From contig JAHILA010000014.1 in the NCBI GenBank assembly GCA_018897295.1, positions 67,891 to 131,890 on the forward strand: 64,000 nucleotides of DNA, written 5' to 3'. Positions within the stretch are counted from its first letter, which is position 1. Each line of letters begins with the position of its first letter. Source of the stretch: Patescibacteria group bacterium (lineage in GTDB: Bacteria; Patescibacteriota; Minisyncoccia; RBG-13-40-8-A). The position numbers were made by a program, and so were the translations under genes. This document shows positions 1-64,000 of this stretch, piece by piece. Under the pieces are notes generated by a model. It had not been told where the DNA came from, searched no databases, and saw only the letters and a list, made by a program, of their open reading frames with translations.

Positions 1-103
1 CGCTCCTTTTCGGAGAAGTAAAAAGGGCGGCCAATCCTTTCTACAGATAAGTTAATGATAGCAAATTTACGTGGAATAGGCAAGAAATATAAAAAGTGCC
101 ATG

Positions 104-140
104 GGAAATAAAATAACGGCCCTGCAGCTGCGGGGCCGTT
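104..140 (-). terminator. Rho-independent terminator for the minus-strand gene ending at 159: hairpin ACGGCCC-TGCAGCTGC-GGGGCCGT followed on the minus strand by a U-tract
   Basis: Inverted repeat at 116-139 with an A/T run at 104-115 immediately downstream of the minus-strand stop codon. Confidence 0.55.
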
Positions 141-158
141 TAAAGAACATTGAGATTT

Positions 159-542
159 TTAGCCGGTCTTTTGGTGTTTTTTCACCCAGATTTTTCTGGC
201 GTACAAGATTCCAGCTATGGTCAGGACAATGGAAGGGATGAGGCCAATGGTTTTAAATAATCCCCCAACGAACATGAAATGTCCCAGCCAGAGCAAAACA
301 ACGAACGCGATAAGTGTTGGCCAAAAAAATGTAAACACAAGCATTGTTTTACTGATTGTAACTCCTATTATCGGGGAGTAAAGAATCTTTTCTGGTCCCT
401 GGAAAAACGATTGCACAATGCTGGTGGAACTTGTTGAATGGTCGGAGAGATATTGCTCGGTCCCGAGCCAGTACCCGATATTGGCGTAGATTGCCACCAG
501 AAATAAAACCAAAAGAACTTTTCCGATTTTTTTAATGTTCAT
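159..542 (-). CDS. small hydrophobic membrane protein of unknown function
   Basis: 127-aa ORF with several predicted TM segments; no recognisable motif. Confidence 0.45.
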   Translation of the reverse strand: MNIKKIGKVLLVLFLVAIYANIGYWLGTEQYLSDHSTSSTSIVQSFFQGPEKILYSPIIGVTISKTMLVFTFFWPTLIAFVVLLWLGHFMFVGGLFKTIGLIPSIVLTIAGILYARKIWVKKHQKTG

Positions 543-651
543 TTTTAGCGCCTCCTAAACGCTGTTATCATTATATCATAACCGCAGATTTTGTCAACAG
601 TAGGCGCAAAATTCTTTACAAATTATTTTTTTTACTTTACAATAAAATTTT

Positions 652-2001
652 ATGGCTTTTATAGAAAGACAACAAACAGTTGAAAAAGGAAATTTCGTCA
701 GCAAGCAAAAAAGTAAAATCCGGCTGATTGTGCTGGGGATTTTTATTTTATTTATTTTGGCCGGCTCTTTGGATTATCCAGTAATCTGGGATAAAACTGC
801 TAATTGGATAAGTTCACACATCGGAATTAATGTTCCTAAGTTTTATAAGTTGCCATTCAGATTGGGGTTGGATTTACAAGGCGGGACGCATTTAGTTTAT
901 GAAGCAAATCTTATTGGAATAGAAGAAATAGACAGGGATTCATCTATGGACGGAATTAGGGATTTAATTGAAAGAAGGGTAAATCTATTCGGCGTTGCCG
1001 AGCCATTGGTTCAGATTAATAAAGTAGGGGACTCCAATCGTCTGATTGTAGAACTGCCCGGAGTTAGGGATGTTGCTGAGGCAATTGAAATGATTGGTGG
1101 AACTCCGTATTTGGAATTTAAAGAAGAAAACATAGATGGAACAGATTTTATAAACACTTCTTTGACCGGCAGATTTTTGAAAAGCGCGCAATTAGAATTT
1201 GACCAGACCACTTATCAGCCATATGTCACTTTGGAGTTTAATGACGAAGGTGCGAAAATTTTTGCTGATTTGACCAAGAAAAACATAGGAAAGAGATTGG
1301 CTATTTATCTAGACGGAGCGCCAATCAGTATTCCGGTTGTGAATGAAGAAATTCCGAGTGGCAAGGCCCAGATTAGCGGACAATTTACCCAGAAAGAAGC
1401 TAAGCAGTTGGCTGAGAGATTAAATACCGGGGCTTTGCCAGTGCCGATTAATTTAATCGGTCAGCAGAGCATCGGAGCTTCTTTAGGACACGACTCCTTA
1501 ACTAAGAGTTTGAAAGCGGGAATAATCGGATTTTTGGCAATACTTTTATTTATGATTATTTCTTATCGCTTAAGCGGATTTTTCGCTTCCATTTCTCTAA
1601 TAATTTATATTGTATTGCTTTTGGCTGTTTTTAAATTAGTGCCAGTGACTATTACTTTAGCTGGCATTGCCGGTTTTTTGCTTTCAATGGGCATGGCCGT
1701 TGATGCCAATATTTTGATATTTTCCAGAACCAAGGAAGAATTAAAGAGTGGAAGGAATTATCTTGATGCTTTAACCAATGGCGTTAAGAGAGCATGGCCG
1801 TCAATTAGGGACGGAAATTTCACCACTATCTTGGTTGGTTTGATTTTATTTATTTTCGGCACTAGTTTTGTTAAAGGATTCGCCCTTACTCTGGTTGTCG
1901 GTAATCTGGTGAACATGTTTTCAGCAATCGTAATCACTAATTATTTGATTAAGTTTTTCTTCGGCACAAATGGAGAGAAAATTAAAAAGCTTTGGCTATA
2001 A
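652..2001 (+). CDS. secD: protein translocase subunit SecD
   Basis: LGLDLQGGTHLVYEA SecD signature and C-terminal multi-TM domain; overlaps secF by 10 nt. Confidence 0.9.
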   Translation: MAFIERQQTVEKGNFVSKQKSKIRLIVLGIFILFILAGSLDYPVIWDKTANWISSHIGINVPKFYKLPFRLGLDLQGGTHLVYEANLIGIEEIDRDSSMDGIRDLIERRVNLFGVAEPLVQINKVGDSNRLIVELPGVRDVAEAIEMIGGTPYLEFKEENIDGTDFINTSLTGRFLKSAQLEFDQTTYQPYVTLEFNDEGAKIFADLTKKNIGKRLAIYLDGAPISIPVVNEEIPSGKAQISGQFTQKEAKQLAERLNTGALPVPINLIGQQSIGASLGHDSLTKSLKAGIIGFLAILLFMIISYRLSGFFASISLIIYIVLLLAVFKLVPVTITLAGIAGFLLSMGMAVDANILIFSRTKEELKSGRNYLDALTNGVKRAWPSIRDGNFTTILVGLILFIFGTSFVKGFALTLVVGNLVNMFSAIVITNYLIKFFFGTNGEKIKKLWL

Positions 2002-2894
2002 ATATGAATTTTCCTTTTGTAAAATATTATAAAATACATTACTTCTTGATTAGTATTCTCATTATTGCCAGCATAGTTTGCCTGCTTGTTTTTGGATTGA
2101 ATCTCGGAATTGATTTCCTGGGCGGAACAATTTGGGAATTTGAGCTTGAAAATAGGCCAGATAATGCCGTTATCCAGGAAAAACTGAATAAATTCGATTT
2201 AGGCGAAATTGTTATTCAGCCAACAGGAGAAAAGGGTACAATTTTGAGATTTAAAAACATTGATGAAAATATCCATCAGCAAATGCTGTCCAGTTTAAAC
2301 GAAATTTCAAAAGTTGAGGAGAGGAGATTTGAGAGTATTGGCCCGACAATAGGCAGAGAATTACGCAATAAAACAATTGCCTTGATAATTATTTCCATGA
2401 TTTCATTGCTTATTTATATTGCTGTCGCGTTCAGAAAGCTTTCTTGGCCAATCAGCGGCTGGAAATACGGACTGGTTTCTATTATTACTCTGGCAATCGA
2501 TGTTATCATTCCGGTTTTTGTTTTGATTTTGCTCGGTAAATTCAATAATGTTCAGTTTAATATACCAATTGTAGCTGCTTTGCTTACTATTTTAGGTTAT
2601 ACCATTAATGACAAGGTAATTATTTTTGACAGGGTAAGGGAAAACATCTTAAGAACAAGGTCAGAAGATTTTGCTGGGACAATAAATCAAAGCTTGAACC
2701 AGGTAATCAGCCGTTCGCTTAGTACTGGTTTTTGCACGCTTTTGATTCTTTTTTCTATATTCTTTTTAGGAGGCGAAACTTTGAAATATTTTTCCTTAAC
2801 ACTGATAATCGGAATTATTGTAGGGACGTATACTTCGCTTTTTATTGCCAGCGCTTTATTGATAAGTTGGAGTAGAAAAAGAATTGGTTCTTGA
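1992..2894 (+). CDS. secF: protein translocase subunit SecF
   Basis: GIDFLGGT motif and 6-TM SecDF-type C-terminal domain; coupled to secD. Confidence 0.9.
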   Translation: MAINMNFPFVKYYKIHYFLISILIIASIVCLLVFGLNLGIDFLGGTIWEFELENRPDNAVIQEKLNKFDLGEIVIQPTGEKGTILRFKNIDENIHQQMLSSLNEISKVEERRFESIGPTIGRELRNKTIALIIISMISLLIYIAVAFRKLSWPISGWKYGLVSIITLAIDVIIPVFVLILLGKFNNVQFNIPIVAALLTILGYTINDKVIIFDRVRENILRTRSEDFAGTINQSLNQVISRSLSTGFCTLLILFSIFFLGGETLKYFSLTLIIGIIVGTYTSLFIASALLISWSRKRIGS

Positions 2895-2939
2895 CAGACA
2901 ATTTTTATTATAGTATATTAATTCTATAAAAATAAACAT

Positions 2940-3980
2940 ATGAACAAGAAATCAACCATTTCTAAAGACATTTCTAAAAAAATAGAGAAAGCGCTTTTGC
3001 ATTTGAGCAATCCGAGAGTCAGGGAGGTTATTGAGCGCCGATTTGGTTTAAGAAATGGCAAAAGCGAAACTCTGGAAGCTATTGGCCAAAACTATGGCAT
3101 AACCAGAGAAAGGGTCAGGCAATTAGAAGAAAATGGGATAAAAATTCTTAAATCAGAAAAAGTTCTGCCGTTTTTTGAGGCAGCTTTCGATTATTTGAAT
3201 GATTTGTTTTTCGCGCATGGCCATATTATGGGAGAGAATTATTTGTATCATACTGCAACTGGAACAACCGAACCCCATGCTTCAAAGGGCTATATTTATT
3301 TGGCCTTGACCTTAGGCGAGCCGTTCCAGAGAATAGCCAGAGATGAAAAATTCCATCCTTACTGGGTTGCCCATAAATCTGCTCATCAGAAAGCCAAAGA
3401 AATTATTGATTTTTTGATTGACCATTTTAAGAAGCACGATAAAGTTTTTCATGAATCAGAAGTTTTTGATTTGCTTTCCAGAAAGCATTCCAATATTCCT
3501 TCAAAAATGTTTTCCGTTGTTTTGGAAATCTCTAGAGAAATTAATAAGAATATTTTCGAAGAAATCGGCTTAAGTTATTGGCCGGAGATTTCTCCGCAGG
3601 GAGTAAAAGACCGTGCCTATTTAACCCTTAAAAAAGAAGGCGAACCTCGCCATTTTACTGCTATCACTGAGTTGATAAATAAAATATTCGTAGATAAGCC
3701 GGCTTATACCCAGACTGTTCATAATGAATTAATAAAAGACCCAAGATTTATTTTAGTGGGAAGAGGAACCTATGCCCTTACTGATTGGGGCTATGAATCA
3801 GGAACAGTGGAGGAAGTGATCCAGAAAACTTTGGCTGAAAACAAAAAACCGTTAACCAGGAAAGAAATTATTGATTCTGTTCTGACAAAACGGCAGGTTA
3901 GACCAAATACAATCATTTTGAACCTTCACCGGTCTCCAAAAGTGAAGAGATTGGAGGATGGAAAGTATATTTTAGCTTAA
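2940..3980 (+). CDS. sigma-70 region-4-like HTH domain protein with a C-terminal domain of unknown function
   Basis: N-terminal RVREVIERRFGL...GITRERVRQLEENGIKIL matches the sigma-70 region 4 helix-turn-helix; the rest is unrecognised. Confidence 0.5.
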   Translation: MNKKSTISKDISKKIEKALLHLSNPRVREVIERRFGLRNGKSETLEAIGQNYGITRERVRQLEENGIKILKSEKVLPFFEAAFDYLNDLFFAHGHIMGENYLYHTATGTTEPHASKGYIYLALTLGEPFQRIARDEKFHPYWVAHKSAHQKAKEIIDFLIDHFKKHDKVFHESEVFDLLSRKHSNIPSKMFSVVLEISREINKNIFEEIGLSYWPEISPQGVKDRAYLTLKKEGEPRHFTAITELINKIFVDKPAYTQTVHNELIKDPRFILVGRGTYALTDWGYESGTVEEVIQKTLAENKKPLTRKEIIDSVLTKRQVRPNTIILNLHRSPKVKRLEDGKYILA

Positions 3981-4012
3981 AATGGTCTTAAAACAAGCAA
4001 TTTAACTATTTC

Positions 4013-5299
4013 ATGACTGAAATCCTTAATATTTATAGGGATATATTTGTGAGTTATTGGTGGATTATCGCACCAATAGCTCTTTTTTTATTTTTAAGGC
4101 ATTTCTGGGTGAATTATCTTATTGTTAAATATGTACGGGGTTTGGAATGGATTGTTTTGGAAGTAAAATTTCCACGCGACGTGATTAAGACGCCAAAGGC
4201 AATGGAACAATTTTTTGCCGGTATCCATGCTTCCGAAAAGGCAAGAAAGTTCAAGGAGAAATATATAAAAGGCGACCTTCCTCCATGGTTTAGTATTGAG
4301 ATGCTTGGGCATGGCGGGGAAATTCATTTTTATATCAGGACCGAAGTGAAATACAGGAATCTTGTTGAATCTCATCTCTATGCCCAATATCCCCAAGCAG
4401 AAATAATAGATGCAGAGGATTATGTAGATAGTATCCCGCCTGGCACTCCGACCGCGGATTTTGATGCCTGGGGCACAGAATTAATTTTAGCCAAGGAGGA
4501 TGCTTATCCTATTAGGACTTATCCGGTGTTTTTTGAGGAAAAAGAAGCAGAAGAAAGAACTGACCCCATTGCCGGACTTTTTGAATTTTTAAGCAGTTTG
4601 AATCCGAAAGAAAGTATTGCCATTCATATCTTAATCAGCCCAATCAGCCCAGTTACTGACAAACAATGGATAAAAGACGGGGAAAATCTAGTTGGAAAAA
4701 TAATTGGCAGAGAAGTAAAAGAAAGCAAGAAAGGATTAATGATAGTAGAAGAAGCTAGAAGCTGGCTTGAAGCGTTAGGTCAGGGTATTGTAAGATTTTT
4801 CGGTTTGGGTGGCGAGGAAAGCGCTGTTGGCAAAGAAAAGAAAGTCGAAAAAGTTATGCCGTTTTTAACCCCAGGCCAGAAAGAAGTTGTTTTGGCAGTT
4901 GAAAGGAATATTGGGAAAATAGGATTTAAGACAATGATAAGATTTATGTATTGGGCGCCTAAAGATCTTTTTTCCAAAGACAAGCCAACAGTAGTAGCTG
5001 GATTTTTCAGACAATTTAATACCCAAAATCTAAATGGTTTTAAAATTAATAAAAAATCCACTCCTGGCAGGGGGAAAATCTTCAAAAGAAAAAGAGAGCC
5101 GGGACAGAGAAGATTTTTTGTGGGTATTTTCAAGAAAAGATTTTTTCCGTTTCATAAACTTAAGACCAGAGGATTTGTTTTTAATATTGAGGAACTGGCA
5201 ACAATTTTTCATCTTCCTGGAAAGTTTGTTGAAGCTGAAAGATTGTCTAAGATTGAAGCTAAAAAAGGCGGACCGCCTAGCGAGCTTCCAACAATATGA
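4013..5299 (+). CDS. membrane-anchored domain protein, homologous to the N-terminal ~400 aa of the fused ATPase at 12137-14593 (split-gene version)
   Basis: N-terminal TM then a soluble domain; FSIEMLGHGGEIHFYIRTEVKYRN and ELATIFHLPG align with IVLEMAVPFSGTEISFYLAAPRKYET and EVASIFHFPL of the 818-aa paralog; 4-bp overlap with the next gene. Confidence 0.6.
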   Translation: MTEILNIYRDIFVSYWWIIAPIALFLFLRHFWVNYLIVKYVRGLEWIVLEVKFPRDVIKTPKAMEQFFAGIHASEKARKFKEKYIKGDLPPWFSIEMLGHGGEIHFYIRTEVKYRNLVESHLYAQYPQAEIIDAEDYVDSIPPGTPTADFDAWGTELILAKEDAYPIRTYPVFFEEKEAEERTDPIAGLFEFLSSLNPKESIAIHILISPISPVTDKQWIKDGENLVGKIIGREVKESKKGLMIVEEARSWLEALGQGIVRFFGLGGEESAVGKEKKVEKVMPFLTPGQKEVVLAVERNIGKIGFKTMIRFMYWAPKDLFSKDKPTVVAGFFRQFNTQNLNGFKINKKSTPGRGKIFKRKREPGQRRFFVGIFKKRFFPFHKLKTRGFVFNIEELATIFHLPGKFVEAERLSKIEAKKGGPPSELPTI

Positions 5300-6834
5300 A
5301 CGAAAATGAGATAACAATTTTAGGCGAGACCAATTTTCGCAACAAGCGGACCAAATTTGGAATAAAGATGGAAGACAGACGCCAGCACGTATATGTAGTT
5401 GGAAAAACTGGCACAGGCAAATCAGAACTTCTGAAAAATATGGCAATTCAAGATATCCAAAATGGGCATGGCGTGGCAATTGTTGATCCGCATGGAGATT
5501 TTGCTGAAACAATGCTTGATTTTGTTCCGTCTAACAGGGTAAATGACGTAATTTATTTCAATCCAGCTGATTTAGAATATCCTATTACTTTTAATATTAT
5601 GGAGAATGTTGAGCCAGAATATCGCCATTTGGTTGTTTCTGGTTTAATGGGGGTATTTAAGAAAATCTGGCCTGATGTTTGGAGCGCAAGGATGGAATAT
5701 ATTTTAAGAAATGCGATTTTATCATTACTGGAATATCCCGGCTCAACTCTTTTGGGTGTTAATCGTCTTTTAGCTGACAAGGATTATCGCCAGAAAGTGC
5801 TTGGAAAAGTTACTGATCCCAGCGTAAAAGCGTTTTGGACAAATGAATTTGCCAAGTATCCTGACCGATTCAGGGAAGAAGCAGTAGCGCCGATTCAAAA
5901 CAAAATAGGACAGTTTATTTCTACCCCCTTAATTAGAAATATTATTGGACAGGTTAAATCGTCAATTGACATGCGCGAAATAATGGACCAAGGGAAAATT
6001 TTAATTGTTAATCTTTCAAAAGGAAGAGTAGGTGAGGATGTCAGTCAATTATTGGGAGCCCTGGTAATAACTAAGTTGCAGCTTGCAGCTATGAGCAGGG
6101 TAGATATATCTGAATACGAAAGAAAGGATTTTTATCTTTATGTTGATGAGTTTCAGACATTTGCCACAGATGCTTTTGCAACCATTCTTTCTGAAGCGAG
6201 AAAATACCATCTCTGTCTGACTTTGGCCCATCAATATGTTGCCCAATTGGACTCCATGGGAGACAAAGGCAAGAATACTAAAGTAAGAGATGCGATTTTC
6301 GGTAATGTCGGAACCCTGATTACTTTTCGTGTTGGCGCAGATGATGCCGAGTTTTTGGAAAGGGAATTTCTGCCAGTGTTTATTGCCGATGATTTAGTTA
6401 ATCTGACCAAATATACTATTTATTTAAAACTAATGATTGACGGCGTTGCTTCTCGGGCTTTCAGCGCTCAGACCATACCTCCGTTTCTAATTCCTGAAAA
6501 ATCTTTTGAGGATAAAATTATCAAGCTCTCCCGCGAAAGATATACTATATCGCGAAAAGCAGTAGAGGAGAAAATTTCCAGATGGAGTGAGGCAACTGAA
6601 ACAGAAGAAGAAGCGAAAAAATTTGAGGCAGTTTGTTCTGATTGTGGTAAAAAGACCAAAGTTGCTTTCAAGCCGGACGGGGTAAGGCCGGTCTATTGTT
6701 CATCCTGTTTACAAAAAGAAAGAGAGAAAAAACCAAATGTTCAGCTAATTAAAAAGCAAAAACCGGAAATTGATCTTGCTGGCGTCCGCGAAGCAATCAA
6801 AAAAGCAGTAGAGTATAAAAAAGAGGAAAAATAA
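5296..6834 (+). CDS. VirD4/TraG/TraD-like (AAA_10/DUF87-type) P-loop ATPase with C-terminal CxxC-x17-CxxC zinc ribbon
   Basis: Walker A GKTGTGKS, Walker B DFYLYVDEFQ, VDPHGDF and AHQ motifs as in T4SS coupling/VirB4-like ATPases; C-terminal CSDCGKK...CSSC. Confidence 0.65.
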   Translation: MNENEITILGETNFRNKRTKFGIKMEDRRQHVYVVGKTGTGKSELLKNMAIQDIQNGHGVAIVDPHGDFAETMLDFVPSNRVNDVIYFNPADLEYPITFNIMENVEPEYRHLVVSGLMGVFKKIWPDVWSARMEYILRNAILSLLEYPGSTLLGVNRLLADKDYRQKVLGKVTDPSVKAFWTNEFAKYPDRFREEAVAPIQNKIGQFISTPLIRNIIGQVKSSIDMREIMDQGKILIVNLSKGRVGEDVSQLLGALVITKLQLAAMSRVDISEYERKDFYLYVDEFQTFATDAFATILSEARKYHLCLTLAHQYVAQLDSMGDKGKNTKVRDAIFGNVGTLITFRVGADDAEFLEREFLPVFIADDLVNLTKYTIYLKLMIDGVASRAFSAQTIPPFLIPEKSFEDKIIKLSRERYTISRKAVEEKISRWSEATETEEEAKKFEAVCSDCGKKTKVAFKPDGVRPVYCSSCLQKEREKKPNVQLIKKQKPEIDLAGVREAIKKAVEYKKEEK

Positions 6835-6835
6835 T

Positions 6836-8143
6836 ATGGATAATTTGGAAGAAATAAAGAAAATTAGAATACAAAAACTGGAAAATTTGGAAAAAGCTGG
6901 AATTAATGCGTATCCGGCCGAAGTTTTGCGTACGCATACGAACAAGGAGGCGATAGATGAATTTGAAAAACTGGCAAACAAAAAAATAACCCTGGTTGGC
7001 AGGGTGCGTTCAATTAGGGAGCATGGTGGTTCGACTTTTTGCCATATTGAAGATGGTTCTGCACAGATTCAAGTTTATTTTAAAAAAGATGAAGTCAACG
7101 AAAAGCAATATAAGTTATTTTTGGAAAACACGGATATCGGCGATTTCATCCAGGTTTCTGGTAAATTGTTTTTAACAAAGAAAGGTGAGAAAACCTTATT
7201 AGTTTCATGTTGGAAAATTTTAACCAAATCATTATTGCCATTGCCGAGCGAATGGTATGGATTAGAAGATGTTGAAGAAAGATTCAGAAAAAGATATTTG
7301 GATTTGATGATGAATAGGGAAGTTAAAGATAAATTCATAAAGCGCTCGGAGATTATCAGAAAAATCAGGGAGTTTTTGAATGAAAACGGATTTTTGGAAG
7401 TTGAAACTCCCATGCTGCAAACAATGGCTGGTGGAGCAAAGGCCAGGCCGTTCGAAACGCATCTTAATGCCCTGGATATGGATTTGTATTTAAGGATTGC
7501 GCCGGAATTATATTTAAAAAGATTATTAGTCGGCGGATTTGAAAAGGTTTATGAGTTGGGCAGAAATTTCAGAAATGAAGGCATGGACAGGGAGCATAAT
7601 CCGGAATTCACTATGTTGGAATTTTATGCAGCTTATTGGGATTACAATAAAATGATGGATTTTACGGAAAAATTATTGGGTTCATTAGATAAGAAGATTT
7701 TCGGAAAAAGGTTTAAAAAAGTGGAATACAGCAAAGCTGTCGGAAATAAGGATGAAAAAGAGGTTTTTGCAAAAATTAAAGAACCGTGTTTTATCATTAA
7801 TCATCCCATAGAAATTTCGCCTTTGGCGAAAAAACTGGACTTTAAAAAAGCCGCGCGCTTCCAATTAATTGTTAATGGATTGGAAATTGCCAATGGATTT
7901 TCCGAATTAAATGACCCATTTGACCAAACAGAGAGATTTAAAGCGCAGGAAATAGAGAGAAGAGAAGGCAGTTTGGAAGCGCACCAGTATGATAAGGATT
8001 TTATTGAAGCATTGGAATACGGTATGCCGCCAGCCGCAGGAATTGGCATTGGCATAGACCGCTTGGCAGTCTTATTAACTAATTCAAAAACAGTGCGGGA
8101 AATAATTTTATTCCCGACAATGAAGCCGAAAAATGAACAATAA
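6836..8143 (+). CDS. lysS: lysyl-tRNA synthetase (class II)
   Basis: NPEFTMLEFYAAYWDY and GMPPAAGIGIGIDRL class II LysRS motifs; N-terminal OB-fold region. Confidence 0.9.
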   Translation: MDNLEEIKKIRIQKLENLEKAGINAYPAEVLRTHTNKEAIDEFEKLANKKITLVGRVRSIREHGGSTFCHIEDGSAQIQVYFKKDEVNEKQYKLFLENTDIGDFIQVSGKLFLTKKGEKTLLVSCWKILTKSLLPLPSEWYGLEDVEERFRKRYLDLMMNREVKDKFIKRSEIIRKIREFLNENGFLEVETPMLQTMAGGAKARPFETHLNALDMDLYLRIAPELYLKRLLVGGFEKVYELGRNFRNEGMDREHNPEFTMLEFYAAYWDYNKMMDFTEKLLGSLDKKIFGKRFKKVEYSKAVGNKDEKEVFAKIKEPCFIINHPIEISPLAKKLDFKKAARFQLIVNGLEIANGFSELNDPFDQTERFKAQEIERREGSLEAHQYDKDFIEALEYGMPPAAGIGIGIDRLAVLLTNSKTVREIILFPTMKPKNEQ

Positions 8144-8151
8144 ATAAAATT

Positions 8152-9381
8152 ATGATTGATGTTAAATTATTACGAGAAAATCCGGAAAAAGTGAGAAAGG
8201 CCTGCGTAAACAAAGGCGCTAAAATTGATATTGATAAAGTTCTGGAATTAGACAAAAAGAAAAGGGAATTAATTCAGGAAATTGAAAAACTGACAGCTGA
8301 GCAGAGAAAAATGGGTAAAGATCAAATAGGAGAGGCGAAAGAACTAAAAAATAAAATCAAGGAGCTGGAACCAGAATTGAAAAAAGTAGAGCTAAATTTC
8401 AATATATTATTTTCACAAATCCCGAATCTGTCATTAGATGATGTGCCAATTGGAAAAGATGAATCGGAAAATAAAATTATTGGAGAAGTAGGTAAAAAGC
8501 CAAAATTTGGTTTTCAACCTAAAGATTATTTAGAAATCGCAGAGAAATTGGATATTATTGATGTAAAACGAGCAGCCAAAGTTTCGGGTTCGCGCTTTGG
8601 TTATCTGAAGGGCGGGGCAGCACTCTTGGAATTCGGATTAGTTGGTTTGGCCTTAAAAGTTCTTAAAAGGGAAGGATTTATTCCAGTTATCCCGCCAGTA
8701 ATGATAAAGCCGGAAATGGCCAAAGGTATGGGTTATATAGAGCAAACGAATAGTGAGGAAGCATATTATATCAATAGCGACAATCTATATCTTGTAGGCA
8801 CATCAGAACAATCATTGGGCGCAATGCACGCGGACGAAGTTTTTAATGAAAATGAATTGCCAAAAAGATATGTTGGTTTTTCAACCTGTTTTAGAAGAGA
8901 AGCAGGTTCTTATGGCAAGGATACAAAAGGGATTTTAAGAGTTCATCAATTTGATAAGGTTGAAATGTTTAGTTTTTGCAAGTCAGAGGATTCAATAAAA
9001 GAACACAAATTTCTGTTGTCTTTGGAGGAAAAACTGATGAACCTTTTAAAAATACCTTACCGTGTTGTGCAAATGTGCACAGGAGATTTAGGCCATCCAG
9101 CTGTAGCTAAATATGACATCGAGGCATGGATGCCTGGCCAGAATAAATACAGAGAAACGCATTCCACCTCAAATTGCACTGATTTTCAGGCGCGAAGATT
9201 AAACATTAAATATAAAACAAAAAACGGATTGGAATTTGCTCACACCTTAAATGGCACGGCTTTTGCAATCGGTAGAACATTAATTGCGATTATTGAAAAT
9301 TATCAGCAAAAAGACGGAAGCATTAAAATCCCAAAAGCTTTAAGAAAATATACCGGAATAAAATGTATCACTACAAAATAA
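8152..9381 (+). CDS. serS: seryl-tRNA synthetase
   Basis: MIDVKLLRENPEKV N-terminal coiled-coil arm and class II core motifs (FRRE, GSRFGYLKG). Confidence 0.9.
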   Translation: MIDVKLLRENPEKVRKACVNKGAKIDIDKVLELDKKKRELIQEIEKLTAEQRKMGKDQIGEAKELKNKIKELEPELKKVELNFNILFSQIPNLSLDDVPIGKDESENKIIGEVGKKPKFGFQPKDYLEIAEKLDIIDVKRAAKVSGSRFGYLKGGAALLEFGLVGLALKVLKREGFIPVIPPVMIKPEMAKGMGYIEQTNSEEAYYINSDNLYLVGTSEQSLGAMHADEVFNENELPKRYVGFSTCFRREAGSYGKDTKGILRVHQFDKVEMFSFCKSEDSIKEHKFLLSLEEKLMNLLKIPYRVVQMCTGDLGHPAVAKYDIEAWMPGQNKYRETHSTSNCTDFQARRLNIKYKTKNGLEFAHTLNGTAFAIGRTLIAIIENYQQKDGSIKIPKALRKYTGIKCITTK

Positions 9382-9947
9382 GAAAGAAAAAAAGAACAAA
9401 TAAAAGAGCGATAATCTGGATTATCTCTCTTTTTATATTAGCTGGATTGGCTTATATTTTATTTTTCTCATCTATCGGAGAGAATTTATTTAAAAAGAAG
9501 CCAGAAATAAGAGACGAGCAGGAAATAGGTATTATTTGTAAAGAGAATACTGGTAATTGTTTTTATTTTAACAAAGATGGAATTATTTTTAAGGATGCGT
9601 TGCTCACAAGCGGCAGTTTAATTTTACTGATAAAAGATTATTCCGAGAAGGATTATAGATTATGGGACAAGATTTTAGATAAGAGTTTTCTGGATATTTT
9701 ATTGCATGCGAAAGACGAATTATTCTCTAAGATGAGTTTAAGGGCTGCGAGTTTTGATATAGAATCATTTCCAATAGAAATATTGAGGGTTGTGACCAAT
9801 GAGAGTTGGTATATATTATTTAGCTTAAAAAGAGACATAAAAAGCCAGCTTTTGGCTTTAAAAGTGGCTTTAGATGAGAAAATCGAGAATAGGATGAGTC
9901 TGCAGTATATTGATTTGAGAATTGAAAACAGAATTTACTATAAGTAA
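9363..9947 (+). CDS. FtsQ/DivIB-like cell-division protein (POTRA-like), tentative
   Basis: Basic N-terminus, a single TM, and a C-terminal YIDLRIENRIYY resembling the FtsQ beta-domain terminus. Confidence 0.35.
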   Translation: MYHYKIRKKKRTNKRAIIWIISLFILAGLAYILFFSSIGENLFKKKPEIRDEQEIGIICKENTGNCFYFNKDGIIFKDALLTSGSLILLIKDYSEKDYRLWDKILDKSFLDILLHAKDELFSKMSLRAASFDIESFPIEILRVVTNESWYILFSLKRDIKSQLLALKVALDEKIENRMSLQYIDLRIENRIYYK

Positions 9948-11720
9948 TTACGGAATATAATATACAAAAATTGAATTGCCGATAATTGTTACTGGTTCGT
10001 ACTTATTGAGCCAGACATAGTAGTCAGTTCTTATTTCAAATCCTTTTGTCGCTATGGCGCGATTCTGCTGCAGAAAAGTTGCGGAAACAGCTAACCAGCT
10101 GTTTTTTGCTTTTTGCGGATCATAATCCGCATGCCATTCTTCAGCTTTGTCTCCTAAATAATATTTCGCATTTGCCCCGCCGAAATAATCGATTTTAATT
10201 TTCTGGATGTTATTTTTCTCAACCCATTCTGCCAGACGTTTTAAATCCTGGCCCCAGTCGAGATTGGAGTCGGTTACATATATATAACCGTTTTTAGCGC
10301 CGCCAATTAATTCGTTAAAATAAGTGAGGTAATAAGGATAGATTGATAAGGATGAAAACGCATACCATGCCAATAAAGTTCCGAGTAGCAGGCAACAAGT
10401 AATAAAAACTCTTTTTTTATTATGGATTTGATTGAATAATTTTTTTATCTGGCCAGAAACAAGAATATAAACAAATGGAAATGTAGGGAGAATATGACGT
10501 ATGCCGATATTTAAATTGCTGGTAATACTTGCGCCCCAATATATGGCTAGAAAAATCAGCATTGCAATTTCTGTAAAATGGTTTTTCAGAAAATTTTCAA
10601 CTTGCCTCGCTGGCAGGCGGGTTTTACGGAACTTAGTTTGCCAAGCCAGGAACAAAAGAGCAATAATGGTTAATATGTGTAGCACTAATGGTTCCTTTAT
10701 GGCATATACAATAGGGAAATAACTCTTCCAACCCTTATTGGTTACATCTCCCAGGAAATAAGTAGTATTTCCGCCAGTTGCTCTTTGGAAAACCATGAAC
10801 AATCCTAGGGCATACTGGGCATACGGCCTCAAAATCGGCTGTTTAGACATCCAAATTGTCAGGTCGCCGATTGGTTTTACTGGAAATTGCGAAGCAATAA
10901 AAGTTGTGTCGGAAATTTGTTTTTCTTGCGGGTAATTATAAGTATGGAACAGATAAACAGGATAAACAAGAATATAGCCGATAATCATAATCAGGGCGAA
11001 TCTAAAAATATAATGAAAAAATGTTTTCCAGAATTGTCTATTTTCCCGCCATTTGATATAGACCCAAATCAGAATCAAGATTCCAAAATAGGGGACAAGC
11101 AAAATCAAAGAGAATTTTATAAGCTGGGCAATGCCAAAAGCTATTCCTGCCCAAAACAGATTTTTCCCGTTTTGGTTCTTCAAATATTTTATGAAGAAAT
11201 AAGAGGCAAAGAAAAATGCGAAAGCAGCGCCGACATCAGTAGTAACATAACGACCGTGCGCTAGGAATGTTGGAGAAAAAGAAAAAAGGAAAACCGCAAG
11301 CAAAGCAGAAAGTTTTCCGTACAATTCTTTTGTCCAACGATAAATGAAAAAACCCAAAAGAATCAGTAGTAGAAGCATTGGAATTCTGGACCAGAAAATA
11401 ATTTTATCAGCGTTGTTATTAGATTCGTATAGAAATTTAAACCCGAAATCCCACTGACTGTTTACTTCGCTTGTCCAGGATTTTAAATCTTTCGGAAAGT
11501 TGATATCATTCATAAAAAGCGCGGGAATGGCTGATAAATCCTTCAATAAAGGCGGGTGTTCCGGATTCAAACGCATATCTTTTTGGGTTAAATAAGAATA
11601 GCCCGCAGGAGTGTGGGCAACTTCGTCCATAATCGCTGATTCCTGTTTTTGGCTGATAGTTGCCAGGACCAGCATTAATAAAACCAAAACTATAGATAAA
11701 ATTGGCGCTAATTTTTTCAT
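9948..11720 (-). CDS. GT39/ArnT/PMT-like membrane glycosyltransferase (polyprenyl-phosphate-sugar dependent)
   Basis: Multi-TM protein with a DEVAHTPAGYSY...EHPPL N-terminal loop motif typical of the ArnT/PMT_2 family; carries an in-frame GC palindrome (LPARQ). Confidence 0.7.
   Translation of the reverse strand: MKKLAPILSIVLVLLMLVLATISQKQESAIMDEVAHTPAGYSYLTQKDMRLNPEHPPLLKDLSAIPALFMNDINFPKDLKSWTSEVNSQWDFGFKFLYESNNNADKIIFWSRIPMLLLLILLGFFIYRWTKELYGKLSALLAVFLFSFSPTFLAHGRYVTTDVGAAFAFFFASYFFIKYLKNQNGKNLFWAGIAFGIAQLIKFSLILLVPYFGILILIWVYIKWRENRQFWKTFFHYIFRFALIMIIGYILVYPVYLFHTYNYPQEKQISDTTFIASQFPVKPIGDLTIWMSKQPILRPYAQYALGLFMVFQRATGGNTTYFLGDVTNKGWKSYFPIVYAIKEPLVLHILTIIALLFLAWQTKFRKTRLPARQVENFLKNHFTEIAMLIFLAIYWGASITSNLNIGIRHILPTFPFVYILVSGQIKKLFNQIHNKKRVFITCCLLLGTLLAWYAFSSLSIYPYYLTYFNELIGGAKNGYIYVTDSNLDWGQDLKRLAEWVEKNNIQKIKIDYFGGANAKYYLGDKAEEWHADYDPQKAKNSWLAVSATFLQQNRAIATKGFEIRTDYYVWLNKYEPVTIIGNSIFVYYIP
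10601..10622. repeat. GC-rich palindromic element copy (CCTCGCTGGCAGGCGGG), in frame within the GT39 gene
   Basis: GC-rich island in an AT-rich gene; encodes RLPARQ; same core as other copies. Confidence 0.5.
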
Positions 11721-11760
11721 ATAGTTTAATTATATCATCTAATGTGGTACAATAGTAGAT

Positions 11761-12135
11761 ATGGAAGAGATATATAAAAATTTTGAGGCAAAAAAAGCCG
11801 AGGCTTTGCAGCAGCCAGAAAACAAAGAAGGAGAGTTGAGTCCGGAAAAACAAAAAGAAATTTTAAAAGAAGCTATTTCCGAGAGAATAACTACAGCCCA
11901 GCCAGTAATTAGCCAGCAGCAAGTTGCTGCGCAGACAGCGCAGAAATTAAAAGACCAGCCAAAAGACAGACAGATTCAGCTTCTGATTGAAATGGCTTTT
12001 GAAAAAGGAATTGTCGAAGCAGTGGAAGTTGCCAAAAATCTTGACAATCCTTATCTTTTGGATGAATTCCACGATGCCTTGGTAGATGAGTTTTATAAAA
12101 AATTAGTCGAACAAGGAAAATTGAAAGCGATATAA
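11761..12135 (+). CDS. hypothetical protein, translationally coupled to the downstream ATPase
   Basis: 124-aa ORF whose stop lies 1 nt before the ATG of the 12137 gene; TACAAT -10-like box just upstream. Confidence 0.45.
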   Translation: MEEIYKNFEAKKAEALQQPENKEGELSPEKQKEILKEAISERITTAQPVISQQQVAAQTAQKLKDQPKDRQIQLLIEMAFEKGIVEAVEVAKNLDNPYLLDEFHDALVDEFYKKLVEQGKLKAI

Positions 12136-12136
12136 T

Positions 12137-14593
12137 ATGGAGACAATGCAATTTATTTATATTGTCAGCGGATTGATTGTACTTCTAATCGGCGGATTGG
12201 CGTTTATTTTGTTAGTTGAAAGATCGAGGGGCAGGGGATTAATTGTCAGGGCTTTGAATATGAGTTTGTTTTTAATCAAGATACCCAGAGAGACAAAAGA
12301 GGACTTGTCATCTGAAGAAAAGAAAAACAGGATTGCTGTAATGGAGCAATTTTTATCAAATTTGGGCTCTTTGAGGGAAAGGGGCTCAAAAATTCAGTTT
12401 TCCTATGGCCAGCCGTATATTGTTTTGGAGATGGCTGTTCCATTTTCTGGCACAGAAATTTCTTTTTATCTCGCGGCTCCCAGGAAATACGAAACATTTC
12501 TGGAAAAACAAGTTTACGGATTTTATCCAAAAGCCATTGTACAAAAGGTTGAAGATTACAATATTTTCAATCCCCAAGGGGCTTGCGCCGGCGGATTTTT
12601 AAAGCTGGAGAAAAACAGTATTTTGCCGATTAAAACTTATAAAGATTTAGAAATTGACCCATTGGAAAACATTTCTACTGCATTGAGCAAGATAGAAGAA
12701 ACCGGCGAGGGCGGGGCATTACAGATTGTTTTAAAGCCATCTCTGAAAAACTGGGATAAATTCGGATTGTCTATAATCAGAAAAATGAATCGGGGCCAAA
12801 GTTTTAATGACGCCATAAAAGGTAAAGAAATAAAAAAGCCCAAAAAAGACGAACCACAGCAAGTTCAACCGCAAGTTACTCCTGATGCCCAGGAAACAAT
12901 AAAATCTTTGCAATCCAAAATATCAAAAACCGGATTTGAGGTGAATATCCGGCTTTTATTTTCAGGAAAAACACAGGAAAGGTCAGAAGAGCTTTTATCC
13001 CATATGGAAGGTTCTTTTTATCAATTCGGCGCGCCTAATCTTAATTCTTTGAGATTGGGAAAGATGAAAAAAAATGGGCTGAAAAAACTTTGCTTCTACT
13101 TCTCATTCAGAGTATTTAGTAAAAAACAAAAAATGATTTTAAATAGTGAGGAGGTCGCAAGTATTTTCCATTTTCCATTAACTTCGCTTAGTTCTCCCAA
13201 AATGAAATGGCTGAAAGCCAAGGAATCAGTTCCGCCGATAAATATTCCCAAAGAAGGCGTATTGCTCGGCAAGAATATTTTTAGGGGCGAGGAAACTGAA
13301 ATCAGAATGGCTGAAAATGACAGGCGTAGGCATTTTTACGTTATTGGGCAAACTGGAACAGGCAAGACAAAATTAATGATTAATATGATTAAGCAGGATA
13401 TTATTAATGGCAAAGGAGTTTGTTTTATTGATCCGCATGGTTCAGATGTTGATGATATTTTGGGAATGATTCCGCCAGAAAGAGCAGAAGATGTTATTTA
13501 TTTTAATCCAGGAGACATTGAAAGGCCAATGGGTTTAAATATGCTTGAATATGACCCGAAATTTCCAGAACAAAAAACTTTTCTTGCTAATGAAATGATA
13601 AATATTTTCAAGAAAATATTTCCTGAAGCGCCAGAAGGAATGGGTCCTGTGTTTCAGCAATATATGAGAGGCGCGTTATTATTGGTTATGGATGACCCAG
13701 AATCAGGAGCAACGCTTTTAGAGGTTCCCAAGGTTTTGGCTGATGCAGAATTCAGAAAATACAAGCTTTCAAAAACAAACAATATTGTAGTTAAAGATTT
13801 TTGGGAAAAGGAAGCTGAAAAGGCAGGAGGAGAGGCCTCGTTGGCAAACATTGTTCCTTATATCACTTCCAAAACAAATATATTTTTAGCAAATGATATT
13901 ATGCGCCCTATTTTGTGCCAGCAGAAAAGCTCTTTTGATTTCAGAAAAATAATGGACGAAAAGAAAATTTTCTTAGCCAACCTATCAAAAGGCAAGATGG
14001 GAGATTTAAATAGTTATCTATTAGGTTTGATTATTGTTGGGAAGTTTTTAATGGGAGCTTTTTCCAGAGTAGATACCCCAGAAGATCAAAGGCCTGATTT
14101 TTATCTTTATATTGATGAATTTCAGAATTTTACAACAGACAGTATTTCAACAATTTTAGCTGAAGCAAGAAAATATAAATTAAATTTAATTATAGCTCAT
14201 CAATTCATTGGGCAATTAGAAGATAAAATTAAAGATGCAGTATTTGGAAATGTCGGTAGTATGGCTGTTTTTAGGGTTGGAGCCAATGATGCAGAGTTCT
14301 TAGTAAAACAATTTGAGCCGGTTTTTAGCGCACAAGATTTATTAAATATTGATAATTTCAATGCTTACTTGAAGCTTTTGATAAATAATACGACCAGCGT
14401 GCCATTCAATATTAAATGCAATCTTCCGGCAAAGGGAGATTCTCGAATTGCAATGAAAATTAAAGAACTTTCACGTATGAAATATGGACGCGAAAAAACA
14501 ATTGTGGATAAAGAAATTTTTGAAAGATCTAAAATTAAAACGGACAATACTCCTGGCGCTGATGTTTTATCAGAAGAAATAAATTTAAAATAA
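12137..14593 (+). CDS. fused membrane N-domain plus VirD4/TraG-like P-loop ATPase (paralog of 4013+5296)
   Basis: N-terminal TM; Walker A GQTGTGKT, Walker B DFYLYIDEFQ, AHQ and FRVGANDAEFL; collinear with the split pair 4013-5299/5296-6834. Confidence 0.65.
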   Translation: METMQFIYIVSGLIVLLIGGLAFILLVERSRGRGLIVRALNMSLFLIKIPRETKEDLSSEEKKNRIAVMEQFLSNLGSLRERGSKIQFSYGQPYIVLEMAVPFSGTEISFYLAAPRKYETFLEKQVYGFYPKAIVQKVEDYNIFNPQGACAGGFLKLEKNSILPIKTYKDLEIDPLENISTALSKIEETGEGGALQIVLKPSLKNWDKFGLSIIRKMNRGQSFNDAIKGKEIKKPKKDEPQQVQPQVTPDAQETIKSLQSKISKTGFEVNIRLLFSGKTQERSEELLSHMEGSFYQFGAPNLNSLRLGKMKKNGLKKLCFYFSFRVFSKKQKMILNSEEVASIFHFPLTSLSSPKMKWLKAKESVPPINIPKEGVLLGKNIFRGEETEIRMAENDRRRHFYVIGQTGTGKTKLMINMIKQDIINGKGVCFIDPHGSDVDDILGMIPPERAEDVIYFNPGDIERPMGLNMLEYDPKFPEQKTFLANEMINIFKKIFPEAPEGMGPVFQQYMRGALLLVMDDPESGATLLEVPKVLADAEFRKYKLSKTNNIVVKDFWEKEAEKAGGEASLANIVPYITSKTNIFLANDIMRPILCQQKSSFDFRKIMDEKKIFLANLSKGKMGDLNSYLLGLIIVGKFLMGAFSRVDTPEDQRPDFYLYIDEFQNFTTDSISTILAEARKYKLNLIIAHQFIGQLEDKIKDAVFGNVGSMAVFRVGANDAEFLVKQFEPVFSAQDLLNIDNFNAYLKLLINNTTSVPFNIKCNLPAKGDSRIAMKIKELSRMKYGREKTIVDKEIFERSKIKTDNTPGADVLSEEINLK

Positions 14594-14615
14594 TAATTAG
14601 TAAAAATTAAGATTA

Positions 14616-15305
14616 ATGAAAAAAAACGATATTATCGCGGTTTTATTTTTGGGCGAAATTGTTGCCTGGTTGATTCTGGCAGTGGCCAAGGGAATTTTGA
14701 ATCCGGATTTGTACGATAAGATTCACGGATTAATAACTATAATCTTGCCGATAATTTTTCCGATTGCGTGTTTGATTTTTCTTTATTTGGCAAGTATAAT
14801 CAGCAAAAAGATTAAAGTTGCTTATGAGGTGGCAAAATTTATTTTGGTTGGCGGATTGAATACTTTGGTTGATTGGGGAGTATTAAGTTTTCTTATTTTT
14901 GCCTTTAAGCGCTCCGGTATTAATTCGGATAAGGTCCTGTTTGAAGTTTTCTCTATAACAATTATTCTTTTTACTTTATTAAAGGCGACCTCATTTATTA
15001 TTGCCACTATTAATAGCTATATTTGGAATAAACTCTGGACATTTAAAAAGAAAACTACAGAAAAATTAGGCAGAGAATTTATACAATTTATAACTGTTTC
15101 GATTATTGGTTTTTTAATTAATGTCGGAATTGCTTCGTCTATTTTTAAATTCATTCCTGCAATGGGGGGATTGAATATAGAGCAGTGGGCTATTATTGCT
15201 GCAGCGATTGCTTCGGCAATCTCAATGACGTGGAATTTTGTAGGTTATAAATTTATCGTATTTAACAAAAAAGATGGCGGAACTAGTGATTTATCGCAAA
15301 TATAG
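14616..15305 (+). CDS. GtrA-like membrane protein (polysaccharide/lipid-linked sugar translocation family)
   Basis: KFILVGGLNTLVDWGVLSFL GtrA-type motif with 4-5 TM helices. Confidence 0.55.
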   Translation: MKKNDIIAVLFLGEIVAWLILAVAKGILNPDLYDKIHGLITIILPIIFPIACLIFLYLASIISKKIKVAYEVAKFILVGGLNTLVDWGVLSFLIFAFKRSGINSDKVLFEVFSITIILFTLLKATSFIIATINSYIWNKLWTFKKKTTEKLGREFIQFITVSIIGFLINVGIASSIFKFIPAMGGLNIEQWAIIAAAIASAISMTWNFVGYKFIVFNKKDGGTSDLSQI

Positions 15306-16389
15306 ACCTCAGAAATTTTCCGAGGTGATTGGCCAGGACCATGTTATAAAAACCCTGACCAGTGCTTTGAATGGCAATAAAGTTGCCCATGCTTATTTAT
15401 TTGCCGGGCCACGCGGAACAGGCAAGACCACAGTGGCTCGGCTTCTGGCAAAAGCAGTGAATTGCCAGGACAATTTCAGTTTTGAGCCGTGCAACAAGTG
15501 CGAATCCTGTTTGGAAATTATGGAAAACAGGGCAATGGACTTAATTGAAATTGACGCTGCTTCAAACAGGGGAATTGATGAAGTCCGGGAATTAAGAGAA
15601 AGAATCAGATTTGCTCCGAGTCGCGGCAAATACAAAGTTTTTGTTATTGATGAAGCGCATCAATTAACTCCAGCTGCTTTTAACGCTCTATTAAAAACAT
15701 TAGAAGAACCGCCTGCCCATGCCATCTTTATTCTTGCCACAACCGAAGCGCATAAAATGCTGCCAACCATTCTTTCGCGCGTCCAAAGATTTGATTTCAG
15801 AAAATTGTCTTTGTTGAATGTAATTAAAAAACTGGAAATGGTTGCTAAAAAAGAAGGGGTTAAAATCAGTGAGAAAGCATTAAGGATTATTGCTTTGAAT
15901 TCTGAAGGGTTTATGCGGGATGCGGAAAGTATGTTGGGGCAGGTGATTGCGTTTTCCGCCTCATCGGCGGACAAGCCCGGCGATAAGGAAATTTCCGTAG
16001 AAGATATTGAAAATATTTTGGGCATTGTTGATATTAATCTGGCAATAAAATTTATTGATTTATTGGCAAAGAAAAATTCCAGCGAAGCCTTGGGCTTTGT
16101 TGATAAATTTGTGAATCAGGGATATGATTTAGTGCAGTTTATCGAGTCATTGATAAACTATTCTAGAAAATTGATGCTTTTAAGGGTTGATAAAGACCTT
16201 TCAAAACTGATAAAAGAAGAAATAAGCGCGGAACAGTTAAATACTGCATTAAGGCAGTCAGAAGAGTTTTCTTTGGCAGAAATTTCAAAAATGATTGATA
16301 TTCTGCTTGAAACTTTATATCGCATGAAGAGTTCTTCTTTCCCGCAAATAAATATGGAATTAGCAGCAGTAGAGATTTGTAATAGGTAA
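15274..16389 (+). CDS. dnaX: DNA polymerase III gamma/tau subunit, short form
   Basis: YRPQKFSEVIGQ, GPRGTGKTT Walker A, CNKCESC zinc module, SRVQRFDF sensor motif; 371 aa lacking tau C-terminal domains. Confidence 0.85.
   Translation: MAELVIYRKYRPQKFSEVIGQDHVIKTLTSALNGNKVAHAYLFAGPRGTGKTTVARLLAKAVNCQDNFSFEPCNKCESCLEIMENRAMDLIEIDAASNRGIDEVRELRERIRFAPSRGKYKVFVIDEAHQLTPAAFNALLKTLEEPPAHAIFILATTEAHKMLPTILSRVQRFDFRKLSLLNVIKKLEMVAKKEGVKISEKALRIIALNSEGFMRDAESMLGQVIAFSASSADKPGDKEISVEDIENILGIVDINLAIKFIDLLAKKNSSEALGFVDKFVNQGYDLVQFIESLINYSRKLMLLRVDKDLSKLIKEEISAEQLNTALRQSEEFSLAEISKMIDILLETLYRMKSSSFPQINMELAAVEICNR
15955..15982. repeat. possible GC palindrome insertion in dnaX (TCCGCC-TCATC-GGCGGA)
   Basis: Perfect 6-bp-arm palindrome plus GCCCGGCG in an otherwise AT-rich gene; encodes SSADKPGD. 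Confidence 0.3.
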
Positions 16390-16404
16390 AATTGAGTTCA
16401 GTCC

Positions 16405-16475
16405 TGCCGGATCGTCTAATGGTAGGACATGGGCCTTTGAAGCCCAGTATCTAGGTTCGAATCCTAGTCCGGCAG
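16405..16475 (+). tRNA. tRNA-Gln (anticodon TTG)
   Basis: Manual cloverleaf: U1:A72, G73 discriminator, anticodon loop CTTTGAA, T-loop TTCGAAT; no encoded CCA; flanked by a 10-bp leader/trailer helix (TTGAGTTCAG / CTGAACTCAA). Confidence 0.75.
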
Positions 16476-16490
16476 GCCTGAACTCAAAAA

Positions 16491-16625
16491 ATTGTGAATC
16501 TAGGTTTGCCCGCCTAGACTCGACTCGCCTCGCTAAAGCTATGGCGAAGCGGGCGTCTAGTCGAGGCTGGAATCCAAGTCCGGCAGCACGAGTCAGCGCG
16601 TTATCGAGGCAGACCGGAGAGCATT
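16491..16625. repeat. GC-rich structured intergenic block of palindromic-element-like sequences downstream of tRNA-Gln
   Basis: GCCCGCCTAGACTCGACTCGCCTCGC ... GCGAAGCGGGCGTCTAGTCGAGGC ... GTCCGGCAG; shares GCTTCG/CGAAGC/GTCGAG/GGCGGG words with the in-gene elements. Confidence 0.5.
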
Positions 16626-16665
16626 AAAAATCGCCTTTTAGGCAATTTTTTGATAGAATAAAAAT

Positions 16666-17832
16666 ATGGATAAAAAAACAAACTTAAAAACCTTATACTT
16701 CATATCCTTTCTTTTAGCTGTCTCAACAGCTTTTCCTGCATATATTCGTTCTTCATTTATTGAAGAATTCGTAGGATTACAATGGTTAGGTATATTTTTT
16801 ATTGCAGCGATGCTTGTAAGCTTAATCGCTATTTTATTCTTTTCGGGATTAATTAAAAAATTAACTAATTATTATCTAAGCATAATAGTTCTAATAGTTA
16901 ATCTTATATCAATCATATTTCTTGTTTTAACTAGTTCTCCTTATCTTTTATTTTTATCCTTTATTCTTTTTACAGTTACTACTGTTTTAATTTGGATAAA
17001 TATGGATGTTTTTATTGAAAGTTGTTCTTTAGATCGTACAACCGGCAAAACAAGAGGCGTTTATTTTACTGTTCTTAATTTTGGATGGGTAATATCTCCT
17101 TTATTAGCTGGTTATTTAATCGGAAACAATAATTATCGTTTAACTTTTATTGTTGCCGGTTTGTTATTAATACCTGTTGTTTTTACTTTATTGATAAAGA
17201 AAAAGCAATTAAAAGATAATTGTGAATACGAGCATCATAATATTTTGTATGTATTTAAGAAATTTCTAAAGAACAAAAATTTAAAAGGAATATTCTTTAT
17301 TGCTTTTTTACTGCAGCTCTTTTTTGCTGTCATGACTATCTATGTGCCAATATATTTGAACCAATATTTAGGTTTTAGCTGGTCCACGATAGGAATTATG
17401 TTTACTTTTATGCTTTTGCCTTACATTTTTTTAGAGCTACCTGCTGGGATTGTTGCTGATAAGCATTTTAGAGAAAAAGAAATATTGATTGTTGGTTTTT
17501 TAATCTTGATAGCTAGTTGCGCTTTATTCTTTTTTACTAAATCTACTAGTGCTATTGTCTGGGCGTTAATATTATTTTTAAGTAGATGCGGAGCTGCTTT
17601 AATTGAGATAATGAGAGAAACATATTTCTTTAAGGTTGTAGATGTTCAACATATCGATTTTATTAATTTTCTTCGCACTAGCGGACCATTATCTTTTATA
17701 TCAACAATGATTTTATTTACATTACTTCTTAATTTTTTTGCAATTCAATATTTATTTATTTTTGTAGCCATTATTCTTCTTTCTGGCATCTATTTTGCTT
17801 GGGGGTTAAAGGATACGAAGCAATTAGGCTAA
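16666..17832 (+). CDS. MFS-type transporter
   Basis: About 12 TM segments and a GKTRGVYFTVLNFGWVISPLLAGYL MFS-like loop motif; very AT-rich coding sequence. Confidence 0.6.
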   Translation: MDKKTNLKTLYFISFLLAVSTAFPAYIRSSFIEEFVGLQWLGIFFIAAMLVSLIAILFFSGLIKKLTNYYLSIIVLIVNLISIIFLVLTSSPYLLFLSFILFTVTTVLIWINMDVFIESCSLDRTTGKTRGVYFTVLNFGWVISPLLAGYLIGNNNYRLTFIVAGLLLIPVVFTLLIKKKQLKDNCEYEHHNILYVFKKFLKNKNLKGIFFIAFLLQLFFAVMTIYVPIYLNQYLGFSWSTIGIMFTFMLLPYIFLELPAGIVADKHFREKEILIVGFLILIASCALFFFTKSTSAIVWALILFLSRCGAALIEIMRETYFFKVVDVQHIDFINFLRTSGPLSFISTMILFTLLLNFFAIQYLFIFVAIILLSGIYFAWGLKDTKQLG

Positions 17833-17916
17833 CCAGCCCAGAATATAAAAAAGTAATCAAGATCCCAAATTTTGGTGATTGGATTGTATAAATCCGGATT
17901 AAGGGCTAAAATAAAG

Positions 17917-18031
17917 TTATGCCCCGTAGTGAATTTTTGACTGGTCCGACGTCCGTCGGACCAAAATACTACAGGCATACATAATGATTAATTTTTAATT
18001 AGTCAAAAATCTACTACAGGGTATGAGTGTG
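17917..18031 (+). repeat. inverted-repeat leader element copy 1 (upstream of tyrS), ends at the start codon
   Basis: TTATGCCCCGTAGTGAATTTTTGACT ... TTAATTAGTCAAAAATCTACTACAGGGTATG; near-identical copy at 52931-53012; contains an internal perfect palindrome GGTCCGACG-TC-CGTCGGACC. Confidence 0.6.
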
Positions 18032-19207
18032 AAAATAGATGAAAACAAAATAGAAGAGATATTAACCCGCGGGGTAAGCGAGGTAATTGACCTAAAACAC
18101 TTGCGCGGGAAATTGATGTCTGGCAAAAAATTAAGGGTGAAACTTGGAATTGACCCCACCAGCCCCAATATTCATATTGGCAGAGCAGTTACATTGTTGA
18201 AAATGAAGGACTTTCAGGAGCTTGGCCACGAGATTATTTTTGTTATAGGCGACTTTACGGGCATGGTAGGCGATACTTCTGACAAAGATTCCGAAAGGCC
18301 GATGCTTTCCGGAGAACAGGTTAAGAAAAATATGAAAAATTATGTTGAGCAGGCAGGAAAGATTATCAATGTTAAAAAAGCCAAAATCGAACATAATTCA
18401 AAATGGCTTAAAAAACTTAATTTTGGCGAGATTAGTAAGTTAGCAAACCAATTTTCATTAGGAGAATTTATTGCCAGAGAAAATATCAGAAAAAGATTAG
18501 TAGAAGAAAAACACATTTCTCTAAGAGAATTACTATATCCTTTATTGCAAGGATATGACAGTATTGCAATCAAAGCAGATGTTGAACTTGGCGGGACAGA
18601 CCAAAGATTTAATTTATTAGCAGGCAGGACATTGCAAGAACATTATGGCCAGGAAGCGCAGGACATTTTAATGACTAATCTAATTTTGGGAACTGATGGC
18701 AGGAAAATGAGCTCAAGTTGGGGGAATACAATTAATGTTACAGACGAGCCAAAAGATATGTTCGGAAAAGTGATGAGCATTTCAGATGATTTGATTATTA
18801 CTTATTTTGTGCATTGTACCCGCATTGATATGGATAAAATCAGGGAATATGGAAAAAAACTTTTACTGGAAATAACTAACCCGCGCGATATCAAGATGGA
18901 ATTGGCTTTTGAAATCGTAAAAATCTATTGGGGAGAAAAAGGCGCAGAAAAGGGCAAAAAATATTTTGTTTCGGTTTTCCAGAAAAAAGATTTACCGGAC
19001 GAAATCCAGAAATATAAATTAGCAGGAAGGGATATTGTTGATGTTTTGGTTGAAACAAAACTGGCAACGAGCAGAGGAGACGCAAAAAGACTGATTGAGC
19101 AGGGCGGGATTGAAATTGACGGCGAAGAAATAAAATCGATTGACATCACAGTTAATCGAGGAAGCGTAATTCAGAAAGGCAAGAGGTTCTTTGCAAAGAT
19201 AATTTAG
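18023..19207 (+). CDS. tyrS: tyrosyl-tRNA synthetase
   Basis: HIGH-type motif PNIHIGR, KMSSS motif, C-terminal S4-like domain (DAKRLIEQGGIEIDGE). Confidence 0.85.
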   Translation: MSVKIDENKIEEILTRGVSEVIDLKHLRGKLMSGKKLRVKLGIDPTSPNIHIGRAVTLLKMKDFQELGHEIIFVIGDFTGMVGDTSDKDSERPMLSGEQVKKNMKNYVEQAGKIINVKKAKIEHNSKWLKKLNFGEISKLANQFSLGEFIARENIRKRLVEEKHISLRELLYPLLQGYDSIAIKADVELGGTDQRFNLLAGRTLQEHYGQEAQDILMTNLILGTDGRKMSSSWGNTINVTDEPKDMFGKVMSISDDLIITYFVHCTRIDMDKIREYGKKLLLEITNPRDIKMELAFEIVKIYWGEKGAEKGKKYFVSVFQKKDLPDEIQKYKLAGRDIVDVLVETKLATSRGDAKRLIEQGGIEIDGEEIKSIDITVNRGSVIQKGKRFFAKII

Positions 19208-19226
19208 ATATGTTATACTGGTTTTC

Positions 19227-20387
19227 ATGGAGAGAAAGCGATTAACTTTCTTTATTTTAATAGCAGTTCTAATCGGTATTATTCTTGGAATCCTGCTTTG
19301 GAAAATCCTTAGCCCGAAACTGGGCGAAGGAGTTTTTTATTACCGACTTGATGGGAATAAAGCCAATTTGTTCTTATTAGATAATAAAGGCGAAGGCGAA
19401 AAGATTATTACGGTTGCTGCTCAGGAAGTTGATTTAGGCAAATACAAGCCGCCCCGCCATTCTTTTATTTCGCCGGACAGGCGCCAATTAGTTTATTTTA
19501 AAAAATCAAAGGAAGAGCAGATAGGAGATTTAGGCAACGGCATGATAGCAAGCAGGATTTATTATGATCCGATTCTGGTCAATCTAAAAACCGGAACAGA
19601 AAAGAAAATTGAACAGCCGATTGATTCAACCAGCTTGGTTTTTTCTCCGGATAGCAATAGCATTGCATGGATTAAAGAAATTAAAGATTCAACTTATGAG
19701 GAAATAGAGAAGAACGATACGAAGAGGGAGTTATGGATAAGTATAGCAGACGGTGAAAGTCCGCAACTATTAGCAAAATTTGAGGAAAATGTGCTTTTGT
19801 TAAAGCGCTGGAATGAAGATTATGTCTATTTTCAGGGAATTTTTGATGCGAATATCAAAAGCTTGGGTAGAATAAATATAAAAACCAAGAGAGTAGAATA
19901 TATAATTCCAAAAGGCTGCAATACTAATCTGACCAATTGCCAGAATATAGAATTCTCGCCAAGCGGCAAGATGTTTCTTTACGAGATCTACAGCAAGAAA
20001 AACGATAAGGAAATTACTGAGCTTTATTTGGGCGATTTCGAAAAAAGAGACTATAAACCGGTTTTAACCACAGATAGAATCAGTGACAAAATCTGGCTAG
20101 ATACAGAAAAAGGATTTTTTTACACAGAACAAAAGTCAGGTAAAAACAATGAAATAATTGAGACAATCCACTTGGTTGATTTATACAAGGAAACGGATAA
20201 TGAGATATACTCCGGAAGCTATATCAGCCAACTGGCATTTGACGGTTCCAGTAATTCTTTATACTTTCTTGAGAGGTCAGAAGGAGAAGAGCTGAATATG
20301 TTTAATATTATGAGATTAAATGTAAAAATCAAAGAAGCGGAAAAAATGCTGACCGAAAATTATAACAATATTTTAATCGTGCAGTAA
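19227..20387 (+). CDS. membrane-anchored PD40/TolB-like beta-propeller repeat protein, tentative
   Basis: N-terminal TM; repeated FSPD/FSPSG motifs (FSPDSNSIAW, FSPSGKMFLYEI). Confidence 0.4.
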   Translation: MERKRLTFFILIAVLIGIILGILLWKILSPKLGEGVFYYRLDGNKANLFLLDNKGEGEKIITVAAQEVDLGKYKPPRHSFISPDRRQLVYFKKSKEEQIGDLGNGMIASRIYYDPILVNLKTGTEKKIEQPIDSTSLVFSPDSNSIAWIKEIKDSTYEEIEKNDTKRELWISIADGESPQLLAKFEENVLLLKRWNEDYVYFQGIFDANIKSLGRINIKTKRVEYIIPKGCNTNLTNCQNIEFSPSGKMFLYEIYSKKNDKEITELYLGDFEKRDYKPVLTTDRISDKIWLDTEKGFFYTEQKSGKNNEIIETIHLVDLYKETDNEIYSGSYISQLAFDGSSNSLYFLERSEGEELNMFNIMRLNVKIKEAEKMLTENYNNILIVQ

Positions 20388-21553
20388 TGTTAAAATTCCC
20401 AGAAAATTTTTATTGGGGCACAGCTACATCTGCATATCAAGTGGAAGGAGGGATAAAAAATGATTGGACCTGCCTTGCCGGCAGGCAGGGTGTAGCCGGG
20501 GAAAAATTTGATGCTGGAATTTGTTGCGACCATTACAATCGGTTTGAAGAGGATTTTAATTTAGCAAAAGAGATAAATAATAATGCCCACCGATTTTCAA
20601 TTGAGTGGGCTCGTATTGAACCCGAGAAAGGAAAATTTGACCAAAAAGAAATTGAGCATTACAGAAAAGTAATTTTGGCGCTTAAAGAAAGAGGGCTGGA
20701 GCCGTTTGTGACTTTGTATCATTGGACTCTGCCTGTTTGGTTTGCTGAGAAGGGCGGGCCTGCCTCGCCGAGTCAAGGCGGGTGGTTGAATAAAGACGCA
20801 CCAAAAGATTTTGAAAAATTTGTTGAGAAAATAATATTAGAGTACAAGGATTTAGTTAAGTTTTGGATTACTTTAAATGAGCCGAATGTTTATGTTTCGC
20901 ATTGTTATTTGCGCGGCGACTGGCCGCCATTCGAGAAAAATTACAGCAATTCCCAAAAGGTTTTAAACCAGTTGGTCGAAGCGCATAAATTAGCTTATAA
21001 AAAAATTCACGAAATCTCTCCTCGTGCTATAGTCGGCATAGCTAAGAATAATATTTGGTATCGCGGTATCATAGAATTAGTTTTAAATTATAAATGGAAT
21101 CATTGGTTTTTAAACGAGATTAAGAATTATCAGGATTTTATTGGTTTAAATTTCTATTTTAGTTCTTCTTTTTTAAATTTTATTTTTAAAAACAGGAATG
21201 TTAGTGATCTTGGATGGGGAATTGTGCCAGAAGGGATTTATCACGTTTTAAAAGATTTGAAAAAATACCAGAAACCGATTTACATTACGGAAAACGGCTT
21301 GGCTGATGCCAAGGATGAAAAACGGGCAAAATTCATTATTGAGCATTTAAAATGGGTTCATAAAGCAATTGGAGAAGGAGTTGATGTGCGCGGATATTTC
21401 CATTGGTCGTTATTGGATAATTTTGAGTGGGATAAAGGATTTGAGCCACATTTTGGCTTGATTGAAATTGATTATAAAACTCTTCAACGAATTCCGCGCC
21501 CAAGCAGTAAGGTTTACGCGGGAATTTGTAAGAATAATGGAATAAATTTATGA
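20387..21553 (+). CDS. glycoside hydrolase family 1 beta-glucosidase
   Basis: YQVEGG, TLNEPN (acid/base Glu) and YITENG (nucleophile Glu) GH1 motifs; contains two in-frame GC palindromes. Confidence 0.8.
   Translation: MLKFPENFYWGTATSAYQVEGGIKNDWTCLAGRQGVAGEKFDAGICCDHYNRFEEDFNLAKEINNNAHRFSIEWARIEPEKGKFDQKEIEHYRKVILALKERGLEPFVTLYHWTLPVWFAEKGGPASPSQGGWLNKDAPKDFEKFVEKIILEYKDLVKFWITLNEPNVYVSHCYLRGDWPPFEKNYSNSQKVLNQLVEAHKLAYKKIHEISPRAIVGIAKNNIWYRGIIELVLNYKWNHWFLNEIKNYQDFIGLNFYFSSSFLNFIFKNRNVSDLGWGIVPEGIYHVLKDLKKYQKPIYITENGLADAKDEKRAKFIIEHLKWVHKAIGEGVDVRGYFHWSLLDNFEWDKGFEPHFGLIEIDYKTLQRIPRPSSKVYAGICKNNGINL
20468..20500. repeat. GC palindrome copy (CCTGCCTTGCCGGCAGGCAGG) in frame in the GH1 gene
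   Basis: Encodes CLAGRQGVAGE; CCTGCC/GGCAGG arms. Confidence 0.55.
20752..20785. repeat. GC element copy (GGGCGGGCCTGCCTCGCCGAGTCAAGGCGGGTGG) in frame in the GH1 gene
   Basis: Encodes GGPASPSQGGW; shares GAGTCAAGGCGGG with the copy at 25568. Confidence 0.55.
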
Positions 21554-22434
21554 GTTGGATTTTATTAGTAATTTTAGCCCAGTTTTTCTACGCATTAGTT
21601 TTTATACTTGATAAATATATCCTTTCCAGGTCAATGCCGCACCAAGTGGTTTATTCTTTCTATGTTGGGGTTTTAGGCATATTTGTTTTAGTTTTAATTC
21701 CATTTGGATTTGTAATGCCCAATGGCGCGGAAGTTTTTTGGAGTTTAATTGCTGGAGTTGCGCAGATTAGTGCTTTCCTGTTTTTTTATAAAGCCGTAAA
21801 CAGAGAAGAAATTTCCAGGGTCGTGCCTTTTGTAGGCGCCGCAAGTTCAGTATTTGTTTTGATTTTGAGCTCCTGTATTATAAAAGAATTTCTAACATTT
21901 CAACAGATAATAGCTTTTTTATTATTGGTTTTGGGATGTTTAGTTGTAGGGTTTAGGAAAAAGCATTTTATGGGAAATGGGGTTTTGGGATTATCTATTG
22001 TTTCAGCTTTTTTCTTTGCGCTTTTTTGGGTAATCACTAAGTATTTATTTTTAGGAACCAATTTTGTCAGCGGTCTGATTTGGGTAAGGGTTGGGGTAGC
22101 GTTAATAGCTCTAACTTTATTGTTTTTGAAAAAGAACCGAGAGCTTATATTTTCAGAAACGAAACAGGTTAAATCAAAAACAACAAAATTCTTTATATTA
22201 GGCAGGACTTTAAATGTTGCGGGGAGCTTATTCTTGTATCTGGCAGTATTTTTGGGAAGCGTAACTTTGACAACTGCTTTTCAGGGATTGCAGTATGTTT
22301 TTGTTTTGATTTTGGCTTTATTATTATTGAAGAAGATTCCGGTTTTGAAAGAACAGTTTAATAAAGAGGTTCTTATTCAAAAGATCGTCGCCATCATCTT
22401 TATTTGTATAGGATTAAGTCTTTTGGTAATATAA
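21550..22434 (+). CDS. EamA/DMT-superfamily-like membrane protein
   Basis: About 10 TM helices in two halves, typical of drug/metabolite transporter folds. Confidence 0.45.
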   Translation: MSWILLVILAQFFYALVFILDKYILSRSMPHQVVYSFYVGVLGIFVLVLIPFGFVMPNGAEVFWSLIAGVAQISAFLFFYKAVNREEISRVVPFVGAASSVFVLILSSCIIKEFLTFQQIIAFLLLVLGCLVVGFRKKHFMGNGVLGLSIVSAFFFALFWVITKYLFLGTNFVSGLIWVRVGVALIALTLLFLKKNRELIFSETKQVKSKTTKFFILGRTLNVAGSLFLYLAVFLGSVTLTTAFQGLQYVFVLILALLLLKKIPVLKEQFNKEVLIQKIVAIIFICIGLSLLVI

Positions 22435-22438
22435 TATT

Positions 22439-23632
22439 ATGAGTAAGTCAAGGATTTATTTTGATTATGCTGCCACGACATCATTAGATGCCGGAGTTTT
22501 AAAAAAAATGATGCCGTATTTAACTGATAAATACGGTAATCCATCGTCTATACATAAGTTTGGCCAAGAGGGAGGCAGCGCAATTGATGAAGCCAGGAAA
22601 AAAGTGGCTAAGTTTTTAAACTGCAAGCCATTGGAAATTGTTTTTACGGGCTCTGCATCAGAAAGCGATAATCTTGCGATCAGGGGCTTAATAAAGGCTC
22701 TAAAACGTAAAAAACAAGCAGGGGAGAGAATTCATATTATTATTTCAAAAATAGAGCACAAAGCAGTGCTGGAAACCTGCAGGGATTTGGAAAAAGAAGG
22801 AATCAGGATAACTTATCTGCCAGTAGGGCCGGATGGTTTGATAAATTTGGATGACCTTAGGGCTGAGATTACTCCTGAAACTGATTTAGTTTCAATAATG
22901 TACGCGAATAATGAGGTTGGTTCTGTGCAGCCAATTAAGAAAATCGGAAAAATTATTGGCGAAACTAACAAAAACGAAGAGCATCCGACTTATTTCCACG
23001 TTGACGCGGTTCAGGCAGCGAATTGGCTGGACTGCAGAGTTGATGATTTGAAAGTTGATTTGTTAACACTTTCAGCCCATAAGATTTACGGGCCAAAAGG
23101 AGTCGGGATTCTCTATATTAAAGAGGGTACGCCGATTGCGTCGTTAATTACTGGCGGGAGCCATGAATGGAAATTGAGGGCAGGGACGGAAAACGTTGCC
23201 GGTATTGTTGGTATGGGGGAGGCGATTGCAAAAATCAGAAATACGAAAGCCGAAATTCGAAAAATGGAAATATTAAGGAATAAATTAGTAGACGGTGTTC
23301 TAGAAAACGTCCAAGGCAGCAAGGTTAATGGCTCGAAACGACCAGAAGAAAGATTGCCGAACATCGTTAATTTTAGTTTTTTGGGAGTTGAAGGGGAAAG
23401 CCTGGTTATTGCTTTGGACCAAGAAGGGATTGCTGTTTCAACCGGCTCGGCCTGCACTTCAACTACCTTGTTGCCTTCGCACGTTTTAATCGCGATGGGA
23501 TTGCCCGAATTAGACGCGCATTCTAGTTTGAGAGTGAGTATGGGGAAATATACAACAATTAAAGAAATTGATTATTTTATAAAAATTTTGCCAAAGGTAG
23601 TCGAAAAACTAAGAAAAATTTCCGGCCGCTAA
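22439..23632 (+). CDS. iscS: cysteine desulfurase (IscS/NifS, class V aminotransferase)
   Basis: SAHKIYGPKGVGILY PLP-lysine motif and STGSACTS active-site Cys loop. Confidence 0.85.
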   Translation: MSKSRIYFDYAATTSLDAGVLKKMMPYLTDKYGNPSSIHKFGQEGGSAIDEARKKVAKFLNCKPLEIVFTGSASESDNLAIRGLIKALKRKKQAGERIHIIISKIEHKAVLETCRDLEKEGIRITYLPVGPDGLINLDDLRAEITPETDLVSIMYANNEVGSVQPIKKIGKIIGETNKNEEHPTYFHVDAVQAANWLDCRVDDLKVDLLTLSAHKIYGPKGVGILYIKEGTPIASLITGGSHEWKLRAGTENVAGIVGMGEAIAKIRNTKAEIRKMEILRNKLVDGVLENVQGSKVNGSKRPEERLPNIVNFSFLGVEGESLVIALDQEGIAVSTGSACTSTTLLPSHVLIAMGLPELDAHSSLRVSMGKYTTIKEIDYFIKILPKVVEKLRKISGR

Positions 23633-23636
23633 ATTT

Positions 23637-24005
23637 ATGGCTATTTATAACAAACAAATAATGCAGCATTTTACTAATCCCAAGTTTTTTGGTAAAATTA
23701 ATAATCCGGACGTGATTGGAAAAGCAGGTAATCCGCGCTGCGGAGATTTACTGACTTTATATTTAAAAATTGACGAAAAAAGCAGGAGAATAAAAGGTAT
23801 TAAATTCGAAACATTGGGCTGCGCCTCAGCCATTGCTTCTTCAGATATGATTTGTAAGCTGGCAAAAGGCAAGACATTAGAGCAGGCATTAAAAATCGGT
23901 TTTCAGGATGTTTCTGATGAATTGGGAACATTACCTCCATTAAAAATTCATTGTGCTCAGTTAGTCACTGAGGCATTAAAAGATGCGATTAATAAATACA
24001 AGTAA
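23637..24005 (+). CDS. IscU/NifU-type Fe-S cluster scaffold
   Basis: Three conserved Cys (GNPRCGD, GCASAIASS, HCAQL) in a NifU N-domain arrangement. Confidence 0.8.
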   Translation: MAIYNKQIMQHFTNPKFFGKINNPDVIGKAGNPRCGDLLTLYLKIDEKSRRIKGIKFETLGCASAIASSDMICKLAKGKTLEQALKIGFQDVSDELGTLPPLKIHCAQLVTEALKDAINKYK

Positions 24006-24011
24006 TAAAAT

Positions 24012-24935
24012 ATGAAAAAACTTTTAATTCCAATAATTATAATTCTGATTGTTTTGGGTATTGCTCAGGTGCTTTACAGCCAAAAAGGGATATCTTCAAA
24101 AGAGGCCGGAGAGATAGTTATAGATTATATCGATAAAGTATTAGAAGGCCAGGCTACTGCAACATTAGTCGGAGACGTGGTAAAGGAAAATGGGGTGTAC
24201 AAATTAGAACTTAAAGTCGGAGAACAAGAAATGACTTCATATATTTCTCTTGATGGAAAATTAATATTTCCAAGCGGCATAGCAATTACAGAAGACACAA
24301 CTGCCAGTAGCGATGCCAATAGCGATATTCCAAAACAAGACAAAACAAACGCTGATTTATTTGTAATGAGTTTTTGTCCTTATGGCAATCAGGCAGAAGA
24401 AATAATGATAGAGGTCGTTGATTTATTAAAGGATAAGGCGGATATTGAATTGCATTATGTGATTTACGAAAATTACCAAGGCGGCGGCTCTGATTACTGT
24501 GTAGCTAATGGCAAATATTGCTCAATGCATGGGATACAGGAATTAAATCAAGGTATTCGAGAATTATGCGTGCAGAAATATCAAAAAGAAAAATTCTGGG
24601 ATTTTGTAAAGCAAATAAATGCTTCTTGCAATTATCAAGATGTTGATGCTTGCTGGGAAAAAATTGCCAAGAATTCCGGAGTTGATGTTAATAATGTGAA
24701 GACCTGTTTTGCAGAGGAAAAAATTTCTTTATTAGAGAATGAAGTTGAATTAGGAAAGAAATACGACATCAGCGGTTCGCCTCAGCTTATAATTAATGAC
24801 AAGGAATTTACAGGAACAAGAAGCGCAGAAGGGTATAAATCTGCTATTTGCGCAGGATTTAGCACTGCGCCATCAGAATGTTCCACGAGCTTAGGAACTG
24901 ATTCTGGTACAACTTCAACTGGCGGATGCGAATAA
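24012..24935 (+). CDS. secreted Cys-rich protein with a possible thioredoxin/DsbA-like fold
   Basis: Signal/anchor N-terminus; FVMSFCPYGNQ resembles a degenerate CPYC thioredoxin-fold motif; Cys-rich C-terminus. Confidence 0.35.
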   Translation: MKKLLIPIIIILIVLGIAQVLYSQKGISSKEAGEIVIDYIDKVLEGQATATLVGDVVKENGVYKLELKVGEQEMTSYISLDGKLIFPSGIAITEDTTASSDANSDIPKQDKTNADLFVMSFCPYGNQAEEIMIEVVDLLKDKADIELHYVIYENYQGGGSDYCVANGKYCSMHGIQELNQGIRELCVQKYQKEKFWDFVKQINASCNYQDVDACWEKIAKNSGVDVNNVKTCFAEEKISLLENEVELGKKYDISGSPQLIINDKEFTGTRSAEGYKSAICAGFSTAPSECSTSLGTDSGTTSTGGCE

Positions 24936-24942
24936 CCAAGAT

Positions 24943-25848
24943 ATGAAAGAAGCATTACTTTACAAAAAATTAGGTGGCAGTAAAGTTCAATGCAATGCGT
25001 GCAATCACAGATGCGTTATATTGGATAAAAAGCGCGGAATCTGCGGAGTGCGTGAAAATCAAAACGGAAAATTATATAGTTTGGTCTACGGCAAAATAAT
25101 TGCCGAACATATTGACCCGATTGAGAAAAAGCCCCTGTATCATTTTTTGCCAGGGACTTTTTCTTTGTCTTTTGCCACGGCTGGCTGTAATTTTCGCTGC
25201 TTGCATTGCCAAAATGCGGATATATCCCAGCTTGGTCCAGACCGCGGTCCCGATCCAAGTCAGGACTATGGTCGGGACAAAACCCCAGAACAGATTGTTC
25301 AAGACGCCTTAGATGGCAAATGCCCGAGCATTTCTTATACTTATACCGAACCAACTGTTTTTGTGGAATTTGCTTTGGATTGCATGAAATTAGCGCATAA
25401 AAAGGGATTAAAAAACATCTGGGTTTCTAATGGATATATGACTAAAGAATGTTTGGACTTAGTTGGTCCTTATTTGGATGCAATTAATATTGATTTGAAA
25501 GGATTTACAGAAAAATTTTATCAGGAAATTTGTGGAGCGCGGCTTAAGCCGGTTTTAGAAAATTTGACCCGTCTCGCGTCGACGAGCTTCGCGAGTCAAG
25601 GCGGGAAAGTCCATTTGGAAATTACAACTCTGATAATTTCTGGCAAGAATGATTCAGAAAAAGAACTAAAAAACATTGCCGAATTTATTAAAAAAGAATT
25701 AGGAGATGAAATTCCTTGGCACGTTTCGCGCTTTTTCCCGCAATATAAATTGTCGGATATCCCATCTACGCCAGTTGAAAAAATTCATCAAGCAGTTGAA
25801 ATCGGCAAAAGGGTTGGTTTAAGATATGTTTATCCGGGAAATGTGTAG
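24943..25848 (+). CDS. AmmeMemoRadiSam-system-type radical SAM enzyme
   Basis: N-terminal C-x2-C-x-H-x-C then CNFRCLHCQN radical SAM motif; two GC-rich in-frame insertions. Confidence 0.75.
   Translation: MKEALLYKKLGGSKVQCNACNHRCVILDKKRGICGVRENQNGKLYSLVYGKIIAEHIDPIEKKPLYHFLPGTFSLSFATAGCNFRCLHCQNADISQLGPDRGPDPSQDYGRDKTPEQIVQDALDGKCPSISYTYTEPTVFVEFALDCMKLAHKKGLKNIWVSNGYMTKECLDLVGPYLDAINIDLKGFTEKFYQEICGARLKPVLENLTRLASTSFASQGGKVHLEITTLIISGKNDSEKELKNIAEFIKKELGDEIPWHVSRFFPQYKLSDIPSTPVEKIHQAVEIGKRVGLRYVYPGNV
25228..25278. repeat. GC-rich hairpin-forming insertion (GTCCCGA...TCGGGAC) in the radical SAM gene
   Basis: Encodes QLGPDRGPDPSQDYGRD right after the CxxxCxxC motif, where relatives have no such segment; produces antisense ORF artefacts. 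Confidence 0.45.
25568..25612. repeat. GC element copy (CTCGCGTCGACGAGCTTCGCGAGTCAAGGCGGG) in the radical SAM gene
   Basis: Encodes RLASTSFASQGGK; shares GAGTCAAGGCGGG with the copy at 20752. Confidence 0.55.
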
Positions 25849-25878
25849 TATTTTATTTTTGTGATATAATAAAAATGT

Positions 25879-26331
25879 ATGGGGAAAATAATCTTAATCT
25901 TAATAATTTTAGGTGTAGTAATTCCTATTTATCTTTTGGCTGTCCAGCCTCGCGTTGCGCGAGTCGAGGCAGGGTTTCCAAATGATCTACCAGGGCCCAA
26001 AATATCGGCTGACAGTAAATTTTATTTTTTGAAAATCTGGTGGGAGAAGATTGTTATATTTTTCACTTTTGGCGCTGAAAACCGGGCGGAAAGATACAAG
26101 GTGTTTGCGGAAAAGAGAGTTATAGAAGCCAAAGAAATGCTTTTAAAGGGAAATACGGAATTAGCCGAGAAGTTGAATGGTGTTTATCAGTCTTATTTGA
26201 ACAAAGCCAAAGATGCGCTAAACAATGCGATTCAAAAAGCGATAGAAAAGCAAAAAGAAAATTTGAAGCAAGCATTAGAGGAAAAACTTGATGAGATAAT
26301 GCAAAAAATTAAGGACTCACTAAGTATATAA
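25879..26331 (+). CDS. membrane-anchored coiled-coil protein, unknown function
   Basis: N-terminal TM, then a K/E-rich helical C-terminus; carries a GC palindrome at 25945-25975. Confidence 0.4.
   Translation: MGKIILILIILGVVIPIYLLAVQPRVARVEAGFPNDLPGPKISADSKFYFLKIWWEKIVIFFTFGAENRAERYKVFAEKRVIEAKEMLLKGNTELAEKLNGVYQSYLNKAKDALNNAIQKAIEKQKENLKQALEEKLDEIMQKIKDSLSI
25945..25975. repeat. GC palindrome copy (CCTCGCG-TTG-CGCGAGTCGAGGCAGGG)
   Basis: Perfect CTCGCG/CGCGAG arms; encodes QPRVARVEAG. Confidence 0.5.
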
Positions 26332-26335
26332 TTTT

Positions 26336-26563
26336 ATGGTAAGAGTATTTTCAACTCCGAGCTGCCCATATTGCGTGGCTCTCAAGGGTTATTTAAAAGA
26401 ACGCAATATAGAATTTCAAGATATTGATGTTTCGCAGGATTTGGAAGCCCAGAAGGAAATGATTGAAAAGTCAGGGCAATACGGGGTGCCTGTCATAGAT
26501 ATTAATGGGGAAATTATTATAGGATTTAATCAAGAACGCATTAAGCAATTATTAAAATTATGA
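26336..26563 (+). CDS. glutaredoxin-like protein (NrdH/YruB-like)
   Basis: 75 aa with CPYC active site; thioredoxin fold length. Confidence 0.75.
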   Translation: MVRVFSTPSCPYCVALKGYLKERNIEFQDIDVSQDLEAQKEMIEKSGQYGVPVIDINGEIIIGFNQERIKQLLKL

Positions 26564-27471
26564 TATACGATTTAATTATTATTGGTGGAGGGCCGGCTGG
26601 AATAACTGCCGGGATTTATGCTGCTAGGAAAAAATTAAAAACTCTTTTAATTACCAAGGAATGGGGCGGCCAGATAGTTAAAGCTAATGAAATCGAAAAT
26701 TGGCCCGGAACGAAAATTATTTCAGGTACAGAGTTGATTAAACAGATGACAGAACATCTTAAAGAATTCGAAATTGAAATAAAACAGGATAAAGAAGTGA
26801 TTAATCTGGATAAAAAGGGCGACAATTTTTTAGTAAGAGACAATGAACTGGAATATGAAGCGAGAACAGTCATTATTGCTACTGGCAAGATTCCGCGAAT
26901 GTTAAATGTTTCAGGCGAAGAAGAATTTAAAGGAAAGGGGGTGAGTATTTGCGCAACCTGCGATGCGCCGATGTTTAAAAATAAGGATGTGGCAGTTGTT
27001 GGCGGAGGAAATTCCAGCTTTAGCACAGCGTTGGATTTGGTAAAATATGCCAAAAAAGTTTATATCTTGGAATTTTTTGAAGAAATGAAAGGAGACCCGA
27101 CTACCAAGGAAAAATTAGCCAATACAGGAAAAGTAGAATTTATTACAAATGTAGCAATAAAAGAGATTAAAGGAACAAAATTTGTAGATAGCTTGGTTTA
27201 TGAGGATAGAAAAACAAGTAAGGATAATGAAATAAAAGTACAAGGAGTATTTATTTCTGTTGGCATGGAAGCAAAGGTTGGGTTTGCTGAAAAATTAGTG
27301 GAGTTGAATAAAATAGGGGAGATTGTAATTGATAAAAATAATTATACAAAAACACCGGGATTGTTCGCAGCAGGAGATATTACTGATATTAAATACGAGC
27401 AGATTGTAATTGCCTGCGGCGAAGGCGCAAAAGCAGTTTTAGCAGTCACAGATTATTTAGAAAAAAAATAA
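26560..27471 (+). CDS. trxB: thioredoxin reductase
   Basis: GGGPAGITAGIYAAR FAD motif, CATCD redox-active disulfide, GGGNSS NADPH motif. Confidence 0.8.
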   Translation: MIYDLIIIGGGPAGITAGIYAARKKLKTLLITKEWGGQIVKANEIENWPGTKIISGTELIKQMTEHLKEFEIEIKQDKEVINLDKKGDNFLVRDNELEYEARTVIIATGKIPRMLNVSGEEEFKGKGVSICATCDAPMFKNKDVAVVGGGNSSFSTALDLVKYAKKVYILEFFEEMKGDPTTKEKLANTGKVEFITNVAIKEIKGTKFVDSLVYEDRKTSKDNEIKVQGVFISVGMEAKVGFAEKLVELNKIGEIVIDKNNYTKTPGLFAAGDITDIKYEQIVIACGEGAKAVLAVTDYLEKK

Positions 27472-27584
27472 TCCCTTTGATTTTCTATTATCAACTCGTC
27501 ATTGACGGGTTTTTATTATAGGATTATGCTTTAAATACAATAATTAAGGAGGATCGCTCTTTAAAATTCAACAGAGGAGGAAAT

Positions 27585-28058
27585 ATGAAAAAAAGACCGA
27601 GCTGGGATGAAACTTTTATGGCGATGGCTGAGAATATTGCCGATAGATCGGCATGTATTCTCTATCAGGTTGGCGCAGTTTTTGCCAAGGAGAAACAATT
27701 TTTACAAGTAGGATTTAATGGTCCTACCAGAGGGGGAGATAATCATTGTAGTGAAATTGGCTGCGCTAAAAAGGTTAATGATGTGATAATGCCTTCTGGT
27801 TCAAAAAAATGTAGGGGAGCTCATGCTGAGATGAATGGCATTGTGAATGCTGCCAGAAATGGAGTGGGTCTTGAAGGTTCAACTGTTTATTGTACTTTGT
27901 CTCCTTGTTACGATTGTGCCAAACACCTTGTGAATCTTGGAATTAAGAGATTCGTTTACAAAATCAAATATGAGGAGGAATGGCCGCAAGTCAGTAAACT
28001 TTTTCAAGAAAAGAAAATCAAATTGGAAAAATTTCAGAGAGGAGGAAAAAATGATTGA
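27585..28058 (+). CDS. dCMP deaminase (cytidine/deoxycytidylate deaminase family)
   Basis: HAEMNGIVNAA and SPCYDCAKHL zinc-binding motifs; strong SD AGGAGG upstream. Confidence 0.8.
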   Translation: MKKRPSWDETFMAMAENIADRSACILYQVGAVFAKEKQFLQVGFNGPTRGGDNHCSEIGCAKKVNDVIMPSGSKKCRGAHAEMNGIVNAARNGVGLEGSTVYCTLSPCYDCAKHLVNLGIKRFVYKIKYEEEWPQVSKLFQEKKIKLEKFQRGGKND

Positions 28059-28746
28059 CAGATGGAAGTATTTAAGAAAGGGTTTATTCAGGAGTGTAGA
28101 ACCGTTAGTCGAGTTGGTGGCTATCTCTAAGCCGGTTGGAAGGTTTGTTGATTTGTGCATTACCGAAACCCTGCCTGGTTTTACTGCTCGGGTAAGTCAT
28201 GAATCCAAAGGAACCCAGGATGATGATCTGCGGTTGAATCGGGATTTGATCAAAAAGAGGCATCATACGCCTTTGGAATCCGTTTGTTTCACGTTTCTTG
28301 TTTCCGGCATTACGAAAAGCCTTCAGAACCAATGGGTAAGACATCGCATCGGCGTGGGATGGACGTACCGGAGTACAAGATTTGTCCCGGCTAGCGAGAA
28401 CAATTTCATCTACTGTACTTACGACTACGTCAATGATGAACAAAAAGTACGGAAACTCCTGGCAATCGACGAAGAAAAAGCGAAGAAAGCAATTGAAGAT
28501 TACGAAGAAAAACGGAGACTCGGCGCGACCAAGCAAGACAGCAGAAAAATTATGCCAGTTTTCTGGAATACGCCATGCTATTTCTACTGCAATGTCTGTT
28601 CTCTGCGATATTTCTTCAATCTGCGCCTTGCCAAAGATGCGGAATGGGAAATCCGCAGAATGGCCAAGTTAATGTTTGAAATCGTCATCAAGGAAGTTCC
28701 TTCTCTTTTTGAAGATTTCATTGAATTAGCCAGAAAGGAGGACTGA
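28051..28746 (+). CDS. thyX: flavin-dependent thymidylate synthase ThyX
   Basis: RHRIGVGWTYRSTRF matches the ThyX RHR-x7-8-S motif; start chosen at the ATG preceded by GAGGAGGAAAAA rather than the ORF-track 27937 start. Confidence 0.8.
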   Translation: MIDRWKYLRKGLFRSVEPLVELVAISKPVGRFVDLCITETLPGFTARVSHESKGTQDDDLRLNRDLIKKRHHTPLESVCFTFLVSGITKSLQNQWVRHRIGVGWTYRSTRFVPASENNFIYCTYDYVNDEQKVRKLLAIDEEKAKKAIEDYEEKRRLGATKQDSRKIMPVFWNTPCYFYCNVCSLRYFFNLRLAKDAEWEIRRMAKLMFEIVIKEVPSLFEDFIELARKED

Positions 28747-28753
28747 ATTTTAA

Positions 28754-28797
28754 GAAGCTCTATTGGTTAGATAACCAACAGAGCTTCATTTTTTTAT
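28754..28797 (+). terminator. Rho-independent terminator after thyX
   Basis: GAAGCTCT-ATTGGTTAGATAACCAAC-AGAGCTTC hairpin followed by a T7 run. Confidence 0.7.
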
Positions 28798-28824
28798 TGT
28801 TTTGATATAAAATATAATTGAACT

Positions 28825-30288
28825 ATGAATAAGTATGAACCTACAATTGGGCTGGAGATTCACGTTGAATTAAAAACAAAGACAAAAATGTTTTGTTCTT
28901 GTTTGAACGACCCTCTGGAAAAAGAAGCAAATAAAAATATTTGTCCGATTTGTACTGCTCAGCCAGGGAGTTTGCCTGTTATTAACGAAGAAGCAATTTA
29001 CAGTGTAATAAAAGCAGGATTGGCTTTAAACTGCAAAATTGCAGAGAAAACTTGGTTTGAAAGAAAGAATTATTTTTACCCTGATTTGCCAAAAGGTTAT
29101 CAGATTACGCAATTTGAAGCTCCTTTATGTTTTAAGGGAGAATTGAATAATATTAAAATCAGGAGAATACATTTGGAAGAAGATACTGGAAGATTAATGC
29201 ATGACAAAGGCGATCTACCTGCCGGTAGGCAGGGATATTCTTTAGTTGATTATAATCGCGCTGGCATGCCTTTAATGGAACTAGTTACAGAGCCGGACAT
29301 CCATTCTGCTGAACAGACAAAGAATTTTGCCCAAGAATTGCAATTAATTTTAAGATATCTGGGAATTTCCGATGCTGATATGGAAAAGGGACAGATGCGC
29401 GTGGAAGCAAATATAAGTTTAAATATGGGCACAAAAGTTGAAGTGAAAAACCTTAATTCATTCAAGAGCGTTGAAAAAGCAATTGAATACGAGATTATCA
29501 GGCAGCAAAGGATTTTGGAAAAAGACGACCTGCCTGCCGGTAGGCAAGGTAAGGTAGAACATGAAACAAGAGGATGGAATGACGCGAAGCAGGAAACATT
29601 CTCCCAGAGAATAAAGGAAACATCTGATGATTATCGTTATTTCCCAGAGCCGGATTTGCCGCCACTAGACATTAAAGCTGAATTGATTAAGAAATTGCAG
29701 GCAGAAATTCCTGAGTTGCCGCAAGCAAGAAGGAAAAGATTTAAAAGAGAGTATAAATTACCAGAAAAAAGCGCAGAAGTATTGGTGAATTTTAAATATT
29801 TGGCTGATTTTTTCGAGCACGCAGTAAGCGAGCTTAATGCTTGGCTAAAGTCGGGCAAGATTAAAACCGATATCAATAGATTGATAATTTTAAGCTCCAA
29901 TTATATTATTACTGAGTTTCCAAAATTTGTTTCTACAAGTCGGGAGATTAAAATAACTGCGGAAAATTTTGCAGAATTGATTTATTTGACTTTTATCGGC
30001 GAGGTTTCCTCAAGCGGGACGCAGGAAGTTTTAAAAGAAATGTTTAGAACTGGCGCAGACCCTTCGCAAATTATTGAATCTAAAAACCTGAAGCAATTAA
30101 GCAAAGAAGGGGACTTGGATAAGATTGCGGAGAAAATAATAAAAAACAATCCCCAGCCAGTTGAGGATTACAAGCAAGGAAAGGAAACCGTATTGCAGTT
30201 TTTAGTTGGTCAGGCAATGCGCGAGACCAAAGGCAAAGCCAATCCCGAGATAGTTGCCAAGATATTGCGGGATATATTGACAAAATGA
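28825..30288 (+). CDS. gatB: Asp-tRNA(Asn)/Glu-tRNA(Gln) amidotransferase subunit B
   Basis: YEPTIGLEIHVELKTKTKMFCSC N-terminus and C-terminal GatB/YqeY domain; two in-frame LPAGRQG insertions. Confidence 0.9.
   Translation: MNKYEPTIGLEIHVELKTKTKMFCSCLNDPLEKEANKNICPICTAQPGSLPVINEEAIYSVIKAGLALNCKIAEKTWFERKNYFYPDLPKGYQITQFEAPLCFKGELNNIKIRRIHLEEDTGRLMHDKGDLPAGRQGYSLVDYNRAGMPLMELVTEPDIHSAEQTKNFAQELQLILRYLGISDADMEKGQMRVEANISLNMGTKVEVKNLNSFKSVEKAIEYEIIRQQRILEKDDLPAGRQGKVEHETRGWNDAKQETFSQRIKETSDDYRYFPEPDLPPLDIKAELIKKLQAEIPELPQARRKRFKREYKLPEKSAEVLVNFKYLADFFEHAVSELNAWLKSGKIKTDINRLIILSSNYIITEFPKFVSTSREIKITAENFAELIYLTFIGEVSSSGTQEVLKEMFRTGADPSQIIESKNLKQLSKEGDLDKIAEKIIKNNPQPVEDYKQGKETVLQFLVGQAMRETKGKANPEIVAKILRDILTK
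29215..29234. repeat. GC palindrome copy (CCTGCCGGTAGGCAGG) in gatB
   Basis: Encodes DLPAGRQGY. Confidence 0.6.
29527..29549. repeat. GC palindrome copy (CCTGCCTGCCGGTAGGCAAGG) in gatB
   Basis: Encodes DDLPAGRQGK, about 310 nt from the first copy. Confidence 0.6.
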
Positions 30289-30331
30289 TTTTTATAATAT
30301 ATAATAAGAGGATAATTATTAATAAAATTTT

Positions 30332-30700
30332 ATGTTTGAAACCATGGATAGAGATTTTAAAAGAAAACCTCCATTAACTCCCGAAGATAAGGCAAGAATA
30401 GCCAAAGAGCATGAATTGGCGAGAATCAACGAAGAAGCACAAATAACAACTGATTTTCAGAAAGGATCGGATATCGTTATAGAACAGGGAGAGGATATGA
30501 GGGTGGTGCGTGCAGAAAAAAAGGAAAAGGGTGAAAAAGTTCACGCCCTTGATGTTTTGTCTCAGGAAATACAGAACGAGATAATGGTTCAAGCCAGAGA
30601 AGAGTTGATGAAAGAAGCTTATTCTCCGCAAAAAATTGAAGAAATGGCCATGGATAGGGCCAGGAAAATCGCCAAAGAGGAATTCGGAAGCAAGGGCTAA
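30332..30700 (+). CDS. hypothetical charged/coiled-coil protein
   Basis: 122-aa ORF with no recognisable motif. Confidence 0.4.
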   Translation: MFETMDRDFKRKPPLTPEDKARIAKEHELARINEEAQITTDFQKGSDIVIEQGEDMRVVRAEKKEKGEKVHALDVLSQEIQNEIMVQAREELMKEAYSPQKIEEMAMDRARKIAKEEFGSKG

Positions 30701-30708
30701 AATTTTAT

Positions 30709-32580
30709 TCAGGCGAATTTTTTAAACCAGGTAAGCTGGCGCTTGGCATATTGAAGAGTATGGAGTTTAATCGTCTCGATGATTTGTTTTCTGTTCTCGG
30801 AGTTTTTCCATTCTGCGTAGCCAATAGTATTTTTCAATACTGTTGTCCAGCCATATTTTTTGACTAATTTATTCACTTCTTTTTCCAGCCCCATTTTAAT
30901 CATTTTATCAACCCTTTTATCTATTAATTTTTTCAGCTCTGCTGAAGATTTTTCAATTTTAATATACTGGACACTGAATCGGGGACTGCTTTTTAATTGA
31001 GGTATTGGTTTATTGGTTTTAATGATAATCTCCAACGCCCTGATTAATCTGCGTTTGTTTTTAGCATCAATATTTTTTGCTCGATTCGGGTCGAGTTTTT
31101 TTAATTGTTTAAATAATTCTTTCTCGGTTTTCTTTTCTAATTCTTTTCTTAATTTCCAATCAGGTTTAACTTCTGGAATTACTATTTCATTAACCATTGC
31201 CTGAATATAAAATCCAGTGCCGCCGCAAATAATCGGTGTTTTTCCTTGTTTATAAATTTTATCTATTGCTTGTAATGCCAATTTTTTGTACTCTGTGACA
31301 CTAATCTGTTTTTGGGGATTAGCAATATCTATTATATGGTGAGGGATGTCTTGCATTTCTTTCTTCGTGGTCTTGCCTGTGCCAATATCCATTCCTTTAT
31401 AAACTTGCCTTGAATCAGCTGAAATAATTTCACCATTTATTTTTTTAGCCAGTTTGATGGCAAAAGTGGATTTTCCCGAAGCAGTTGGTCCAATAATGAC
31501 AATCAGTTTAGGTTTTGTTTTGGTTAATTTATTTAAAACTCTCCACCTCCTTACCTTTTCTTTCCATAGGACATCGTCTTTAAATCTGCTGGCCAACGTT
31601 CCGGGCCTGGTTGAATATTTATTAATATAAGCCATGTCAAATCCGACTTTTTTGAATAATCCGACTGTATTCTCAAATTGTTTTTTTGTTTCGCCGGGAA
31701 AACCCACAATTACATCTGTGGTAATTTTTGCTTGAGGGATTTTTGCACGGATTTTTCTAATTAAATTAAGATATTTTTCTGTTGTGTATCCGCGATTCAT
31801 CTTTTTCAGAATTTCATTGTCTCCACTTTGAACCGGTAAATGGATTTCTTTGCTGATTTTTGGCGATTCAGTGATTACATCAATCAATTCTGCGGAGAAA
31901 TCTTTAGGATGGGAAGTAAGAAATTTTACTGTAAAATCACCCGGGATTCCGGAAATAAGTTTAAGCAATATTGGAAAAGTAGTTTTGCCACCCTGCGGGT
32001 GGTCAGCCGTGGGCTGATCTTTATATGAATTAACGTTTTGTCCGAGTAAAATAATCTCTTTATATCTATTTTTAATGAGATTTTTTATTTCAAAAATTAT
32101 ATTTTTTGTTGATCTTGAAACCTCTCTGCCGCGGGTGTAGGGGACTGCGCAGTAAGAGCAGAAATTGTTGCAGCCGGTCATTATGGGTACAAATGCTGAT
32201 TTTTGATTTGTCTGCCTCGCTGGCAGGCAGGCCTGCCTGCCAGCGAGGCAGGAGTATTTTGGTTTCATCTCCAGATATTTTTTCCCGAGAAATTCATTGA
32301 TTGATAAAATCTCGTTAAAGAAAGATTTAAATTTAGGTTTATCTGCCTTTAAAACGCAGCCAGTTAAAATTTTCTTTGCCTTGATTTTTGCAAATTTTTT
32401 CTTTAGGCCGAAGATTCTATCAATCGCGCTTTGTCGTATAGAGCAGGCGACAACTACTATCAGGTCAGCATTTTCCATTTTATCCGTATTCCTATAATTT
32501 CGTTGTTCTAAAAATGAAGCGATTCTCTCGGAATCGCTTTCATTCATTTGGCAGCCGAATGTTTTGATGTAATACCTCAT
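30709..32580 (-). CDS. bifunctional fusion: MiaB-like radical-SAM methylthiotransferase (N-terminal, no TRAM domain) plus tRNA dimethylallyltransferase MiaA (C-terminal)
   Basis: N-terminus MRYYIKTFGCQMNESDSE (MTTase N domain) and CNNFCSYCAVPYTRGRE radical SAM motif; C-half GPTASGKST P-loop and ADSRQVYKGMDIGTGK MiaA motifs. Confidence 0.75.
   Translation of the reverse strand: MRYYIKTFGCQMNESDSERIASFLEQRNYRNTDKMENADLIVVVACSIRQSAIDRIFGLKKKFAKIKAKKILTGCVLKADKPKFKSFFNEILSINEFLGKKYLEMKPKYSCLAGRQACLPARQTNQKSAFVPIMTGCNNFCSYCAVPYTRGREVSRSTKNIIFEIKNLIKNRYKEIILLGQNVNSYKDQPTADHPQGGKTTFPILLKLISGIPGDFTVKFLTSHPKDFSAELIDVITESPKISKEIHLPVQSGDNEILKKMNRGYTTEKYLNLIRKIRAKIPQAKITTDVIVGFPGETKKQFENTVGLFKKVGFDMAYINKYSTRPGTLASRFKDDVLWKEKVRRWRVLNKLTKTKPKLIVIIGPTASGKSTFAIKLAKKINGEIISADSRQVYKGMDIGTGKTTKKEMQDIPHHIIDIANPQKQISVTEYKKLALQAIDKIYKQGKTPIICGGTGFYIQAMVNEIVIPEVKPDWKLRKELEKKTEKELFKQLKKLDPNRAKNIDAKNKRRLIRALEIIIKTNKPIPQLKSSPRFSVQYIKIEKSSAELKKLIDKRVDKMIKMGLEKEVNKLVKKYGWTTVLKNTIGYAEWKNSENRKQIIETIKLHTLQYAKRQLTWFKKFA
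32212..32252. repeat. tandem inverted GC palindrome (perfect 41-nt palindrome) in frame in the miaB domain
   Basis: CTGCCTCGCTGGCAGGCAGG-C-CTGCCTGCCAGCGAGGCAG; encodes CLAGRQACLPARQ on the minus strand. Confidence 0.65.
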
Positions 32581-34298
32581 TTTATTTTCTTGATAAATCC
32601 TTCAATTTTCATCATTCCGATATCTCCTTTTTCTCTGGTTCTTACGCGAACAGATTTATTTTTTATTTCTTCATCTCCAACTACAAGCATATAAGGGATT
32701 TTTTGTATTTCTCCCTCGCGGATTTTTTTAGAAACAGTTTCGTTTTCATTCTTTACTTTAATTCTTAAACCATGAGTCATAAGTTTTTCTTTGATTTGCT
32801 CGGCATATTTCGCGTGGCGGTCTCCAATAGGAATAACATAAACCTGGATAGGGGAGAGCCAGAATGGCAAAGCACCAGCATAATTTTCAAGCAAAACCCC
32901 GATGAATCTTTCTATTGAACCAAGCAGGGCTCGATGAACCATATATGGCCTTTGTTTTTTGCCTTTGTCGTCAATATAAGTCAAATCAAATTTTTCCGGC
33001 AGATTAAAGTCAAACTGGACAGTAGTGCATTGCCATTCCCTTCCTAATGAATCTTTGATTTTGATATCAATTTTCGGCCCGTAAAAAACCCCTCCGCCTT
33101 TATCAACTTGGTATTTTAGATTCAATTTATTTAAGACATTTTTTAGAGTATTGGTTGCTTTTTCCCAATTCTTCGGAGTTCCTACATATTTTTCCGGCCG
33201 AGTAGCCAGATAAATATTATATTCTTTAAATCCAAATTCTTTTAGAAGTTTGATGCCGAATTTTACAGCAGCCATCATTTCATCAGCCAATTGGTCCGGG
33301 GTGCAGATTATGTGCGCATCATCCTGGGTAAATCCTCTGACTCGGGTCAAGCCATGCAGAACTCCGGAACGTTCAAACCTATAAACCGTACCGAGTTCTG
33401 CCCAGCGTACGGGCAAATCTCTGTAGCTTCGGCTTTTGGTCTTATAGATTTTCATGTGGAACGGGCAGTTCATCGGCTTGATTAAGTATTTATCGCCTTC
33501 AACTTGCATTGGGCCGAACATATTTTCTTTGTAAAAATCAGTATGGCCTGATGTTTGCCAGAGTTTTATCCGGCCGATATGGGGAGTGTCGATTATTTCA
33601 TAGCCGTTTTTTAGATGTTCATTAACCCAGTAATTTTCAATTACTCCCTTTAAAGCCGTTCCCTTAGGATGCCAGAGGATTAGTCCCGGTCCGACTTCTT
33701 CGTCAATGCTGAATAAATCCAGTTTTTGGCCGATTAAACGATGGTCGCGCTTTTCCGCTTCTTTGATTTGTTTCAGATAAGCATCCAACTCTCCTTTAGT
33801 ATTAAAAGCAATTCCGTAAATTCTTTGCAGCATGGGATTTTTTTCATCTCCGCGCCAATAAGCGCCAGCGATTTTTGTCAGCTTAAATGCATCAGGATTA
33901 ATTTCCTTTGTGGATTTTACGTGCGGGCCTTTGCATAAATCAGTAAAATCTCCGCTAATATAAATAGTTGCGTTTTTGCTGTCGAGGTCTTTTATAAGCT
34001 CCAATTTATATGGCTGGTTTTTGAATAATTTTATAGCTTGTGACTTGGGGACTAATTTTCTTTTGAATTCAATATTTTGTTTGATTAGCTCGCGCATTCT
34101 TTTTTCAATCTTCGGTAGATCTTCTGGAACTAAGGTCGCCCTCGCCTTCGCTCCGCGAGCTTCGGCGGGCAAATGGAAGTCGTAGTAAAATCCGTTCTCA
34201 ATTGTCGGGCCAATAGCAAATTTAGTTCCAGGAAATAATTCCTGAACTGCATATGCCATAATGTGGCTTATTGAATGTCGTATTGTATCAATTTTCAT
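32577..34298 (-). CDS. thrS: threonyl-tRNA synthetase
   Basis: TGS/editing N-region, class II core motifs, anticodon-binding C-domain; 4-bp overlaps with flanking genes. Confidence 0.9.
   Translation of the reverse strand: MKIDTIRHSISHIMAYAVQELFPGTKFAIGPTIENGFYYDFHLPAEARGAKARATLVPEDLPKIEKRMRELIKQNIEFKRKLVPKSQAIKLFKNQPYKLELIKDLDSKNATIYISGDFTDLCKGPHVKSTKEINPDAFKLTKIAGAYWRGDEKNPMLQRIYGIAFNTKGELDAYLKQIKEAEKRDHRLIGQKLDLFSIDEEVGPGLILWHPKGTALKGVIENYWVNEHLKNGYEIIDTPHIGRIKLWQTSGHTDFYKENMFGPMQVEGDKYLIKPMNCPFHMKIYKTKSRSYRDLPVRWAELGTVYRFERSGVLHGLTRVRGFTQDDAHIICTPDQLADEMMAAVKFGIKLLKEFGFKEYNIYLATRPEKYVGTPKNWEKATNTLKNVLNKLNLKYQVDKGGGVFYGPKIDIKIKDSLGREWQCTTVQFDFNLPEKFDLTYIDDKGKKQRPYMVHRALLGSIERFIGVLLENYAGALPFWLSPIQVYVIPIGDRHAKYAEQIKEKLMTHGLRIKVKNENETVSKKIREGEIQKIPYMLVVGDEEIKNKSVRVRTREKGDIGMMKIEGFIKKIK
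34135..34171. repeat. GC element copy in the thrS N-terminal region
   Basis: GCCCGCCGAAGCTCGCGGAGCGAAGGCGAGGGCGAC on the coding strand; encodes LPAEARGAKARATL. Confidence 0.5.
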
Positions 34299-37200
34299 AT
34301 AATTTCTTCTGCATTATCACAGAGGATTTTTAGTTGGTCGTCTTTATCAGTCAGGCGGCCCTCGACCAAGATGACTTTTCCTTCCTGCCAAATGGTCGGA
34401 TTTTTTTCCAAAATTGTGGCAAAGACCAAGATTTCTATCGCGCTGGTCAAGTCCTCCGCTTTTACAAACAGCATCGGCTTGCCGGATTTGGTAATAAATT
34501 TGGTAATCTTGATAATTACCCCTGCAATTTTAACTTTACTATCTTTTTTCTCTTTGAGCAAGTCCCTAATCTGGATTATTTTGCCTTTCAAGAAGCCTTC
34601 GTGGTTTTTAAGCGGATGGTCAGAGATATACATTCCCAGTAAATCTTTTTCCCATTGGATTTCCTCGCTTAACAATTTTCTTTTTCCATTGCCGTTTCCG
34701 TTAGTGAATAATAATTGGTTTTTATTTGTTATTAGTTCTTCGCCGAATAAGCTGGCTTGGCCGTTATCTTTTGTTTTTTGCGATTCTTTAGAGAATTCCA
34801 AGAGTTCCTCTAAATGTTCTAATAATTCTTTTCTTTGGGCAAGAGCATCGAATGCTCCTGCGCGGATTAAGTTTTCCAGAGATTTTTTATTGATAATTGC
34901 TGATTTCCCCGCTTGAGGAGTAAGGCGAGTGAGGAAACCAGCCATGGTTTGAAAATTTCCATTTTGCTTTCTTTCTTCAACAATTGCTGCCACAACATTA
35001 TGACCTACGTTTTTTATTGCTGCTAATCCGAAGCGAATTGATGGAGGCCCGCCTGCCGGCGAGGCAGGGACGAGCGTAAAATTATCAAAACTTTCATTGA
35101 TATCCGGAGCTAAAACCTGGATGCCCATTTTTTTCGCCTCATCAACTAAAATATTAATCCTATCCAGGTCTTTTTGGTCTGCCTGCATTAAAGCAGTGAT
35201 AAATTCCTCTGGATAATTCGCTTTTAAATAAGCTGTCTGGTAAGCAATTAGAGCATAACAGGTTGCATGAGAACGATTAAATCCATATTGGGCAAATGGC
35301 TCGATAGAATCCCATATTTTCTGTGCGATTTCTTTATCAATTCCGTTTTTCACCATGCCGTCAATCATTTTATCGGCCTGCTGTTCAAGTAGTTTTCTAA
35401 TTTTTTTGCCGACTGCTTTTCTCAAAACATCTGCTTCGGACATGGTAAATCCCGCTAAATCTTTTGCAATTTGCATCAGTTGTTCCTGGTAAACAGTAAT
35501 GCCGTAAGTATTTTTCAGGATTGGCTCGAGTTTCGGATGGACATATTTAATTTCTTTTTCTCCGTGTTTCCGGGCAATATAATCGGGAATCAAATCCATG
35601 GGTCCGGGCCGGTATAAAGAAATCATGACAATAATGTCTTCTAAGTCATTTGGTTTTAATTTCTGCAAATATTTTCTCATGCCGGAAGATTCCAATTGGA
35701 ATACCCCGACTGTATTTACTCTTTTGAAAAGTTCAAAGGTTTTTTTGTCGTCTAATGGTATATCATCAATATTAATTTTAATTCCCCGGAGTTTTTCAAT
35801 GAGATTTAAAGCTGTTTCAATAGTGGTTAGATTTTTTAAGCCGAGAAAATCCATTTTTAAGAGTCCAAGCGCTTCAATGCTGTGCATTTCATATTGAGTG
35901 ACAATAGAATTCTCGTCCTGCGGTGCAAATTGGCGCGGAGCATAAAAATCAATCGGATTTTTAGTGATTACAATTCCGCAGGCATGGGTTGAAGCATGGC
36001 GGGCAACGCCTTCTAATTTCGTAGCAATATCAATCAATATTTTTACCTGGTCATCAGTGTCGTAGGATTGGGAAAGTTCGGGAACCTTTTCTAGGGCTTC
36101 TTTTAATCCAAAGCCGAAAGGAATCATTTTAGCAATTTGGTCGCAGAAAGCATAGGTATAGCCGAGAGCTCTGCCAGTGTCTCTGATTGCAGCGCGGCTG
36201 GCCATTGTTCCAAAAGTAATAATTTGGGCAACGTGGTCAGCTCCGTATTTTTTTGCAACGTAATTAACAATTTCATTTCGTCTAATATCGGCAAAATCTA
36301 AATCAATATCAGGCATACTTATTCTTTCCGGATTAAGAAATCTTTCAAAAAGAAGTTTGTATTTCAGCGGGTCGACATTAGTGATATTTAAAAGATAAGA
36401 GACAATCGAACCTGCTGCTGAACCTCTTCCTGGCCCGACGACAATGTTGTTATTTTTTGCCCAATTAACTACGTCCTGGACAATCAGGAAGTACGAAGCG
36501 AAGCCGGTTTTTTCAATAACCCCCAATTCAAATTTCAGTTGTTTTTTTGCCTGGTTGAGATTTTCTCCAAAGTCTCTTTTGCGCAATCCTTTTTCGCATA
36601 ATTTTTTCAGATAAGAATTCGCTGTTTCGTCTTCAGGAAGAGGAAAGTGGGGAAGCTCGATTTTATCAAGCTCCAGTTTAAGGTTGCACATATCAGCGAT
36701 TTTCTGGGTGCTTTCAATCGCTTCCGGAATATTGCGAAATGCGCTAATCATTTCATCGGGCGGTTTCAGGGAATAATCTTCGCCTTTCATAGTCATTCTG
36801 TTTTTTTCACCAACAGTGCGGTTGGTCTGGACGCAAAGCAGAACATCGTGCACATCAGCATCTTCTTTGTTTAAATAATGAACATCATTAGTGGCAACCA
36901 ATGGCAAATTTGTTTCTTTTGCTAGTTTGACAATCTTTTCATTCAGACGGACCTGGTTTAAATCATTCGGATGGTCCATTATTTCAAGATAAAAATTGTC
37001 CTTGCCGAAAAGTTTTGAATATTCTAAGGTAAGTTTTTTTGCTTTGGCAATGTCGTCAGCCAGAAGCGCGGACGGAATTTCTCCTTGCGGACAGGCGGTC
37101 AGAGCAATCAGTCCCTCGTGATACTCTTTCAAAATTTCTTTGTCGATTCTCGGCTTATAATAAAAACCCTCAAGATGGGCTTTGGTTACGAGTTTGATTA

Positions 37201-37510
37201 AATTATGATAGCCGGTTTTGTCTTTTGCCAATAAGATTAAATGATATCTGATATCGGATTTGCCTGCGGTTTTGTCAAAGCGGCTTCCTGGTACGAGATA
37301 GGTTTCAACGCCGATAATCGGTTTTATACCGGCAGAAGTTGCTTTTTTATAAAATTCAACCACGCCGTACATTGTGCCGTGGTCAGTAAGAGCCAAGGAA
37401 TCCATTCCTGTTGCCTTGGCTTTTTCAATTAGTTCATCAATTTTTGCCAATCCGTCCAAAAGCGAATAATGACTATGAACGTGTAAGTGTGTAAACTTTT
37501 GTTCCGCCAT
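34295..37510 (-). CDS. dnaE: DNA polymerase III alpha subunit
   Basis: PHP domain N-terminus HLHVHSHYSLLDG, polymerase core, GPGRGSAAGS, OB-fold C-terminus. Confidence 0.9.
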   Translation of the reverse strand: MAEQKFTHLHVHSHYSLLDGLAKIDELIEKAKATGMDSLALTDHGTMYGVVEFYKKATSAGIKPIIGVETYLVPGSRFDKTAGKSDIRYHLILLAKDKTGYHNLIKLVTKAHLEGFYYKPRIDKEILKEYHEGLIALTACPQGEIPSALLADDIAKAKKLTLEYSKLFGKDNFYLEIMDHPNDLNQVRLNEKIVKLAKETNLPLVATNDVHYLNKEDADVHDVLLCVQTNRTVGEKNRMTMKGEDYSLKPPDEMISAFRNIPEAIESTQKIADMCNLKLELDKIELPHFPLPEDETANSYLKKLCEKGLRKRDFGENLNQAKKQLKFELGVIEKTGFASYFLIVQDVVNWAKNNNIVVGPGRGSAAGSIVSYLLNITNVDPLKYKLLFERFLNPERISMPDIDLDFADIRRNEIVNYVAKKYGADHVAQIITFGTMASRAAIRDTGRALGYTYAFCDQIAKMIPFGFGLKEALEKVPELSQSYDTDDQVKILIDIATKLEGVARHASTHACGIVITKNPIDFYAPRQFAPQDENSIVTQYEMHSIEALGLLKMDFLGLKNLTTIETALNLIEKLRGIKINIDDIPLDDKKTFELFKRVNTVGVFQLESSGMRKYLQKLKPNDLEDIIVMISLYRPGPMDLIPDYIARKHGEKEIKYVHPKLEPILKNTYGITVYQEQLMQIAKDLAGFTMSEADVLRKAVGKKIRKLLEQQADKMIDGMVKNGIDKEIAQKIWDSIEPFAQYGFNRSHATCYALIAYQTAYLKANYPEEFITALMQADQKDLDRINILVDEAKKMGIQVLAPDINESFDNFTLVPASPAGGPPSIRFGLAAIKNVGHNVVAAIVEERKQNGNFQTMAGFLTRLTPQAGKSAIINKKSLENLIRAGAFDALAQRKELLEHLEELLEFSKESQKTKDNGQASLFGEELITNKNQLLFTNGNGNGKRKLLSEEIQWEKDLLGMYISDHPLKNHEGFLKGKIIQIRDLLKEKKDSKVKIAGVIIKITKFITKSGKPMLFVKAEDLTSAIEILVFATILEKNPTIWQEGKVILVEGRLTDKDDQLKILCDNAEEII
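35045..35077. repeat. GC palindrome copy (CCTGCCGGCGAGGCAGG) in dnaE
   Basis: Encodes PASPAGGPPS on the minus strand. Confidence 0.55.
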
Positions 37511-37573
37511 GAACTTATTATATCACAAGATAAATTTGCATTTAAATTTTTTTTCTGATATATTGAAATCAAT

Positions 37574-37888
37574 ATGCCAGTACCAAAACAAAGACATACC
37601 AAAAGCAGAAGAAATAGGCGAAGATCTCATCTTAAATTAAAGAAGAGAACTTTAGGTAGCTGTCCGAAATGTGGAGAGCCGATTTTGCCGCATCATATCT
37701 GCGCTTTTTGCGGATTTTATAATGGTGTAGAAAGAATTGATGTTCTGGCGAAATTAGAGAAGAAAGCCAAGAAGAAAAAGGAAAAAGAACTAAAAGAACA
37801 CGAAGGAGAAGTTAAAGAAACAGCAAAAGCCATGCCTACCGGCAGGCAGGTCAAACCATTAAGTTTAGAAGAATTGTCTAAAAAATAA
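37574..37888 (+). CDS. rpmF: 50S ribosomal protein L32 with a long K/E-rich C-terminal extension
   Basis: [22 protein letters not shown] and CPKCG...CAFCG zinc ribbon; 104 aa versus about 60 typical. Confidence 0.85.
37834..37850. repeat. GC palindrome copy (CCTACCGGCAGGCAGG) in the rpmF tail
   Basis: Encodes MPTGRQV. Confidence 0.5.
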
Positions 37889-37889
37889 T

Positions 37890-38333
37890 ATGTCTTCAAG
37901 GCACATTGCTCGCTCAATAGTCTTGCAATCTTTATACGAACTGGATTTCAACTTCGCCCGTGGGCGAGACAAGCAAGAGAAAAATCTTAATATTGATAAA
38001 GTTATTGAAAGAAACAAACAGGAATTTGGGTTAGGAATTGAAGAAAATGAATTCATAAATAATTTGGCGCACGGGGTTTTAGAGCATCAATCACAGATTG
38101 ATGATATTATTACTAAGTCAGCTCCAGAATGGCCTTTGAACCAGATTACTATTGTTGACAGGAATGTGCTGAGAATCGGGATTTATGAATTATTGTTCGG
38201 CGATAAAGAGCAAGTTCCGCCGAAAGTGGCAATTAATGAAGCAATTGAATTAGCCAAAGGTTATGGCGGGGACAGCTCTGGCAGATTTGTAAATGGAGTT
38301 TTGGGGACGATTTTTAGAGAAATGAATAAATAA
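37890..38333 (+). CDS. nusB: transcription antitermination factor NusB
   Basis: [14 protein letters not shown] and [26 protein letters not shown] NusB motifs. Confidence 0.8.
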
Positions 38334-38338
38334 TATTT

Positions 38339-39040
38339 ATGGCTGCGATTGAAAATCTTAATCAATTAGAGAAGAATTTTAAAATAAAATTTAAGAATAA
38401 AAGCTTGTTGCAACAGGCTTTTATTCATAGATCTTATTTAAATGAAAATCCCGGCTGCGAATCAGAGCAGAACGAACGTTTAGAATTTTTAGGCGATGCA
38501 GTAATTGAATTAGTGGTTACAAATTATCTTTTTAAGAATTATCCCAAGAATCCAGAAGGGGATTTAACTACTTGGCGAGCAGCTTTGGTTAATAGCAAGA
38601 TGCTGTCTGAAGTTGCTAATAAACTGGGATTTAATGATTATTTGATGCTTTCAAAAGGCGAAGGGCAGGACATAGGACGTGCCCGCCAATTTATTTTGGC
38701 TAATACATTTGAAGCAGTTGTCGGGGCGATTTATTTGGATAGAGGATTTGCTAAGGCGGAAAAATTTCTTTGTGAGAACTTAATTTGCGAACTAGAAAGA
38801 GTTTTAAGCGAGAAATTATATTTAGATCCAAAGAGCCATTTTCAGGAAGAAGCGCAGGGCAAGGAAGGGATTACGCCTAATTATGAATTAATTGAGCAGA
38901 AAGGTCCTGACCATGCCAGAAATTTTGTAGTTGGGGTATATTTAAAAGGGGACCTTATTGCTAAAGGCGATGGTCCGTCAAAGCAGGCAGCACAGGAAGA
39001 TGCAGCAAGAAAGGCGTTAAAAGAAAAGGGATGGGAGTAG
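38339..39040 (+). CDS. rnc: ribonuclease III
   Basis: ERLEFLGDAVIELVVTNYLF RNase III signature plus a C-terminal dsRBD. Confidence 0.9.
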   Translation: MAAIENLNQLEKNFKIKFKNKSLLQQAFIHRSYLNENPGCESEQNERLEFLGDAVIELVVTNYLFKNYPKNPEGDLTTWRAALVNSKMLSEVANKLGFNDYLMLSKGEGQDIGRARQFILANTFEAVVGAIYLDRGFAKAEKFLCENLICELERVLSEKLYLDPKSHFQEEAQGKEGITPNYELIEQKGPDHARNFVVGVYLKGDLIAKGDGPSKQAAQEDAARKALKEKGWE

Positions 39041-39082
39041 AGTCGATTGCCAAAATTATTTTTGTCTGTTATATTAAAATTC

Positions 39083-39472
39083 ATGTTAAAAATACGATTA
39101 CAGAGAATTGGAAAAAAGAATAGCCCGAGCTTTCGGGTTGTTTTGGTTGAACACACCATGAGGCCTCAGGGAAAATTTTTGGAACTGCTTGGCTCATATA
39201 ATAAAATTCAGAAACAGAAGAGTTTTAATAAAGAAAGAATCTTGTATCGGATTTCCAAAGGAGCGCAAGTTTCTCCAACCGTGCATAATTTATTAGTTGA
39301 TGAAAAGATTATTGATAAACCAAAGGTAAAAGCATGGAAGCCCAAGAAAAAAACAGTCGAAGAGGCGAAGAATGTTGTACCTCCGACGCCCGCTGAAGGC
39401 GGGGTCGGAGTCCCGACCTCTCCGCCAGATGCGGAGAGCGTCGGGATTGACATAGAACCAAAAAAGGAATAA
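39083..39472 (+). CDS. rpsP: 30S ribosomal protein S16 with C-terminal extension
   Basis: MLKIRLQRIGKKNSPSFRVVLVE S16 N-terminus; start moved to the internal ATG at 39083 (the ORF-track start at 39047 adds a non-conserved leader); the GC-rich tail (39380-39445) encodes PTPAEGGVGVPTSPPDAESVG. Confidence 0.8.
   Translation: MLKIRLQRIGKKNSPSFRVVLVEHTMRPQGKFLELLGSYNKIQKQKSFNKERILYRISKGAQVSPTVHNLLVDEKIIDKPKVKAWKPKKKTVEEAKNVVPPTPAEGGVGVPTSPPDAESVGIDIEPKKE
39380..39445. repeat. double GC hairpin element in the rpsP 3' tail
   Basis: CCGACGCCCGC-TGAA-GGCGGGGTCGG and GACCTCTCCGC-CAGAT-GCGGAGAGCGTC. Confidence 0.5.
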
Positions 39473-39554
39473 AATACATAAAAGATAGTAGCACTGCTAT
39501 CATCTGAAATGCAGAAAGGTCGGCTACTAGTAAATCCGTAATTCATTTAATCTA

Positions 39555-39884
39555 TTGAAAAACATGGCTAAAGCAAAAGATCAGGAATTTCTTGAATCAT
39601 TAGTTGAAGGCATTGTTAACAATCCAAAAGACGTTGAGATTGAAAGAATCGTCGATGAAATGGGCGTACTTTTAACCTTAAAAGTCAATCCGGAAGATAT
39701 GGGTGCTTTAATTGGCCGCGGTGGTTCAACAGCAGGAGCTATTAGAACTCTTTTAAGAATCGTTGGCGCCAAGAATAATGCCCGAGTTAATCTCAAGATT
39801 GAAGAGCCAGAAGGCGGGAAAAGACCCGCAGTTCGAGGCGAGAAAAAGGATGTTGACAGCGTAGTCGACGACCTCAAGATATAA
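39555..39884 (+). CDS. KH-domain RNA-binding protein (KhpA/YlqC-like), with C-terminal extension
   Basis: GALIGRGGSTAGAIRTLLRIVG KH GXXG motif; conserved position between rpsP and trmD. Confidence 0.7.
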   Translation: MKNMAKAKDQEFLESLVEGIVNNPKDVEIERIVDEMGVLLTLKVNPEDMGALIGRGGSTAGAIRTLLRIVGAKNNARVNLKIEEPEGGKRPAVRGEKKDVDSVVDDLKI

Positions 39885-39920
39885 CTTGCCCTGCCAAGGC
39901 GGGGTTCATAGAACTTGTCA

Positions 39921-39949
39921 AAAACCGTGCTATTTATGGCACGGTTTTT
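39921..39949 (+). terminator. Rho-independent terminator
   Basis: AAAACCGTGC-tatttatg-GCACGGTTTTT. Confidence 0.75.
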
Positions 39950-40066
39950 AGTTTGTTTAGTTATATACATTTTTTCTTGATCGTGAAAAAGTGTATATAT
40001 AACAATTATTGTAATTTTCCTTGTTTTTTAGTAAAATTTGTGGTATTTTAAAGTTGAAATAAATTT

Positions 40067-40690
40067 ATGAAGTTTAATATAATAACTATATTTCCGGATA
40101 TATTTGATTCGTATTTTTCCGAATCAATTATTAAACGAGCGCAAGCAAAAAAGCTTGTGGATATTAAAATTCATAATTTACGGGATTATACTGACGATAA
40201 GCATAGGCAGGTTGATGATAAGCCGTATGGCGGGGGGCCGGGAATGGTGATGATGGTGGAACCGATTTTAAAGGCGATCAAGAAAATAAAAAAGGGCAAA
40301 GCAAAAATTATTCTATTTTCTCCGAAAGGAAAGAAATTTAATCAAGAAATGGCGAAACGATTTAGTAAATTGAATCAATTGATTATGATTTGCGGGAGAT
40401 ATGAGGGAGTTGATGAAAGGGTTGCAAAATATATTGCTGACGAGGAAATTTCAATAGGAGATTATATTTTGACTGGCGGAGAAATTCCAGCGATGATTGT
40501 TGTTGATGCAGTAAGCCGTTTTATCCCCGGTGTTTTAGGAAAACATGAATCCTTGGAAGAAATTAAAGGCAGTTATCCGGTTTATACAAGACCAGAATCT
40601 ACCTTGATAAAAAATAAAAAAAGAATTGTCCCGAAAGTTTTATTATCCGGCAATCATAAAAAAATAGAAGAGTGGAGGAGAGGACTTTAG
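40067..40690 (+). CDS. trmD: tRNA (guanine37-N1)-methyltransferase
   Basis: [17 protein letters not shown] and a SPOUT knot region ([22 protein letters not shown]). Confidence 0.9.
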
Positions 40691-40709
40691 CCCGAGCGAA
40701 GTCGAGGGC

Positions 40710-40738
40710 TTGACACGCGAATTAAATTTTTATACTAT
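40710..40738 (+). promoter_or_regulatory. sigma70-like promoter with an upstream GAGGGC motif
   Basis: GTCGAGGGCTTGACACGCGA...TATACT; same extended -35 context as the 16S and 23S promoters. Confidence 0.45.
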
Positions 40739-40842
40739 TTAAACATAAGAGATCCTTATTATTTGCTTCGGCAGTAATAAGTAACGAGAGGCCCCTTTGG
40801 GTCTCTTGTTTTAAGTTCAACATAAGAATATACTAAAATTAT

Positions 40843-41436
40843 ATGGTTTATGATAATAAATTAAAACAAGTTTCGAAAGTCGCTGTTTTTATAGATAACA
40901 GTAATGTATTTAAAATTATTCAGTATTTAAGAAAATCAGACCCTAAATGGATTAGTCTTTACGATCCGTTAAAATTGGCTGAAAAATTGGTAGGAAATAG
41001 AAATTTGGCGTATGTAGGATTTTATTGCGTCCAGCCACCTTCTTACTTATTAGGCGAAGATGAATGGCATATTAAAATATATAAAATTACACAAAAATAT
41101 TATTCCGAAATTGAAAAAATGCCCTTGGTACATGTAAAATATGGAAATCTAAGGGGTCCAAAAGGTTCCTTGCAAGAGAAAAATGTTGATACGCAACTTG
41201 CTACTGATATGGTAGCCATGGCAGCTACTGGTGCATATAATACGGCAATTATAGTTTCTAATGACGGAGATTATGAGAGCGCAGTTAATTTAGTTAAAAA
41301 TACATTTGGCAAAAAGGTGGAGGTGGTTTTTTTCAAGGGACGTCTTTCAATGAACCTAGAAAAGTCATGTGATGTTAAAAGAAGGGCACGACGTTCCTTT
41401 TTTGAATTATTAGATTTTGATAAAAATACATTTTAA
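40843..41436 (+). CDS. NYN-domain (LabA/DUF88-like) protein
   Basis: VAVFIDNSNV, EKNVDTQLATDM, SNDGDYESAV motifs of NYN/LabA nuclease-like domains. Confidence 0.6.
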   Translation: MVYDNKLKQVSKVAVFIDNSNVFKIIQYLRKSDPKWISLYDPLKLAEKLVGNRNLAYVGFYCVQPPSYLLGEDEWHIKIYKITQKYYSEIEKMPLVHVKYGNLRGPKGSLQEKNVDTQLATDMVAMAATGAYNTAIIVSNDGDYESAVNLVKNTFGKKVEVVFFKGRLSMNLEKSCDVKRRARRSFFELLDFDKNTF

Positions 41437-41495
41437 GCGTAAAAAAGAAAATTTTGATGTATTATTAAATAATAGTTAATTTTTAAAAATAATTT

Positions 41496-41765
41496 ATGGA
41501 GAACAATAAAGAAAAATCATTTTTAGTAGATACGACCGATCAACATAAACAAGGAGAAGGTGTTGAAATTTTAAGCGCTAAAATGCCTAAAAAAACAAAT
41601 GATGATCAGAATATAGCAAAAAAATTTCAAGAACATAAAAAAACAGGATTTATTAAAAAAATATTCAGCAATGAATCACACTGGTTTTGGGGATTACTTA
41701 CAATAGCATTTATTATTTATTGTATTTGGGAATCGTTGAAATACGGCAATGAATGGTGGCGTTAG
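41496..41765 (+). CDS. small protein with a C-terminal TM segment, unknown
   Basis: 89-aa ORF; hydrophobic WFWGLLTIAFIIYCIW near the C-terminus. Confidence 0.35.
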   Translation: MENNKEKSFLVDTTDQHKQGEGVEILSAKMPKKTNDDQNIAKKFQEHKKTGFIKKIFSNESHWFWGLLTIAFIIYCIWESLKYGNEWWR

Positions 41766-41808
41766 AAATTTTTAATTTTTTCCTCGTAGTTTAAAAACAA
41801 AGAGGGGC

Positions 41809-41837
41809 TTGACACGTGATTTTAATTGATATATATT
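41809..41837 (+). promoter_or_regulatory. candidate 16S rRNA promoter
   Basis: AGAGGGGCTTGACA-N17-TATATT about 250 nt upstream of the 16S 5' end. Confidence 0.5.
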
Positions 41838-42086
41838 TTAAACACATAATTAATTAACCCCAGTAGTACAAACCTTTGGTTTGACTACGGGGCAAGCATA
41901 ATTCTTATGTAAAAAGAGCGAACAATTAAACGTACTTTAAAACAGAGTTTAGTTTTGGAATTTAGTTCAAAAATTGAGCTCTGTTTTAAATTGTTCTTTA
42001 AAATAGAAATATGTAATTGTACAGTAAGTTTGTGTGAGTTATTAGAGATCGAATCTTTTATAGTTGTTCTGATACAACTAAAATTA

Positions 42087-43560
42087 TTATTGAGAGTTTG
42101 ATCCTAGCTCAGGACGAACGCTGGCGGCGTGGATAAGGCATGCAAGTCGAATGGGTTTAGACCCATGGCGAACGAGTTAGTAACACGTAGGTACATCCCT
42201 CTGACTTGGGCATAACCCCGCGAAAGCGGGGATAATTCCCAATGGTGTCCCGATTTATCGGGACTAAAGGTTCCGGTGCAAATCGGAATCGGTGAGAGAG
42301 TGGCCTGCGGCCTATCAGCTAGTTGGTGAGGTAATAGCTTACCAAGGCTATGACGGGTAGGGGGCGTGAGAGCGTGTTCCCCAACGAGGGCACTGAGATA
42401 CGGGCCTTACTCCTACGGGAGGCAGCAGTCGAGAATCTTCCACAATGGGCGAAAGCCTGATGGAGCGACGCCGCGTGCATGAAGAAGTCCTTCGGGATGT
42501 AAAATGCTTTTATAAGGGAGCAATTTTTTGAGTGTACCTTATGAATAAGGGGTTGCTAAACTCGTGCCAGCAGCAGCGGTAATACGAGTGCCCCAAGCGT
42601 TGTCCGGAATTACTGGGCGTAAAGCGTCTGTAGGGGGTTTGATACGTCTTCTGTTAAATTTCGATGCTCAACATCGGAGCTGCAGGGGAAACGGTCAGAC
42701 TAGAGAGTGTGAGAGGCTGATGGAACTTAAGGAGTAGGGGTGAAATCCGTTGATACTTTAGGGAACACCAAAGGCGAAGGCATTCAGCTGGTGCATTTCT
42801 GACCCTGAGAGACGAAAGCGTGGGGAGCAAAAAGGATTAGATACCCTTGTAGTCCACGCCCTAAACTATGAATACTAGCTGTCTGAAGTATCGACCCTTC
42901 AGGTGGCGAAGCTAACGCGTTAAGTATTCCGCCTGGGAAGTACGGTCGCAAGACTAAAACTCAAAGGAATAGACGGGAGCTTGCACAAGCGGTGGAGCGT
43001 CTGGTTTAATTCGATGATAAGCGTAGAACCTTACCAGGACTTGAAATTCTAGTGAAACCCCGATGAAAGTCGGGTCTTCTACAAGGACACTAGAACAGGT
43101 GCTGCATGGTTGTCGTCAGCTTGTGGCGTGAGTTGCTCCGTTAATTCGGGTAACAAGCGCAACCCCTGTTGTCTGTTATATGTGTCAGACGAAACTGCCC
43201 CGTGATACGGGGAGGAAGGTAGGGATGACGCCAAATCAGCATGGCCCTCTGATGTCCTGGGCAACACAGGCGCTACAATGGCCGATACAATGGGTTGCCA
43301 AGCCGTAAGGTGGAGCCAATCCCATCAAAGTCGGTCCCAGTTCGGATTGGGGTCTGCAATTCGACCCCATGAAGTTGGAATCGCTAGTAATCGCAGATCA
43401 GCTACGCTGCGGTGAATACGTTCTCAAGCTTTGTACTCACTGCCTGTCACACCAGAGAAGCCGGGGGCACCTGACATTCTCGCATTGCGGGACCTAAGGT
43501 GAATTCGGTGACTAGGGTGAAGTCATAACAAGGCATCCGTAGGGGAACCTGTGGATGGAA
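42087..43560 (+). rRNA. 16S ribosomal RNA (3' boundary uncertain; canonical anti-SD not present after helix 45)
   Basis: AGAGTTTGATCCTAGCTCAG 5' end, internal universal blocks, 3' GTAGGGGAACCTGTGGATGGA; 515-site variant GTGCCAGCAGCAGCGGTAA. Confidence 0.9.
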
Positions 43561-43671
43561 AATATTTTTACTTAGTAACCATTTTGGATGCTAAGGAGAG
43601 TCGATTGAATCCGCCTTTGCGTAAAGCTTCGGCGGACAAGAGGGATTTAGATTTTTGTCCAAATAAAAATC

Positions 43672-43704
43672 AGGCCCGCTTCGACTCGCGAAGCGAGGCG
43701 AGTA
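43672..43704. repeat. GC palindrome element downstream of the 16S body
   Basis: GCCCGCTTCGACTCGCGAAGCGAGGCGAG (GCTTCG-ACTCG-CGAAGC). Confidence 0.5.
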
Positions 43705-43734
43705 TCAGGATAACTATAAAAGATTTGATTCAAA

Positions 43735-43761
43735 AAATCCTCCGCGTTGCGGGGGATTTTT
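43735..43761 (+). terminator. terminator-like hairpin containing the only CCTCC near the 16S 3' end
   Basis: AATCCTCCGCG-TTG-CGGGGGATTTTT. Confidence 0.45.
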
Positions 43762-43832
43762 AGTTCTCTATTGCATATTGTATTATTTTAGCTGTATAAT
43801 AGAATTAGTAATTATTAAATAAAAAAAACATT

Positions 43833-43991
43833 ATGGCAGATGTAGCATACTGCGTAAAATGCAGAAAAAAAGAAGAGATGAAAAATGCAGTAGAGGTTAA
43901 AATGAAAGGGAAGGGGGGAGACAGAAGGGCATTGAAAGGAATTTGTCCTGTTTGTGGAACTGGAATGTTCAGGATTTTAGGCAAAGCTTAA
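43833..43991 (+). CDS. small zinc-ribbon protein (52 aa), candidate
   Basis: CVKC-x24-CPVC; below the ORF-track size cutoff; followed by a hairpin AATCCCGCG-ACG-CGGGATT; no SD. Confidence 0.35.
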   Translation: MADVAYCVKCRKKEEMKNAVEVKMKGKGGDRRALKGICPVCGTGMFRILGKA

Positions 43992-44048
43992 AAGATTTTA
44001 AAAAATCTTATCAAAATTAATCCCGCGACGCGGGATTAATTTTGAGAA

Positions 44049-44120
44049 GGGCGTGTAGTTCACCGGTAGAACGCTTCACTGATAATGAAGAAGTAGAAGG
44101 TTCGACTCCTTCCACGCCCA
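44049..44120 (+). tRNA. tRNA-Ile (anticodon GAT)
   Basis: Manual cloverleaf: GGGCGTG/CACGCCC acceptor, anticodon loop CTGATAA, T-arm GAAGG-TTCGACT-CCTTC. Confidence 0.8.
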
Positions 44121-44143
44121 CTCAACTCGTCTTAATTTTGTTC

Positions 44144-44214
44144 GGGCCTATAGTTTAATGGTAGAACACCGCATTTGCAATGCGGAAATAGCAGTCCGAT
44201 TCTGCTTAGGTCCA
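44144..44214 (+). tRNA. tRNA-Ala (anticodon TGC)
   Basis: G3:U70 identity pair, anticodon loop TTTGCAA; T-loop slightly atypical. Confidence 0.7.
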
Positions 44215-44218
44215 CAAT

Positions 44219-44247
44219 TAAAAAATCTCGCTATGCGAGATTTTTTA
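44219..44247. terminator. bidirectional Rho-independent terminator (tRNA cluster / murC)
   Basis: AAAAATCTCGC-TAT-GCGAGATTTTTT. Confidence 0.75.
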
Positions 44248-44262
44248 ATATTTTAATTCATC

Positions 44263-45567
44263 TTATTTTTTCATTTCTTCTCCAATCTTATATACATCTC
44301 CCGCGCCGAGAAAGAGAATAATACTATTTTTATCAGTATTTTGTTCCAAATAGTTTTTTATTTCGTCAAAACTACTGATGTATTTCGCATTGACGGTCTG
44401 CATTGCTTTAACTAAATCTTTGGAATGGATTGTGTGGTCATCTTTTTCACGCGTAGCATAGATATCAGTGATAATAACTTCATTTGCCAAATTAAAACTT
44501 TCTGCAAAATCATTTAATAAAAGTTTTGTGCGCGAATATAAATGCGGTTGGAAAACAACAATCAGTTTATAGTTTGGATATTGTTCGTTGCAGGTTTTTA
44601 AAGTTGCTTTTATTTCTGTGGGGTGGTGGCCGTAGTCATTGTAAAGTAATGCGCCATTTTTTGCATTGCCCATAAATTCAAACCTGCGCCAGGTGCCAGT
44701 ATAATTTTTTAGGATTTTTAAAGCGGTTTTTTCTTCTATTCCGCACAATTTGGCCGCGTCAAACGCGGCTTGCGCATTTTTAAGATTGTGTTCGCCGGGA
44801 ATGGATAATTTAATATCGGCTTTTCCTTCATTATAATCAATTATCTTTGCCAATTGGTTTATTTTTTTTGCTTTTTTAATTGCTTTGTCCGTATTTTCGT
44901 CATTTAAATCGCAGATAATATATTCTTTTGTTTTGGCGATTAATTTTGCAAAAGCATTTTGGATGTTTTCAATATTTTCATAATAATCCAAATGGTCACT
45001 ATCAATATTTAAAATTACGAGAATATTCGGAGTCAGGTTCAAGAATGATTCTTTATATTCGCAGGCTTCAACAATAAAATATTTACTGCTTCCTAAAACA
45101 AAATTATCTTCCTGTTTTTTTAAAAATCCGCCGACAACAACAGTAGGGTCTAAGTTTCCATAAATCATCAATTCAGCAAGCATGGAAGTAGTGGTTGTTT
45201 TGCCGTGGGCTCCGGATATGGCAATGGTATACATATCTTTGGAAATCAATCCAAGGATTTCTGGATACGAATAAATTGGAATGTTTAGCGTTCTGCCATA
45301 AATTAATTCTGGATTATCCTCGGTTATGGCAGGGGAGTAGATAATCATATTTGTATCTGAAGGCAGATTTTCTTTTTTGTGGTCAATAAAAACCTTCCCC
45401 CCGATTTTTTCAATCCGTTCAGTCGTTTTTCCCGCGGAAATATCAGAACCAGTAACCTTTATACCTTTTAACCGCGCCATTCTGGCAATTGCAGACACTC
45501 CGACACCCCCAATTCCGATAAAATGTATTTTCTTAACGTGGTCGAACATAAGTTTAAATTTTATCAC
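44263..45567 (-). CDS. murC: UDP-N-acetylmuramate--L-alanine ligase
   Basis: IHFIGIGGVGVSAIA N-terminal Rossmann, GAHGKTTTTSM P-loop, Mur ligase C-domain. Confidence 0.85.
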   Translation of the reverse strand: MIKFKLMFDHVKKIHFIGIGGVGVSAIARMARLKGIKVTGSDISAGKTTERIEKIGGKVFIDHKKENLPSDTNMIIYSPAITEDNPELIYGRTLNIPIYSYPEILGLISKDMYTIAISGAHGKTTTTSMLAELMIYGNLDPTVVVGGFLKKQEDNFVLGSSKYFIVEACEYKESFLNLTPNILVILNIDSDHLDYYENIENIQNAFAKLIAKTKEYIICDLNDENTDKAIKKAKKINQLAKIIDYNEGKADIKLSIPGEHNLKNAQAAFDAAKLCGIEEKTALKILKNYTGTWRRFEFMGNAKNGALLYNDYGHHPTEIKATLKTCNEQYPNYKLIVVFQPHLYSRTKLLLNDFAESFNLANEVIITDIYATREKDDHTIHSKDLVKAMQTVNAKYISSFDEIKNYLEQNTDKNSIILFLGAGDVYKIGEEMKK

Positions 45568-45629
45568 AGAGAATCTTTGTTGCCAAATTAATTTTGTGCT
45601 ATAATTAATTATGTTATAATTAAATTAAA

Positions 45630-45678
45630 GGTCGACCTGCCTGCAACGTCAGCAAACTGTCTTGCGTGGCGGGCAGGG
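45630..45678. repeat. GC palindrome element in the divergent intergenic region
   Basis: GACCTGCCTGCAACG...CGTGGCGGGCAGGG. Confidence 0.45.
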
Positions 45679-45703
45679 AATTAAGAATTAAAATTATTTT
45701 ATT

Positions 45704-46372
45704 ATGTTAGAAATATTACTTGATTCATTGACGCAAATTTGGCAGAGCTTTATTGAGTTCTTACCGACATTATTGGCATCTTTAATCGTTTTCATTGTAG
45801 GCTGGTTGATTGCTATATTCTTGGGCAAGATGGTTAACCGAATGATAAAAGCTATAAAACTTGATCTGCTTTTAGAAAGGCTTAATTTTCAGAAAGCATT
45901 AGCCAAAGCAAGATTAAAATTGGACTCTCCGAAGTTTTTTGAAGAACTTGTAAAATGGTTTTTCATTATCGTTTTCTTAATGACAGCAGTTGAGATTTTA
46001 GGATTAGTAGAGGTAACTCTGTTTTTAAAGGGCATCCTTTATTACATACCTAATGTTGTGATTGCCGCTATCATGCTTTTGGCCGCAGCTATTGTTGCGA
46101 AGTTTATGCAGAAATTAGTGAAAGCCAGTGCTGATACTGCCGGCCTTTCATCAGCAAATGCGATTTCCGGAGTTGTGAAGTGGGCAATTTTGATTTTCGG
46201 TTTTGTAATTGCTTTAACCCAATTAGGAATTGCCGCAGCTTTAATCCAGACAATCATTATTGGAATTATTGCTATGATTACGATTGCAGGCGGTCTTGCA
46301 TTCGGCCTAGGAGGAAAGGATCTGGCAGCTAATATTCTGGACAAAATTAGGCAGGATTTAAGCGATAGATAG
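45704..46372 (+). CDS. membrane protein with conserved TM-helix repeats (MscS/CmpX-like family, tentative)
   Basis: Repeated hydrophobic helices with G/A-rich faces; no enzymatic motif. Confidence 0.4.
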   Translation: MLEILLDSLTQIWQSFIEFLPTLLASLIVFIVGWLIAIFLGKMVNRMIKAIKLDLLLERLNFQKALAKARLKLDSPKFFEELVKWFFIIVFLMTAVEILGLVEVTLFLKGILYYIPNVVIAAIMLLAAAIVAKFMQKLVKASADTAGLSSANAISGVVKWAILIFGFVIALTQLGIAAALIQTIIIGIIAMITIAGGLAFGLGGKDLAANILDKIRQDLSDR

Positions 46373-46383
46373 TAATAGAGGAC

Positions 46384-46412
46384 TTGACACGCGATTTTTT
46401 ACCATTTACAAT
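46384..46412 (+). promoter_or_regulatory. candidate 23S rRNA promoter
   Basis: GAGGACTTGACA-N17-TACAAT about 200 nt upstream of the 23S 5' end. Confidence 0.55.
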
Positions 46413-47136
46413 GGTAGTGTTGTTAGTTTATATGAGAAAAAACCAAAAACAATTTATAAAAAAGAGCGGTTGATAAAACCAGGTATTTTCATACCCGTGG
46501 ATGTCAAACCGCTAAAAGCGGTTTTTTCAATCCTGAACTTTGAAAATTGAATATGTATAGCAAGTAATAAAAGTAATAATAAGTAGTAGTATCTATAAAT
46601 TGCCAGCTATATTAAGCAGGTTATATATTAAGGGTGTATGGTGGATGCCTTGACATTAGAAGACGAAGAAGGACGTGGCGTAACTGCGATAAGCCTCGGG
46701 GAGGTGTGTAGCGACCTTAGATCCGGGGATGTCCGAATGGGGAAACCCAATATAGTGATAAACTATATTATCCCGACTTTATTGTTGGGAGGTGAACTCG
46801 GCGAAGTAAAACATTTCAGTAGCCGGAGGAACAGAGAAAAACTTTATTCCCCAAGTAGTGGCGAGCGAAAAGGGAAGAGCCCAAACCTGATGGTCCCGCA
46901 TTTGTGGGATTATTAGGGGTAGTAAGATAGTGACGTCGGGAGAAATCCCGGGGAGTGAATACAAAACTAAGACTTCCTTAGTTGAAAGGGATGGAAAGCC
47001 CTACCGAAGAAGGTAATAGTCCTGTAAGCGAAAAGGGTCTTATACTCCTAGTCATTAATCTTGAGTACCGCGAGAACATGCAGTCTCGCGGGAATCATCC
47101 TGAACTATCTAGGAAAGGCTAAATACTTCTAATGAT

Positions 47137-47175
<39 letters not shown>

Positions 47176-48447
47176 GCCCGACAAGGGCAGTGAAATAGTA
47201 CCTGAAATCATACACTTACAAAGAGTCGGAGCCCCGCATTAGCGGGGTGACGGCGTGCTTTTTGCAGAACGAACCAACGAGTTTACCGTAGACTGTTTTG
47301 TCTAAGTCCGTAAAGGACGGAGGCGTAGGGAAACCGAGTGTTAATAGCGCGTTTTATAACAGTATGCGTAAGACCCGAAGCCAGGTGAGCTACCCATGGC
47401 CAGGATGAACCCCGATGAAAATCGGGGGGAGGTCCGAACCCATCGGCCGTGCAATACCGTGGGATGAGCTGTGGGTTGGAGTGAAAAGCTAATCGAACCT
47501 GGTAATAGCTGGTTCTCCTCGAAATATGTTTAGGCATAGCCTCTTATTTTTCTCCTTAGGGGTAGAGCACTAAATGGGCTGAGGTGGCGCAAGCCTACTC
47601 ACTCAATTAAACTCCGAATACTAAGACAGATAATAAGGGAGTAAGACTGTGGGGGCTAAGCTCCATAGTCAAAAGGGAAACAGCCCAGATCGTCATCTAA
47701 GGTCCCAAAACTAAGTTAAGTGGGAAAAGAAGTGCCTCGTCTTATACAGATGGGATGTTGGCTTAGAAGTAGCCATCATTTAAAGAGTGTGTAATAACTC
47801 ACCATTCTATTTATGACGAAGTGCGCTGAAAATGTAACGGGGCTCAAACTTAGTACCGAAGATACGAATTTCTCTCCGATTTATCGGAGAGGAGTGGTAG
47901 AGGAGCATTTCTTGTGCTGTGAAGTCATTTCGTGAGGAATGGTGGAGCGCAAGGAAGAGAGAATGTTGGTATGAGTAACCGCAAGTCTGATGCGAAATCA
48001 GACCACCGAAAGCCCAAGGATTCCTTGGCAATGTAAATCAACCAAGGGTTAGGCGGGCCTAAGGCAATCCCGAAAGGGGTAGTCGATGGACAGTCGGTTA
48101 ATATTCCGACCCTTCTGTATTTTTTTATGGAGTGACGGAGTTTAGTAGATAGGGCAGATTATTGGATTTTTGTCTGTATATTAAGAAGCTAGGCTAGGTA
48201 AATCCGGTTTAGAATACTTCAAGATATGCAGGAAGTTTCGATTTCGATCGGGATTACCCTATTGAGCAGACTTCCAAGAAAAACTTCTAAAATAAGAATA
48301 CAGGATCCGTACCGCAAACCGACACAGGTGGGCAGGGCGAGAAGCCCAAGGTGAACGGGTTAACCCTCGTTAAGGAACTCGGCAAAATAGCGGCCGTAAG
48401 TTCGCAATAAGGCCTTCCCCCGCTTAGCGGGGGACGCAGCTAAAGAT

Positions 48448-48478
<31 letters not shown>

Positions 48479-49347
48479 CCTGCTAACTCGTAAGAGGATG
48501 TATAGGGGCTGACACTTGACCAGTGCTGGAAGGTTAATGGTGGGGGTGTCTCGACCTTGCGTCGGGATGCTCACTGCTTGAAGCCCCAGTGAACGTCGGC
48601 GATAACTATAATCGTCCTAAGGTACCGAAATTCCTTGGCATGTAAGTTATGTCCTGCAGGAAAAGTGTAACGACTGGAGAACTGTCTCAACGAGGAGCCC
48701 GGTGAAAATGCAGTGTCAGTGAAGATGCTGACTACCTGCGACAAGACGAAAAGACCCCAGGAGCTTTACTATAACTTGGTATTGTTTTAATGTTTTTGAT
48801 GCGTAGCGTAGACGGTAGGATTTGAAGGTCGCCTCTCGGGGCGGCTGGATCCGACAATGAAACACCGTTCTTTAAAAATGTTAAAACTAACCCCTCCGTA
48901 ACAGAGAGGGACAGTGCCAGGCGGGTAGTTTTAGTGGGGCGCTAGCCTCCTAAAGAGTAACGGAGGCGTTTATTAAGGTCGACTAGCTCCGGATGGAAAT
49001 CGGAGTGATAGTGTAAAGGCAAAAGTCGGCTTTACTGCAAGACTGACAGGTCGCGCAGTTGCGAAAGCAGAACTTAGTGAACCGACTCTGGTTAATAGAA
49101 TCGGAGAAGATCATCGGACAAAAGCTACCCTGGGGATAACAGGCTGGTAGGCGCTAAGAGTTCATATCGACGCGTCTGTTCGGCACCTCGATGTCGGCTC
49201 ATCTCATCCTGGAGGTGGAGAAGCTTCCAAGGGTTTGGCTGTTCGCCAATTAAAGAGGTACGTGAGCTGGGTTCAAACCGTCGTGAGACAGGTTGGACTC
49301 CTATCTGTCGTAGGCGTAGATACTTGAGAGACTTTGTCCCTAGTAAG

Positions 49348-50104
49348 AATATTGCTACTTCACGAAGTAATTCGTGATGACAATGTGGCTTATAACGGTG
49401 AAGTCTTAATAAAATATGGTCTATTGATAATCATTATTGCATCGGTCCAATAATAATGATACAATTTAATTGAGGACCAGATAATTATTAAGATAATACC
49501 GTGGGAAGTCGATCTAAAATTAATTATGCGTATATTGCAGGATTTCTTGATGGTGATGGAAGTTTAATGTTTCAAATCAAAAAACGGAAAGATGGCAAAT
49601 CTAAAATAAGATTTATGCTGACTATCTGTTTTTATCAAGATTCTAGACATGCAAAACCACTATACTGGATTAAAAGAGTTTTGAGGATAGGTTATATCTC
49701 AAAACGTAAAGACGGAATTACTGAATTAAGGATTAACGGTTTTAAGCAGATTAAGGATATAGTGGGGAATTTAATTCCATTTATCAAATTTAAGAAAGTC
49801 CAAGCAAAAGCAATATATAGCGCTGCGAATCTTTTGAATTGTGTAAAAAACAAGGATTTATCTGAGAAAGATTTACACAGGTTAATAAATTATATTCTGG
49901 TGATTCAGAATAATAATTATGTGACCAAAAAAAAGAAGACTAAAAAAGATTTGTTAAAGATTTTAGATTTGACCCCGTAACGACTTGATCCGATTTCCAT
50001 CGGATCGGAGTTCAGTAGAAATACTGAGCTAATACGCCACTACCCTAATTCCGATTAACGTCGGAATGGGTAAAGATATAGTCTGCGCACATAGTGATAT
50101 GTGA
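49348..50104 (+). mobile_element. intron (probably group I) in 23S rRNA carrying a homing endonuclease gene
   Basis: Insertion between exon sequences CCCTAGTA and CGAGAGGACC; contains the LAGLIDADG ORF; boundaries approximate. Confidence 0.6.
49501..49980 (+). CDS. LAGLIDADG homing endonuclease (intron-encoded)
   Basis: YIAGFLDGDGSLMF LAGLIDADG motif; 159 aa, single-motif type; located inside the 23S gene. Confidence 0.85.
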   Translation: MGSRSKINYAYIAGFLDGDGSLMFQIKKRKDGKSKIRFMLTICFYQDSRHAKPLYWIKRVLRIGYISKRKDGITELRINGFKQIKDIVGNLIPFIKFKKVQAKAIYSAANLLNCVKNKDLSEKDLHRLINYILVIQNNNYVTKKKKTKKDLLKILDLTP

Positions 50105-50405
50105 TAACGTGACGAGAGGACCGGGATGAACAAACCTCTGGTGTACCAGCTGTCCTGCCAAGGGCACTGCTGGGTAGCTATGTTTGGCAGAGATAAATGC
50201 TGAAAGCATATAAGCGTGAAACTCTTCTCAAGATTAAGTATCATAGATTCCTTGAAGACTACAAGGTTGATAGGCTTCAGGTGTAAGTCCTGTAAAGGAT
50301 TTAGCCGAGAAGTACTAATAAATCATTTTGCCTGTTTAATACGGCTGGCAATTTTTGGACACTACACTTTAAAATAATTTTATTTGCAACAAACAAGATT
50401 GCGGT

Positions 50406-50528
50406 CATTGTAAGGGGGTTATACTTGGGGTGCTCCACCTGATCCCATTCCGAACTCAGAAGTGAAATCCTTAAAGGCCGATGGTACCCCGATGAACTTC
50501 GGGGAAGAGTAGGTGACCCTCCTACAAT
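50406..50528 (+). rRNA. 5S ribosomal RNA
   Basis: CCACCTGATCCCATTCCGAACTCAGAAGTGAAA and GGCCGATGGTACCCCG...GGGGAAGAGTAGG conserved blocks. Confidence 0.75.
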
Positions 50529-50799
50529 GCCCGCAATTTAAAGGCGTTGACCCTGCAACACAGGTGAGCTGAGGAAAGAAAGCTTTAATAAGCGAGTAGA
50601 ATCCTACGGGCGTGCCCGTTATAGCACAAAGACCGTGTCGGATTTCCAGAGCGGTTGGAGAGATTCAATTAGTAATAATTGAATGAAATAAGGTGGCAAC
50701 ACGATAAAAATCGTCCTTATGAGATTATCATTTTTGGTAATTTCGTGAGGTCGATTTTTTTTTATTTATTAATTATTAATAAAAGTAAAAATAAAATAT

Positions 50800-52107
50800 A
50801 TGGAAAGAATTTTAATTTCTAAAATTAAAGAAAAAATTGGACAAAAGACCAAAATCATTGGCTGGGTTTATAATATACGCGATATAGGGTCCATAAAATT
50901 TTTGGTCATCAGGGACGTAAGCGGAATAATTCAGGTAGTCGTTAGTGGCGAAGAATTAATAAAAGTTGTTAAACCAATAAGACTGGAATCAATCGTTGAA
51001 ATTATTGGTATAGTTAAAACGGAGAAACAAGCACCAGGAGGAATTGAAATAATGGCAGAAGAAATAAAAATAATTTCAATTCCATTAGAAACGCCTCCAA
51101 TTTCTGTTTTGGAAAAGGAAGAAACAGAAGCGTCTTTGGAAAAAAGAATGGATTGGCGCTGGATTGATTTAAGAAAACCTCGGAAACAATTGATTTTTAA
51201 GGTTTGGACAACAATGGAAATGGCTTTTAGGAAATGGTGGCTTGAACATGGATTTATTCAGATACATTCTCCGAAATTAATGAGTGCGGCGAGTGAAATC
51301 GGGTCAGAACTTTTTCAGATTTCTTATTTTAACGGAAAAGCATATTTGGCTCAATCGCCACAATTCTATAAACAAATGGCAATGGCATCGGGATTTGAAA
51401 AGGTCTTTGAAATCGGTCCTGTTTTTCGGGCAAACCCATCGTTTACTTCAAGACATGATACAGAATTTACCAGTTACGATATTGAAATGTCATTTATTGA
51501 ATCACACCAAAAATTAATCGAGACAGAACAAGAAATGTTTGTTTATATGATTTCTGAAGTTAAAGAAGAGTACGGTGAGGAAATTGAAAAAGAATTTGGA
51601 AGGAAATTAGTTATTCCTACAATTCCGTTTCCTCAAATTACCATGAAGGAAGCAAAAGAAATGCTTTCTCATTATGATATTAAAAACAGAAGGGAGGGGG
51701 ACTTAAGCCCCGAAGAAGAAAGAAAACTGAGTGAAATCATAAAAGAAAAATACGGGCATGAATTTTGTTTTGTTACCGAATATCCGAGCAGCGTTCGGCC
51801 GTTTTATCATATGCGTCCACAAGGAGATTCTAAATTTACAAAAAGCTTTGATCTTCTGTGGAATGGTCTAGAGATTACAACAGGCGCTCAAAGAGAGCAT
51901 CGATACGAGGTTCTGAAAAAACAAGCGATTGAAAAAGGAATCAAAACCGAAGAGATTAAACATTATCTGGAATTCTTTAAGTATGGCTGTCCGCCTCATG
52001 GGGGATTTGCGATTGGCGCGACAAGATTACTTATGAAGATATTCAATATTGGCAATGTCAGAGAAGTTACTTATCTTTATCGCGGCGTTAAAAGATTAAC
52101 TCCATAG
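50800..52107 (+). CDS. aspS: aspartyl-tRNA synthetase, archaeal/compact type (probably non-discriminating)
   Basis: QSPQFYKQMAMASGFEKVFEIGPVFRA, RHDTEFTSYDIEMSF, GGFAIGATRLLM class IIb motifs; 435 aa; gatB present in the window. Confidence 0.7.
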   Translation: MERILISKIKEKIGQKTKIIGWVYNIRDIGSIKFLVIRDVSGIIQVVVSGEELIKVVKPIRLESIVEIIGIVKTEKQAPGGIEIMAEEIKIISIPLETPPISVLEKEETEASLEKRMDWRWIDLRKPRKQLIFKVWTTMEMAFRKWWLEHGFIQIHSPKLMSAASEIGSELFQISYFNGKAYLAQSPQFYKQMAMASGFEKVFEIGPVFRANPSFTSRHDTEFTSYDIEMSFIESHQKLIETEQEMFVYMISEVKEEYGEEIEKEFGRKLVIPTIPFPQITMKEAKEMLSHYDIKNRREGDLSPEEERKLSEIIKEKYGHEFCFVTEYPSSVRPFYHMRPQGDSKFTKSFDLLWNGLEITTGAQREHRYEVLKKQAIEKGIKTEEIKHYLEFFKYGCPPHGGFAIGATRLLMKIFNIGNVREVTYLYRGVKRLTP

Positions 52108-52176
52108 CCACAAAAGAAAAACTGCTTAATTTATAAGCAGTTTTTCTTTTCCTTAAAGTTTGTTATAATATAATTA

Positions 52177-52929
52177 ATGAATCCATATACTAAAAAACAA
52201 TTTATTATCGGATTGGTGTGGGTGGTGATTTTTGCGATTATCATTGGCGGGATTTATTTATTGATAAAATCAGAAACTCCCCCTGTTAATAATGGAAATC
52301 AAAACGAACCAAAGGAAGATTTAATTATTTTATCCCAATCTTTTATTCTGACTACGGAAAATAATTTTGACTTGGTTGCTAAAATTAAAAATTCCAATAA
52401 TGAATGGGCAGCCGAGTCATTTACTTATGTTTTTAACTTATACGACAGCGCTAATCAGTTGATTGGTTCGCGACAAGGTAAATCATACATTCTGCCACAA
52501 GAAACAAAATACATTATTGAACAGAAAGTTTCTTCGCAAAAATCAATCTCAAAAATCGAATTAAAAATTAGTAATGTCTACTGGGGAAAAATAAGCCAAT
52601 TAGGAGGCCTAGAATTAAGAGTGAAAAATACAGAATACCAAATATTGGAAGATGGCAGCAATCTGTTTACAGGCACAGTGGAAAATAAAAGCAGTTATGA
52701 TTTAGACACTATAGAAGTTGCCGGAGTTTTGCTCAATGAAAATAATGAGATTATTGCTGCTGGTAAAACCTCAATGAACACAGTTTTAAGAAATGAGAGC
52801 AGGGGATTTGAAATTTTTTGGCCTTATCCTATTGCGCAGGAAACCAAATCGTTTGACGCCAGGGCTTATACTAATATTTTTTTGAATGACAATTTTATCA
52901 AAACCCAGGGCGAACCGCCAAAAGAATAA
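52177..52929 (+). CDS. membrane-anchored/secreted hypothetical protein
   Basis: N-terminal TM, then a soluble domain without recognisable motifs. Confidence 0.4.
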   Translation: MNPYTKKQFIIGLVWVVIFAIIIGGIYLLIKSETPPVNNGNQNEPKEDLIILSQSFILTTENNFDLVAKIKNSNNEWAAESFTYVFNLYDSANQLIGSRQGKSYILPQETKYIIEQKVSSQKSISKIELKISNVYWGKISQLGGLELRVKNTEYQILEDGSNLFTGTVENKSSYDLDTIEVAGVLLNENNEIIAAGKTSMNTVLRNESRGFEIFWPYPIAQETKSFDARAYTNIFLNDNFIKTQGEPPKE

Positions 52930-52930
52930 A

Positions 52931-53012
52931 TTATGCCCCGTAGTGAATTTTTGACTGATGCTACGGGCATCAAAATAATTTTTAATTAGTCAAAAATCTA
53001 CTACAGGGTATG
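52931..53012 (+). repeat. inverted-repeat leader element copy 2 (upstream of ftsW/rodA), ends at the start codon
   Basis: ATTATGCCCCGTAGTGAATTTTTGACTGATGCTACGGGCATC...TTAATTAGTCAAAAATCTACTACAGGGTATG; matches 17917-18031. Confidence 0.6.
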
Positions 53013-54095
53013 TTCATATATCTTTTGAAAAAGCTTGATTGGGTGCTGATTATCAGCGTGTTGCTGCTGACAATAATCGGATTGATGTCGATTTTCAGCA
53101 CTTCTTTTTCTCACGATAAAAGTTATTTTTATAAACAGACCGCATTTTTAATAATCGGCCTTTTTTTAATGCTCGTTTTCGCTTTTATTGATTATAGGTT
53201 TTTTAGGAATCACTCCACATTGTTGCTGATTTTGTATTTTCTGAGCGTCTTATTATTGATTGCGGTTTTATTTTTCGGGAAAATAAGAGGCGCAGCGAGC
53301 TGGTTTAATTTCGGGATAGTTAATTTTGAACCCGTAGAATTTGCGAAATTGGTAATGGTGTTGATTTTTGCCCAGTATTTCTCTTTGCGTCACATTGAGC
53401 TTTATAGGATAACTCATATTGTCATTTCTGGAGCATATACAATGCTTGTTGCTGGTTTAGTTTTTCTCCAGCCGGATTTGGGTTCGGCAATGGTGCTGAT
53501 ATTTTTATGGTTGGGGGTTATGGTAATTGCAGGAATTAAATTAAAACAACTTTTAATTTTGTTTATTATCGGATTAATTCTTTTTAATATTGCTTGGGTT
53601 GGAGTTTTAAAACCATACCAAAAAGACAGAATTACCAGTTTTATAAATCCGTATCTTGACCCGCAGGGAAGCGGCTATCATCAGATTCAATCAATGATTG
53701 CTATTGGCTCTGGCCAGTTTTGGGGCAGGGGATTGGGGCACGGCCCACAAAGCCAACTGAATTTTTTACCTGAACAGCATACTGATTTTATTTTCGCGGC
53801 AATCGGGGAAGAATGGGGATTTGTAGGATTAATAATTATTTTCATTCTTTATTTTATTTTCTTTTACAGGATTATGAGAATTGCTTTGCAATCGGAAAAT
53901 AATTTTGCCAGATTATTCTGCATTGGCGCGGCGATTGTTTTTATATTCCAGGTTTTCGTGAATATTGGAATGAATCTCGGCCTTCTGCCTATTGCCGGAA
54001 TTTCTCTACCATTTGTTTCCTACGGCGGAAGCAATTTATTGATTAATTTTGTAATGCTGGGAATTGTACAGAGTATTGCAGTCCGCGAGAAGTAG
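53010..54095 (+). CDS. SEDS-family peptidoglycan glycosyltransferase (FtsW/RodA)
   Basis: 10-TM topology and the conserved C-terminal LPFVSYGGSNLL SEDS motif. Confidence 0.8.
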   Translation: MFIYLLKKLDWVLIISVLLLTIIGLMSIFSTSFSHDKSYFYKQTAFLIIGLFLMLVFAFIDYRFFRNHSTLLLILYFLSVLLLIAVLFFGKIRGAASWFNFGIVNFEPVEFAKLVMVLIFAQYFSLRHIELYRITHIVISGAYTMLVAGLVFLQPDLGSAMVLIFLWLGVMVIAGIKLKQLLILFIIGLILFNIAWVGVLKPYQKDRITSFINPYLDPQGSGYHQIQSMIAIGSGQFWGRGLGHGPQSQLNFLPEQHTDFIFAAIGEEWGFVGLIIIFILYFIFFYRIMRIALQSENNFARLFCIGAAIVFIFQVFVNIGMNLGLLPIAGISLPFVSYGGSNLLINFVMLGIVQSIAVREK

Positions 54096-54119
54096 GGGAT
54101 TGATCCCGCAACTGCGGGG

Positions 54120-54148
54120 TTGACAATCTTTTTAAGTGTGTGTAGGAT
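54120..54148 (+). promoter_or_regulatory. sigma70-like promoter (TTGACA-N17-TAGGAT) preceded by hairpin CCCGCA-ACT-GCGGGG
   Basis: GCGGGGTTGACAATC context as in the other promoters; upstream of the 54186 gene. Confidence 0.55.
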
Positions 54149-54154
54149 ATTAGC

Positions 54155-54170
54155 GTAAGAAAAATCTTAC
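54155..54170 (+). promoter_or_regulatory. 16-bp perfect palindrome GTAAGA-AAAA-TCTTAC between the -10 box and the SD (candidate operator or 5' stem-loop)
   Basis: Identical copy at 63824-63839 in the same position relative to another consensus promoter. Confidence 0.5.
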
Positions 54171-54185
54171 AAAAGGAGGAGAAAA

Positions 54186-54638
54186 ATGTATCTTAAAAAA
54201 ATCTTTTTTGTTCTTTTTCTGGTTTTGTTCGTCGTGATGTTCTCTGTTGACTGCAAAGGCGAGCAGTCCGAAGTCGGAGAAAAAGCCCAGTTCGTCGAGA
54301 GAAGCGACGCAAAAGTGTGGCGTGGAGAAATTATGGCCACCCCAATTCGTTGTTTTGGACCATATGCCAAAATCAAAGTGAAAAATCCGGTCGATAACCA
54401 GGATTATCAATTTCAACTTGAGGTCATTTATAAAGCTAATAATGGCCCGGCGCGGATTGGTCTTCAAAACCTGAATGTGGGTGACGAAATTTTGTTTTTT
54501 AAAACTTTCGTCATTGCCAAGACCAAAGAGAGGGCGATGTATTGCCCTATTGGTATCTATTATTCTTATTCTCTTCGTTATAGAGGAGAATCCATTATCA
54601 ATGGCCATAAAGTCGCCAATCCTCCGAAAAAGAAGTGA
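54186..54638 (+). CDS. secreted/lipoprotein-like hypothetical protein
   Basis: SD AAAAGGAGGAG; hydrophobic N-terminus ending in VDC; chosen over the antisense ORF 54150-54647; GC content above the local average. Confidence 0.55.
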   Translation: MYLKKIFFVLFLVLFVVMFSVDCKGEQSEVGEKAQFVERSDAKVWRGEIMATPIRCFGPYAKIKVKNPVDNQDYQFQLEVIYKANNGPARIGLQNLNVGDEILFFKTFVIAKTKERAMYCPIGIYYSYSLRYRGESIINGHKVANPPKKK

Positions 54639-54657
54639 GGAGCACAATGTTCCAACA

Positions 54658-54693
54658 CGCCCCTGCGTTATTTTCCGCGTAGGGGCTTTTTTA
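54658..54693 (+). terminator. Rho-independent terminator
   Basis: CGCCCCTGCG...CGCGTAGGGGC followed by TTTTTT. Confidence 0.55.
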
Positions 54694-54698
54694 TTTTC

Positions 54699-54726
54699 TT
54701 GACAAACTTTATGGATATACTATAAT
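54699..54726 (+). promoter_or_regulatory. near-consensus sigma70 promoter TTGACA-N16-TATAAT
   Basis: Directly upstream of the candidate sRNA. Confidence 0.6.
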
Positions 54727-54732
54727 GGAAAT

Positions 54733-54936
54733 AACAATCAAGGCAGTTCGCAACCAGTATAGGCTGGTGTGCCTAAAACTTTCTACTGTATGTAAAAATT
54801 TCATCCCCCCATGGTCCGGCATGCGAGACCGCGGTATGTTGCGAACCGTACTACTCTCGCCCCTGGACCAGATTATTCTATTTGTTCTTTTCTTCTGCTC
54901 TTTTGGAAAACCCGCCTAACCGCGGGCTTTTTATTT
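54733..54936 (+). ncRNA. candidate ~200-nt small RNA (identity unknown; 6S-like long irregular hairpin possible)
   Basis: Consensus promoter upstream and intrinsic terminator CCCGC-CTAAC-GCGGG-TTTTT downstream; long-range complement GCAGTTCGCAACC / GGTTGCGAAC; the 64-aa ORF here has no SD and odd composition. Confidence 0.4.
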
Positions 54937-55022
54937 ATTCCAAAAAGGCGTATAATAAGGGTGTCTTAAATATTCATTTTTTTTAAAGAGGTTGGAAAAG
55001 GGAAAACAATAAAAATTATTTT

Positions 55023-55583
55023 ATGAACGGACAAAATAAAACAGTTTATGTATTTATAGACGCATCAAATGTTTGGAATGCGGTTAAGTCGGTAAAAAAG
55101 TTTATTGAATACAAAACTCTTAAAGATTATTTTAGGAAAAATTTTAACGCAGACAAGGTTGAAATTTTTTATTATGACGCCTATCCAAAAACCGGAACAA
55201 GAGATTATGATTTGGATGGAAAGCATAAATTCTTTACTTATCTTAAAAAGGGGCTTGGTTTTACCGTAAGAAAAAAAGAATTAAAAAGAATCTCTGTTAT
55301 TAGCGAGAGCGGAGAATCTATTATAGAAAAAGGAAATATGGATGTGGAAATAACGATTGACGCAATGCATAACATTCATAAATATAATATAGCCATTTTT
55401 TTTAGCGGCGACGCTGATTTTCTTGCGCTGGTGAATTATTTGAAAAACGGCGGCAAAAAGGTTTATATCTTTTCGTCAGAAGATAATATTTCTCACGAAC
55501 TAAAAACTGGCGGGGATGGTTATTTTGATTTGAAAGATATACATGAATTTTGGGGTAAAGATTTAAAACATCGTGTAAAATGA
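55023..55583 (+). CDS. NYN-domain (LabA/DUF88-like) protein
   Basis: VFIDASNVWN, GNMDVEITIDAM, SGDADFLALV motifs. Confidence 0.6.
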   Translation: MNGQNKTVYVFIDASNVWNAVKSVKKFIEYKTLKDYFRKNFNADKVEIFYYDAYPKTGTRDYDLDGKHKFFTYLKKGLGFTVRKKELKRISVISESGESIIEKGNMDVEITIDAMHNIHKYNIAIFFSGDADFLALVNYLKNGGKKVYIFSSEDNISHELKTGGDGYFDLKDIHEFWGKDLKHRVK

Positions 55584-55885
55584 TAATATATAAACGAAAG
55601 TCACCCTCAATTAAGAGGGTGACCCTTGGATGTATAACCCTAACAGTTCTATGGATAGAACCGAAAGACATTATCAGTATAGATAAATTAATTAGGTAAG
55701 TCAATAGCAAGTTATCCACAGGTAAAAATAAAAACTAATAAAAATAAATTTATGGATAATAAAATAAAAAAATTGAGAGGAGCGAATGCGGTCTTGAATA
55801 TGAAGATATATTATTGTGTTCTTATCCAACAAAATTAAAAAGATAATTAAGGAAAATGCGGGGCTTGTCCCGCGCAGTCGAGGGG

Positions 55886-55914
55886 TTGACGATAATTTAA
55901 TAAAAGAGTAGTAT
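55886..55914 (+). promoter_or_regulatory. sigma70-like promoter preceded by a hairpin and the GAGGGG motif
   Basis: GCGGGGC-TTGT-CCCGCGC AGTCGAGGGGTTGACG-N17-TAGTAT. Confidence 0.5.
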
Positions 55915-55949
55915 AAAAACATCTGCCAAAGGCAGATAAGGAGGAAAAA

Positions 55950-56096
55950 ATGACTGGAGAATGGTTTTTTTTCGGGGTTGGGTTTATTGTTTTCATATCG
56001 GTTCTTATTTTCTTCGTTGGAAGGAATGTAGGAAAGGAAATCAAGGACCTGAAAAAAACTCCTCAAAATAAATCTTTTGAGGATGGACCAGAATGA
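55950..56096 (+). CDS. small single-TM membrane protein (48 aa), weak TatA-like resemblance
   Basis: 5'UTR hairpin ATCTGCC-AAA-GGCAGAT then SD AAGGAGG; hydrophobic N-terminus and an amphipathic GKEIKDLKK tail; below the ORF-track cutoff. Confidence 0.4.
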   Translation: MTGEWFFFGVGFIVFISVLIFFVGRNVGKEIKDLKKTPQNKSFEDGPE

Positions 56097-56108
56097 ATTT
56101 TTGTAATC

Positions 56109-56140
56109 GGGGGCTGGAAGCAGTCCCCGAGTTTTTTTTT
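56109..56140 (+). terminator. Rho-independent terminator
   Basis: GGGGCTGG-AAGC-AGTCCCC followed by a T9 run. Confidence 0.65.
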
Positions 56141-56150
56141 AAATAAAAAA

Positions 56151-56184
56151 ATGGAGCATGCGGTTTTTTGGACCGATGCTCCAT
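56151..56184 (-). terminator. terminator for the minus-strand gene 56198-56446
   Basis: ATGGAGCATGCGG...CCGATGCTCCAT hairpin with the U-tract on the minus strand. Confidence 0.55.
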
Positions 56185-56197
56185 GAAGAGCAGGGAA

Positions 56198-56446
56198 TTA
56201 AGACTTGAAGAAGGTGCGGACCCACTTCGGGCTTGAGATAGTGACGTACCATCCTCCGTAACTCCAATTGAATTTGAATTGATCTTTTTTGAGTTCTTCT
56301 TTAATGGGTTCCCACATCTTCCTGCTGACGAATGGACCCTTACGTATGATCAGAGTCAACATGTAATGGTTGATGTAGATAAAGCCAAAGCAAAAACGTT
56401 TTCTTTCCGCCATTTTCAGCCACTTCCTCATGTTTATTTTTTTCAT
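56198..56446 (-). CDS. hypothetical protein (82 aa) with strong SD
   Basis: AGGAGGTGATTG-ATG on the minus strand; downstream terminator; no recognisable domain. Confidence 0.5.
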   Translation of the reverse strand: MKKINMRKWLKMAERKRFCFGFIYINHYMLTLIIRKGPFVSRKMWEPIKEELKKDQFKFNWSYGGWYVTISSPKWVRTFFKS

Positions 56447-56521
56447 CAATCACCTCCTGTTCGCATCATAATCGCTTTTTATAATCTTGTCAATGTTCTT
56501 AAATTGTATTATGATAGATGT

Positions 56522-56809
56522 ATGGCAAAAATTATTTTTAAAATTATGAAGGCAGGGGAGAAAGGACGTTCGGAAGTTGAGATAATTCTGGAAACCCGCC
56601 GCAAGCAAAGCAAGCAGGCGGGCCCGTCAAAATACAAAGTTTTTGTCCGGGACACTGATGAAGTACTTTCTGCGCTTGACACGCTATTAAAAAGGAGTAA
56701 AATAGGATTAGAGTCAGTAAAAGATATTAAAATAGAGACTCATAAAGAAGCAGGGCTTACCTCTACGAGGATAATAAAATCAATTGTAAAAGCCCTTTGC
56801 TTCCTCTAA
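56522..56809 (+). CDS. hypothetical protein (95 aa); coding status uncertain
   Basis: Internal ATG of the ORF-track 56279-56809; contains a GC palindrome (RRKQSKQAGPS) and promoter-like TTGACA boxes; may instead be rpoB leader. Confidence 0.3.
   Translation: MAKIIFKIMKAGEKGRSEVEIILETRRKQSKQAGPSKYKVFVRDTDEVLSALDTLLKRSKIGLESVKDIKIETHKEAGLTSTRIIKSIVKALCFL
56594..56626. repeat. GC palindrome copy (CCCGCC-GCAAGCAAAGCAAGCAG-GCGGGC)
   Basis: Sister copy of 60058-60093. Confidence 0.55.
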
Positions 56810-56910
56810 ACTTGACTTGGAAATATAAATAAATTAGTATAGAAAAGCTAGTGAAAGCCCTATTTTAGGGTCAGTTTCTATATTTTAATCGGGTAAAATG
56901 CTGCGTTTTC

Positions 56911-59900
56911 ATGATTAAATATTTTTCAAACTATCCGAAAAAATTATATCCTCTTCCAAACTTAGTTGAAATTCAACTTAATAGTTATAAATTATTTTTA
57001 GAAAAAGGATTGAGGGAACTCTTTGATGAAATATCTCCTATCGTCGATTACGGCGGTAAGGATATTTCTTTATATTTTAAGGAATATTATCTGGATGAGC
57101 CCAAATGTGATGAGATAAAGGCCAAAAAAAATAGTCTTTCCTACGAAGCGCCTTTAAAAATTAAATTAAAATTAGTCAATAAAAAAGCGAACGAGACAAA
57201 GGAACAGGAGATTTTTCTCACTGATTTGCCTTTGATTACTCCCCGCGGAACATTCATTGTCAACGGAGTGGAAAGAGTTGTTATTTCCCAGTTGATAAGG
57301 TCCGCGGGTGTTTTTTTTAAGACAAGTTATATAAAAGGAAGGAAAGTGCATGGCGCAAAAATCATTCCGAACCGAGGCGCTTGGCTGGAATTTGACACAG
57401 AAGCAAACAATTCAATTGTTGTGCGTATTGACAGAAAAAGAAAAATTCCAGCAACAGCATTGCTTAGAATTTTTGGTTTGGATACTGATGAGAAAATTCT
57501 CAAGGAATTCAAAGACATTGACAATGATGCTGATATTCAATATATAAAAGAAACTCTGGCCAGGGATACTTCCAAAACATCCGACGACGCCTGGATTGAA
57601 ATTTACAAAAGAATCAGGCCAGGCGATTTGGCTGCTATTGATAATGCAAGACAGCTGATTGAAAATATGTTTAAGAATTTCGACAGATATGATTTATCGG
57701 AAGTCGGTCGTTATAAATTAAATCAGAGAATAGGAATTAAGACTCCACTGGACCCAGGACACAGGATTTTAAGAAAAGAAGACGTGGTTGCAACTATAAA
57801 AGAAATTATTAAATTGAATAATGATCCGGATTTGGTCGGAGATGATATTGACCATTTGGGAAATAGGCGCGTGAGGTCGCTGGGAGAACTTTTGCAAAAT
57901 AAATTCAGAGCAGGCATGGCGCGGGTGATCAGAATTATTAGAGATAGAATGAGTACCATGGACGCTTATAATTTAGCTCCTGCGCAACTTGTTAATTCCA
58001 GGCCGCTTATGGCAGCAGTCAAAGAATTTTTCACATCATCGCAATTATCCCAGTTTATGAATCAGGTAAATCCTTTGTCAGAACTGGAGCATAAAAGAAG
58101 ATTGTCAGCCATGGGCCCCGGAGGCCTAACCAGAGAAAGAGCGGGATTTGAAGTCCGCGATGTGCATCCCTCCCATTATGGAAGAATTTGTCCTATTGAA
58201 ACTCCAGAAGGCCCGAATATTGGTTTGGTTGGCCATCTGGCAAGTTATGCCAAAATTAATGATTATGGATTTATAGAAACTCCATACAGAAAAGTTGAAA
58301 ACGGAAAGGTGACAAATAAAATTGTCTATATGGGCGCTTCTGAAGAGGAAAAATACAATATTGCTCATGCAGGCATTGTTCTGGAATCCAGTGGTCGCAT
58401 GAAAGAGAAAAGAGTTGAGGCAAGAATTCATGGCGAGCCGGGAATTATAGAACGAGACAAGATTGACTGGATGGACGTTTCGCCATACCAGTGTATTAGT
58501 ATTGCTACTGCTTTGATTCCTTTTGTTGAACACGATGATTCAAACCGCGCATTGATGGGTTCAAACATGCAGAGGCAGGCAGTGCCATTGGTTAATCCAG
58601 AAGCGCCGCTCGTCGGCACCGGAATCGAAAGGAAAGCAGCTGTGGATTCAGGCCAGGTAATGCTTTCACCAAGCGACGGAGTAATCAAAGGCGTCGATGC
58701 TTCCCGTATTACTATTTCTTCAAAAGGAACTTTAAAAACTTATCCTTTAAATAATTATTTGCGTTCTAATGAGTATACCTGCATTCACCAGAGGCCGATA
58801 GTCAGGCCTGGCCAGAGAGTTAAGAAAGGCGATGTTATTGCTGACAGTTCTTCAACTCAGGATGGCGAACTGGCTTTAGGGCAAAATCTTCTGGTGGCAT
58901 TTATGTCCTGGTCAGGAGCTAATTTTGAAGACGCAATCGTGCTTTCGGAAAAATTGGTTAAAGATGACAGATTCAGCTCTATTCATATTGAAGAATTTTC
59001 CTGCGATGTGCGTGATACAAAACTTGGGCCGGAAATAACCACTCCTGATATTCCTAATGTCGGCGAGGACAGGTTAAAGGACTTAGATGAGGAAGGTATT
59101 GTTAGAATCGGCGCTGAAGTCGGGCCGGATGATATTTTAGTAGGCAAGATTTCACCTAAAGGCGAAACTGATTTGACTGCGGAAGAAAGATTATTGAGAG
59201 CAATTTTCGGGGATAAAGCCAGAGATATCAAAGATACTTCATTAAGATTGTCCCATGGCAAGCGCGGAAGAGTGGTCGGCATTAAAATTTTCTCAAGAGA
59301 CAAAGGCGACAAACTGCAGGCCGGAGTAATCAAGACAATACAGGTTGAAGTTGCCCAATTCAGAAAAGTTTCCATTGGCGACAAGCTGGCAGGCAGGCAC
59401 GGAAATAAAGGAGTTATTTCTAAAATTCTGCCTGAACAGGATATGCCGTATCTGGCAGACGGAACTCCGGTTGATGTTGTTTTGAATCCTTTGGGAGTTG
59501 CTTCACGTATGAATCTCGGGCAAATATTGGAAACTCATTTGGGATGGGCAGCAAAAACTTTAGGATACAGGACTTACAGTCCTCCGTTTTCAGGCGTGAC
59601 TGAGGAAGAAATCAGAGGGGAATTGAAAAAAGCCGGATTGCCGGAAAGCGGAAAAGTCATTTTACGCGATGGCAGGACCGGCGAACCGTTTATCAATAAA
59701 GTTACGGTCGGTCAGATTTACATCATGAAATTGAATCACTTGGTTGAGGATAAAATTCATATGCGTTCAATCGGCCCTTATTCATTGATTACCCAGCAGC
59801 CGCTCGGGGGAAAGGCTCAATTCGGAGGCCAGAGATTCGGAGAAATGGAAGTGTGGGCATTGGAAGGATATGGCGCAGCGCATACATTGCAGGAAATGCT

Positions 59901-60096
59901 GACTATAAAATCCGATGATGTTATTGGCCGCGCTAATGCTTATGATTCAATTATTAAAGGCAGGCCGATTCAGGCGCCTCATTTGCCTTCATCTTTTAAT
60001 GTTTTATTAAGCGAAATAAGATCGCTTGGATTCGCGATTAATTTAGTAAAAGATAAACCCGCCGCAAGTCCAAAGGACAAGCAGGCGGGCAGGTAA
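56911..60096 (+). CDS. rpoB: DNA-directed RNA polymerase beta subunit
   Basis: Conserved blocks: [30 protein letters not shown], fork and rifampicin-cluster regions; C-terminal 12 aa and the stop lie in a GC palindrome. Confidence 0.95.
60058..60093. repeat. GC palindrome copy (CCCGCC-GCAAGTCCAAAGGACAAGCAG-GCGGGCAGG) forming the rpoB 3' end
   Basis: Encodes [12 protein letters not shown]-stop; 1-nt spacer to the rpoC ATG. Confidence 0.55.
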
Positions 60097-60097
60097 T

Positions 60098-63000
60098 ATG
60101 GATTTTGAAGAGAAAAAACCAGAAGAATTTAACGGGCTTCAGTTGAAAATTGCAGGACCGGAGGAGATTTTGTCGTGGTCGCACGGAGAAATTACTAAAC
60201 CGGAAACAATTAACTACCGAACGCAACGCGCAGAAAAAGATGGCTTGTTCTGCGAGAAAATTTTCGGCCCGGAAAAAGACTGGGAATGTTATTGCGGAAA
60301 ATACAGAAAAATCAGATATAAAGGAGTTGTCTGTGACCGCTGTGGAGTGGAAGTAACTCGTTCAATTGTTAGGCGTGAAAGGATGGGCCATATAAAATTA
60401 GCAGTGCCGATTTCCCATATTTGGTTTTTAAGAGGCGTGCCGTCAAGAATCGGTTTAATTTTAGATATTTCAGTACAAAAACTGGAGAAAGTTGTTTATT
60501 TTGTTGCATATATCATCACCAATGTTGATGAGAAAGCCAAGGAAAAAGCTTTTAATGATATAGAAAAGGAATTTAAGGCAAAATTAAAAACAATTAAAGA
60601 CAAGGAAGCAAAAAAAGAACTAAAACTTGCCCGCGATAAAGCCAAAGAGGAATTGTCAAAAATAAAGAAATTGGAAATTATTTCAGAACTGACATTCAGA
60701 TATTTATCCCAGAGATACAGCGATGTATTTTCAGCTGGGATTGGAGCTCAGGCATTGAGGGATATCTGCAAGGAACTTGATTTGGAGAAAATAGTATCAG
60801 AACTTGAAGAGCAGTTGAAGAAAGTAGAATCAATTCAGAAGAGAAAAATTTTGCAGAGATTAAGATTGATTAAAGGATTCCAAAGAGCGGGAATTAGACC
60901 AGAATGGATGTTTTTGACAATACTGCCGGTCATGCCAGCTGATTTGAGGCCAATGGTGCAGCTGGATGGAGGCAGATATGCTACTTCTGATGTTAACGAT
61001 TTATACAGAAGAGTGATTAACAGGAATAACCGCTTGAAAAGATTATTAGAATTGAACGCGCCAGAAGTTATATGTAGAAATGAGAAGAGGATGTTGCAAG
61101 AAGCCATTGATGCTTTAATTGATAATTCTGCACGCAGGGGGCAAAAAGCCGTAATGGCTGCAACCGGACAGAAAAGGCAGTTAAAATCTTTGGCAGACCA
61201 ATTAAAAGGGAAACAGGGAAGATTCAGACAAAATTTGCTTGGAAAAAGAGTTGATTATTCCGGTCGTTCAGTTATCGTTGTTGGCCCGGAACTGAAACTC
61301 CATCAATGCGGTATTCCCAAAACAATGGCTTTGGAATTATTCAAGCCATTCATTATCAATAAATTAATAGAAAGAGAAATAGTATTTAATATCAGAGGAG
61401 CAAGAAGGTTGATTGAAGAAGGAGTTGAAGAGGTTTGGGAAATTTTAGAAGAAGTGACTGAAAGATATTATGTATTATTAAATCGCGCTCCTACCTTGCA
61501 TCGTTTGGGCGTCCAAGCATTTAAGCCAATTTTAGTTGAGGGTTTGGCAATTCAGCTTCATCCAATGATTTGTAAGGCGTTTAATGCTGATTTTGACGGC
61601 GACCAGATGGCTGTGCATTTGCCATTGTCGGAAAAGGCCCAGAGAGAAAGCAGGGAAATTATGCTTTCTTCTGTCAATTTATTTAAGCCGGCAACAGGTG
61701 AACCAGTAGTTGCTCCAAGTCAGGATATTGTTCTGGGTTGTTATTTTATGACAAAAATAGAATCAGGGTTTAAGGGTGAAGGAAAAATATTTTCAACTCC
61801 GGAAGAAGCAATTATGGCTTATCAATTGGATGTTATTGATTTGCAGGCTGCGATTAAAGTGAAGATTCCCACCCAGGGCGGGTCCGACTCGGGCGGAGAC
61901 ATCATTGATACATCAGCCGGCAGGGTTATATTTAATACTGTTCTTCCTCCTGAAATAGGATTTAAAAACAAAGAAATGACACAGAAAGAATTAAAGGGTG
62001 TGGTTGAAGAAATTATTAATATTTTAGGAACTGAAAAAACTCCTGAAATTTTGGACAAAATAAAAACATTAGGATTTAAATATGCAACTAAGTCAGGGCT
62101 CAGTTGGGGAATGGATGATATTAGTTTGCCTGTTGAAAAACCGAGGATTGTTGAGGAAGCAATAAGAAAAGTTGAACAAATTAGGAAACAATATCAGGAA
62201 GGACTTTTAACCAGAGCAGAAAGAAGGTCAAAAATTATTGAAATCTGGTCAAAGGTTAAAAACGAAATTTCAGTTTTGGTCTCACAGACACTTGATCCGC
62301 ATGGTTCAATTCACACTATATTTTCATCTGGCGCCCGAGGCTCCTGGGGCCAGGCAGTACAGATGGCAGGAATGAAAGGATTGGTTATTAATCCGGCTTC
62401 CGAGACATTGGAGTTGCCGATTATCAGCAGTTTCAAAGAAGGATTTAATGTTCTGGAATATTTTATTTCCACTCACGGAGGTAGAAAAGGCTTGGCTGAT
62501 ACAGCTTTAAAAACTGCCAGCGCTGGTTATCTTACGCGACGTTTGGTTGATGTTGCCCAGGATGTAATTATTAAAGAAGCTGATTGCAAAGACAAAGAAG
62601 GAATTATTTTTTATAAAAGAGATTTGGAAGATTTGGGGATTTCTCTTGTTGTGCAATTGACCGGCAGGGTCATTCTGGAGGACATTGTTGTTAAAGGTAA
62701 AGTTATTGCCGAGAAAAATGAATTATTGACCAAGAAAAAAGCCCAGGAAATTGAAGTAGCAGGAATTGATAAATTAAGAGTGAGATCAGTTATCTCCTGT
62801 AAAGCCAAATTCGGAGTATGCCAGCAGTGTTATGGCTATGACTTAGGCAGGAATAAATTAGTTGAGAAGGGAGAAGCAGTAGGTATTGTTACTGCCCAAG
62901 CAATCGGCGAACCAGGCACCCAACTTACTTTAAGAACTTTCCATACTGGAGGTGTTGCCGGAGGCGCTGATATTACTCAGGGTTTGCCAAGAGTTGAAGA

Positions 63001-63730
63001 AATTTTTGAGGCCAGGGTTCCAAGAAATAAGGCAGTACTCAGTGAGTTAAATGGAAAAATTATAGATATTAAAGAACATAAAGGGCAAAGAATTATTACT
63101 GTCGACGGCTGGCAGGAATTAAAAAATAAAAAAAGGAAAAAAACTTCTAAAGAATATATTGTATCTCCGCAAGTCGGCGTCTGGGTCCAGAAAGGTGATG
63201 AAGTGAGCCAGGGCCAGCAGTTGTGCGAGGGTTCTGTTGATTTAAAAGATTTATTTAAACTGGCAGGATTAGAAGCTCTGCGCAGATATATTATTAAAGA
63301 AATCCAGGGAATTTACAGTATCCAGGGAGAAGGTTTGAATAATAAACATATTGAATTAATTGTTCGCCAGATGCTTTCTAGGGTCAGAGTTAAAGATGAA
63401 GGAGATACCAATCTTTTGGTTGGCGCGATTATTGAAAAAGACATATTTTTACAAGCCAATGACAAAGCGAAAAAAATGGGTAAAAAACCGGCAACCGCTG
63501 TACAGGTATTAATGGGCATTACCAAGATTGCTTTAAGCACGGAAAGTTTCTTGTCAGCAGCTTCATTTATGGAAACTGTCAGAGTTTTGATTAAAGCAGC
63601 TTCAGAAGGTAGAATCGACAGATTGAGGGGATTAAAAGAAAATGTTATTTTAGGAAGATTAATCCCAGCAGGCACAGGATACAGGGAAATGGTAGAAGAC
63701 AAAGAAAGAGAAAAGGAAGAAAAGAAATAA
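60098..63730 (+). CDS. rpoC: DNA-directed RNA polymerase beta' subunit
   Basis: Zinc-binding CYCGKY...CDRCG, NADFDGD catalytic motif, trigger loop and bridge helix regions. Confidence 0.95.
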   Translation: MDFEEKKPEEFNGLQLKIAGPEEILSWSHGEITKPETINYRTQRAEKDGLFCEKIFGPEKDWECYCGKYRKIRYKGVVCDRCGVEVTRSIVRRERMGHIKLAVPISHIWFLRGVPSRIGLILDISVQKLEKVVYFVAYIITNVDEKAKEKAFNDIEKEFKAKLKTIKDKEAKKELKLARDKAKEELSKIKKLEIISELTFRYLSQRYSDVFSAGIGAQALRDICKELDLEKIVSELEEQLKKVESIQKRKILQRLRLIKGFQRAGIRPEWMFLTILPVMPADLRPMVQLDGGRYATSDVNDLYRRVINRNNRLKRLLELNAPEVICRNEKRMLQEAIDALIDNSARRGQKAVMAATGQKRQLKSLADQLKGKQGRFRQNLLGKRVDYSGRSVIVVGPELKLHQCGIPKTMALELFKPFIINKLIEREIVFNIRGARRLIEEGVEEVWEILEEVTERYYVLLNRAPTLHRLGVQAFKPILVEGLAIQLHPMICKAFNADFDGDQMAVHLPLSEKAQRESREIMLSSVNLFKPATGEPVVAPSQDIVLGCYFMTKIESGFKGEGKIFSTPEEAIMAYQLDVIDLQAAIKVKIPTQGGSDSGGDIIDTSAGRVIFNTVLPPEIGFKNKEMTQKELKGVVEEIINILGTEKTPEILDKIKTLGFKYATKSGLSWGMDDISLPVEKPRIVEEAIRKVEQIRKQYQEGLLTRAERRSKIIEIWSKVKNEISVLVSQTLDPHGSIHTIFSSGARGSWGQAVQMAGMKGLVINPASETLELPIISSFKEGFNVLEYFISTHGGRKGLADTALKTASAGYLTRRLVDVAQDVIIKEADCKDKEGIIFYKRDLEDLGISLVVQLTGRVILEDIVVKGKVIAEKNELLTKKKAQEIEVAGIDKLRVRSVISCKAKFGVCQQCYGYDLGRNKLVEKGEAVGIVTAQAIGEPGTQLTLRTFHTGGVAGGADITQGLPRVEEIFEARVPRNKAVLSELNGKIIDIKEHKGQRIITVDGWQELKNKKRKKTSKEYIVSPQVGVWVQKGDEVSQGQQLCEGSVDLKDLFKLAGLEALRRYIIKEIQGIYSIQGEGLNNKHIELIVRQMLSRVRVKDEGDTNLLVGAIIEKDIFLQANDKAKKMGKKPATAVQVLMGITKIALSTESFLSAASFMETVRVLIKAASEGRIDRLRGLKENVILGRLIPAGTGYREMVEDKEREKEEKK

Positions 63731-63767
63731 GCGCTATAAAATAAATCCTCGTTATGGGAGTAAATGC

Positions 63768-63798
63768 GAAAAATCTGTCAACTATTGACAGATTTTTA
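63768..63798 (+). terminator. rpoC terminator hairpin whose 3' arm contains the next promoter's -35 hexamer
   Basis: GAAAAATCTGTCAA-CTA-TTGACAGATTTTT. Confidence 0.6.
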
Positions 63799-63813
63799 TA
63801 TTGGGTGTATAAT
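63785..63813 (+). promoter_or_regulatory. consensus sigma70 promoter TTGACA-N17-TATAAT
   Basis: Perfect hexamers with a 17-nt spacer. Confidence 0.65.
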
Positions 63814-63823
63814 GTAAATGTAA

Positions 63824-63839
63824 GAAAAATCTTACAAGG
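63824..63839 (+). promoter_or_regulatory. second copy of the GTAAGA-AAAA-TCTTAC palindrome
   Basis: Identical to 54155-54170; followed by SD CAAGGAGGAAAA. Confidence 0.5.
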
Positions 63840-63846
63840 AGGAAAA

Positions 63847-64000
63847 ATGATGAAAGAAATCATTAAGGAGAAGTTCGGCCTGTTTATTGATCTCGGTATC
63901 ATCACGGTGCCGGACGACTACGTCCACAACACCCGGCTGGCCTCGTTCAAAAAAAAGAACCGTAAAAAGTTCTATGGTTGGAACGACGACATTACCGACG
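63847..64000 (+). CDS. hypothetical protein, 5' partial in window; GC-richer coding
   Basis: SD AAGGAGG-N5-ATG; MMKEIIKEKFGLFIDLGIITVPDDYVHNTRLASF...; runs off the window edge. Confidence 0.5.
   Translation, partial: MMKEIIKEKFGLFIDLGIITVPDDYVHNTRLASFKKKNRKKFYGWNDDITD

Follow-up and report, generated by a model that had tools for sequence, protein, structure and literature searches.

The window, which is the whole stretch of 64,000 nucleotides of an uncultured Patescibacteria (CPR) genome analysed here, contains a full-length 16S rRNA gene with a promoter-like site upstream, followed by a trailer with several hairpins, an intrinsic terminator and a gene that encodes a DUF5679 zinc-ribbon protein (Table 1). 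The data covered these 64 kb of the host genome together with pieces of 5-20 kb from relatives (designated by L numbers), and the mature 16S 3' end as well as the transcription starts given below are inferred from the DNA alone.

Table 1. Features of the 16S rRNA locus, Shine-Dalgarno (SD)-led genes and examples of SD-less starts in the window.
Feature	Position	Strand	Basis or remark
Promoter-like site upstream of 16S, TTGACA-17-TATATT	41809-41837	+	11/12 matches
16S rRNA gene, full length	42086-43570	+	Rfam RF00177 SSU_rRNA_bacteria, 1397.6 bits, model positions 1-1533
Helix 45, intact, CAUCCGUAGG GGAA CCUGUGGAUG	43534-43557	+	Structure line, cmscan alignment
16S 3' tail GAAAAUAUUUUUA, 13 nt	43558-43570	+	cmscan alignment; positions of consensus GAUCACCUCCUUU
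Trailer hairpin CUUAGUAACC AUUU UGGAUGCUAAG	43571-43595	+	In 4 relatives, one-sided changes only
Conserved trailer motif GAGAGUCGAUU	43596-43606	+	
Three variable trailer hairpins (43610-43636, 43650-43671, GC palindrome 43674-43699)	43610-43699	+	
Intrinsic terminator of the 16S transcript, AAAAAUCCUCCGCG UUG CGGGGGAUUUUU	43733-43765	+	Terminator scan
TGTATAAT promoter (43793-43800), ~26-nt A/U-rich leader without SD, DUF5679 zinc-ribbon gene (43833-43991)	43793-43991	+	
SD-led membrane protein gene (159-542), TTGACA-17-TATAAT, leader ...UUUAGGAGGCGCUAAAAAUG	159-603	-	
SD-led dcd (27585-28058; CAGAGGAGGAAAUAUG) and thyX (28051-28746; GAGAGGAGGAAAAAAUG)	27566-28746	+	
SD-led lipoprotein-like gene, TTGACA/TAGGAT promoter, 5' hairpin GUAAGAAAAAUCUUAC, AAGGAGG, ATG 54186	54118-54638	+	
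SD-led 82-aa ORF, leader ACAGGAGGUGAUUGAUG	56198-56500	-	
SD-led gene running off the window end, TTGACA-N15-TGTATAAT, AAGGAGG, ATG 63847	63785-64000	+	GC3 0.73
Example of a majority start: extended -10 box TGATATAAT, 8 nt before ATG, no SD	25850-25881	+	Putative leaderless
Same -10 geometry, first set	652, 9948(-), 11761, 16666, 19227, 28825, 34295(-)		
Same -10 geometry, second set	37574, 39083, 40843, 44263(-), 45704, 52177		

The 16S rRNA gene and its trailer

The initial annotation had claimed that the canonical anti-SD is missing where it is expected, after helix 45, and had proposed an SSU model alignment. This alignment, run with Rfam, confirmed the claim: helix 45 is followed by a tail without CCUCC, and the 13 positions that the model matches to GAUcACCUCCUUu have a sequence that departs from the consensus. 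A misjudged 16S boundary, one of the explanations offered, was discarded since helix 45 and the tail are aligned with a posterior probability of ~1. CCUCC is not found anywhere inside the 16S gene, nor is there any minus-strand GGAGG match within it. An ORF of 70 aa (43551-43763) was taken as spurious because it begins within helix 45 and crosses the hairpins.

The 5' arm of the trailer hairpin (CUUAGUAA) has an alternative pairing with UUAUUGAG at the 16S 5' end (42087-42094), which may constitute a putative processing stem; the duplex of the trailer arm with the 5' flank is predicted in the window and in L001, L005, and L007. An RNase III is encoded within the window (38339-39040). A GUCGAU-like trailer motif is present in most loci, including the canonical ones. 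The region of the variable hairpins folds with a z of -5.1, and these hairpins are kept in L016 and deleted or replaced in L001 and L005. The GC palindromic element previously noticed after the 16S gene is one of them, and it is a real hairpin. The terminator, with 13 pairs of which 6 are G-C followed by a T run, resembles other intrinsic (Rho-independent) terminators in its G+C-rich hairpin and U run and shows nothing unusual. Its position and structure are conserved among the relatives and its sequence is variable, L016, L001, and L005 having at the same site a hairpin and a T run with other stem sequences.

The DUF5679 gene (Pfam PF18930, E = 3.8e-11) encodes a small, basic, and highly conserved protein (69-94% identity), and both the gene and its promoter are conserved in L016 and L001. 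It is found directly behind the anti-SD-less 16S in the window and in 10 further loci, and it follows the 16S in none of the 11 canonical loci. Comparison with PDB sequences yielded weak matches at the zinc-ribbon level (aS34, E = 0.22; bL33, ~1) that were not taken as homology; aS34 is located in the head of the small subunit, distant from the anti-SD.

Distribution and origin of the missing anti-SD

The comparison with 16S genes from related genomes, also proposed in the initial annotation, showed that the loss extends well beyond the window. The 23-nt string of helix 45 is identical in 29 Patescibacteria species, 11 of which carry UCACCUCCUUUCUAGGGAG; the other 18 lack CCUCC, their tails being A/U-rich and equally long. 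The tail of the window recurs unchanged in L001 and L016 and with one base changed in L005, and other lineages show graded intermediates, e.g., UCACUUAUUUU, UCAUAUAAUUU, and ACAUUUCCUUUU. It is collinear with the canonical tails of related Patescibacteria and equal to them in length, the distance from GGAUGGA to the conserved CU(U)AG... trailer being 11 nt, as in the canonical relatives. All the loci with a substantial alignment and at least 82.7% 16S identity to the window are devoid of CCUCC. Decayed tails were found in 18 independent assemblies and their distribution tracks 16S identity, so that the missing anti-SD is a trait inherited within the clade and not a sequencing or assembly error. 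The helix 45 pattern has a single match in the complete 626-kb chromosome of a relative (OZ246412.1), and in the two genomes with two matches both tails are decayed; a second, canonical 16S copy was not found in any of the anti-SD-less genomes examined. Thus, the 16S anti-SD of this Patescibacteria (Paceibacteria/Parcubacteria) genome has decayed by substitution, in a tail that remains collinear with the canonical one and with a loss that follows 16S relatedness.

The tail could be read in two other ways. The initial annotation considered an insertion of an element or intron near the 16S 3' end. If this lay right after helix 45, which continues into AAAAUAUUUUUA in the DNA, the true anti-SD exon would be found downstream, e.g., the CCUCC at 43739, and would be joined by splicing or processing. 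In fact, the 23S gene of the window carries a 767-nt group I intron (Intron_gpI match plus a LAGLIDADG ORF), and therefore rRNA introns do occur in the host genome; moreover, the nearest CCUCC on the + strand does lie ~180 nt downstream (43739-43743), inside a terminator-like hairpin as that annotation had stated, and a T run comes after the hairpin. However, the tail has the canonical length, aligns base for base and has known intermediates, there is no extra sequence relative to uninterrupted homologues and no conserved downstream anti-SD exon, and neither a ribozyme core nor a homing-endonuclease gene was recognisable, Rfam giving no group I/II intron signal in 43350-43830 even at E <= 10. 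The sub-threshold Rfam matches in the 16S 3' region (Phe_leader, FinP, and rimP) were not relevant, those of Phe_leader and rimP falling on the terminator hairpin region. In addition, the downstream CCUCC, which forms part of the 5' arm of the terminator stem, is missing at the same site in L016 (whose 16S is 99% identical), L001, and L005, and among the 18 anti-SD-less loci compared no CCUCC is conserved in the 700 nt after helix 45: any CCTCC within that distance occurs in 3 and is lacking in 15. This CCUCC is an incidental piece of a terminator arm, and we give the insertion hardly any credence. An unusual 3' processing of the 16S, also contemplated at first, is conceivable but not supported, nothing in the DNA requiring it. 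The other reading is that the tail, being rich in A/U, would now work as a novel anti-SD by pairing with similarly A/U-rich stretches before the start codons. The tail is conserved as well as the 16S body among relatives at 93-99% identity while the spacer after it diverges, and AAAAU and UAAAA are abundant upstream of the genes. Nevertheless, shuffled upstream regions pair equally well in 44 of 200 shuffles, shuffled tails do equally well in 70 of 100 cases, and co-varying SD/anti-SD pairs were not found in 128 organisms of this kind (Amin et al. 2018, PMC6107228). No signal above composition was detected for such a pair, which we consider very improbable.

Translation starts with and without SD sequences

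The initial annotation stated that many genes in the window carry AGGAGG-type SDs. Using as threshold for a strong SD a dG <= -10 kcal/mol to the canonical tail, with starts corrected by an SD-first scan, 6 of 54 genes (~11%) have one, compared with 0.6-0.9 expected and a maximum of 3 in 300 shuffles, and hence the SD-led genes are real and above chance. The statement therefore holds in that some genes carry strong canonical SDs and fails as to their being many, GGAGG not being enriched in the window (66 matches vs 80.5 +/- 8.6 in shuffles). The other 48 genes lack an SD. In a first pass, a 4-mer SD core at -20..-3 was found before 3 of 49 long ORFs (6%), the same count giving 11% at random positions and 50% in E. 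coli with the identical crude pipeline, and the mean dG of the upstream regions was -2.2 kcal/mol vs -5.4 kcal/mol in the E. coli control. Across the 29 loci, SD use did not covary with the anti-SD state, there being no clear difference in this small sample between canonical (8/58 genes) and anti-SD-less loci (6/66).

As to the SD-less majority, in 11 of 51 genes the start is preceded at 6-9 nt by the end of TGNTANNNT, compared with 18 of 1774 (~1%) when all ATG triplets are taken. An extended -10 box placed 6-9 nt 5' of the ATG in about one fifth of the genes suggests that these are transcribed as leaderless mRNAs, and the clade seems to run on leaderless promoters, as judged from this promoter geometry. 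The geometry is equally frequent in loci that keep the anti-SD.

The six SD-led genes are dcd, thyX, and four genes for small, mostly membrane or secreted-type proteins. Their SDs are spaced 4-8 nt from the start, as is also the case in L009, L029, L046-L048, and L066, and pair with the canonical tail at -10 to -20 kcal/mol and with the actual tail at -1.5 to -4 kcal/mol. Thus, they have a GGAGG-type motif at the usual spacing but no complementary CCUCC at their own 16S 3' end, and the strength of these SDs together with the missing anti-SD creates a genuine tension. Five of the six are preceded by a promoter with a perfect TTGACA -35 box, with leaders of 25-45 nt in most cases. The GC3 of five of the six exceeds 0.41, the maximum among the 49 SD-less genes (z = 2.2-9.2), this third-position excess being mainly C and not G+C in general.

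The SDs of dcd and thyX are retained in L046, L047, and L048, with the reading frame at the dcd 3' end differing, and in L046 and L048 the C-terminal peptide of Dcd varies while GGAGG persists. L046 belongs to the species of the anti-SD-less chromosome L001, and L048 is the contig of the anti-SD-less L016 16S. Of eight dcd/thyX starts, seven have a strong SD, the one remaining having a weak AAGGA. The order dcd-thyX-gatB is shared by four lineages, with identities of 78-89% for GatB and 67-87% for ThyX. A thyX start at 27970 was dropped in favour of 28051 after the SD-first scan, which also replaced an opposite-strand ORF (54150-54608) by the lipoprotein-like gene.

The lipoprotein-like gene has one homologue among 5.8 billion proteins, and its L066 homologue (64% identical) keeps TTGACA-17-TATAAT and UAAGGAGG. 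The gene at 63847 shares its 5' hairpin; no homologues of this GC3-rich gene were found with the 51-aa fragment available as query. A metagenome scan with a narrow pattern of this shared 5' UTR module, GTAAGAAAAATCTTACAA(AA)GGAGG, matched only the same organism (L032), and scans for an origin of the module in viruses gave chance matches or generic strong promoters. The leader of the 82-aa ORF could pair with the canonical tail over 10 nt (-20.3 kcal/mol). The sequence TTTCCTACGGGGTATG, found before three L063 genes and considered as a new ribosome binding site, behaves like the inverted termini of a short repeat.

Interpretation and comparison with known systems

The overall explanation that we regard as likely is that the anti-SD was lost by substitution in an old, clade-wide event, under relaxed selection, with initiation being mainly SD-independent. 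Point substitutions, mostly from C to U or A, would have accumulated in an otherwise unaltered 13-nt tail, in an old loss that would be common to the whole clade. First cistrons would be translated from leaderless mRNAs that start at extended -10 promoters 6-9 nt before the ATG, and downstream cistrons would lie behind genes that are tightly spaced or overlap, with junctions rich in A/U. SD use appears to be low even in the related lineages with anti-SD. Era recognizes GAUCACCUCC and is reported to have been lost in most CPR (PMC10582724), for which reason selection on the 16S tail may have been relaxed; the relaxed tail would then decay under A/T pressure, while the flanking processing stem would hold its length. 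Under relaxed selection, however, neither the six very strong SDs nor the conservation of those of dcd and thyX in L046 and L048 would be expected.

Our best guess is that the SDs of the minority genes are still under selection, their reader being something other than the 16S tail or their role lying outside initiation; the full proposal, that selection keeps canonical SDs in a long anti-SD-less clade and that a protein or another RNA reads GGAGG at its customary spacing of 4-8 nt, or that the motif serves a non-initiation function, is rather unlikely in absolute terms. The DUF5679 protein is one candidate reader. The main alternative is that genes have flowed in repeatedly from Patescibacteria in which the anti-SD is kept. 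The SD-led genes would have been imported or repeatedly replaced from SD-using donors, anti-SD-bearing Patescibacteria included, and would bring their own sigma-70 promoters and SDs, idle in the host. This is a possible, if somewhat doubtful, account. It is in agreement with the high GC3, with the mostly perfect -35 boxes and long leaders, which set these genes apart from the native leaderless starts with extended -10 boxes, with the single homologue of the lipoprotein, with an SD-led ORF density that is equal in loci with and without anti-SD, and with a 55% identical ThyX found in an archaeal contig, which means that the ThyX family moves between lineages. On the contrary, the synteny of dcd-thyX-gatB and the identities of GatB and ThyX are roughly congruent with vertical descent, neutral 5-mers should have vanished at such divergence and yet nearly all the dcd/thyX starts keep a strong SD, and the excess of third-position C is also compatible with translational selection. 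A further possibility is that the SDs are read normally by an anti-SD from elsewhere, i.e., a second divergent 16S, a fragment with helix 45 and tail, or a non-templated remodelling of the 3' end. The strength, correct spacing and conservation of the SDs fit this idea, and the 16S 3' end of Saccharolobus solfataricus is reported to undergo a one-base non-templated change, from CCTCA in the DNA to CCUCC in the RNA (PMC11698992). Nevertheless, it is quite improbable: the complete chromosome of the relative has one helix 45 match, genomes with two matches have two decayed tails and no canonical copy, no CCUCC-bearing intergenic RNA candidate appears among the GGAGG/CCTCC sites of the window, and most of the 13 bases of the tail, and not a single one, would have to change for the anti-SD to be restored.

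The core feature, the missing anti-SD, is already known, since it has been published for part of the Parcubacteria. The available portion of that report (Tsurumaki et al. 2022, RNA 28:1041, PMC9297842) describes an anti-SD motif in only 48% of Parcubacteria, and a subgroup of the same superphylum, very likely comprising the same lineages, in which CCUCC(U) is missing clade-wide at the 16S 3' end. That portion deals with the missing motif only, and the mRNA upstream regions, the leaderless geometry and the SD-led subset are added here. Organisms without anti-SD are generally without SDs (Amin et al. 2018, PMC6107228). The anti-SD-less Flavobacteriia (Chryseobacterium, Elizabethkingia, Riemerella, Blattabacterium), hemotropic Mycoplasma and Candidatus Carsonella (Lim et al. 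2012, PMC3457768; PMC6107228) resemble the window in that the CCUCC core was lost by substitution and SDs are not enriched before most genes. In these bacteria, SDs are reported absent, save two cases read as recent loss or sequencing error, whereas in the present lineage the loss is old and yet a few genes have very strong, conserved SDs. The Bacteroidetes ribosome is alike in serving SD-poor genes and initiating through other mRNA features, but its anti-SD is present and occluded by ribosomal proteins (PMC7797042), whereas in the window it is absent from the gene. S. solfataricus likewise has two classes of mRNA, mainly leaderless ones for first cistrons, and fewer that carry a leader and a GGAGG-type SD; in this archaeon the SDs have a known reader because it keeps a CCUCC 3' end (PMC11698992).

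The missing anti-SD adds to the known cases in which reduced genomes translate independently of SDs, and gene callers that expect a ribosome binding site will misplace starts in such genomes. The conserved SD-led minority in an anti-SD-less clade is the unexplained and possibly new part: a small conserved gene class with textbook promoters and SDs persists though the textbook reader is gone. If these SDs are functional, a second way to recognise GGAGG must exist; if the genes are imported, they are markers of ongoing gene flow into these symbionts.

The window itself contains no rplK or rplA region. In L047, L063, and L064, nusG-rplK is followed directly by dcd-thyX or DCD-thyX and not by rplA, an arrangement that is suggestive in that it fits the overlap between the lineages without the motif and the group lacking uL1, described in the available portion of the Parcubacteria report (Tsurumaki et al. 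2022).

The 16S rRNA 3' end and its counterparts in relatives

Alignment with the Rfam model placed an intact helix 45 near the 16S 3' end, followed by 13 unpaired positions, GAAAAUAUUUUUA, where the model has GAUcACCUCCUUu. A motif scan of the whole gene found no CCUCC within the 16S, and the closest one on the same strand lies at 43739-43743. [quoted passage not shown] Overall, its observation was partly confirmed and its interpretation partly supported.

To retrieve the 16S 3' ends of relatives, the exact helix 45 string (23 nt) was searched in GTDB with each species represented by a single genome, yielding 29 loci, nearly all labelled Patescibacteria. The canonical tail UCACCUCCUUUCUAGGGAG was found in 11 of them and A/U-rich tails of canonical length in the other 18. 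The tail AAAUAUUUUUACUUAGUAA is common to the window, the complete 626-kb relative chromosome L001 and the relative L016, and differs by one base in L005, while other lineages carry graded tails (UCACUUAUUUU, UCAUAUAAUUU, UCAAUUUUAUU, ACAUUUCCUUUUAGGGAAC, AUAUUUCUUUUU). Base-for-base alignment of the window tail with the canonical tail shows the C residues replaced, and a CU(U)AG... trailer motif follows both at equal offset. An insertion or intron, as formerly proposed, does not fit this collinear tail of unchanged length, nor did 43350-43830 match any intron or other relevant RNA family in Rfam even at E <= 10; odd 3' processing as the explanation of the tail found no support in the DNA either.

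Among these loci, the tail state tracks 16S relatedness: CCUCC is lost in all those with a substantial alignment at least 82.7% identical to the window 16S, and kept by most of the more distant ones. The core feature is very probably the loss of the anti-SD through substitutions, shared by the whole clade, in an organism whose initiation is mostly SD-independent, a well-supported and already known situation. Tsurumaki et al. (2022; PMC9297842) report that no more than 48% of Parcubacteria had a detectable anti-SD motif. The same loss is described in some Flavobacteriia, hemotropic Mycoplasma and Carsonella, and anti-SD-less organisms also lack SDs (Lim et al., 2012, PMC3457768; Amin et al., 2018, PMC6107228). 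Era, which binds GAUCACCUCC, is reported to be lost in most CPR (PMC10582724).

The region 43571-43765 (fold z = -5.1) is an ordinary structured pre-rRNA trailer. The downstream CCUCC was rejected as a displaced anti-SD, since it is the 5' arm of a terminator whose counterparts in L016 (99.25% 16S identity), L001 and L005 keep the position and the T run with other stems and no CCUCC. Of the 18 anti-SD-less loci, just 3 contain a CCTCC in the next 700 nt. An SD-like UAAGGAG inside the trailer (43593-43599; also in L016) may be a relic of a segment, CUAGGGAG in canonical relatives, able to pair with the anti-SD in the precursor.

Features of the 16S region and the SD-led genes (window coordinates)
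Feature	Position	Strand	Detail
16S rRNA, full-length bacterial	42086-43570	+	Rfam, 1397.6 bits
Helix 45, intact	43534-43557	+	CAUCCGUAGG-GGAA-CCUGUGGAUG; Rfam model alignment of 16S 3' end
Trailer hairpin			5' arm CUUAGUAA; can alternatively pair with UUAUUGAG at 16S 5' end
Trailer motif			GAGUCGAUU, conserved
Three trailer hairpins			present or absent between relatives; one is the GC palindrome of the initial annotation
Terminator hairpin, 13 bp, then T run	5' arm holds CCUCC 43739-43743	+	terminator scan
DUF5679 gene, 52-aa basic zinc-ribbon	43833-43991	+	own TGTATAAT promoter; SD-less A/U-rich leader
RNase III gene	38339-39040		close to 16S
dcd	27585-28058	+	leader/start CAGAGGAGGAAAUAUG
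thyX	28051-28746	+	leader/start GAGAGGAGGAAAAAAUG
Lipoprotein-like gene	54186-54638	+	leader/start AAAAGGAGGAGAAAAAUG
Gene running off window	63847 onward	+	leader/start ACAAGGAGGAAAAAUG
82-aa ORF	56198-56446	minus	leader/start ACAGGAGGUGAUUGAUG
Membrane protein gene	159-542	minus	leader/start UUUAGGAGGCGCUAAAAAUG

Translation starts in the window

The earlier claim that many genes carry AGGAGG-type SDs held for six genes with very strong SDs and failed for most others, which lack an SD; GGAGG is not enriched but slightly rarer than in shuffled sequences (66 matches vs 80.5 +/- 8.6). A crude ORF-based pipeline, scoring a 4-mer SD core at -20 to -3 of long ORFs, found it in 3 of 49, with a mean pairing energy to ACCUCCUUA of -2.2 kcal/mol, equal to that of random positions. 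Applied unchanged to 49 kb of E. coli, the pipeline returned 50% with an SD core, a mean of -5.4 kcal/mol and a G peak at positions -11 to -7.

In many first cistrons, an extended -10 box lies close before the ATG. TGNTANNNT ends 6-9 nt before 11 of 51 starts vs 18 of 1774 ATG triplets overall, 11 of these 18 being the gene starts themselves. Such a placement matches leaderless mRNA geometry. Downstream cistrons lie close together, joined by A/U-rich junctions, and starts prefer T at -1 (71%) and A at -5 (71%). Across the 29 loci, SDs are little used and leaderless geometry is frequent regardless of anti-SD presence, which fits relaxed selection on the tail.

Six SD-led genes and their conservation

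The SD-led minority, found by an SD-first scan of the window, stands apart in a bimodal distribution of pairing energies, from -10 to -17 kcal/mol vs -7.9 for the next best gene. Below -10 kcal/mol, 0.6-0.9 genes were expected and at most 3 were seen in 300 shuffles. Against the real tail, the six leaders reach merely -1.5 to -4 kcal/mol. A perfect TTGACA -35 together with a -10 box precedes five of the six genes, with leaders of ~15-35 nt, and two share the 5' hairpin GUAAGAAAAAUCUUAC. GC3 in five of the six exceeds 0.41, the maximum of 49 SD-less genes, the third-position excess being mainly C. The SD-to-start spacing is 4-8 nt in all SD-led genes of the window and the relatives.

Three loci with ThyX homologues retain the dcd-thyX-gatB order: L046, which belongs to the species that has L001 as its anti-SD-less chromosome; L048, a contig that also carries the anti-SD-less 16S of L016; and L047, whose ThyX is 87% identical to that of the window. 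Of the three, L046 and L048 are the ones assigned to anti-SD-less relatives. Identities across them are 78-89% for GatB, 67-87% for ThyX and 58-74% for Dcd. With the window's two included, there are 8 starts of dcd and thyX; 7 are preceded by a strong SD (L046 dcd has a weak AAGGA only), and GGAGG sits in differing frames at the 3' end of dcd (RGG, EEV or past the stop codon). Starts are SD-less or leaderless in the adjoining gatB, trxB, secE, nusG and rplK. Among these relatives, the SDs of dcd and thyX are conserved. In addition, the sole homologue of the lipoprotein (L066, 64% identity) keeps TTGACA-17-TATAAT and UAAGGAGG in a leader that otherwise differs. Two further anti-SD-less loci agree with this: in L029 the decayed 16S is preceded by TTGACA-N15-TGTATAAT, with a related hairpin and then AAAGGAGG, and in L009 UUUUUAGGAGGCGCCAAGAUG comes directly behind the 16S.

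Anti-SD loss with SD-independent initiation leaves this minority unexplained. A hidden second source of anti-SD serving these genes is unlikely, as the helix 45 string occurs only once in the complete chromosome L001 and none of the anti-SD-less genomes among the helix 45 matches has a second, canonical 16S copy. The SD-led genes could instead be baggage from outside, kept up by gene flow out of relatives that retain the anti-SD. Their atypical GC3, foreign-style promoters and orphan-like distribution speak for import, as does a ThyX 55% identical to the window's in an archaeal contig; conserved synteny and roughly congruent identities speak against it. Alternatively, the motif may still be under selection; something besides the 16S tail would then have to read it, or it would act outside initiation. 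In the literature searched, we found no description of an old anti-SD loss beside a conserved perfect-SD class.

The contig with the 55% identical ThyX (L065, 10001-10759) encodes archaeal RpoH and split-type RpoB domains, which points to a putative transfer of the thyX family between Patescibacteria and archaea. In the L063 lineage, thyX has no SD; a motif TTTCCTACG(G/T)GGTATG, present at 8663-8677(-), 8879-8893(+), 9989-10003(+), 18215-18229(-) and 18399-18413(+), lies directly against the starts of rplK, thyX and a methylthiotransferase-like gene of the radical-SAM/TRAM type. It occurs in inverted pairs ~200 nt apart, like small mobile repeat ends supplying start regions.

Gene layout around the rRNA genes and elsewhere

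Where rplA (uL1) is usual, nusG-rplK is followed by dcd-thyX or DCD-thyX in three relatives' loci (L047 176-3696, L063 7907-10696, L064 8327-10696), with secE before nusG-rplK in L047 and L063 and a peptidase gene before dcd-thyX in L047. This is suggestive and would fit the published uL1 loss in the group; Tsurumaki et al. (2022; PMC9297842) describe an overlap of Parcubacteria lineages without anti-SD with the group without uL1.

In the window and 10 other anti-SD-less loci (L001, L007, L008, L011, L015, L016, L017, L018, L025, L027; 69-94% identity), DUF5679 lies 150-500 nt past the 16S, whereas it follows the 16S in none of the 11 canonical loci. Its placement may be plain clade synteny, or it may be a ribosome-associated protein; PDB sequences matched at the zinc-ribbon-motif level only.

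The rRNA genes are split, not one operon (43570-46618): the 16S has its own terminator, after which a separate promoter drives DUF5679, tRNA-Ile and tRNA-Ala, and a murC-like gene (44263-45567, minus) and a mechanosensitive-channel-like gene (45704-46372) precede 23S-5S. The 23S (46618 to ~50325) is broken in the sarcin-ricin loop by a 767-nt group I intron (49345-50111) carrying a LAGLIDADG homing-endonuclease ORF (49501-49980), with exon junction CCCUAGU|ACGAGAGGACC, a U preceding the intron and a G ending it. The whole-window Rfam 23S match (46618-49342) breaks off at the intron, making the gene look shorter than it is.

NYN-domain (PIN-like RNase) genes occur twice, one just upstream of the 16S promoter region (40843-41436), the other adjoining the SD-led lipoprotein gene (55023-55583). 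An identical 31-nt upstream ttaattagtcaaaaatctactacagggtATG (17992-18022 and 52979-53009) precedes genes 18023-19207 and 53010-54095, the latter an FtsW/RodA family member, suggesting a duplicated start region. Two TrwB/VirD4/TraG-like coupling-ATPase genes occur within 8 kb (5296-6834 and 12137-14593), one with a C-terminal treble-clef zinc finger.

Follow-up and report, generated by a model that had tools for sequence, protein, structure and literature searches.

We analyzed a stretch of 64,000 nucleotides from a Patescibacteria group bacterium (the window) and found that its 23S rRNA gene (46618–50325, + strand) is split by a 767-nt insert inside the sarcin-ricin loop (SRL). In all probability, the insert is a mobile IA-type group I intron at U2656|A2657 (E. 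coli numbering) that carries a gene for a homodimer-type LAGLIDADG protein in its loop L6 and works at two levels, through splicing of the RNA and homing of the DNA. The intron is one more member of an already known class, 23IS14. Our analysis adds the exact splice sites, a secondary structure supported by covariation, the assignment to the IA type, and the overlap of the open reading frame (ORF) with P4 and P6. The features are listed in Table 1.

Table 1. Positions of the 23S rRNA exons, the intron and its structural elements in the window.
Feature	Position	Strand	Basis
23S rRNA exon 1, ends at E. coli U2656	46618..49344	+	RF02541; E. coli numbering
Group I intron, 767 nt, L2656 ('2657'/23IS14 of Tsurumaki)	49345..50111	+	U•G and omega-G rules, 69/69 homologous introns; covariation
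23S rRNA exon 2, from A2657 (ACGAGAGGACC...)	50112..50325	+	RF02541 alignment
P1: exon UAGU and intron AA (49341-49346) with guide UUGCUA (49352-49357)	49341..49357	+	Comparative alignment
P2 hairpin UCACGAA-GUAA-UUCGUGA, GNRA loop	49360..49377	+	7/7 pairs changed on both sides; 98.8% of cells paired
P3 5′ strand GUGGC, with GCCAC 50036-50040	49385..49389	+	3/5 pairs covary; 90.9% paired
P4 5′ strand ACGGU, with ACCGU 49498-49502	49395..49399	+	99.6% paired
P5 (49403-49410 / 49487-49494) with long distal extension	49403..49494	+	5/8 pairs covary
P5b in the P5 extension	49430-49460	+	Both P5b segments covary
Invariant motif in the P5 extension, UUGAGGACCA	49470-49479	+	Comparative alignment
Predicted LAGLIDADG homing endonuclease gene in loop L6, 159 aa, one motif, GTG start	49501..49980	+	ORF; Pfam
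P6 5′ strand (ORF codons 1-7), with 49960-49976 (last ORF codons)	49503..49520	+	
P7 5′ strand GACU, with AGUC 50080-50083; presumed guanosine-binding helix	49982..49985	+	Invariant in 46/46
P7.1 (49987-50006) and P7.2 (50009-50030, GAAA loop), between P7 and P3′	49987..50030	+	
P8 hairpin	50043..50070	+	Both segments covary
J8/7 and P7 3′ strand, UAAAGAUAUAGUC	50071..50083	+	RF00028 consensus match; invariant across the set
P9.0 (50085-50087 / 50108-50110), P9 hairpin 50088-50103 with GUGA loop, omega-G 50111	50085..50111	+	

The Rfam bacterial LSU model (RF02541) aligned to the gene as far as ...CCCUAGUA, skipped 774 nt, and resumed inside the 3′ half of the SRL. By direct reading, exon 1 ends in ...TTTGTCCCTAGT at 49344 and exon 2 begins with ACGAGAGGACCGGG at 50112; when joined, the two exons give the canonical SRL sequence CCCUAGUACGAGAGGACCGGG. 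One A could be assigned to either end of the intron by this reading. The boundaries were therefore set by the group I rules (U at position −1, G as the last base) and by the covarying P9.0 beside this G, which give an intron at 49345–50111. A sequence-only reading of the window had proposed an interruption of about 760 nt at 49348–50104; it had found the right locus, and its ends lay 3 and 7 nt inside the true ones.

Alignment to the annotated E. coli 23S rRNA placed the junction at U2656|A2657. The bulged-G motif of the SRL is thereby interrupted 3 nt 5′ of A2660, the target of ricin. The site is thus fixed in reference numbering, and the earlier suggestion that the insertion splits the SRL was correct. 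The E. coli copy that was aligned is offset by +2 relative to the 2904-nt reference, and the numbering was checked on the landmark GAUAACAG (2447–2454). Without the insert the 23S rRNA is 2941 nt long, close to the 2925 nt of the model, and the 767-nt insert is therefore the sole large insertion in this gene. In the 16S gene, no insertion was seen with Rfam.

The rRNA locus lies on the + strand and contains the 16S gene (42086–43570), tRNA-Ile(GAT), tRNA-Ala(UGC), the 23S gene and the 5S gene (50411–50525). The gap of about 3 kb between 16S and 23S (43571–46617) holds the two tRNA genes, then murC on the − strand (44263–45567) and an ORF for a mechanosensitive-channel-like membrane protein (45704–46372) that scores below the NCBIfam cut-off. 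Because of murC and the membrane ORF in this gap, the rRNA genes may not form one simple operon. The gene after 5S (50800–52107) encodes an aspartyl-tRNA synthetase (AspRS) of the non-discriminating, archaeal type, for which one 66%-identical match in the protein collection was labelled Nanoarchaeota and lay on a 1.5-kb contig.

We built a secondary structure model by hand from a comparative alignment of homologous introns and scored it on 46 introns. Standard pairs occupied 86.6% of the model cells (shuffled mean, 76.2%; 0 of 500 shuffles as high; slid controls, 37%–44%), a share that is inflated by the derivation of both the alignment and the model from the window sequence. The count of cells changed on both sides is free of this inflation, and it reached 558 where 209 were expected. 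Compensatory changes were found in P3, P5, P6, P8, and P9, and the changes in P2, P9, and P9.0 were almost fully compensatory. Covariation was seen in eight of the nine pairs of P7.2, in all five at the base of P7.1, in five of the 15 pairs of P6 (96.8% paired), in all three of P9.0, and in five of the six of P9 (100% paired).

P1, P4, and P7 were uninformative on covariation because they contain no compensatory changes. The guide TTGCTA of P1 was invariant, and the changes in this helix were one-sided A/G only; in P4, three pairs were invariant and two had a single one-sided change. The U•G of P1 is formed by U49344, the base at the 5′ splice site, and G49354. At the other end, P9.0 consists of 3 bp directly 5′ of omega-G. 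The presence of P7.1 and P7.2 between P7 and P3′ is typical of the IA type, to which we assign the intron.

The covarying core helices, together with the U•G pair and omega-G found in all 69 introns that we extracted, support the earlier proposal that the insert is an intron. An expansion segment was rejected as an explanation, since the insert has a group I core with compensatory changes and both the U•G and omega-G are invariant. We likewise set aside a group II intron and an intron of the archaeal bulge-helix-bulge type, since both boundaries are explained by group I elements and the DNA comes from a bacterium.

A comparison with the Rfam group I model, which the sequence-only reading had proposed, gave a divided result. 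RF00028 (Intron_gpI) matched the J8/7-P7-P9 stretch (E = 1.4 × 10−4 in a 1.2-kb search); AAGAUAUAGUC was aligned to the J8/7-P7 consensus, with AAGAUAU as J8/7, and the 3′ strand of P7 to the P7 consensus. However, the score was 27 bits and missed the gathering threshold of 50. RF00028 aligns well only 3′ of the ORF, since its model is interrupted by the 480 nt of the ORF in L6 and by the large extension of P5. For the SRL intron of another locus (L058), no Rfam match was reported at E ≤ 0.01. The same 23S gene of L058 has a second group I intron upstream (868–1586; Rfam, 41.6 bits) with a different LAGLIDADG ORF. A near-identical GACCCCGUAACGACUUG string occurs there at the ORF end, J6-7 and P7, and this shared string suggests that related introns occupy different rRNA sites.

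We scanned one genome per species and found at least 559 genome loci encoding a related endonuclease. Eighty loci were fetched and examined with the window (81 sequences), and the whole element could be extracted from 69 of the 81. It sits at the same site in every one of the 69 and follows the pattern ...YTAGT | A......G | ACGAGAGG, with U at −1, A at +1, and a terminal G.

This result bears on the explanation that the insert is retained in the rRNA, as an unspliced or decaying intron, as part of a dead rRNA operon, or as an assembly artefact. According to a reference cited in PMC11270868, a group I intron in the 23S rRNA of Simkania remains unspliced. Our view is limited to one 64-kb window, which would also leave room for such a case. 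However, the same architecture recurs in 69 independently assembled loci, and both the ribozyme pairs and the protein are under strong purifying selection. The exons are fully conserved, and the 16S, tRNA, and 5S genes alongside are intact. In CPR genomes the rRNA genes usually occur as one copy, and the factor-binding site would be lost if 767 nt stayed in the bulged-G motif. We consider retention of the insert extremely improbable.

The titles of the 80 fetched loci named Patescibacteria/CPR lineages, save for several labelled "bacterium isolate" and one labelled "uncultured proteobacterium"; the last (L079, a 6-kb contig) is probably a binning error. The host AspRS was 100% identical to an NCBI protein of "Patescibacteria group bacterium", and exon 1 of the 23S rRNA shared 89% identity with a Patescibacteria MAG (L001). 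Judged from these matches, the host belongs to CPR/Patescibacteria, in accord with the earlier remark that intron-containing rRNA genes are a hallmark of CPR bacteria; intron-rich rRNA genes are documented for CPR (PMC11270868). About 25 further loci besides L008, L010, and L012 bore the title "uncultured Candidatus Saccharibacteria bacterium", and all of them had the window-type intron. Saccharibacteria lack such introns according to PMC11270868, and these titles may be generic labels.

The 159-aa ORF with the LAGLIDADG motif (YIAGFLDGDGS) had been noticed in the sequence-only reading, and its nature was confirmed by a match to Pfam LAGLIDADG_1 (E = 4.4 × 10−11; 44 bits, cut-off 23.1) and by homology to enzymes of the I-CreI type. 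Its best relative with a solved structure was I-MsoI (E = 5 × 10−23), followed by I-CvuI (5 × 10−13) and I-CreI (about 1 × 10−10), with residues 9–139 aligned. By sequence similarity, the endonuclease is a single-domain, homodimer-type LAGLIDADG protein related to these three. In the protein alignment, residues G14-F15-L16-D17-G18-D19 were invariant among 12 homologs, and so were Q46 and K98. A large protein collection contained 2810 related proteins; the best 120 were 68%–100% identical, and almost all of these were about 159 aa long.

In the middle of the ORF, synonymous sites were saturated (pS = 0.81), pN was 0.24, and pN/pS was 0.30; the dN/dS of the gene relative to that of L001 was 0.11. 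These ratios indicate that the protein is under purifying selection. In one Paceibacterota MAG (L005), the gene (2501–2980) is interrupted by an in-frame stop at the position of Q46, a residue that is otherwise invariant, and the intron ends are intact. This looks like a decayed endonuclease in a retained ribozyme.

The predicted target of the endonuclease in intron-less SRL rDNA lies within TTTGTCCCTAGTACGAGAGGACCGGGAT. The presumed target around the junction is weakly palindromic (5 of 11 symmetric positions, central GT|AC). In a palindrome search of the presumed target, other centres scored equally, and nothing was better than chance.

The gene and the ribozyme overlap at both ends of the ORF, which as a whole forms loop L6. 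Its first and last codons, about seven at each end, form P6, and the 3′ strand of P4 (49498–49502) overlaps the GUG start codon; the stretches with this double role are 49498–49520 and 49960–49980. Synonymous sites were nearly frozen at the two ends of the ORF, with pS of 0.16 and 0.26 compared with 0.81 in the middle. The protein ends MGSRSKI... and ...KILDLTP and the GTG start are conserved because the ORF ends double as P4/P6. Folding of the ribozyme core and initiation of translation should be mutually exclusive.

The intron has practically no P10, which could contain one A-U pair at best, and the exon contributes only 4 bp to P1. Thus, selection of the splice sites may need P9.0 or a helper. 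A real intron that requires a protein helper, either a LAGLIDADG maturase or a host factor, for its folding or for the choice of the 3′ splice site would fit these two features. It would also fit the position of the start codon and the first ORF codons inside P4/P6, which couples the protein tightly to the RNA fold, and LAGLIDADG maturases are known from organelle introns (PMC11270868). However, none of the catalytic motif residues varies, as would be expected if nuclease activity is under selection, and no part of the core seems to be missing, since it includes P9.0 and three GNRA loops. Moreover, the ribozyme of L005 is intact despite the stop in its endonuclease gene. Dependence on a helper is therefore unlikely, and the intron may splice by itself.

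The P5 extension contains a motif that repeats part of the SRL. The motif TTGAGGACCA (49470–49479) was present in 66 of the 68 homologous introns, and its 7-mer GAGGACC also occurs in the 3′ strand of the SRL in exon 2 (50116–50122). The L5b loop GGUCC (49444–49448) is complementary to both the intron and the exon 2 copies of GAGGACC. A pseudoknot between the loop GGUCC and GGACC was paired in 87% of cases in the 46 introns and showed no covariation, because one side is invariant. The L5b loop might pair alternately with the intron copy and with the exon copy and thereby capture the 3′ exon in place of the missing P10, although we regard this as a speculative and quite improbable idea. If it were true, the intron would possess an exon-mimic device suited specifically to its place in the SRL. 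Two further candidates were set aside in the same region. Pairing of GGUC (49418–49421) with the invariant GGACC was dropped since its 5′ side varies without compensation, and the invariant GAGGA was rejected as a Shine-Dalgarno site of the endonuclease because its distance of 24 nt from the GUG does not fit such a site.

At the RNA level, the intron would be transcribed in the pre-23S rRNA and its P3–P9 core would fold. The internal guide UUGCUA would pair with the exon UAGU to form P1, and an external guanosine bound in P7 would attack after U2656. P9.0 would then place omega-G in the guanosine site, so that the freed 3′-OH of U2656 could attack after omega-G; U2656 would be joined to A2657 and the intact SRL restored. 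At the DNA level, the 159-aa protein would dimerise and cut the SRL-coding sequence of 23S rDNA that lacks the intron; a copy with the intron would then serve as the template for repair, and the element would spread (homing). We infer the splicing, the self-splicing without helper proteins, the endonuclease activity, and its target from the sequences and the structure model.

Splicing with ligation has to be weighed against excision alone, in which the insert would be removed like an intervening sequence (IVS) processed by RNase III and the 23S rRNA would be left in two pieces. Fragmented 23S rRNAs and intervening sequences are found in bacteria, probably also at two other CPR sites, 23IS2 and 23IS4 (PMC11270868). 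However, the group I core, the covarying P9.0 beside omega-G, and the U•G in P1 serve exon ligation. The site is not a known IVS site either; no hairpin tip is replaced, and the insert lies in the internal motif of the SRL. A single break in the SRL backbone, as made by alpha-sarcin between G2661 and A2662, inactivates ribosomes, and a cell would hardly be expected to tolerate a nick at 2656/2657. Excision without ligation is thus very improbable.

Real splicing with ligation is favoured because the bulged-G motif is disrupted, because there is about one rRNA copy in CPR, and because a nick in the SRL inactivates ribosomes. The earlier proposal that splicing would be essential for this 23S rRNA is a sound one. 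CPR bacteria have basically one rRNA gene copy (PMC9297842). According to PMC9297842, a comparison of genes with transcripts by Brown et al. (2015) pointed to introns as the nature of the CPR insertions.

Tsurumaki et al. (2024; J Bacteriol, PMC11270868) studied 348 CPR 23S genes and found insertions in 82% of them, at 14 hot spots. They described 23IS14, at position 2657, as a group I site with predominantly LAGLIDADG_1 proteins that is unreported from non-CPR bacteria. The window intron agrees with 23IS14 in its CPR host, the position 2657, the group-I-like RNA, and the single-domain LAGLIDADG_1 ORF, and nothing essential differs. The enzyme characterised in that paper, I-ShaI, comes from another site (23IS7). 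The word "sarcin" does not occur in the paper, and for 23IS14 it presents neither a secondary structure nor the exact splice sites. Our literature search for an intron at 23S positions 2655–2657 or in the SRL found only the paper of Tsurumaki et al. naming one.

We also compared the intron with known systems outside CPR. The chloroplast introns of Chlamydomonas and Monomastix that encode I-CreI and I-MsoI (L2593), and that of I-CvuI, share with it the 23S host gene, the IA type, and a homodimer-type protein of about 160 aa with sequence similarity (E from 5 × 10−23 to 1 × 10−9). In the Chlamydomonas and Monomastix introns the ORF is also looped out of P6. However, the I-CreI and I-MsoI introns lie in the 2593 region of chloroplast genes, and so have another DNA target, whereas the present one lies in the SRL of a CPR bacterium.

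The 23S introns of Coxiella (L1917, L1951), Thermotoga, Simkania, and cyanobacteria (L1931 and others) are likewise group I introns in conserved regions, often with LAGLIDADG proteins, but they are found in domain IV/V near the peptidyl transferase centre. The td intron of phage T4 (IA2, I-TevI) resembles the window intron in its IA-type core with P7.1/P7.2 and in its ORF in the P6 loop. It differs in its protein-coding host gene, its GIY-YIG endonuclease, and its nature as a phage element.

The SRL ranks among the parts of rRNA that are best conserved and tolerate change least. Since a single rRNA operon is usual in CPR bacteria, all ribosomes of the host should depend on accurate removal of the intron and religation of the exons. 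The endonuclease should recognise a near-universal rDNA sequence and may interest meganuclease engineers, and the structure model could guide splicing and cleavage experiments. The element shows the reach of selfish introns into essential sites of CPR bacteria.

Follow-up and report, generated by a model that had tools for sequence, protein, structure and literature searches.

Copies of a CPR-wide, probably selfish-type palindromic element in and upstream of rpoB in a Patescibacteria genome

Rickettsia palindromic elements (RPEs) are in-frame, translated palindromic repeats with further copies in intergenic positions, and they have no known transposase (PMC10969869). Other small, non-autonomous repeats, including ERIC, BOX and Correia/NEMIS, are able to make in-frame fusions or alter transcripts (PMC10969869). 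REPs lie outside genes in many copies, and one of their ends bears a GTAG or CGTC tag (PMC3733652). Judged by likeness, RPEs are the closest analogue of the element described here, which is found in Patescibacteria (CPR). Members of the IS200/IS605 family, as known from IS608 and ISDra2, carry a pair of subterminal hairpins with near-identical stems on one strand, and show strand asymmetry, apparently no target-site duplication and insertion beside a short preferred sequence. To our knowledge, ERIC, BOX and Correia/NEMIS are not known from CPR bacteria. The literature searched, with incomplete coverage, contained no description of a palindromic, hairpin, MITE or in-frame element from CPR/Patescibacteria, which is absence of evidence only.

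The window, meaning the whole stretch of 64 kb that was analysed, carries two copies of a palindromic repeat at the rpoB locus. The features concerned are listed below, and comparison loci are given by handles beginning with L.

56522..56809, + strand: small conserved protein gene (ORF, 95 aa), host of copy 1, directly upstream of rpoB
56592..56651, + strand: copy 1, full two-hairpin element (AAA, H1 and H2) with the in-frame reading TRRKQSKQAGPSKYKVFVR (covariance model R1, fold)
56595..56622, + strand: copy 1 hairpin H1, CCCGCCGCAAG-CAAAG-CAAGCAGGCGGG, 28 nt (pattern, fold, R1)
56623..56651, + strand: copy 1 hairpin H2, variant CCCGTCAAAATACAAAGTTTTTGTCCGGG, 29 nt (fold, R1)
56676..56703, + strand: promoter-like site TTGACA-16-TAAAAT (11/12 consensus) in the 95-aa ORF, 3' of copy 1 and 5' of rpoB; context, outside the element
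56911..60096, + strand: rpoB, 1061 aa (ORF with all six RNA_pol_Rpb2 Pfam domains)
60055..60090, + strand: copy 2, H1-only truncated element in the final rpoB codons (R1, fold)
60091..60100, + strand: AGG TAA T ATG, comprising the final codon and stop of rpoB, a 1-nt spacer and the start of rpoC; outside the element (homology to L005 and L004)
60098..63730, + strand: rpoC, 1210 aa (ORF with RNA_pol_Rpb1 domains)

Two exact blocks, AAACCCGCCGCAAG (56592-56605 and again 60055-60068) and CAAGCAGGCGGGC (56611-56623 and again 60078-60090), recur in equal order at 56592-56623 and 60055-60090. These identical arms of 14 nt and 13 nt enclose different middles, CAAAG in copy 1 versus TCCAAAGGA in copy 2. 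A first-pass annotation, made from the letters of the window, had reported the repeat at these two sites; the blocks are exact, while its coordinates were 1-4 nt off. The pattern CCCGCC-N(4-34)-GGCGGG is found in only two places in the 64 kb, namely the two copies, against 0.04 expected from shuffles, and two occurrences were reached in 0 of 100 shuffles; shuffle expectations range from 0.04 to 0.7. The repeat sequences are also present in independent assemblies (Logan L002, JGI L059) and are thus not an assembly artefact. The repeat is real, and it is not a local pair.

To follow the repeat beyond the window, public genomes and metagenomes were scanned with exact patterns that set the 5' AAA and the H1 arms, so the invariance of these parts is partly circular. 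True matches comprise two in species-representative genomes (Paceibacterota L030 and Saccharibacteria L022) and about 28 in JGI metagenomes. The genome-contig collection, which does not include the source assembly of the window, gave 26 matches, of which only these two genome copies are true and most are coding coincidences in GC-rich genomes. All true matches lie in low-GC contigs, and every taxonomically labelled one belongs to Patescibacteria. Copy number is low, with two per 64 kb here and, by exact pattern, 1-2 per contig of 100-160 kb. Viral contigs show no sign of phage carriage: the H1 pattern had no match there, and the H1/H2 junction had a single chance match, which is GC-rich. In addition, a 46-aa concatenated peptide query of a 5.8-billion protein collection returned three candidates.

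The unit extends over 57-81 nt from CCCGCC to GGCGGG and is built from two hairpins in tandem on one strand: H1 (28-42 nt), with the build CCCGCC-GC-AA-(variable stem-loop)-AA-GC-A-GGCGGG, and H2 (28-39 nt), with the build CCCGCC-N-NAA-T-(variable stem-loop)-T-TTN-GGCGGG. Both are closed by CCCGCC/GGCGGG in direct orientation. An A-rich run usually lies 5' of the unit and GAAG 3' of it; the flanks are purine-rich, with at least five A in the 8 nt upstream of 21 of the 30 copies, and the ends in all copies read (R)AAACCCGCC and GGCGGG(G)AAG. Twenty-four distinct full copies fit one two-hairpin structure in which 95.2% of cells are paired, with compensatory changes in 15 pairs (reached by 0 of 500 shuffles; slid controls, 32-45%). 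The unpaired bases, comprising the AA/AA loop, the bulged A and the T·T, are conserved as well, and the family consensus folds at -38.9 kcal/mol (z -4.2). Wobble counts of nine G·T versus five A·C give no decisive strand call. Apical inserts of 5, 6, 7, 9, 15 and 16 nt shift the frame within the unit. Against Rfam 15 at the gathering threshold the window matches only rRNA and tRNA, and at E<=10 nothing lies over copy 1; the consensus copy in L049 has only weak overlaps, scoring 14-17 bits compared with gathering thresholds of 41-115. The initial description of a palindromic element stands, with 11-12 residues of the RpoB tail accounted for by copy 2, but it had overlooked the second hairpin and the family-wide spread.

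Copy 1 aligns with model R1 over its full length (71.6 bits, E 2e-12) and has a predicted RNA fold of -24.9 kcal/mol (z -3.4). Its host ORF has aligned orthologues upstream of rpoB in L004, L005, L006, L007 and L067, matches no Pfam family at E<=0.1, and differs between the window and L067 mostly at synonymous positions, as in GGG CTT ACC TCT ACG AGG ATA (window) and GGG CTA ACA TCA ACA AGG ATT (L067). The H2 variant CCCGTC…GTCCGGG is shared with the orthologous copy in L067 (82% RpoB identity); the CCCGTC form of the 5' arm is found also in L063, L064 and L067, with CTCGTC in L044, and the GTCCGGG end is found outside the window in L067 only. In this ORF the window and L067 carry the element, L006 and L007 have an empty site, and copy 1 is absent from L004, which does have copy 2. 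The promoter-like stretch at 56676..56703 is nearly invariant across the window, L004 and L005.

Copy 2 scores 44.5 bits against R1 (E 5e-7), with the 26 H2 model positions missing, and folds at -20.1 kcal/mol (z -4.1). As the first-pass annotation had it, this copy occupies the last rpoB codons (60055-60090 inside rpoB, 56911-60096), where the stretch CCC…GGC (60058-60090) encodes 11 residues of the variable RpoB tail, and the TAA stop (60094-60096) lies 1 nt before the rpoC ATG, which starts at 60098. The further claim that the repeat provides the TAA fails on alignment. The sequence common to both copies stops at 60090, and the AGG TAA T ATGG beyond it is not in copy 1; its homologue in L005, the closest element-free relative (97% RpoB identity), is AAG TAA T ATGG, and L004 reads AGG TGA T ATG. 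The junction …GTAATATGG, with the stop and the rpoC start, is common to the window and L005, so the rpoB stop and the 1-nt spacer predate the element or are independent of it. The tail itself does differ, as L005, lacking copy 2, ends in KDKEDKDKKK and so does not share the RpoB C-terminus of the window; copy 2 contributes eleven codons in place of six in the element-free form. Of the remodelled 3' end proposed at first, the comparison thus upholds the RpoB tail and not the rpoB-rpoC junction: the tail is, by alignment, remodelled by the element, and the stop codon and junction are not supplied by it.

The tail site is filled in the window and L004, empty in L005, and decayed in L003/L004; the L004 copy folds at -14.3 kcal/mol (z -0.8) and the L005 tail has no structure (-0.9 kcal/mol). 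Given that L006 and L007 (82% RpoB identity) carry full units at the corresponding tail position, copy 2 probably represents the truncated remnant of an old insertion. At this site the window has the apical stem TCC-AAA-GGA and L007 has GCC-AAA-GGC; L007 also shows a compensatory C-G to T-A change within a part of H1 fixed by the search pattern. The L25 gene of a different organism (L051) has an H1 that matches H1 of copy 2 exactly, also in the apical part. The difference between the window and L005 tails is no clean indel, and gain versus loss of copy 2 is not rigorously polarised. Copy 2 is followed by AGGUAAUAUGG, and a scan of the + strand did not call it as an intrinsic terminator between rpoB and rpoC. 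An early reading, in which the copy 2 loop AAAGGACAAG was the ancestral tail and copy 1 a young 24-nt insertion, was dropped because the family shows TCCAAAGGA in H1 and because copy 1 is 60 nt long and common to L067.

Across the family, Pfam-confirmed hosts are YchF, GyrB, GyrA, SecA, Pth, PCMT, L25, L22, S16, MiaB-MiaA, an ATP-grasp protein and a class-II aaRS that the sources of its closest homologues label LysRS; further hosts are RpoB and RpoC, and also L31. One copy is intergenic, in the rplD-rplW spacer. Positions within the hosts are unrelated and include N-termini, internal loops and C-tails. All copies in long ORFs are in sense orientation (about 18 independent sites, p about 4e-6), and in L006 two copies 9 kb apart have opposite orientations, each sense to its own host gene. 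Unit length is a multiple of three in 19 of 26 copies (p 4e-5), while that of H1 or H2 alone is not. One frame, with similar peptides (KPAAS…KQAGPP.SEG.GGE), is shared by most intragenic copies, yet there are at least four readings, KPAAS…KQAGPP, NPPQ…, KPAASFASRRARQN… and TRRK…, and L044/L063 have an in-frame TGA within the loop itself. The open host frames, together with total lengths divisible by three, show elements that ribosomes would read through. Candidate tryptic peptides of the translated element include PAASPEGK and QAGPPQSEGLGGE(…). In rpoBC, AAAGA occurs 46 times in sense versus six times in antisense, and the reverse complement of the element reads as a hairpin followed by a U-run, with a U-tract on no other strand.

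Identical 64-mers are found in S16, LysRS and SecA genes (L049, L056, L066). Four of 120 LysRS homologues have the site occupied, by an inserted peptide of 20 aa (60 nt) that separates KK from DEKE; the 60 nt lie between AAA AAA and GAT with no duplication seen, a comparison made at the protein level only and with AAA belonging to the search pattern. The class-II aaRS of the window was considered as an empty LysRS site, but it is not the orthologue, and the comparison was made with LysRS homologues. The unit in S16 has a Lys-rich motif on both sides, in a region of low complexity; the S16 gene of the window has an empty family-A site. The exact ends of the unit and the lack of a target duplication appear fixed only to within a few nucleotides, as no clean filled/empty pair available for a full unit exceeds 90% DNA identity. 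No obvious candidate for a transposase or mobilising gene is seen among the Pfam-annotated neighbours in L001-L009, nor is a Y1_Tnp/RAYT domain among annotated neighbours in the 64-kb window and the 10-kb flanks of relatives. The window copies appear to be separate, old insertions, since copy 1 has both hairpins, lies in another gene and shares its H2 variant with the orthologous L067 site.

Like RPEs, the CPR units are hairpin-forming palindromes in a reduced-genome, host-dependent lineage; both lie in frame in many unrelated genes, housekeeping genes included, both also occur between genes, and a transposase is known for neither. However, RPEs measure about 100-150 bp and are limited to Rickettsia, whereas the unit of 57-81 nt occurs in several CPR lineages, is GC-rich in an AT-rich genome, has its two hairpins in tandem, each on the same CCCGCC/GGCGGG feet, and is read in several frames. 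This separation was drawn by length, taxonomy and build. With the REP/REPIN-RAYT system the CPR hairpins (28-42 nt) share the size of REPs, a GC-rich imperfect palindrome with conserved extrahelical bases, frequent pairing and a presumed action as folded single strands. They differ in being mostly intragenic, low in copy number and direct rather than inverted, in having ends (A)AACCCGCC / GGCGGGG with no GTAG/CGTC tag, and in that no RAYT gene is seen among annotated neighbours. The near-identical stems of H1 and H2 on one strand and the strand asymmetry recall the IS200/IS605 family, as may the apparent lack of target-site duplication and insertion beside a short preferred sequence. In contrast to that family, no TnpA/TnpB was found nearby and the element apparently ends at its hairpin feet; the cleavage and guide sequences that define IS200/IS605 were not identifiable in the CPR element. 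The CPR element is small, non-autonomous and in-frame capable, like MITEs, but ERIC, BOX and Correia elements have terminal inverted repeats, usually target duplications, a mostly intergenic location and a length of about 100-200 bp.

Several explanations of the two window copies can be weighed against these data. The hairpins could be functional in mRNA and kept by selection as CPR-specific factor binding or processing sites, stabilisers or ribosome-pausing signals, with H1 at rpoB, 8 nt before the rpoC start, tuning coupling or subunit stoichiometry. The strong covariation, orthologous copies included, the conserved unpaired nucleotides, the constant sense orientation, the enrichment of transcription, translation and replication genes among hosts, and the stability of copy 2 (-20.1 kcal/mol) beside the rpoC start all favour such a role. 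Nonetheless, presence varies at 97% RpoB identity, with L004 decaying and L005 at -0.9 kcal/mol, positions in host genes are unrelated and include an intergenic spacer, and the 3n length constraint implies that a protein-level cost dominates. Furthermore, G·U over A·C (9 vs 5) is no excess indicating an RNA strand, no Rfam family matches, and compensatory changes can also arise by quasipalindrome correction, in which the arms of a palindrome are corrected against each other at the DNA level. Selection on RNA function is unlikely as the explanation.

The 14-nt and 13-nt identical arms, and the fact that these are the sole two copies in 64 kb, could instead point to a local pair made by duplication or gene conversion across rpoB, much as the first-pass annotation called copy 1 a sister copy. 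This is very improbable and is already contradicted by the alignments: about 28 copies in other organisms have these arms unaltered, the apical parts are unlike (CAAAG versus TCCAAAGGA), H1 of copy 2 equals that of L051 from another genome, the position and apical CCAAAGG of copy 2 are common to L007, the H2 variant of copy 1 is common to the orthologous L067 copy, and L004 has copy 2 without copy 1. A hydrophilic linker, KPAAS…KQAGPP.SEG.GGE, selected as protein and spread by recombination with incidental palindromy, would fit the single frame and similar peptides of most intragenic copies. The diversity of frames, with at least four readings and apical inserts shifting frame inside the unit, and the covariation of nucleotide pairs largely refute it, as do the copy in the rplD-rplW spacer and the in-frame TGA of the L044/L063 loop, leaving it extremely improbable. 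Chance or an assembly artefact might be suspected from the few copies in the window and nothing else there; shuffle expectations of 0.04-0.7, the same sequence in independent assemblies and about 30 homologous copies elsewhere already refute this, and its probability is practically nil.

On balance, both window copies probably belong to a CPR-wide family of small GC-rich palindromic elements of selfish type that lie in frame in genes, with copy 2 truncated and the junction ancestral. The element would have originated as non-autonomous selfish DNA, surviving only where an extra hydrophilic loop or tail of 19-27 residues is tolerated. Copy 1 is an intact unit within a small conserved ORF, and copy 2 is a lone 5' hairpin in the C-terminal tail of RpoB, which is disordered and varies between lineages; copy 2 is probably an old insertion that may later have lost H2 and the downstream Lys-rich tail. 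The last rpoB codon, the stop and the TAAT-ATG rpoC junction are ancestral. The two same-strand hairpins, identical feet, extrahelical bases and lack of a visible target duplication suggest mobilisation by an enzyme recognising folded single-stranded DNA, for example a Y1/HUH transposase of IS200/IS605 or RAYT type. The sense-only orientation may be explained in part by a purine-rich target about 8-fold commoner on the sense strand, and in part by the reversed element, a GC hairpin with a U-tract, which would act as an intrinsic terminator inside the gene.

The low copy number and the lack of an obvious mobilising gene among the annotated neighbours count against the selfish reading. Compensatory changes at orthologous sites, conserved unpaired bases and strict sense orientation also count against it, as they could fit RNA-level selection equally well. 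These last features, along with the lack of a match to a known mobilising enzyme or RNA family, leave standing a reading with a small chance of being correct, in which the element is a CPR-wide, strand-specific structured signal that core genes for transcription, translation and replication carry in their mRNAs or single-stranded DNA. Such a signal would be read by a dedicated factor, either an RNA-binding or processing co-regulator or a new hairpin-guided mobilisation system homing to Lys-codon-rich surface loops.

For the rpoB locus, the message of the selfish-element reading is modest, namely a relic hairpin in the RpoB tail beside an ancestral rpoB-rpoC junction. If the family is confirmed, CPR/Patescibacteria would be the second case, after Rickettsia, of translated palindromic DNA in essential genes, and the insertion of such units would be a repeated route by which protein tails and loops evolve in reduced genomes. 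Confirmation would also partly explain the odd GC-rich extensions, rich in Pro, Ala, Gly and Lys, of CPR ribosomal proteins and polymerase subunits, and would caution against annotating such segments as lineage-specific functional domains. In that case, model R1 would provide a compact marker of horizontal spread among uncultured lineages.

The window, a stretch of a Patescibacteria MAG with a GC content of only about 37%, has its nearest named relatives by RpoB in Candidatus Portnoybacteria. Two sequence blocks each occur in it exactly twice, AAACCCGCCGCAAG at 56592-56605 and 60055-60068, and CAAGCAGGCGGGC at 56611-56623 and 60078-60090. These sites are the only window matches to CCCGCC-N(4-34)-GGCGGG, of which 0.04 are expected, and the repeat is therefore real; the sequences of both copies were also recovered in independent assemblies (L002 and L059; L-numbers denote loci from other genomes or metagenomes, P-numbers homologous proteins). 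The pair reported in the first-pass annotation accordingly exists, at coordinates shifted by 1-4 nt. In the following list, bit scores are from R1, a covariance model built from the element copies.

56522-56809, 95-aa ORF, host of copy 1, conserved in six genomes ahead of rpoB
56592-56651, copy 1, full two-hairpin unit, 71.6 bits
56911-60096, rpoB, with its TAA stop at 60094-60096
60055-60090, copy 2, first hairpin (H1) only, 44.5 bits
60098, ATG start of rpoC

Run with filters off, R1 detected these two copies alone, with no further window match below E 0.4. Copies from genomes and metagenomes reveal a unit that extends beyond the repeat originally described. H1, CCCGCC-GC-AA-[variable stem-loop]-AA-GC-A-GGCGGG, directly adjoins H2, CCCGCC-N-NAA-T-[variable stem-loop]-T-TTN-GGCGGG. 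When 24 distinct full copies were aligned on this structure, pairing was found in 95.2% of cells and compensatory change in 15 pairs, values matched by none of 500 shuffles, and with the partners slid, pairing fell to 32-45%. For the 64-nt consensus, the folding energy is -38.9 kcal/mol (z -4.2), the two strands fold equally well, and no Rfam family matches the element.

Among species-representative genomes, an exact-pattern scan (AAACCCGCCGC...AAGCAGGCGGG) gave 26 matches, of which two are true, both in Patescibacteria: a genome of Paceibacterota (L030) has a copy in the spacer between rplD and rplW, and one of Saccharibacteria (L022) has copies that are nested. In JGI metagenomes, the pattern matched 32 times; approximately 28 of these matches are true, in low-GC contigs. 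At L022 5711-5843 (contig CAYJWU010000019.1), each hairpin of the unit holds a CCCGCC/GGCGGG-type hairpin in its loop, and a solo H1 follows 20 nt after the nested copies, adjoining a masked run of Ns.

In the RpoB tail, the window, L003/L004 and L005 align at the last codon (AGG/AAG), the stop (TAA/TGA), the 1-nt T spacer and the ATGG start of rpoC. L005, with 97% RpoB identity, lacks copy 2, and its RpoB ends in ...KDKEDKDKKK*. The stop and the rpoB-rpoC junction, both previously ascribed to the element, therefore do not derive from it. The attribution of the RpoB C-terminus holds for the 11 residues encoded by CCC...GGC, which replace six ancestral codons; the last codon and stop lie outside. 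Copy 2 is present in L003/L004 (97% RpoB identity), where three substitutions make the hairpin less stable (-14.3 kcal/mol, z -0.8, vs -20.1, z -4.1, in the window). In L006 and L007 (82% RpoB identity), full H1+H2 units begin, like copy 2 of the window, 2-4 residues beyond the conserved core of RpoB, with an apical stem of GCC-AAA-GGC in L007 vs TCC-AAA-GGA in the window; relatives with 72% RpoB identity likewise have ...QAGPP...LAGK in the tail. On the simplest reading, copy 2 was inserted long ago, and the window lineage has since lost both H2 and the Lys-rich tail downstream, with polarity unproven.

Copy 1 is shared by the window and L067 (82% RpoB identity), with the same H2 variant, CCCGTC...GTCCGGG, in both and largely synonymous differences across the 95-aa ORF. 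The unit is absent from L006 and L007, and L004 and L005 have a shorter divergent segment in its place. Given these differing histories, copies 1 and 2 are separate old family members, not the local pair suggested by the term sister copy; local duplication is contradicted by the L067 and L006/L007 comparisons. The small protein (...LDTLLKRSKIGLESVKDIKIETHKEAGLTSTRIIKSIVKAL) has no Pfam match and may be similar, in its C-terminal half, to the N-terminal segment of TsaB/YeaZ. In L067, the N-terminal part of this ORF holds a further and different GC-rich palindromic insert (...RPTSTRGGSTRGRSG...), at 4770-4830.

All copies within long ORFs lie in sense and leave the host frame open. Their hosts are as follows.

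RpoB tail: window, L006, L007
RpoC internal loop: L038
YchF: identical site in two lineages
GyrB, GyrA, SecA, LysRS, Pth and PCMT
MiaB-MiaA fusion and an ATP-grasp protein
Ribosomal proteins L22, L25, S16 and L31: C-terminal tails

By count, there are about 18 independent sites (all in sense, p ~4e-6). The element uses several reading frames, and the frame changes within the unit through apical inserts of 5-16 nt. Measured from CCCGCC to GGCGGG, 19 of 26 copies have a length divisible by three (p 4e-5), which holds for neither H1 nor H2 alone. Together with the open host frame, this is what translation across the unit would be expected to produce, and it speaks against a peptide-level module as well as against removal from mRNA. 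The flanks are purine-rich (RRRAAA^GAAG), AAAGA occurs 46 times on the sense strand of rpoBC vs 6 on the antisense, and in 21/30 copies, five or more of the 8 nt upstream are A. As the element in reverse complement reads as a GC hairpin with a U-run behind it, an inverted copy would resemble an intrinsic terminator inside the gene. The sense-only orientation can thus be explained without an RNA function. At L044 10506-10570 and L063 14502-14566, the H1 loop (CTGATG / CTGACG) contains an in-frame TGA, and the host ORF would end in ...KEKPAAS*; here, the element may really provide the stop codon.

Identical 64-mers occur in the genes for S16, LysRS and SecA (L049, L056, L066), and L25 has a fourth copy with a single-nt difference. 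In most of 120 LysRS homologues, the site is empty (...KIV-(G)KK-DEKEVF), and in four the unit fills it, which adds 20 aa (60 nt) between KK and DEKE. A different palindrome-like insert is present at the same site in another clade, and a third insert type occurs elsewhere in LysRS. The insert HPVKSRKAGAAKQQFNGA lies at the L056 element site in P0127-P0132, P0139, P0149-P0151, P0168, P0176 and P0219, and SAKGGSASGG at a separate site in P0185, P0214, P0230 and P0236. In the window S16, the site of the element under study (family A) is empty, and a different GC-rich two-hairpin insert lies a few codons downstream. In the S16 C-terminal tail (39375-39445), two long GC-rich hairpins stand in tandem, CTCCGACGCCCGC...GGCGGGGTCGGAG followed by TCCCGACCTCTCCGC...GCGGAGAGCGTCGGGA, translated as PPTPAEGGVGVPTSPPDAESVG; they agree with the element in architecture but belong to a different family.

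Other features were also seen in the window. Short GC-rich palindromes of the CCTGCC...GGCAGG type (29203-29240, 29518-29550, 32214-32252, 35040-35070, 37825-37852 and 20469-20489) lie in frame in GatB (twice, ...DLPAGRQG...), the MiaB-MiaA fusion, DnaE, the L32 tail and a GH1 glycosidase; 32214-32249 is a perfect 36-nt palindrome. A leader of about 100 nt is duplicated (17914-18025 and 52928-53012), preceding two genes that are separated by 35 kb and include the FtsW/RodA homologue at 53010, and its 100% identical 37-nt block (TAATTTTTAATTAGTCAAAAATCTACTACAGGGTATG) runs into the start codon. At 54120-54172 and 63785-63837, one of them downstream of rpoC, a promoter-like TTGACA...TATAAT precedes a small hairpin and ribosome-binding site common to both places (GTAAGAAAAATCTTACAAGGAGG). 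Between tRNA-Ala and 23S, the rRNA operon (42086-50525) contains two ORFs of protein size (44263-45567, minus strand; 45704-46372, plus strand), and its match to the 23S model, of 2,925 positions, covers only 2,725 nt. A 60-nt GC-rich nested palindrome (GCCCGCCTAGACTCGACTCGCCTCGCTAAAGCTATGGCGAAGCGGGCGTCTAGTCGAGGC) lies at 16508-16567, in the spacer right behind tRNA-Gln.

The anatomy, the intragenic sense location, read-through and presence or absence among relatives are shown, and we infer that the unit is non-autonomous mobile DNA. Its two same-strand hairpins with identical feet, its conserved extrahelical bases and the lack of a visible target duplication would resemble recognition features of Y1/HUH transposases (IS200/IS605, RAYT type); no gene for a transposase of either type was found in the sequence available. 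That the hairpins instead function at the RNA level is unlikely: covariation at orthologous sites, conserved unpaired bases and sense orientation favour such a role, but the element is lost or decays among relatives with 97% identical RpoB, its positions within host genes are unrelated, and the length constraint to multiples of three dominates. A peptide module is contradicted by the several frames, the frame-shifting apical inserts and the restriction of that constraint to total length, and chance by the expectation of 0.04, the independent assemblies and the true metagenome copies.

In behaviour, the closest analogue of this putative mobile unit is the Rickettsia palindromic elements (PMC10969869), from which it differs in size, architecture and lineage and to which it therefore does not belong. 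Unlike REP sequences (PMC3733652), it has no GTAG/CGTC tag, is intragenic and has a low copy number, which places it outside their definition. In the literature searched, of incomplete coverage, no description of such elements in candidate-phyla-radiation bacteria was found, and novelty is unproven.

Among 120 relatives, RpoB tails are highly variable, many with peptides resembling translated GC-rich palindromes. A third hairpin family, two tandem TCCCGAC-NNNN-GTCGGGA hairpins translated as KSRPQSGSRQKSGK, occurs at L009 3400-3445 and in the tails of P0011, P0013, P0017, P0026, P0040 and P0069, and the RpoB tail end of P0004 nearly equals the palindrome peptide of the window L32 tail. The element behind the original observation is more widely spread and more interesting than was supposed, and the RpoB tail seems to have received such inserts repeatedly.
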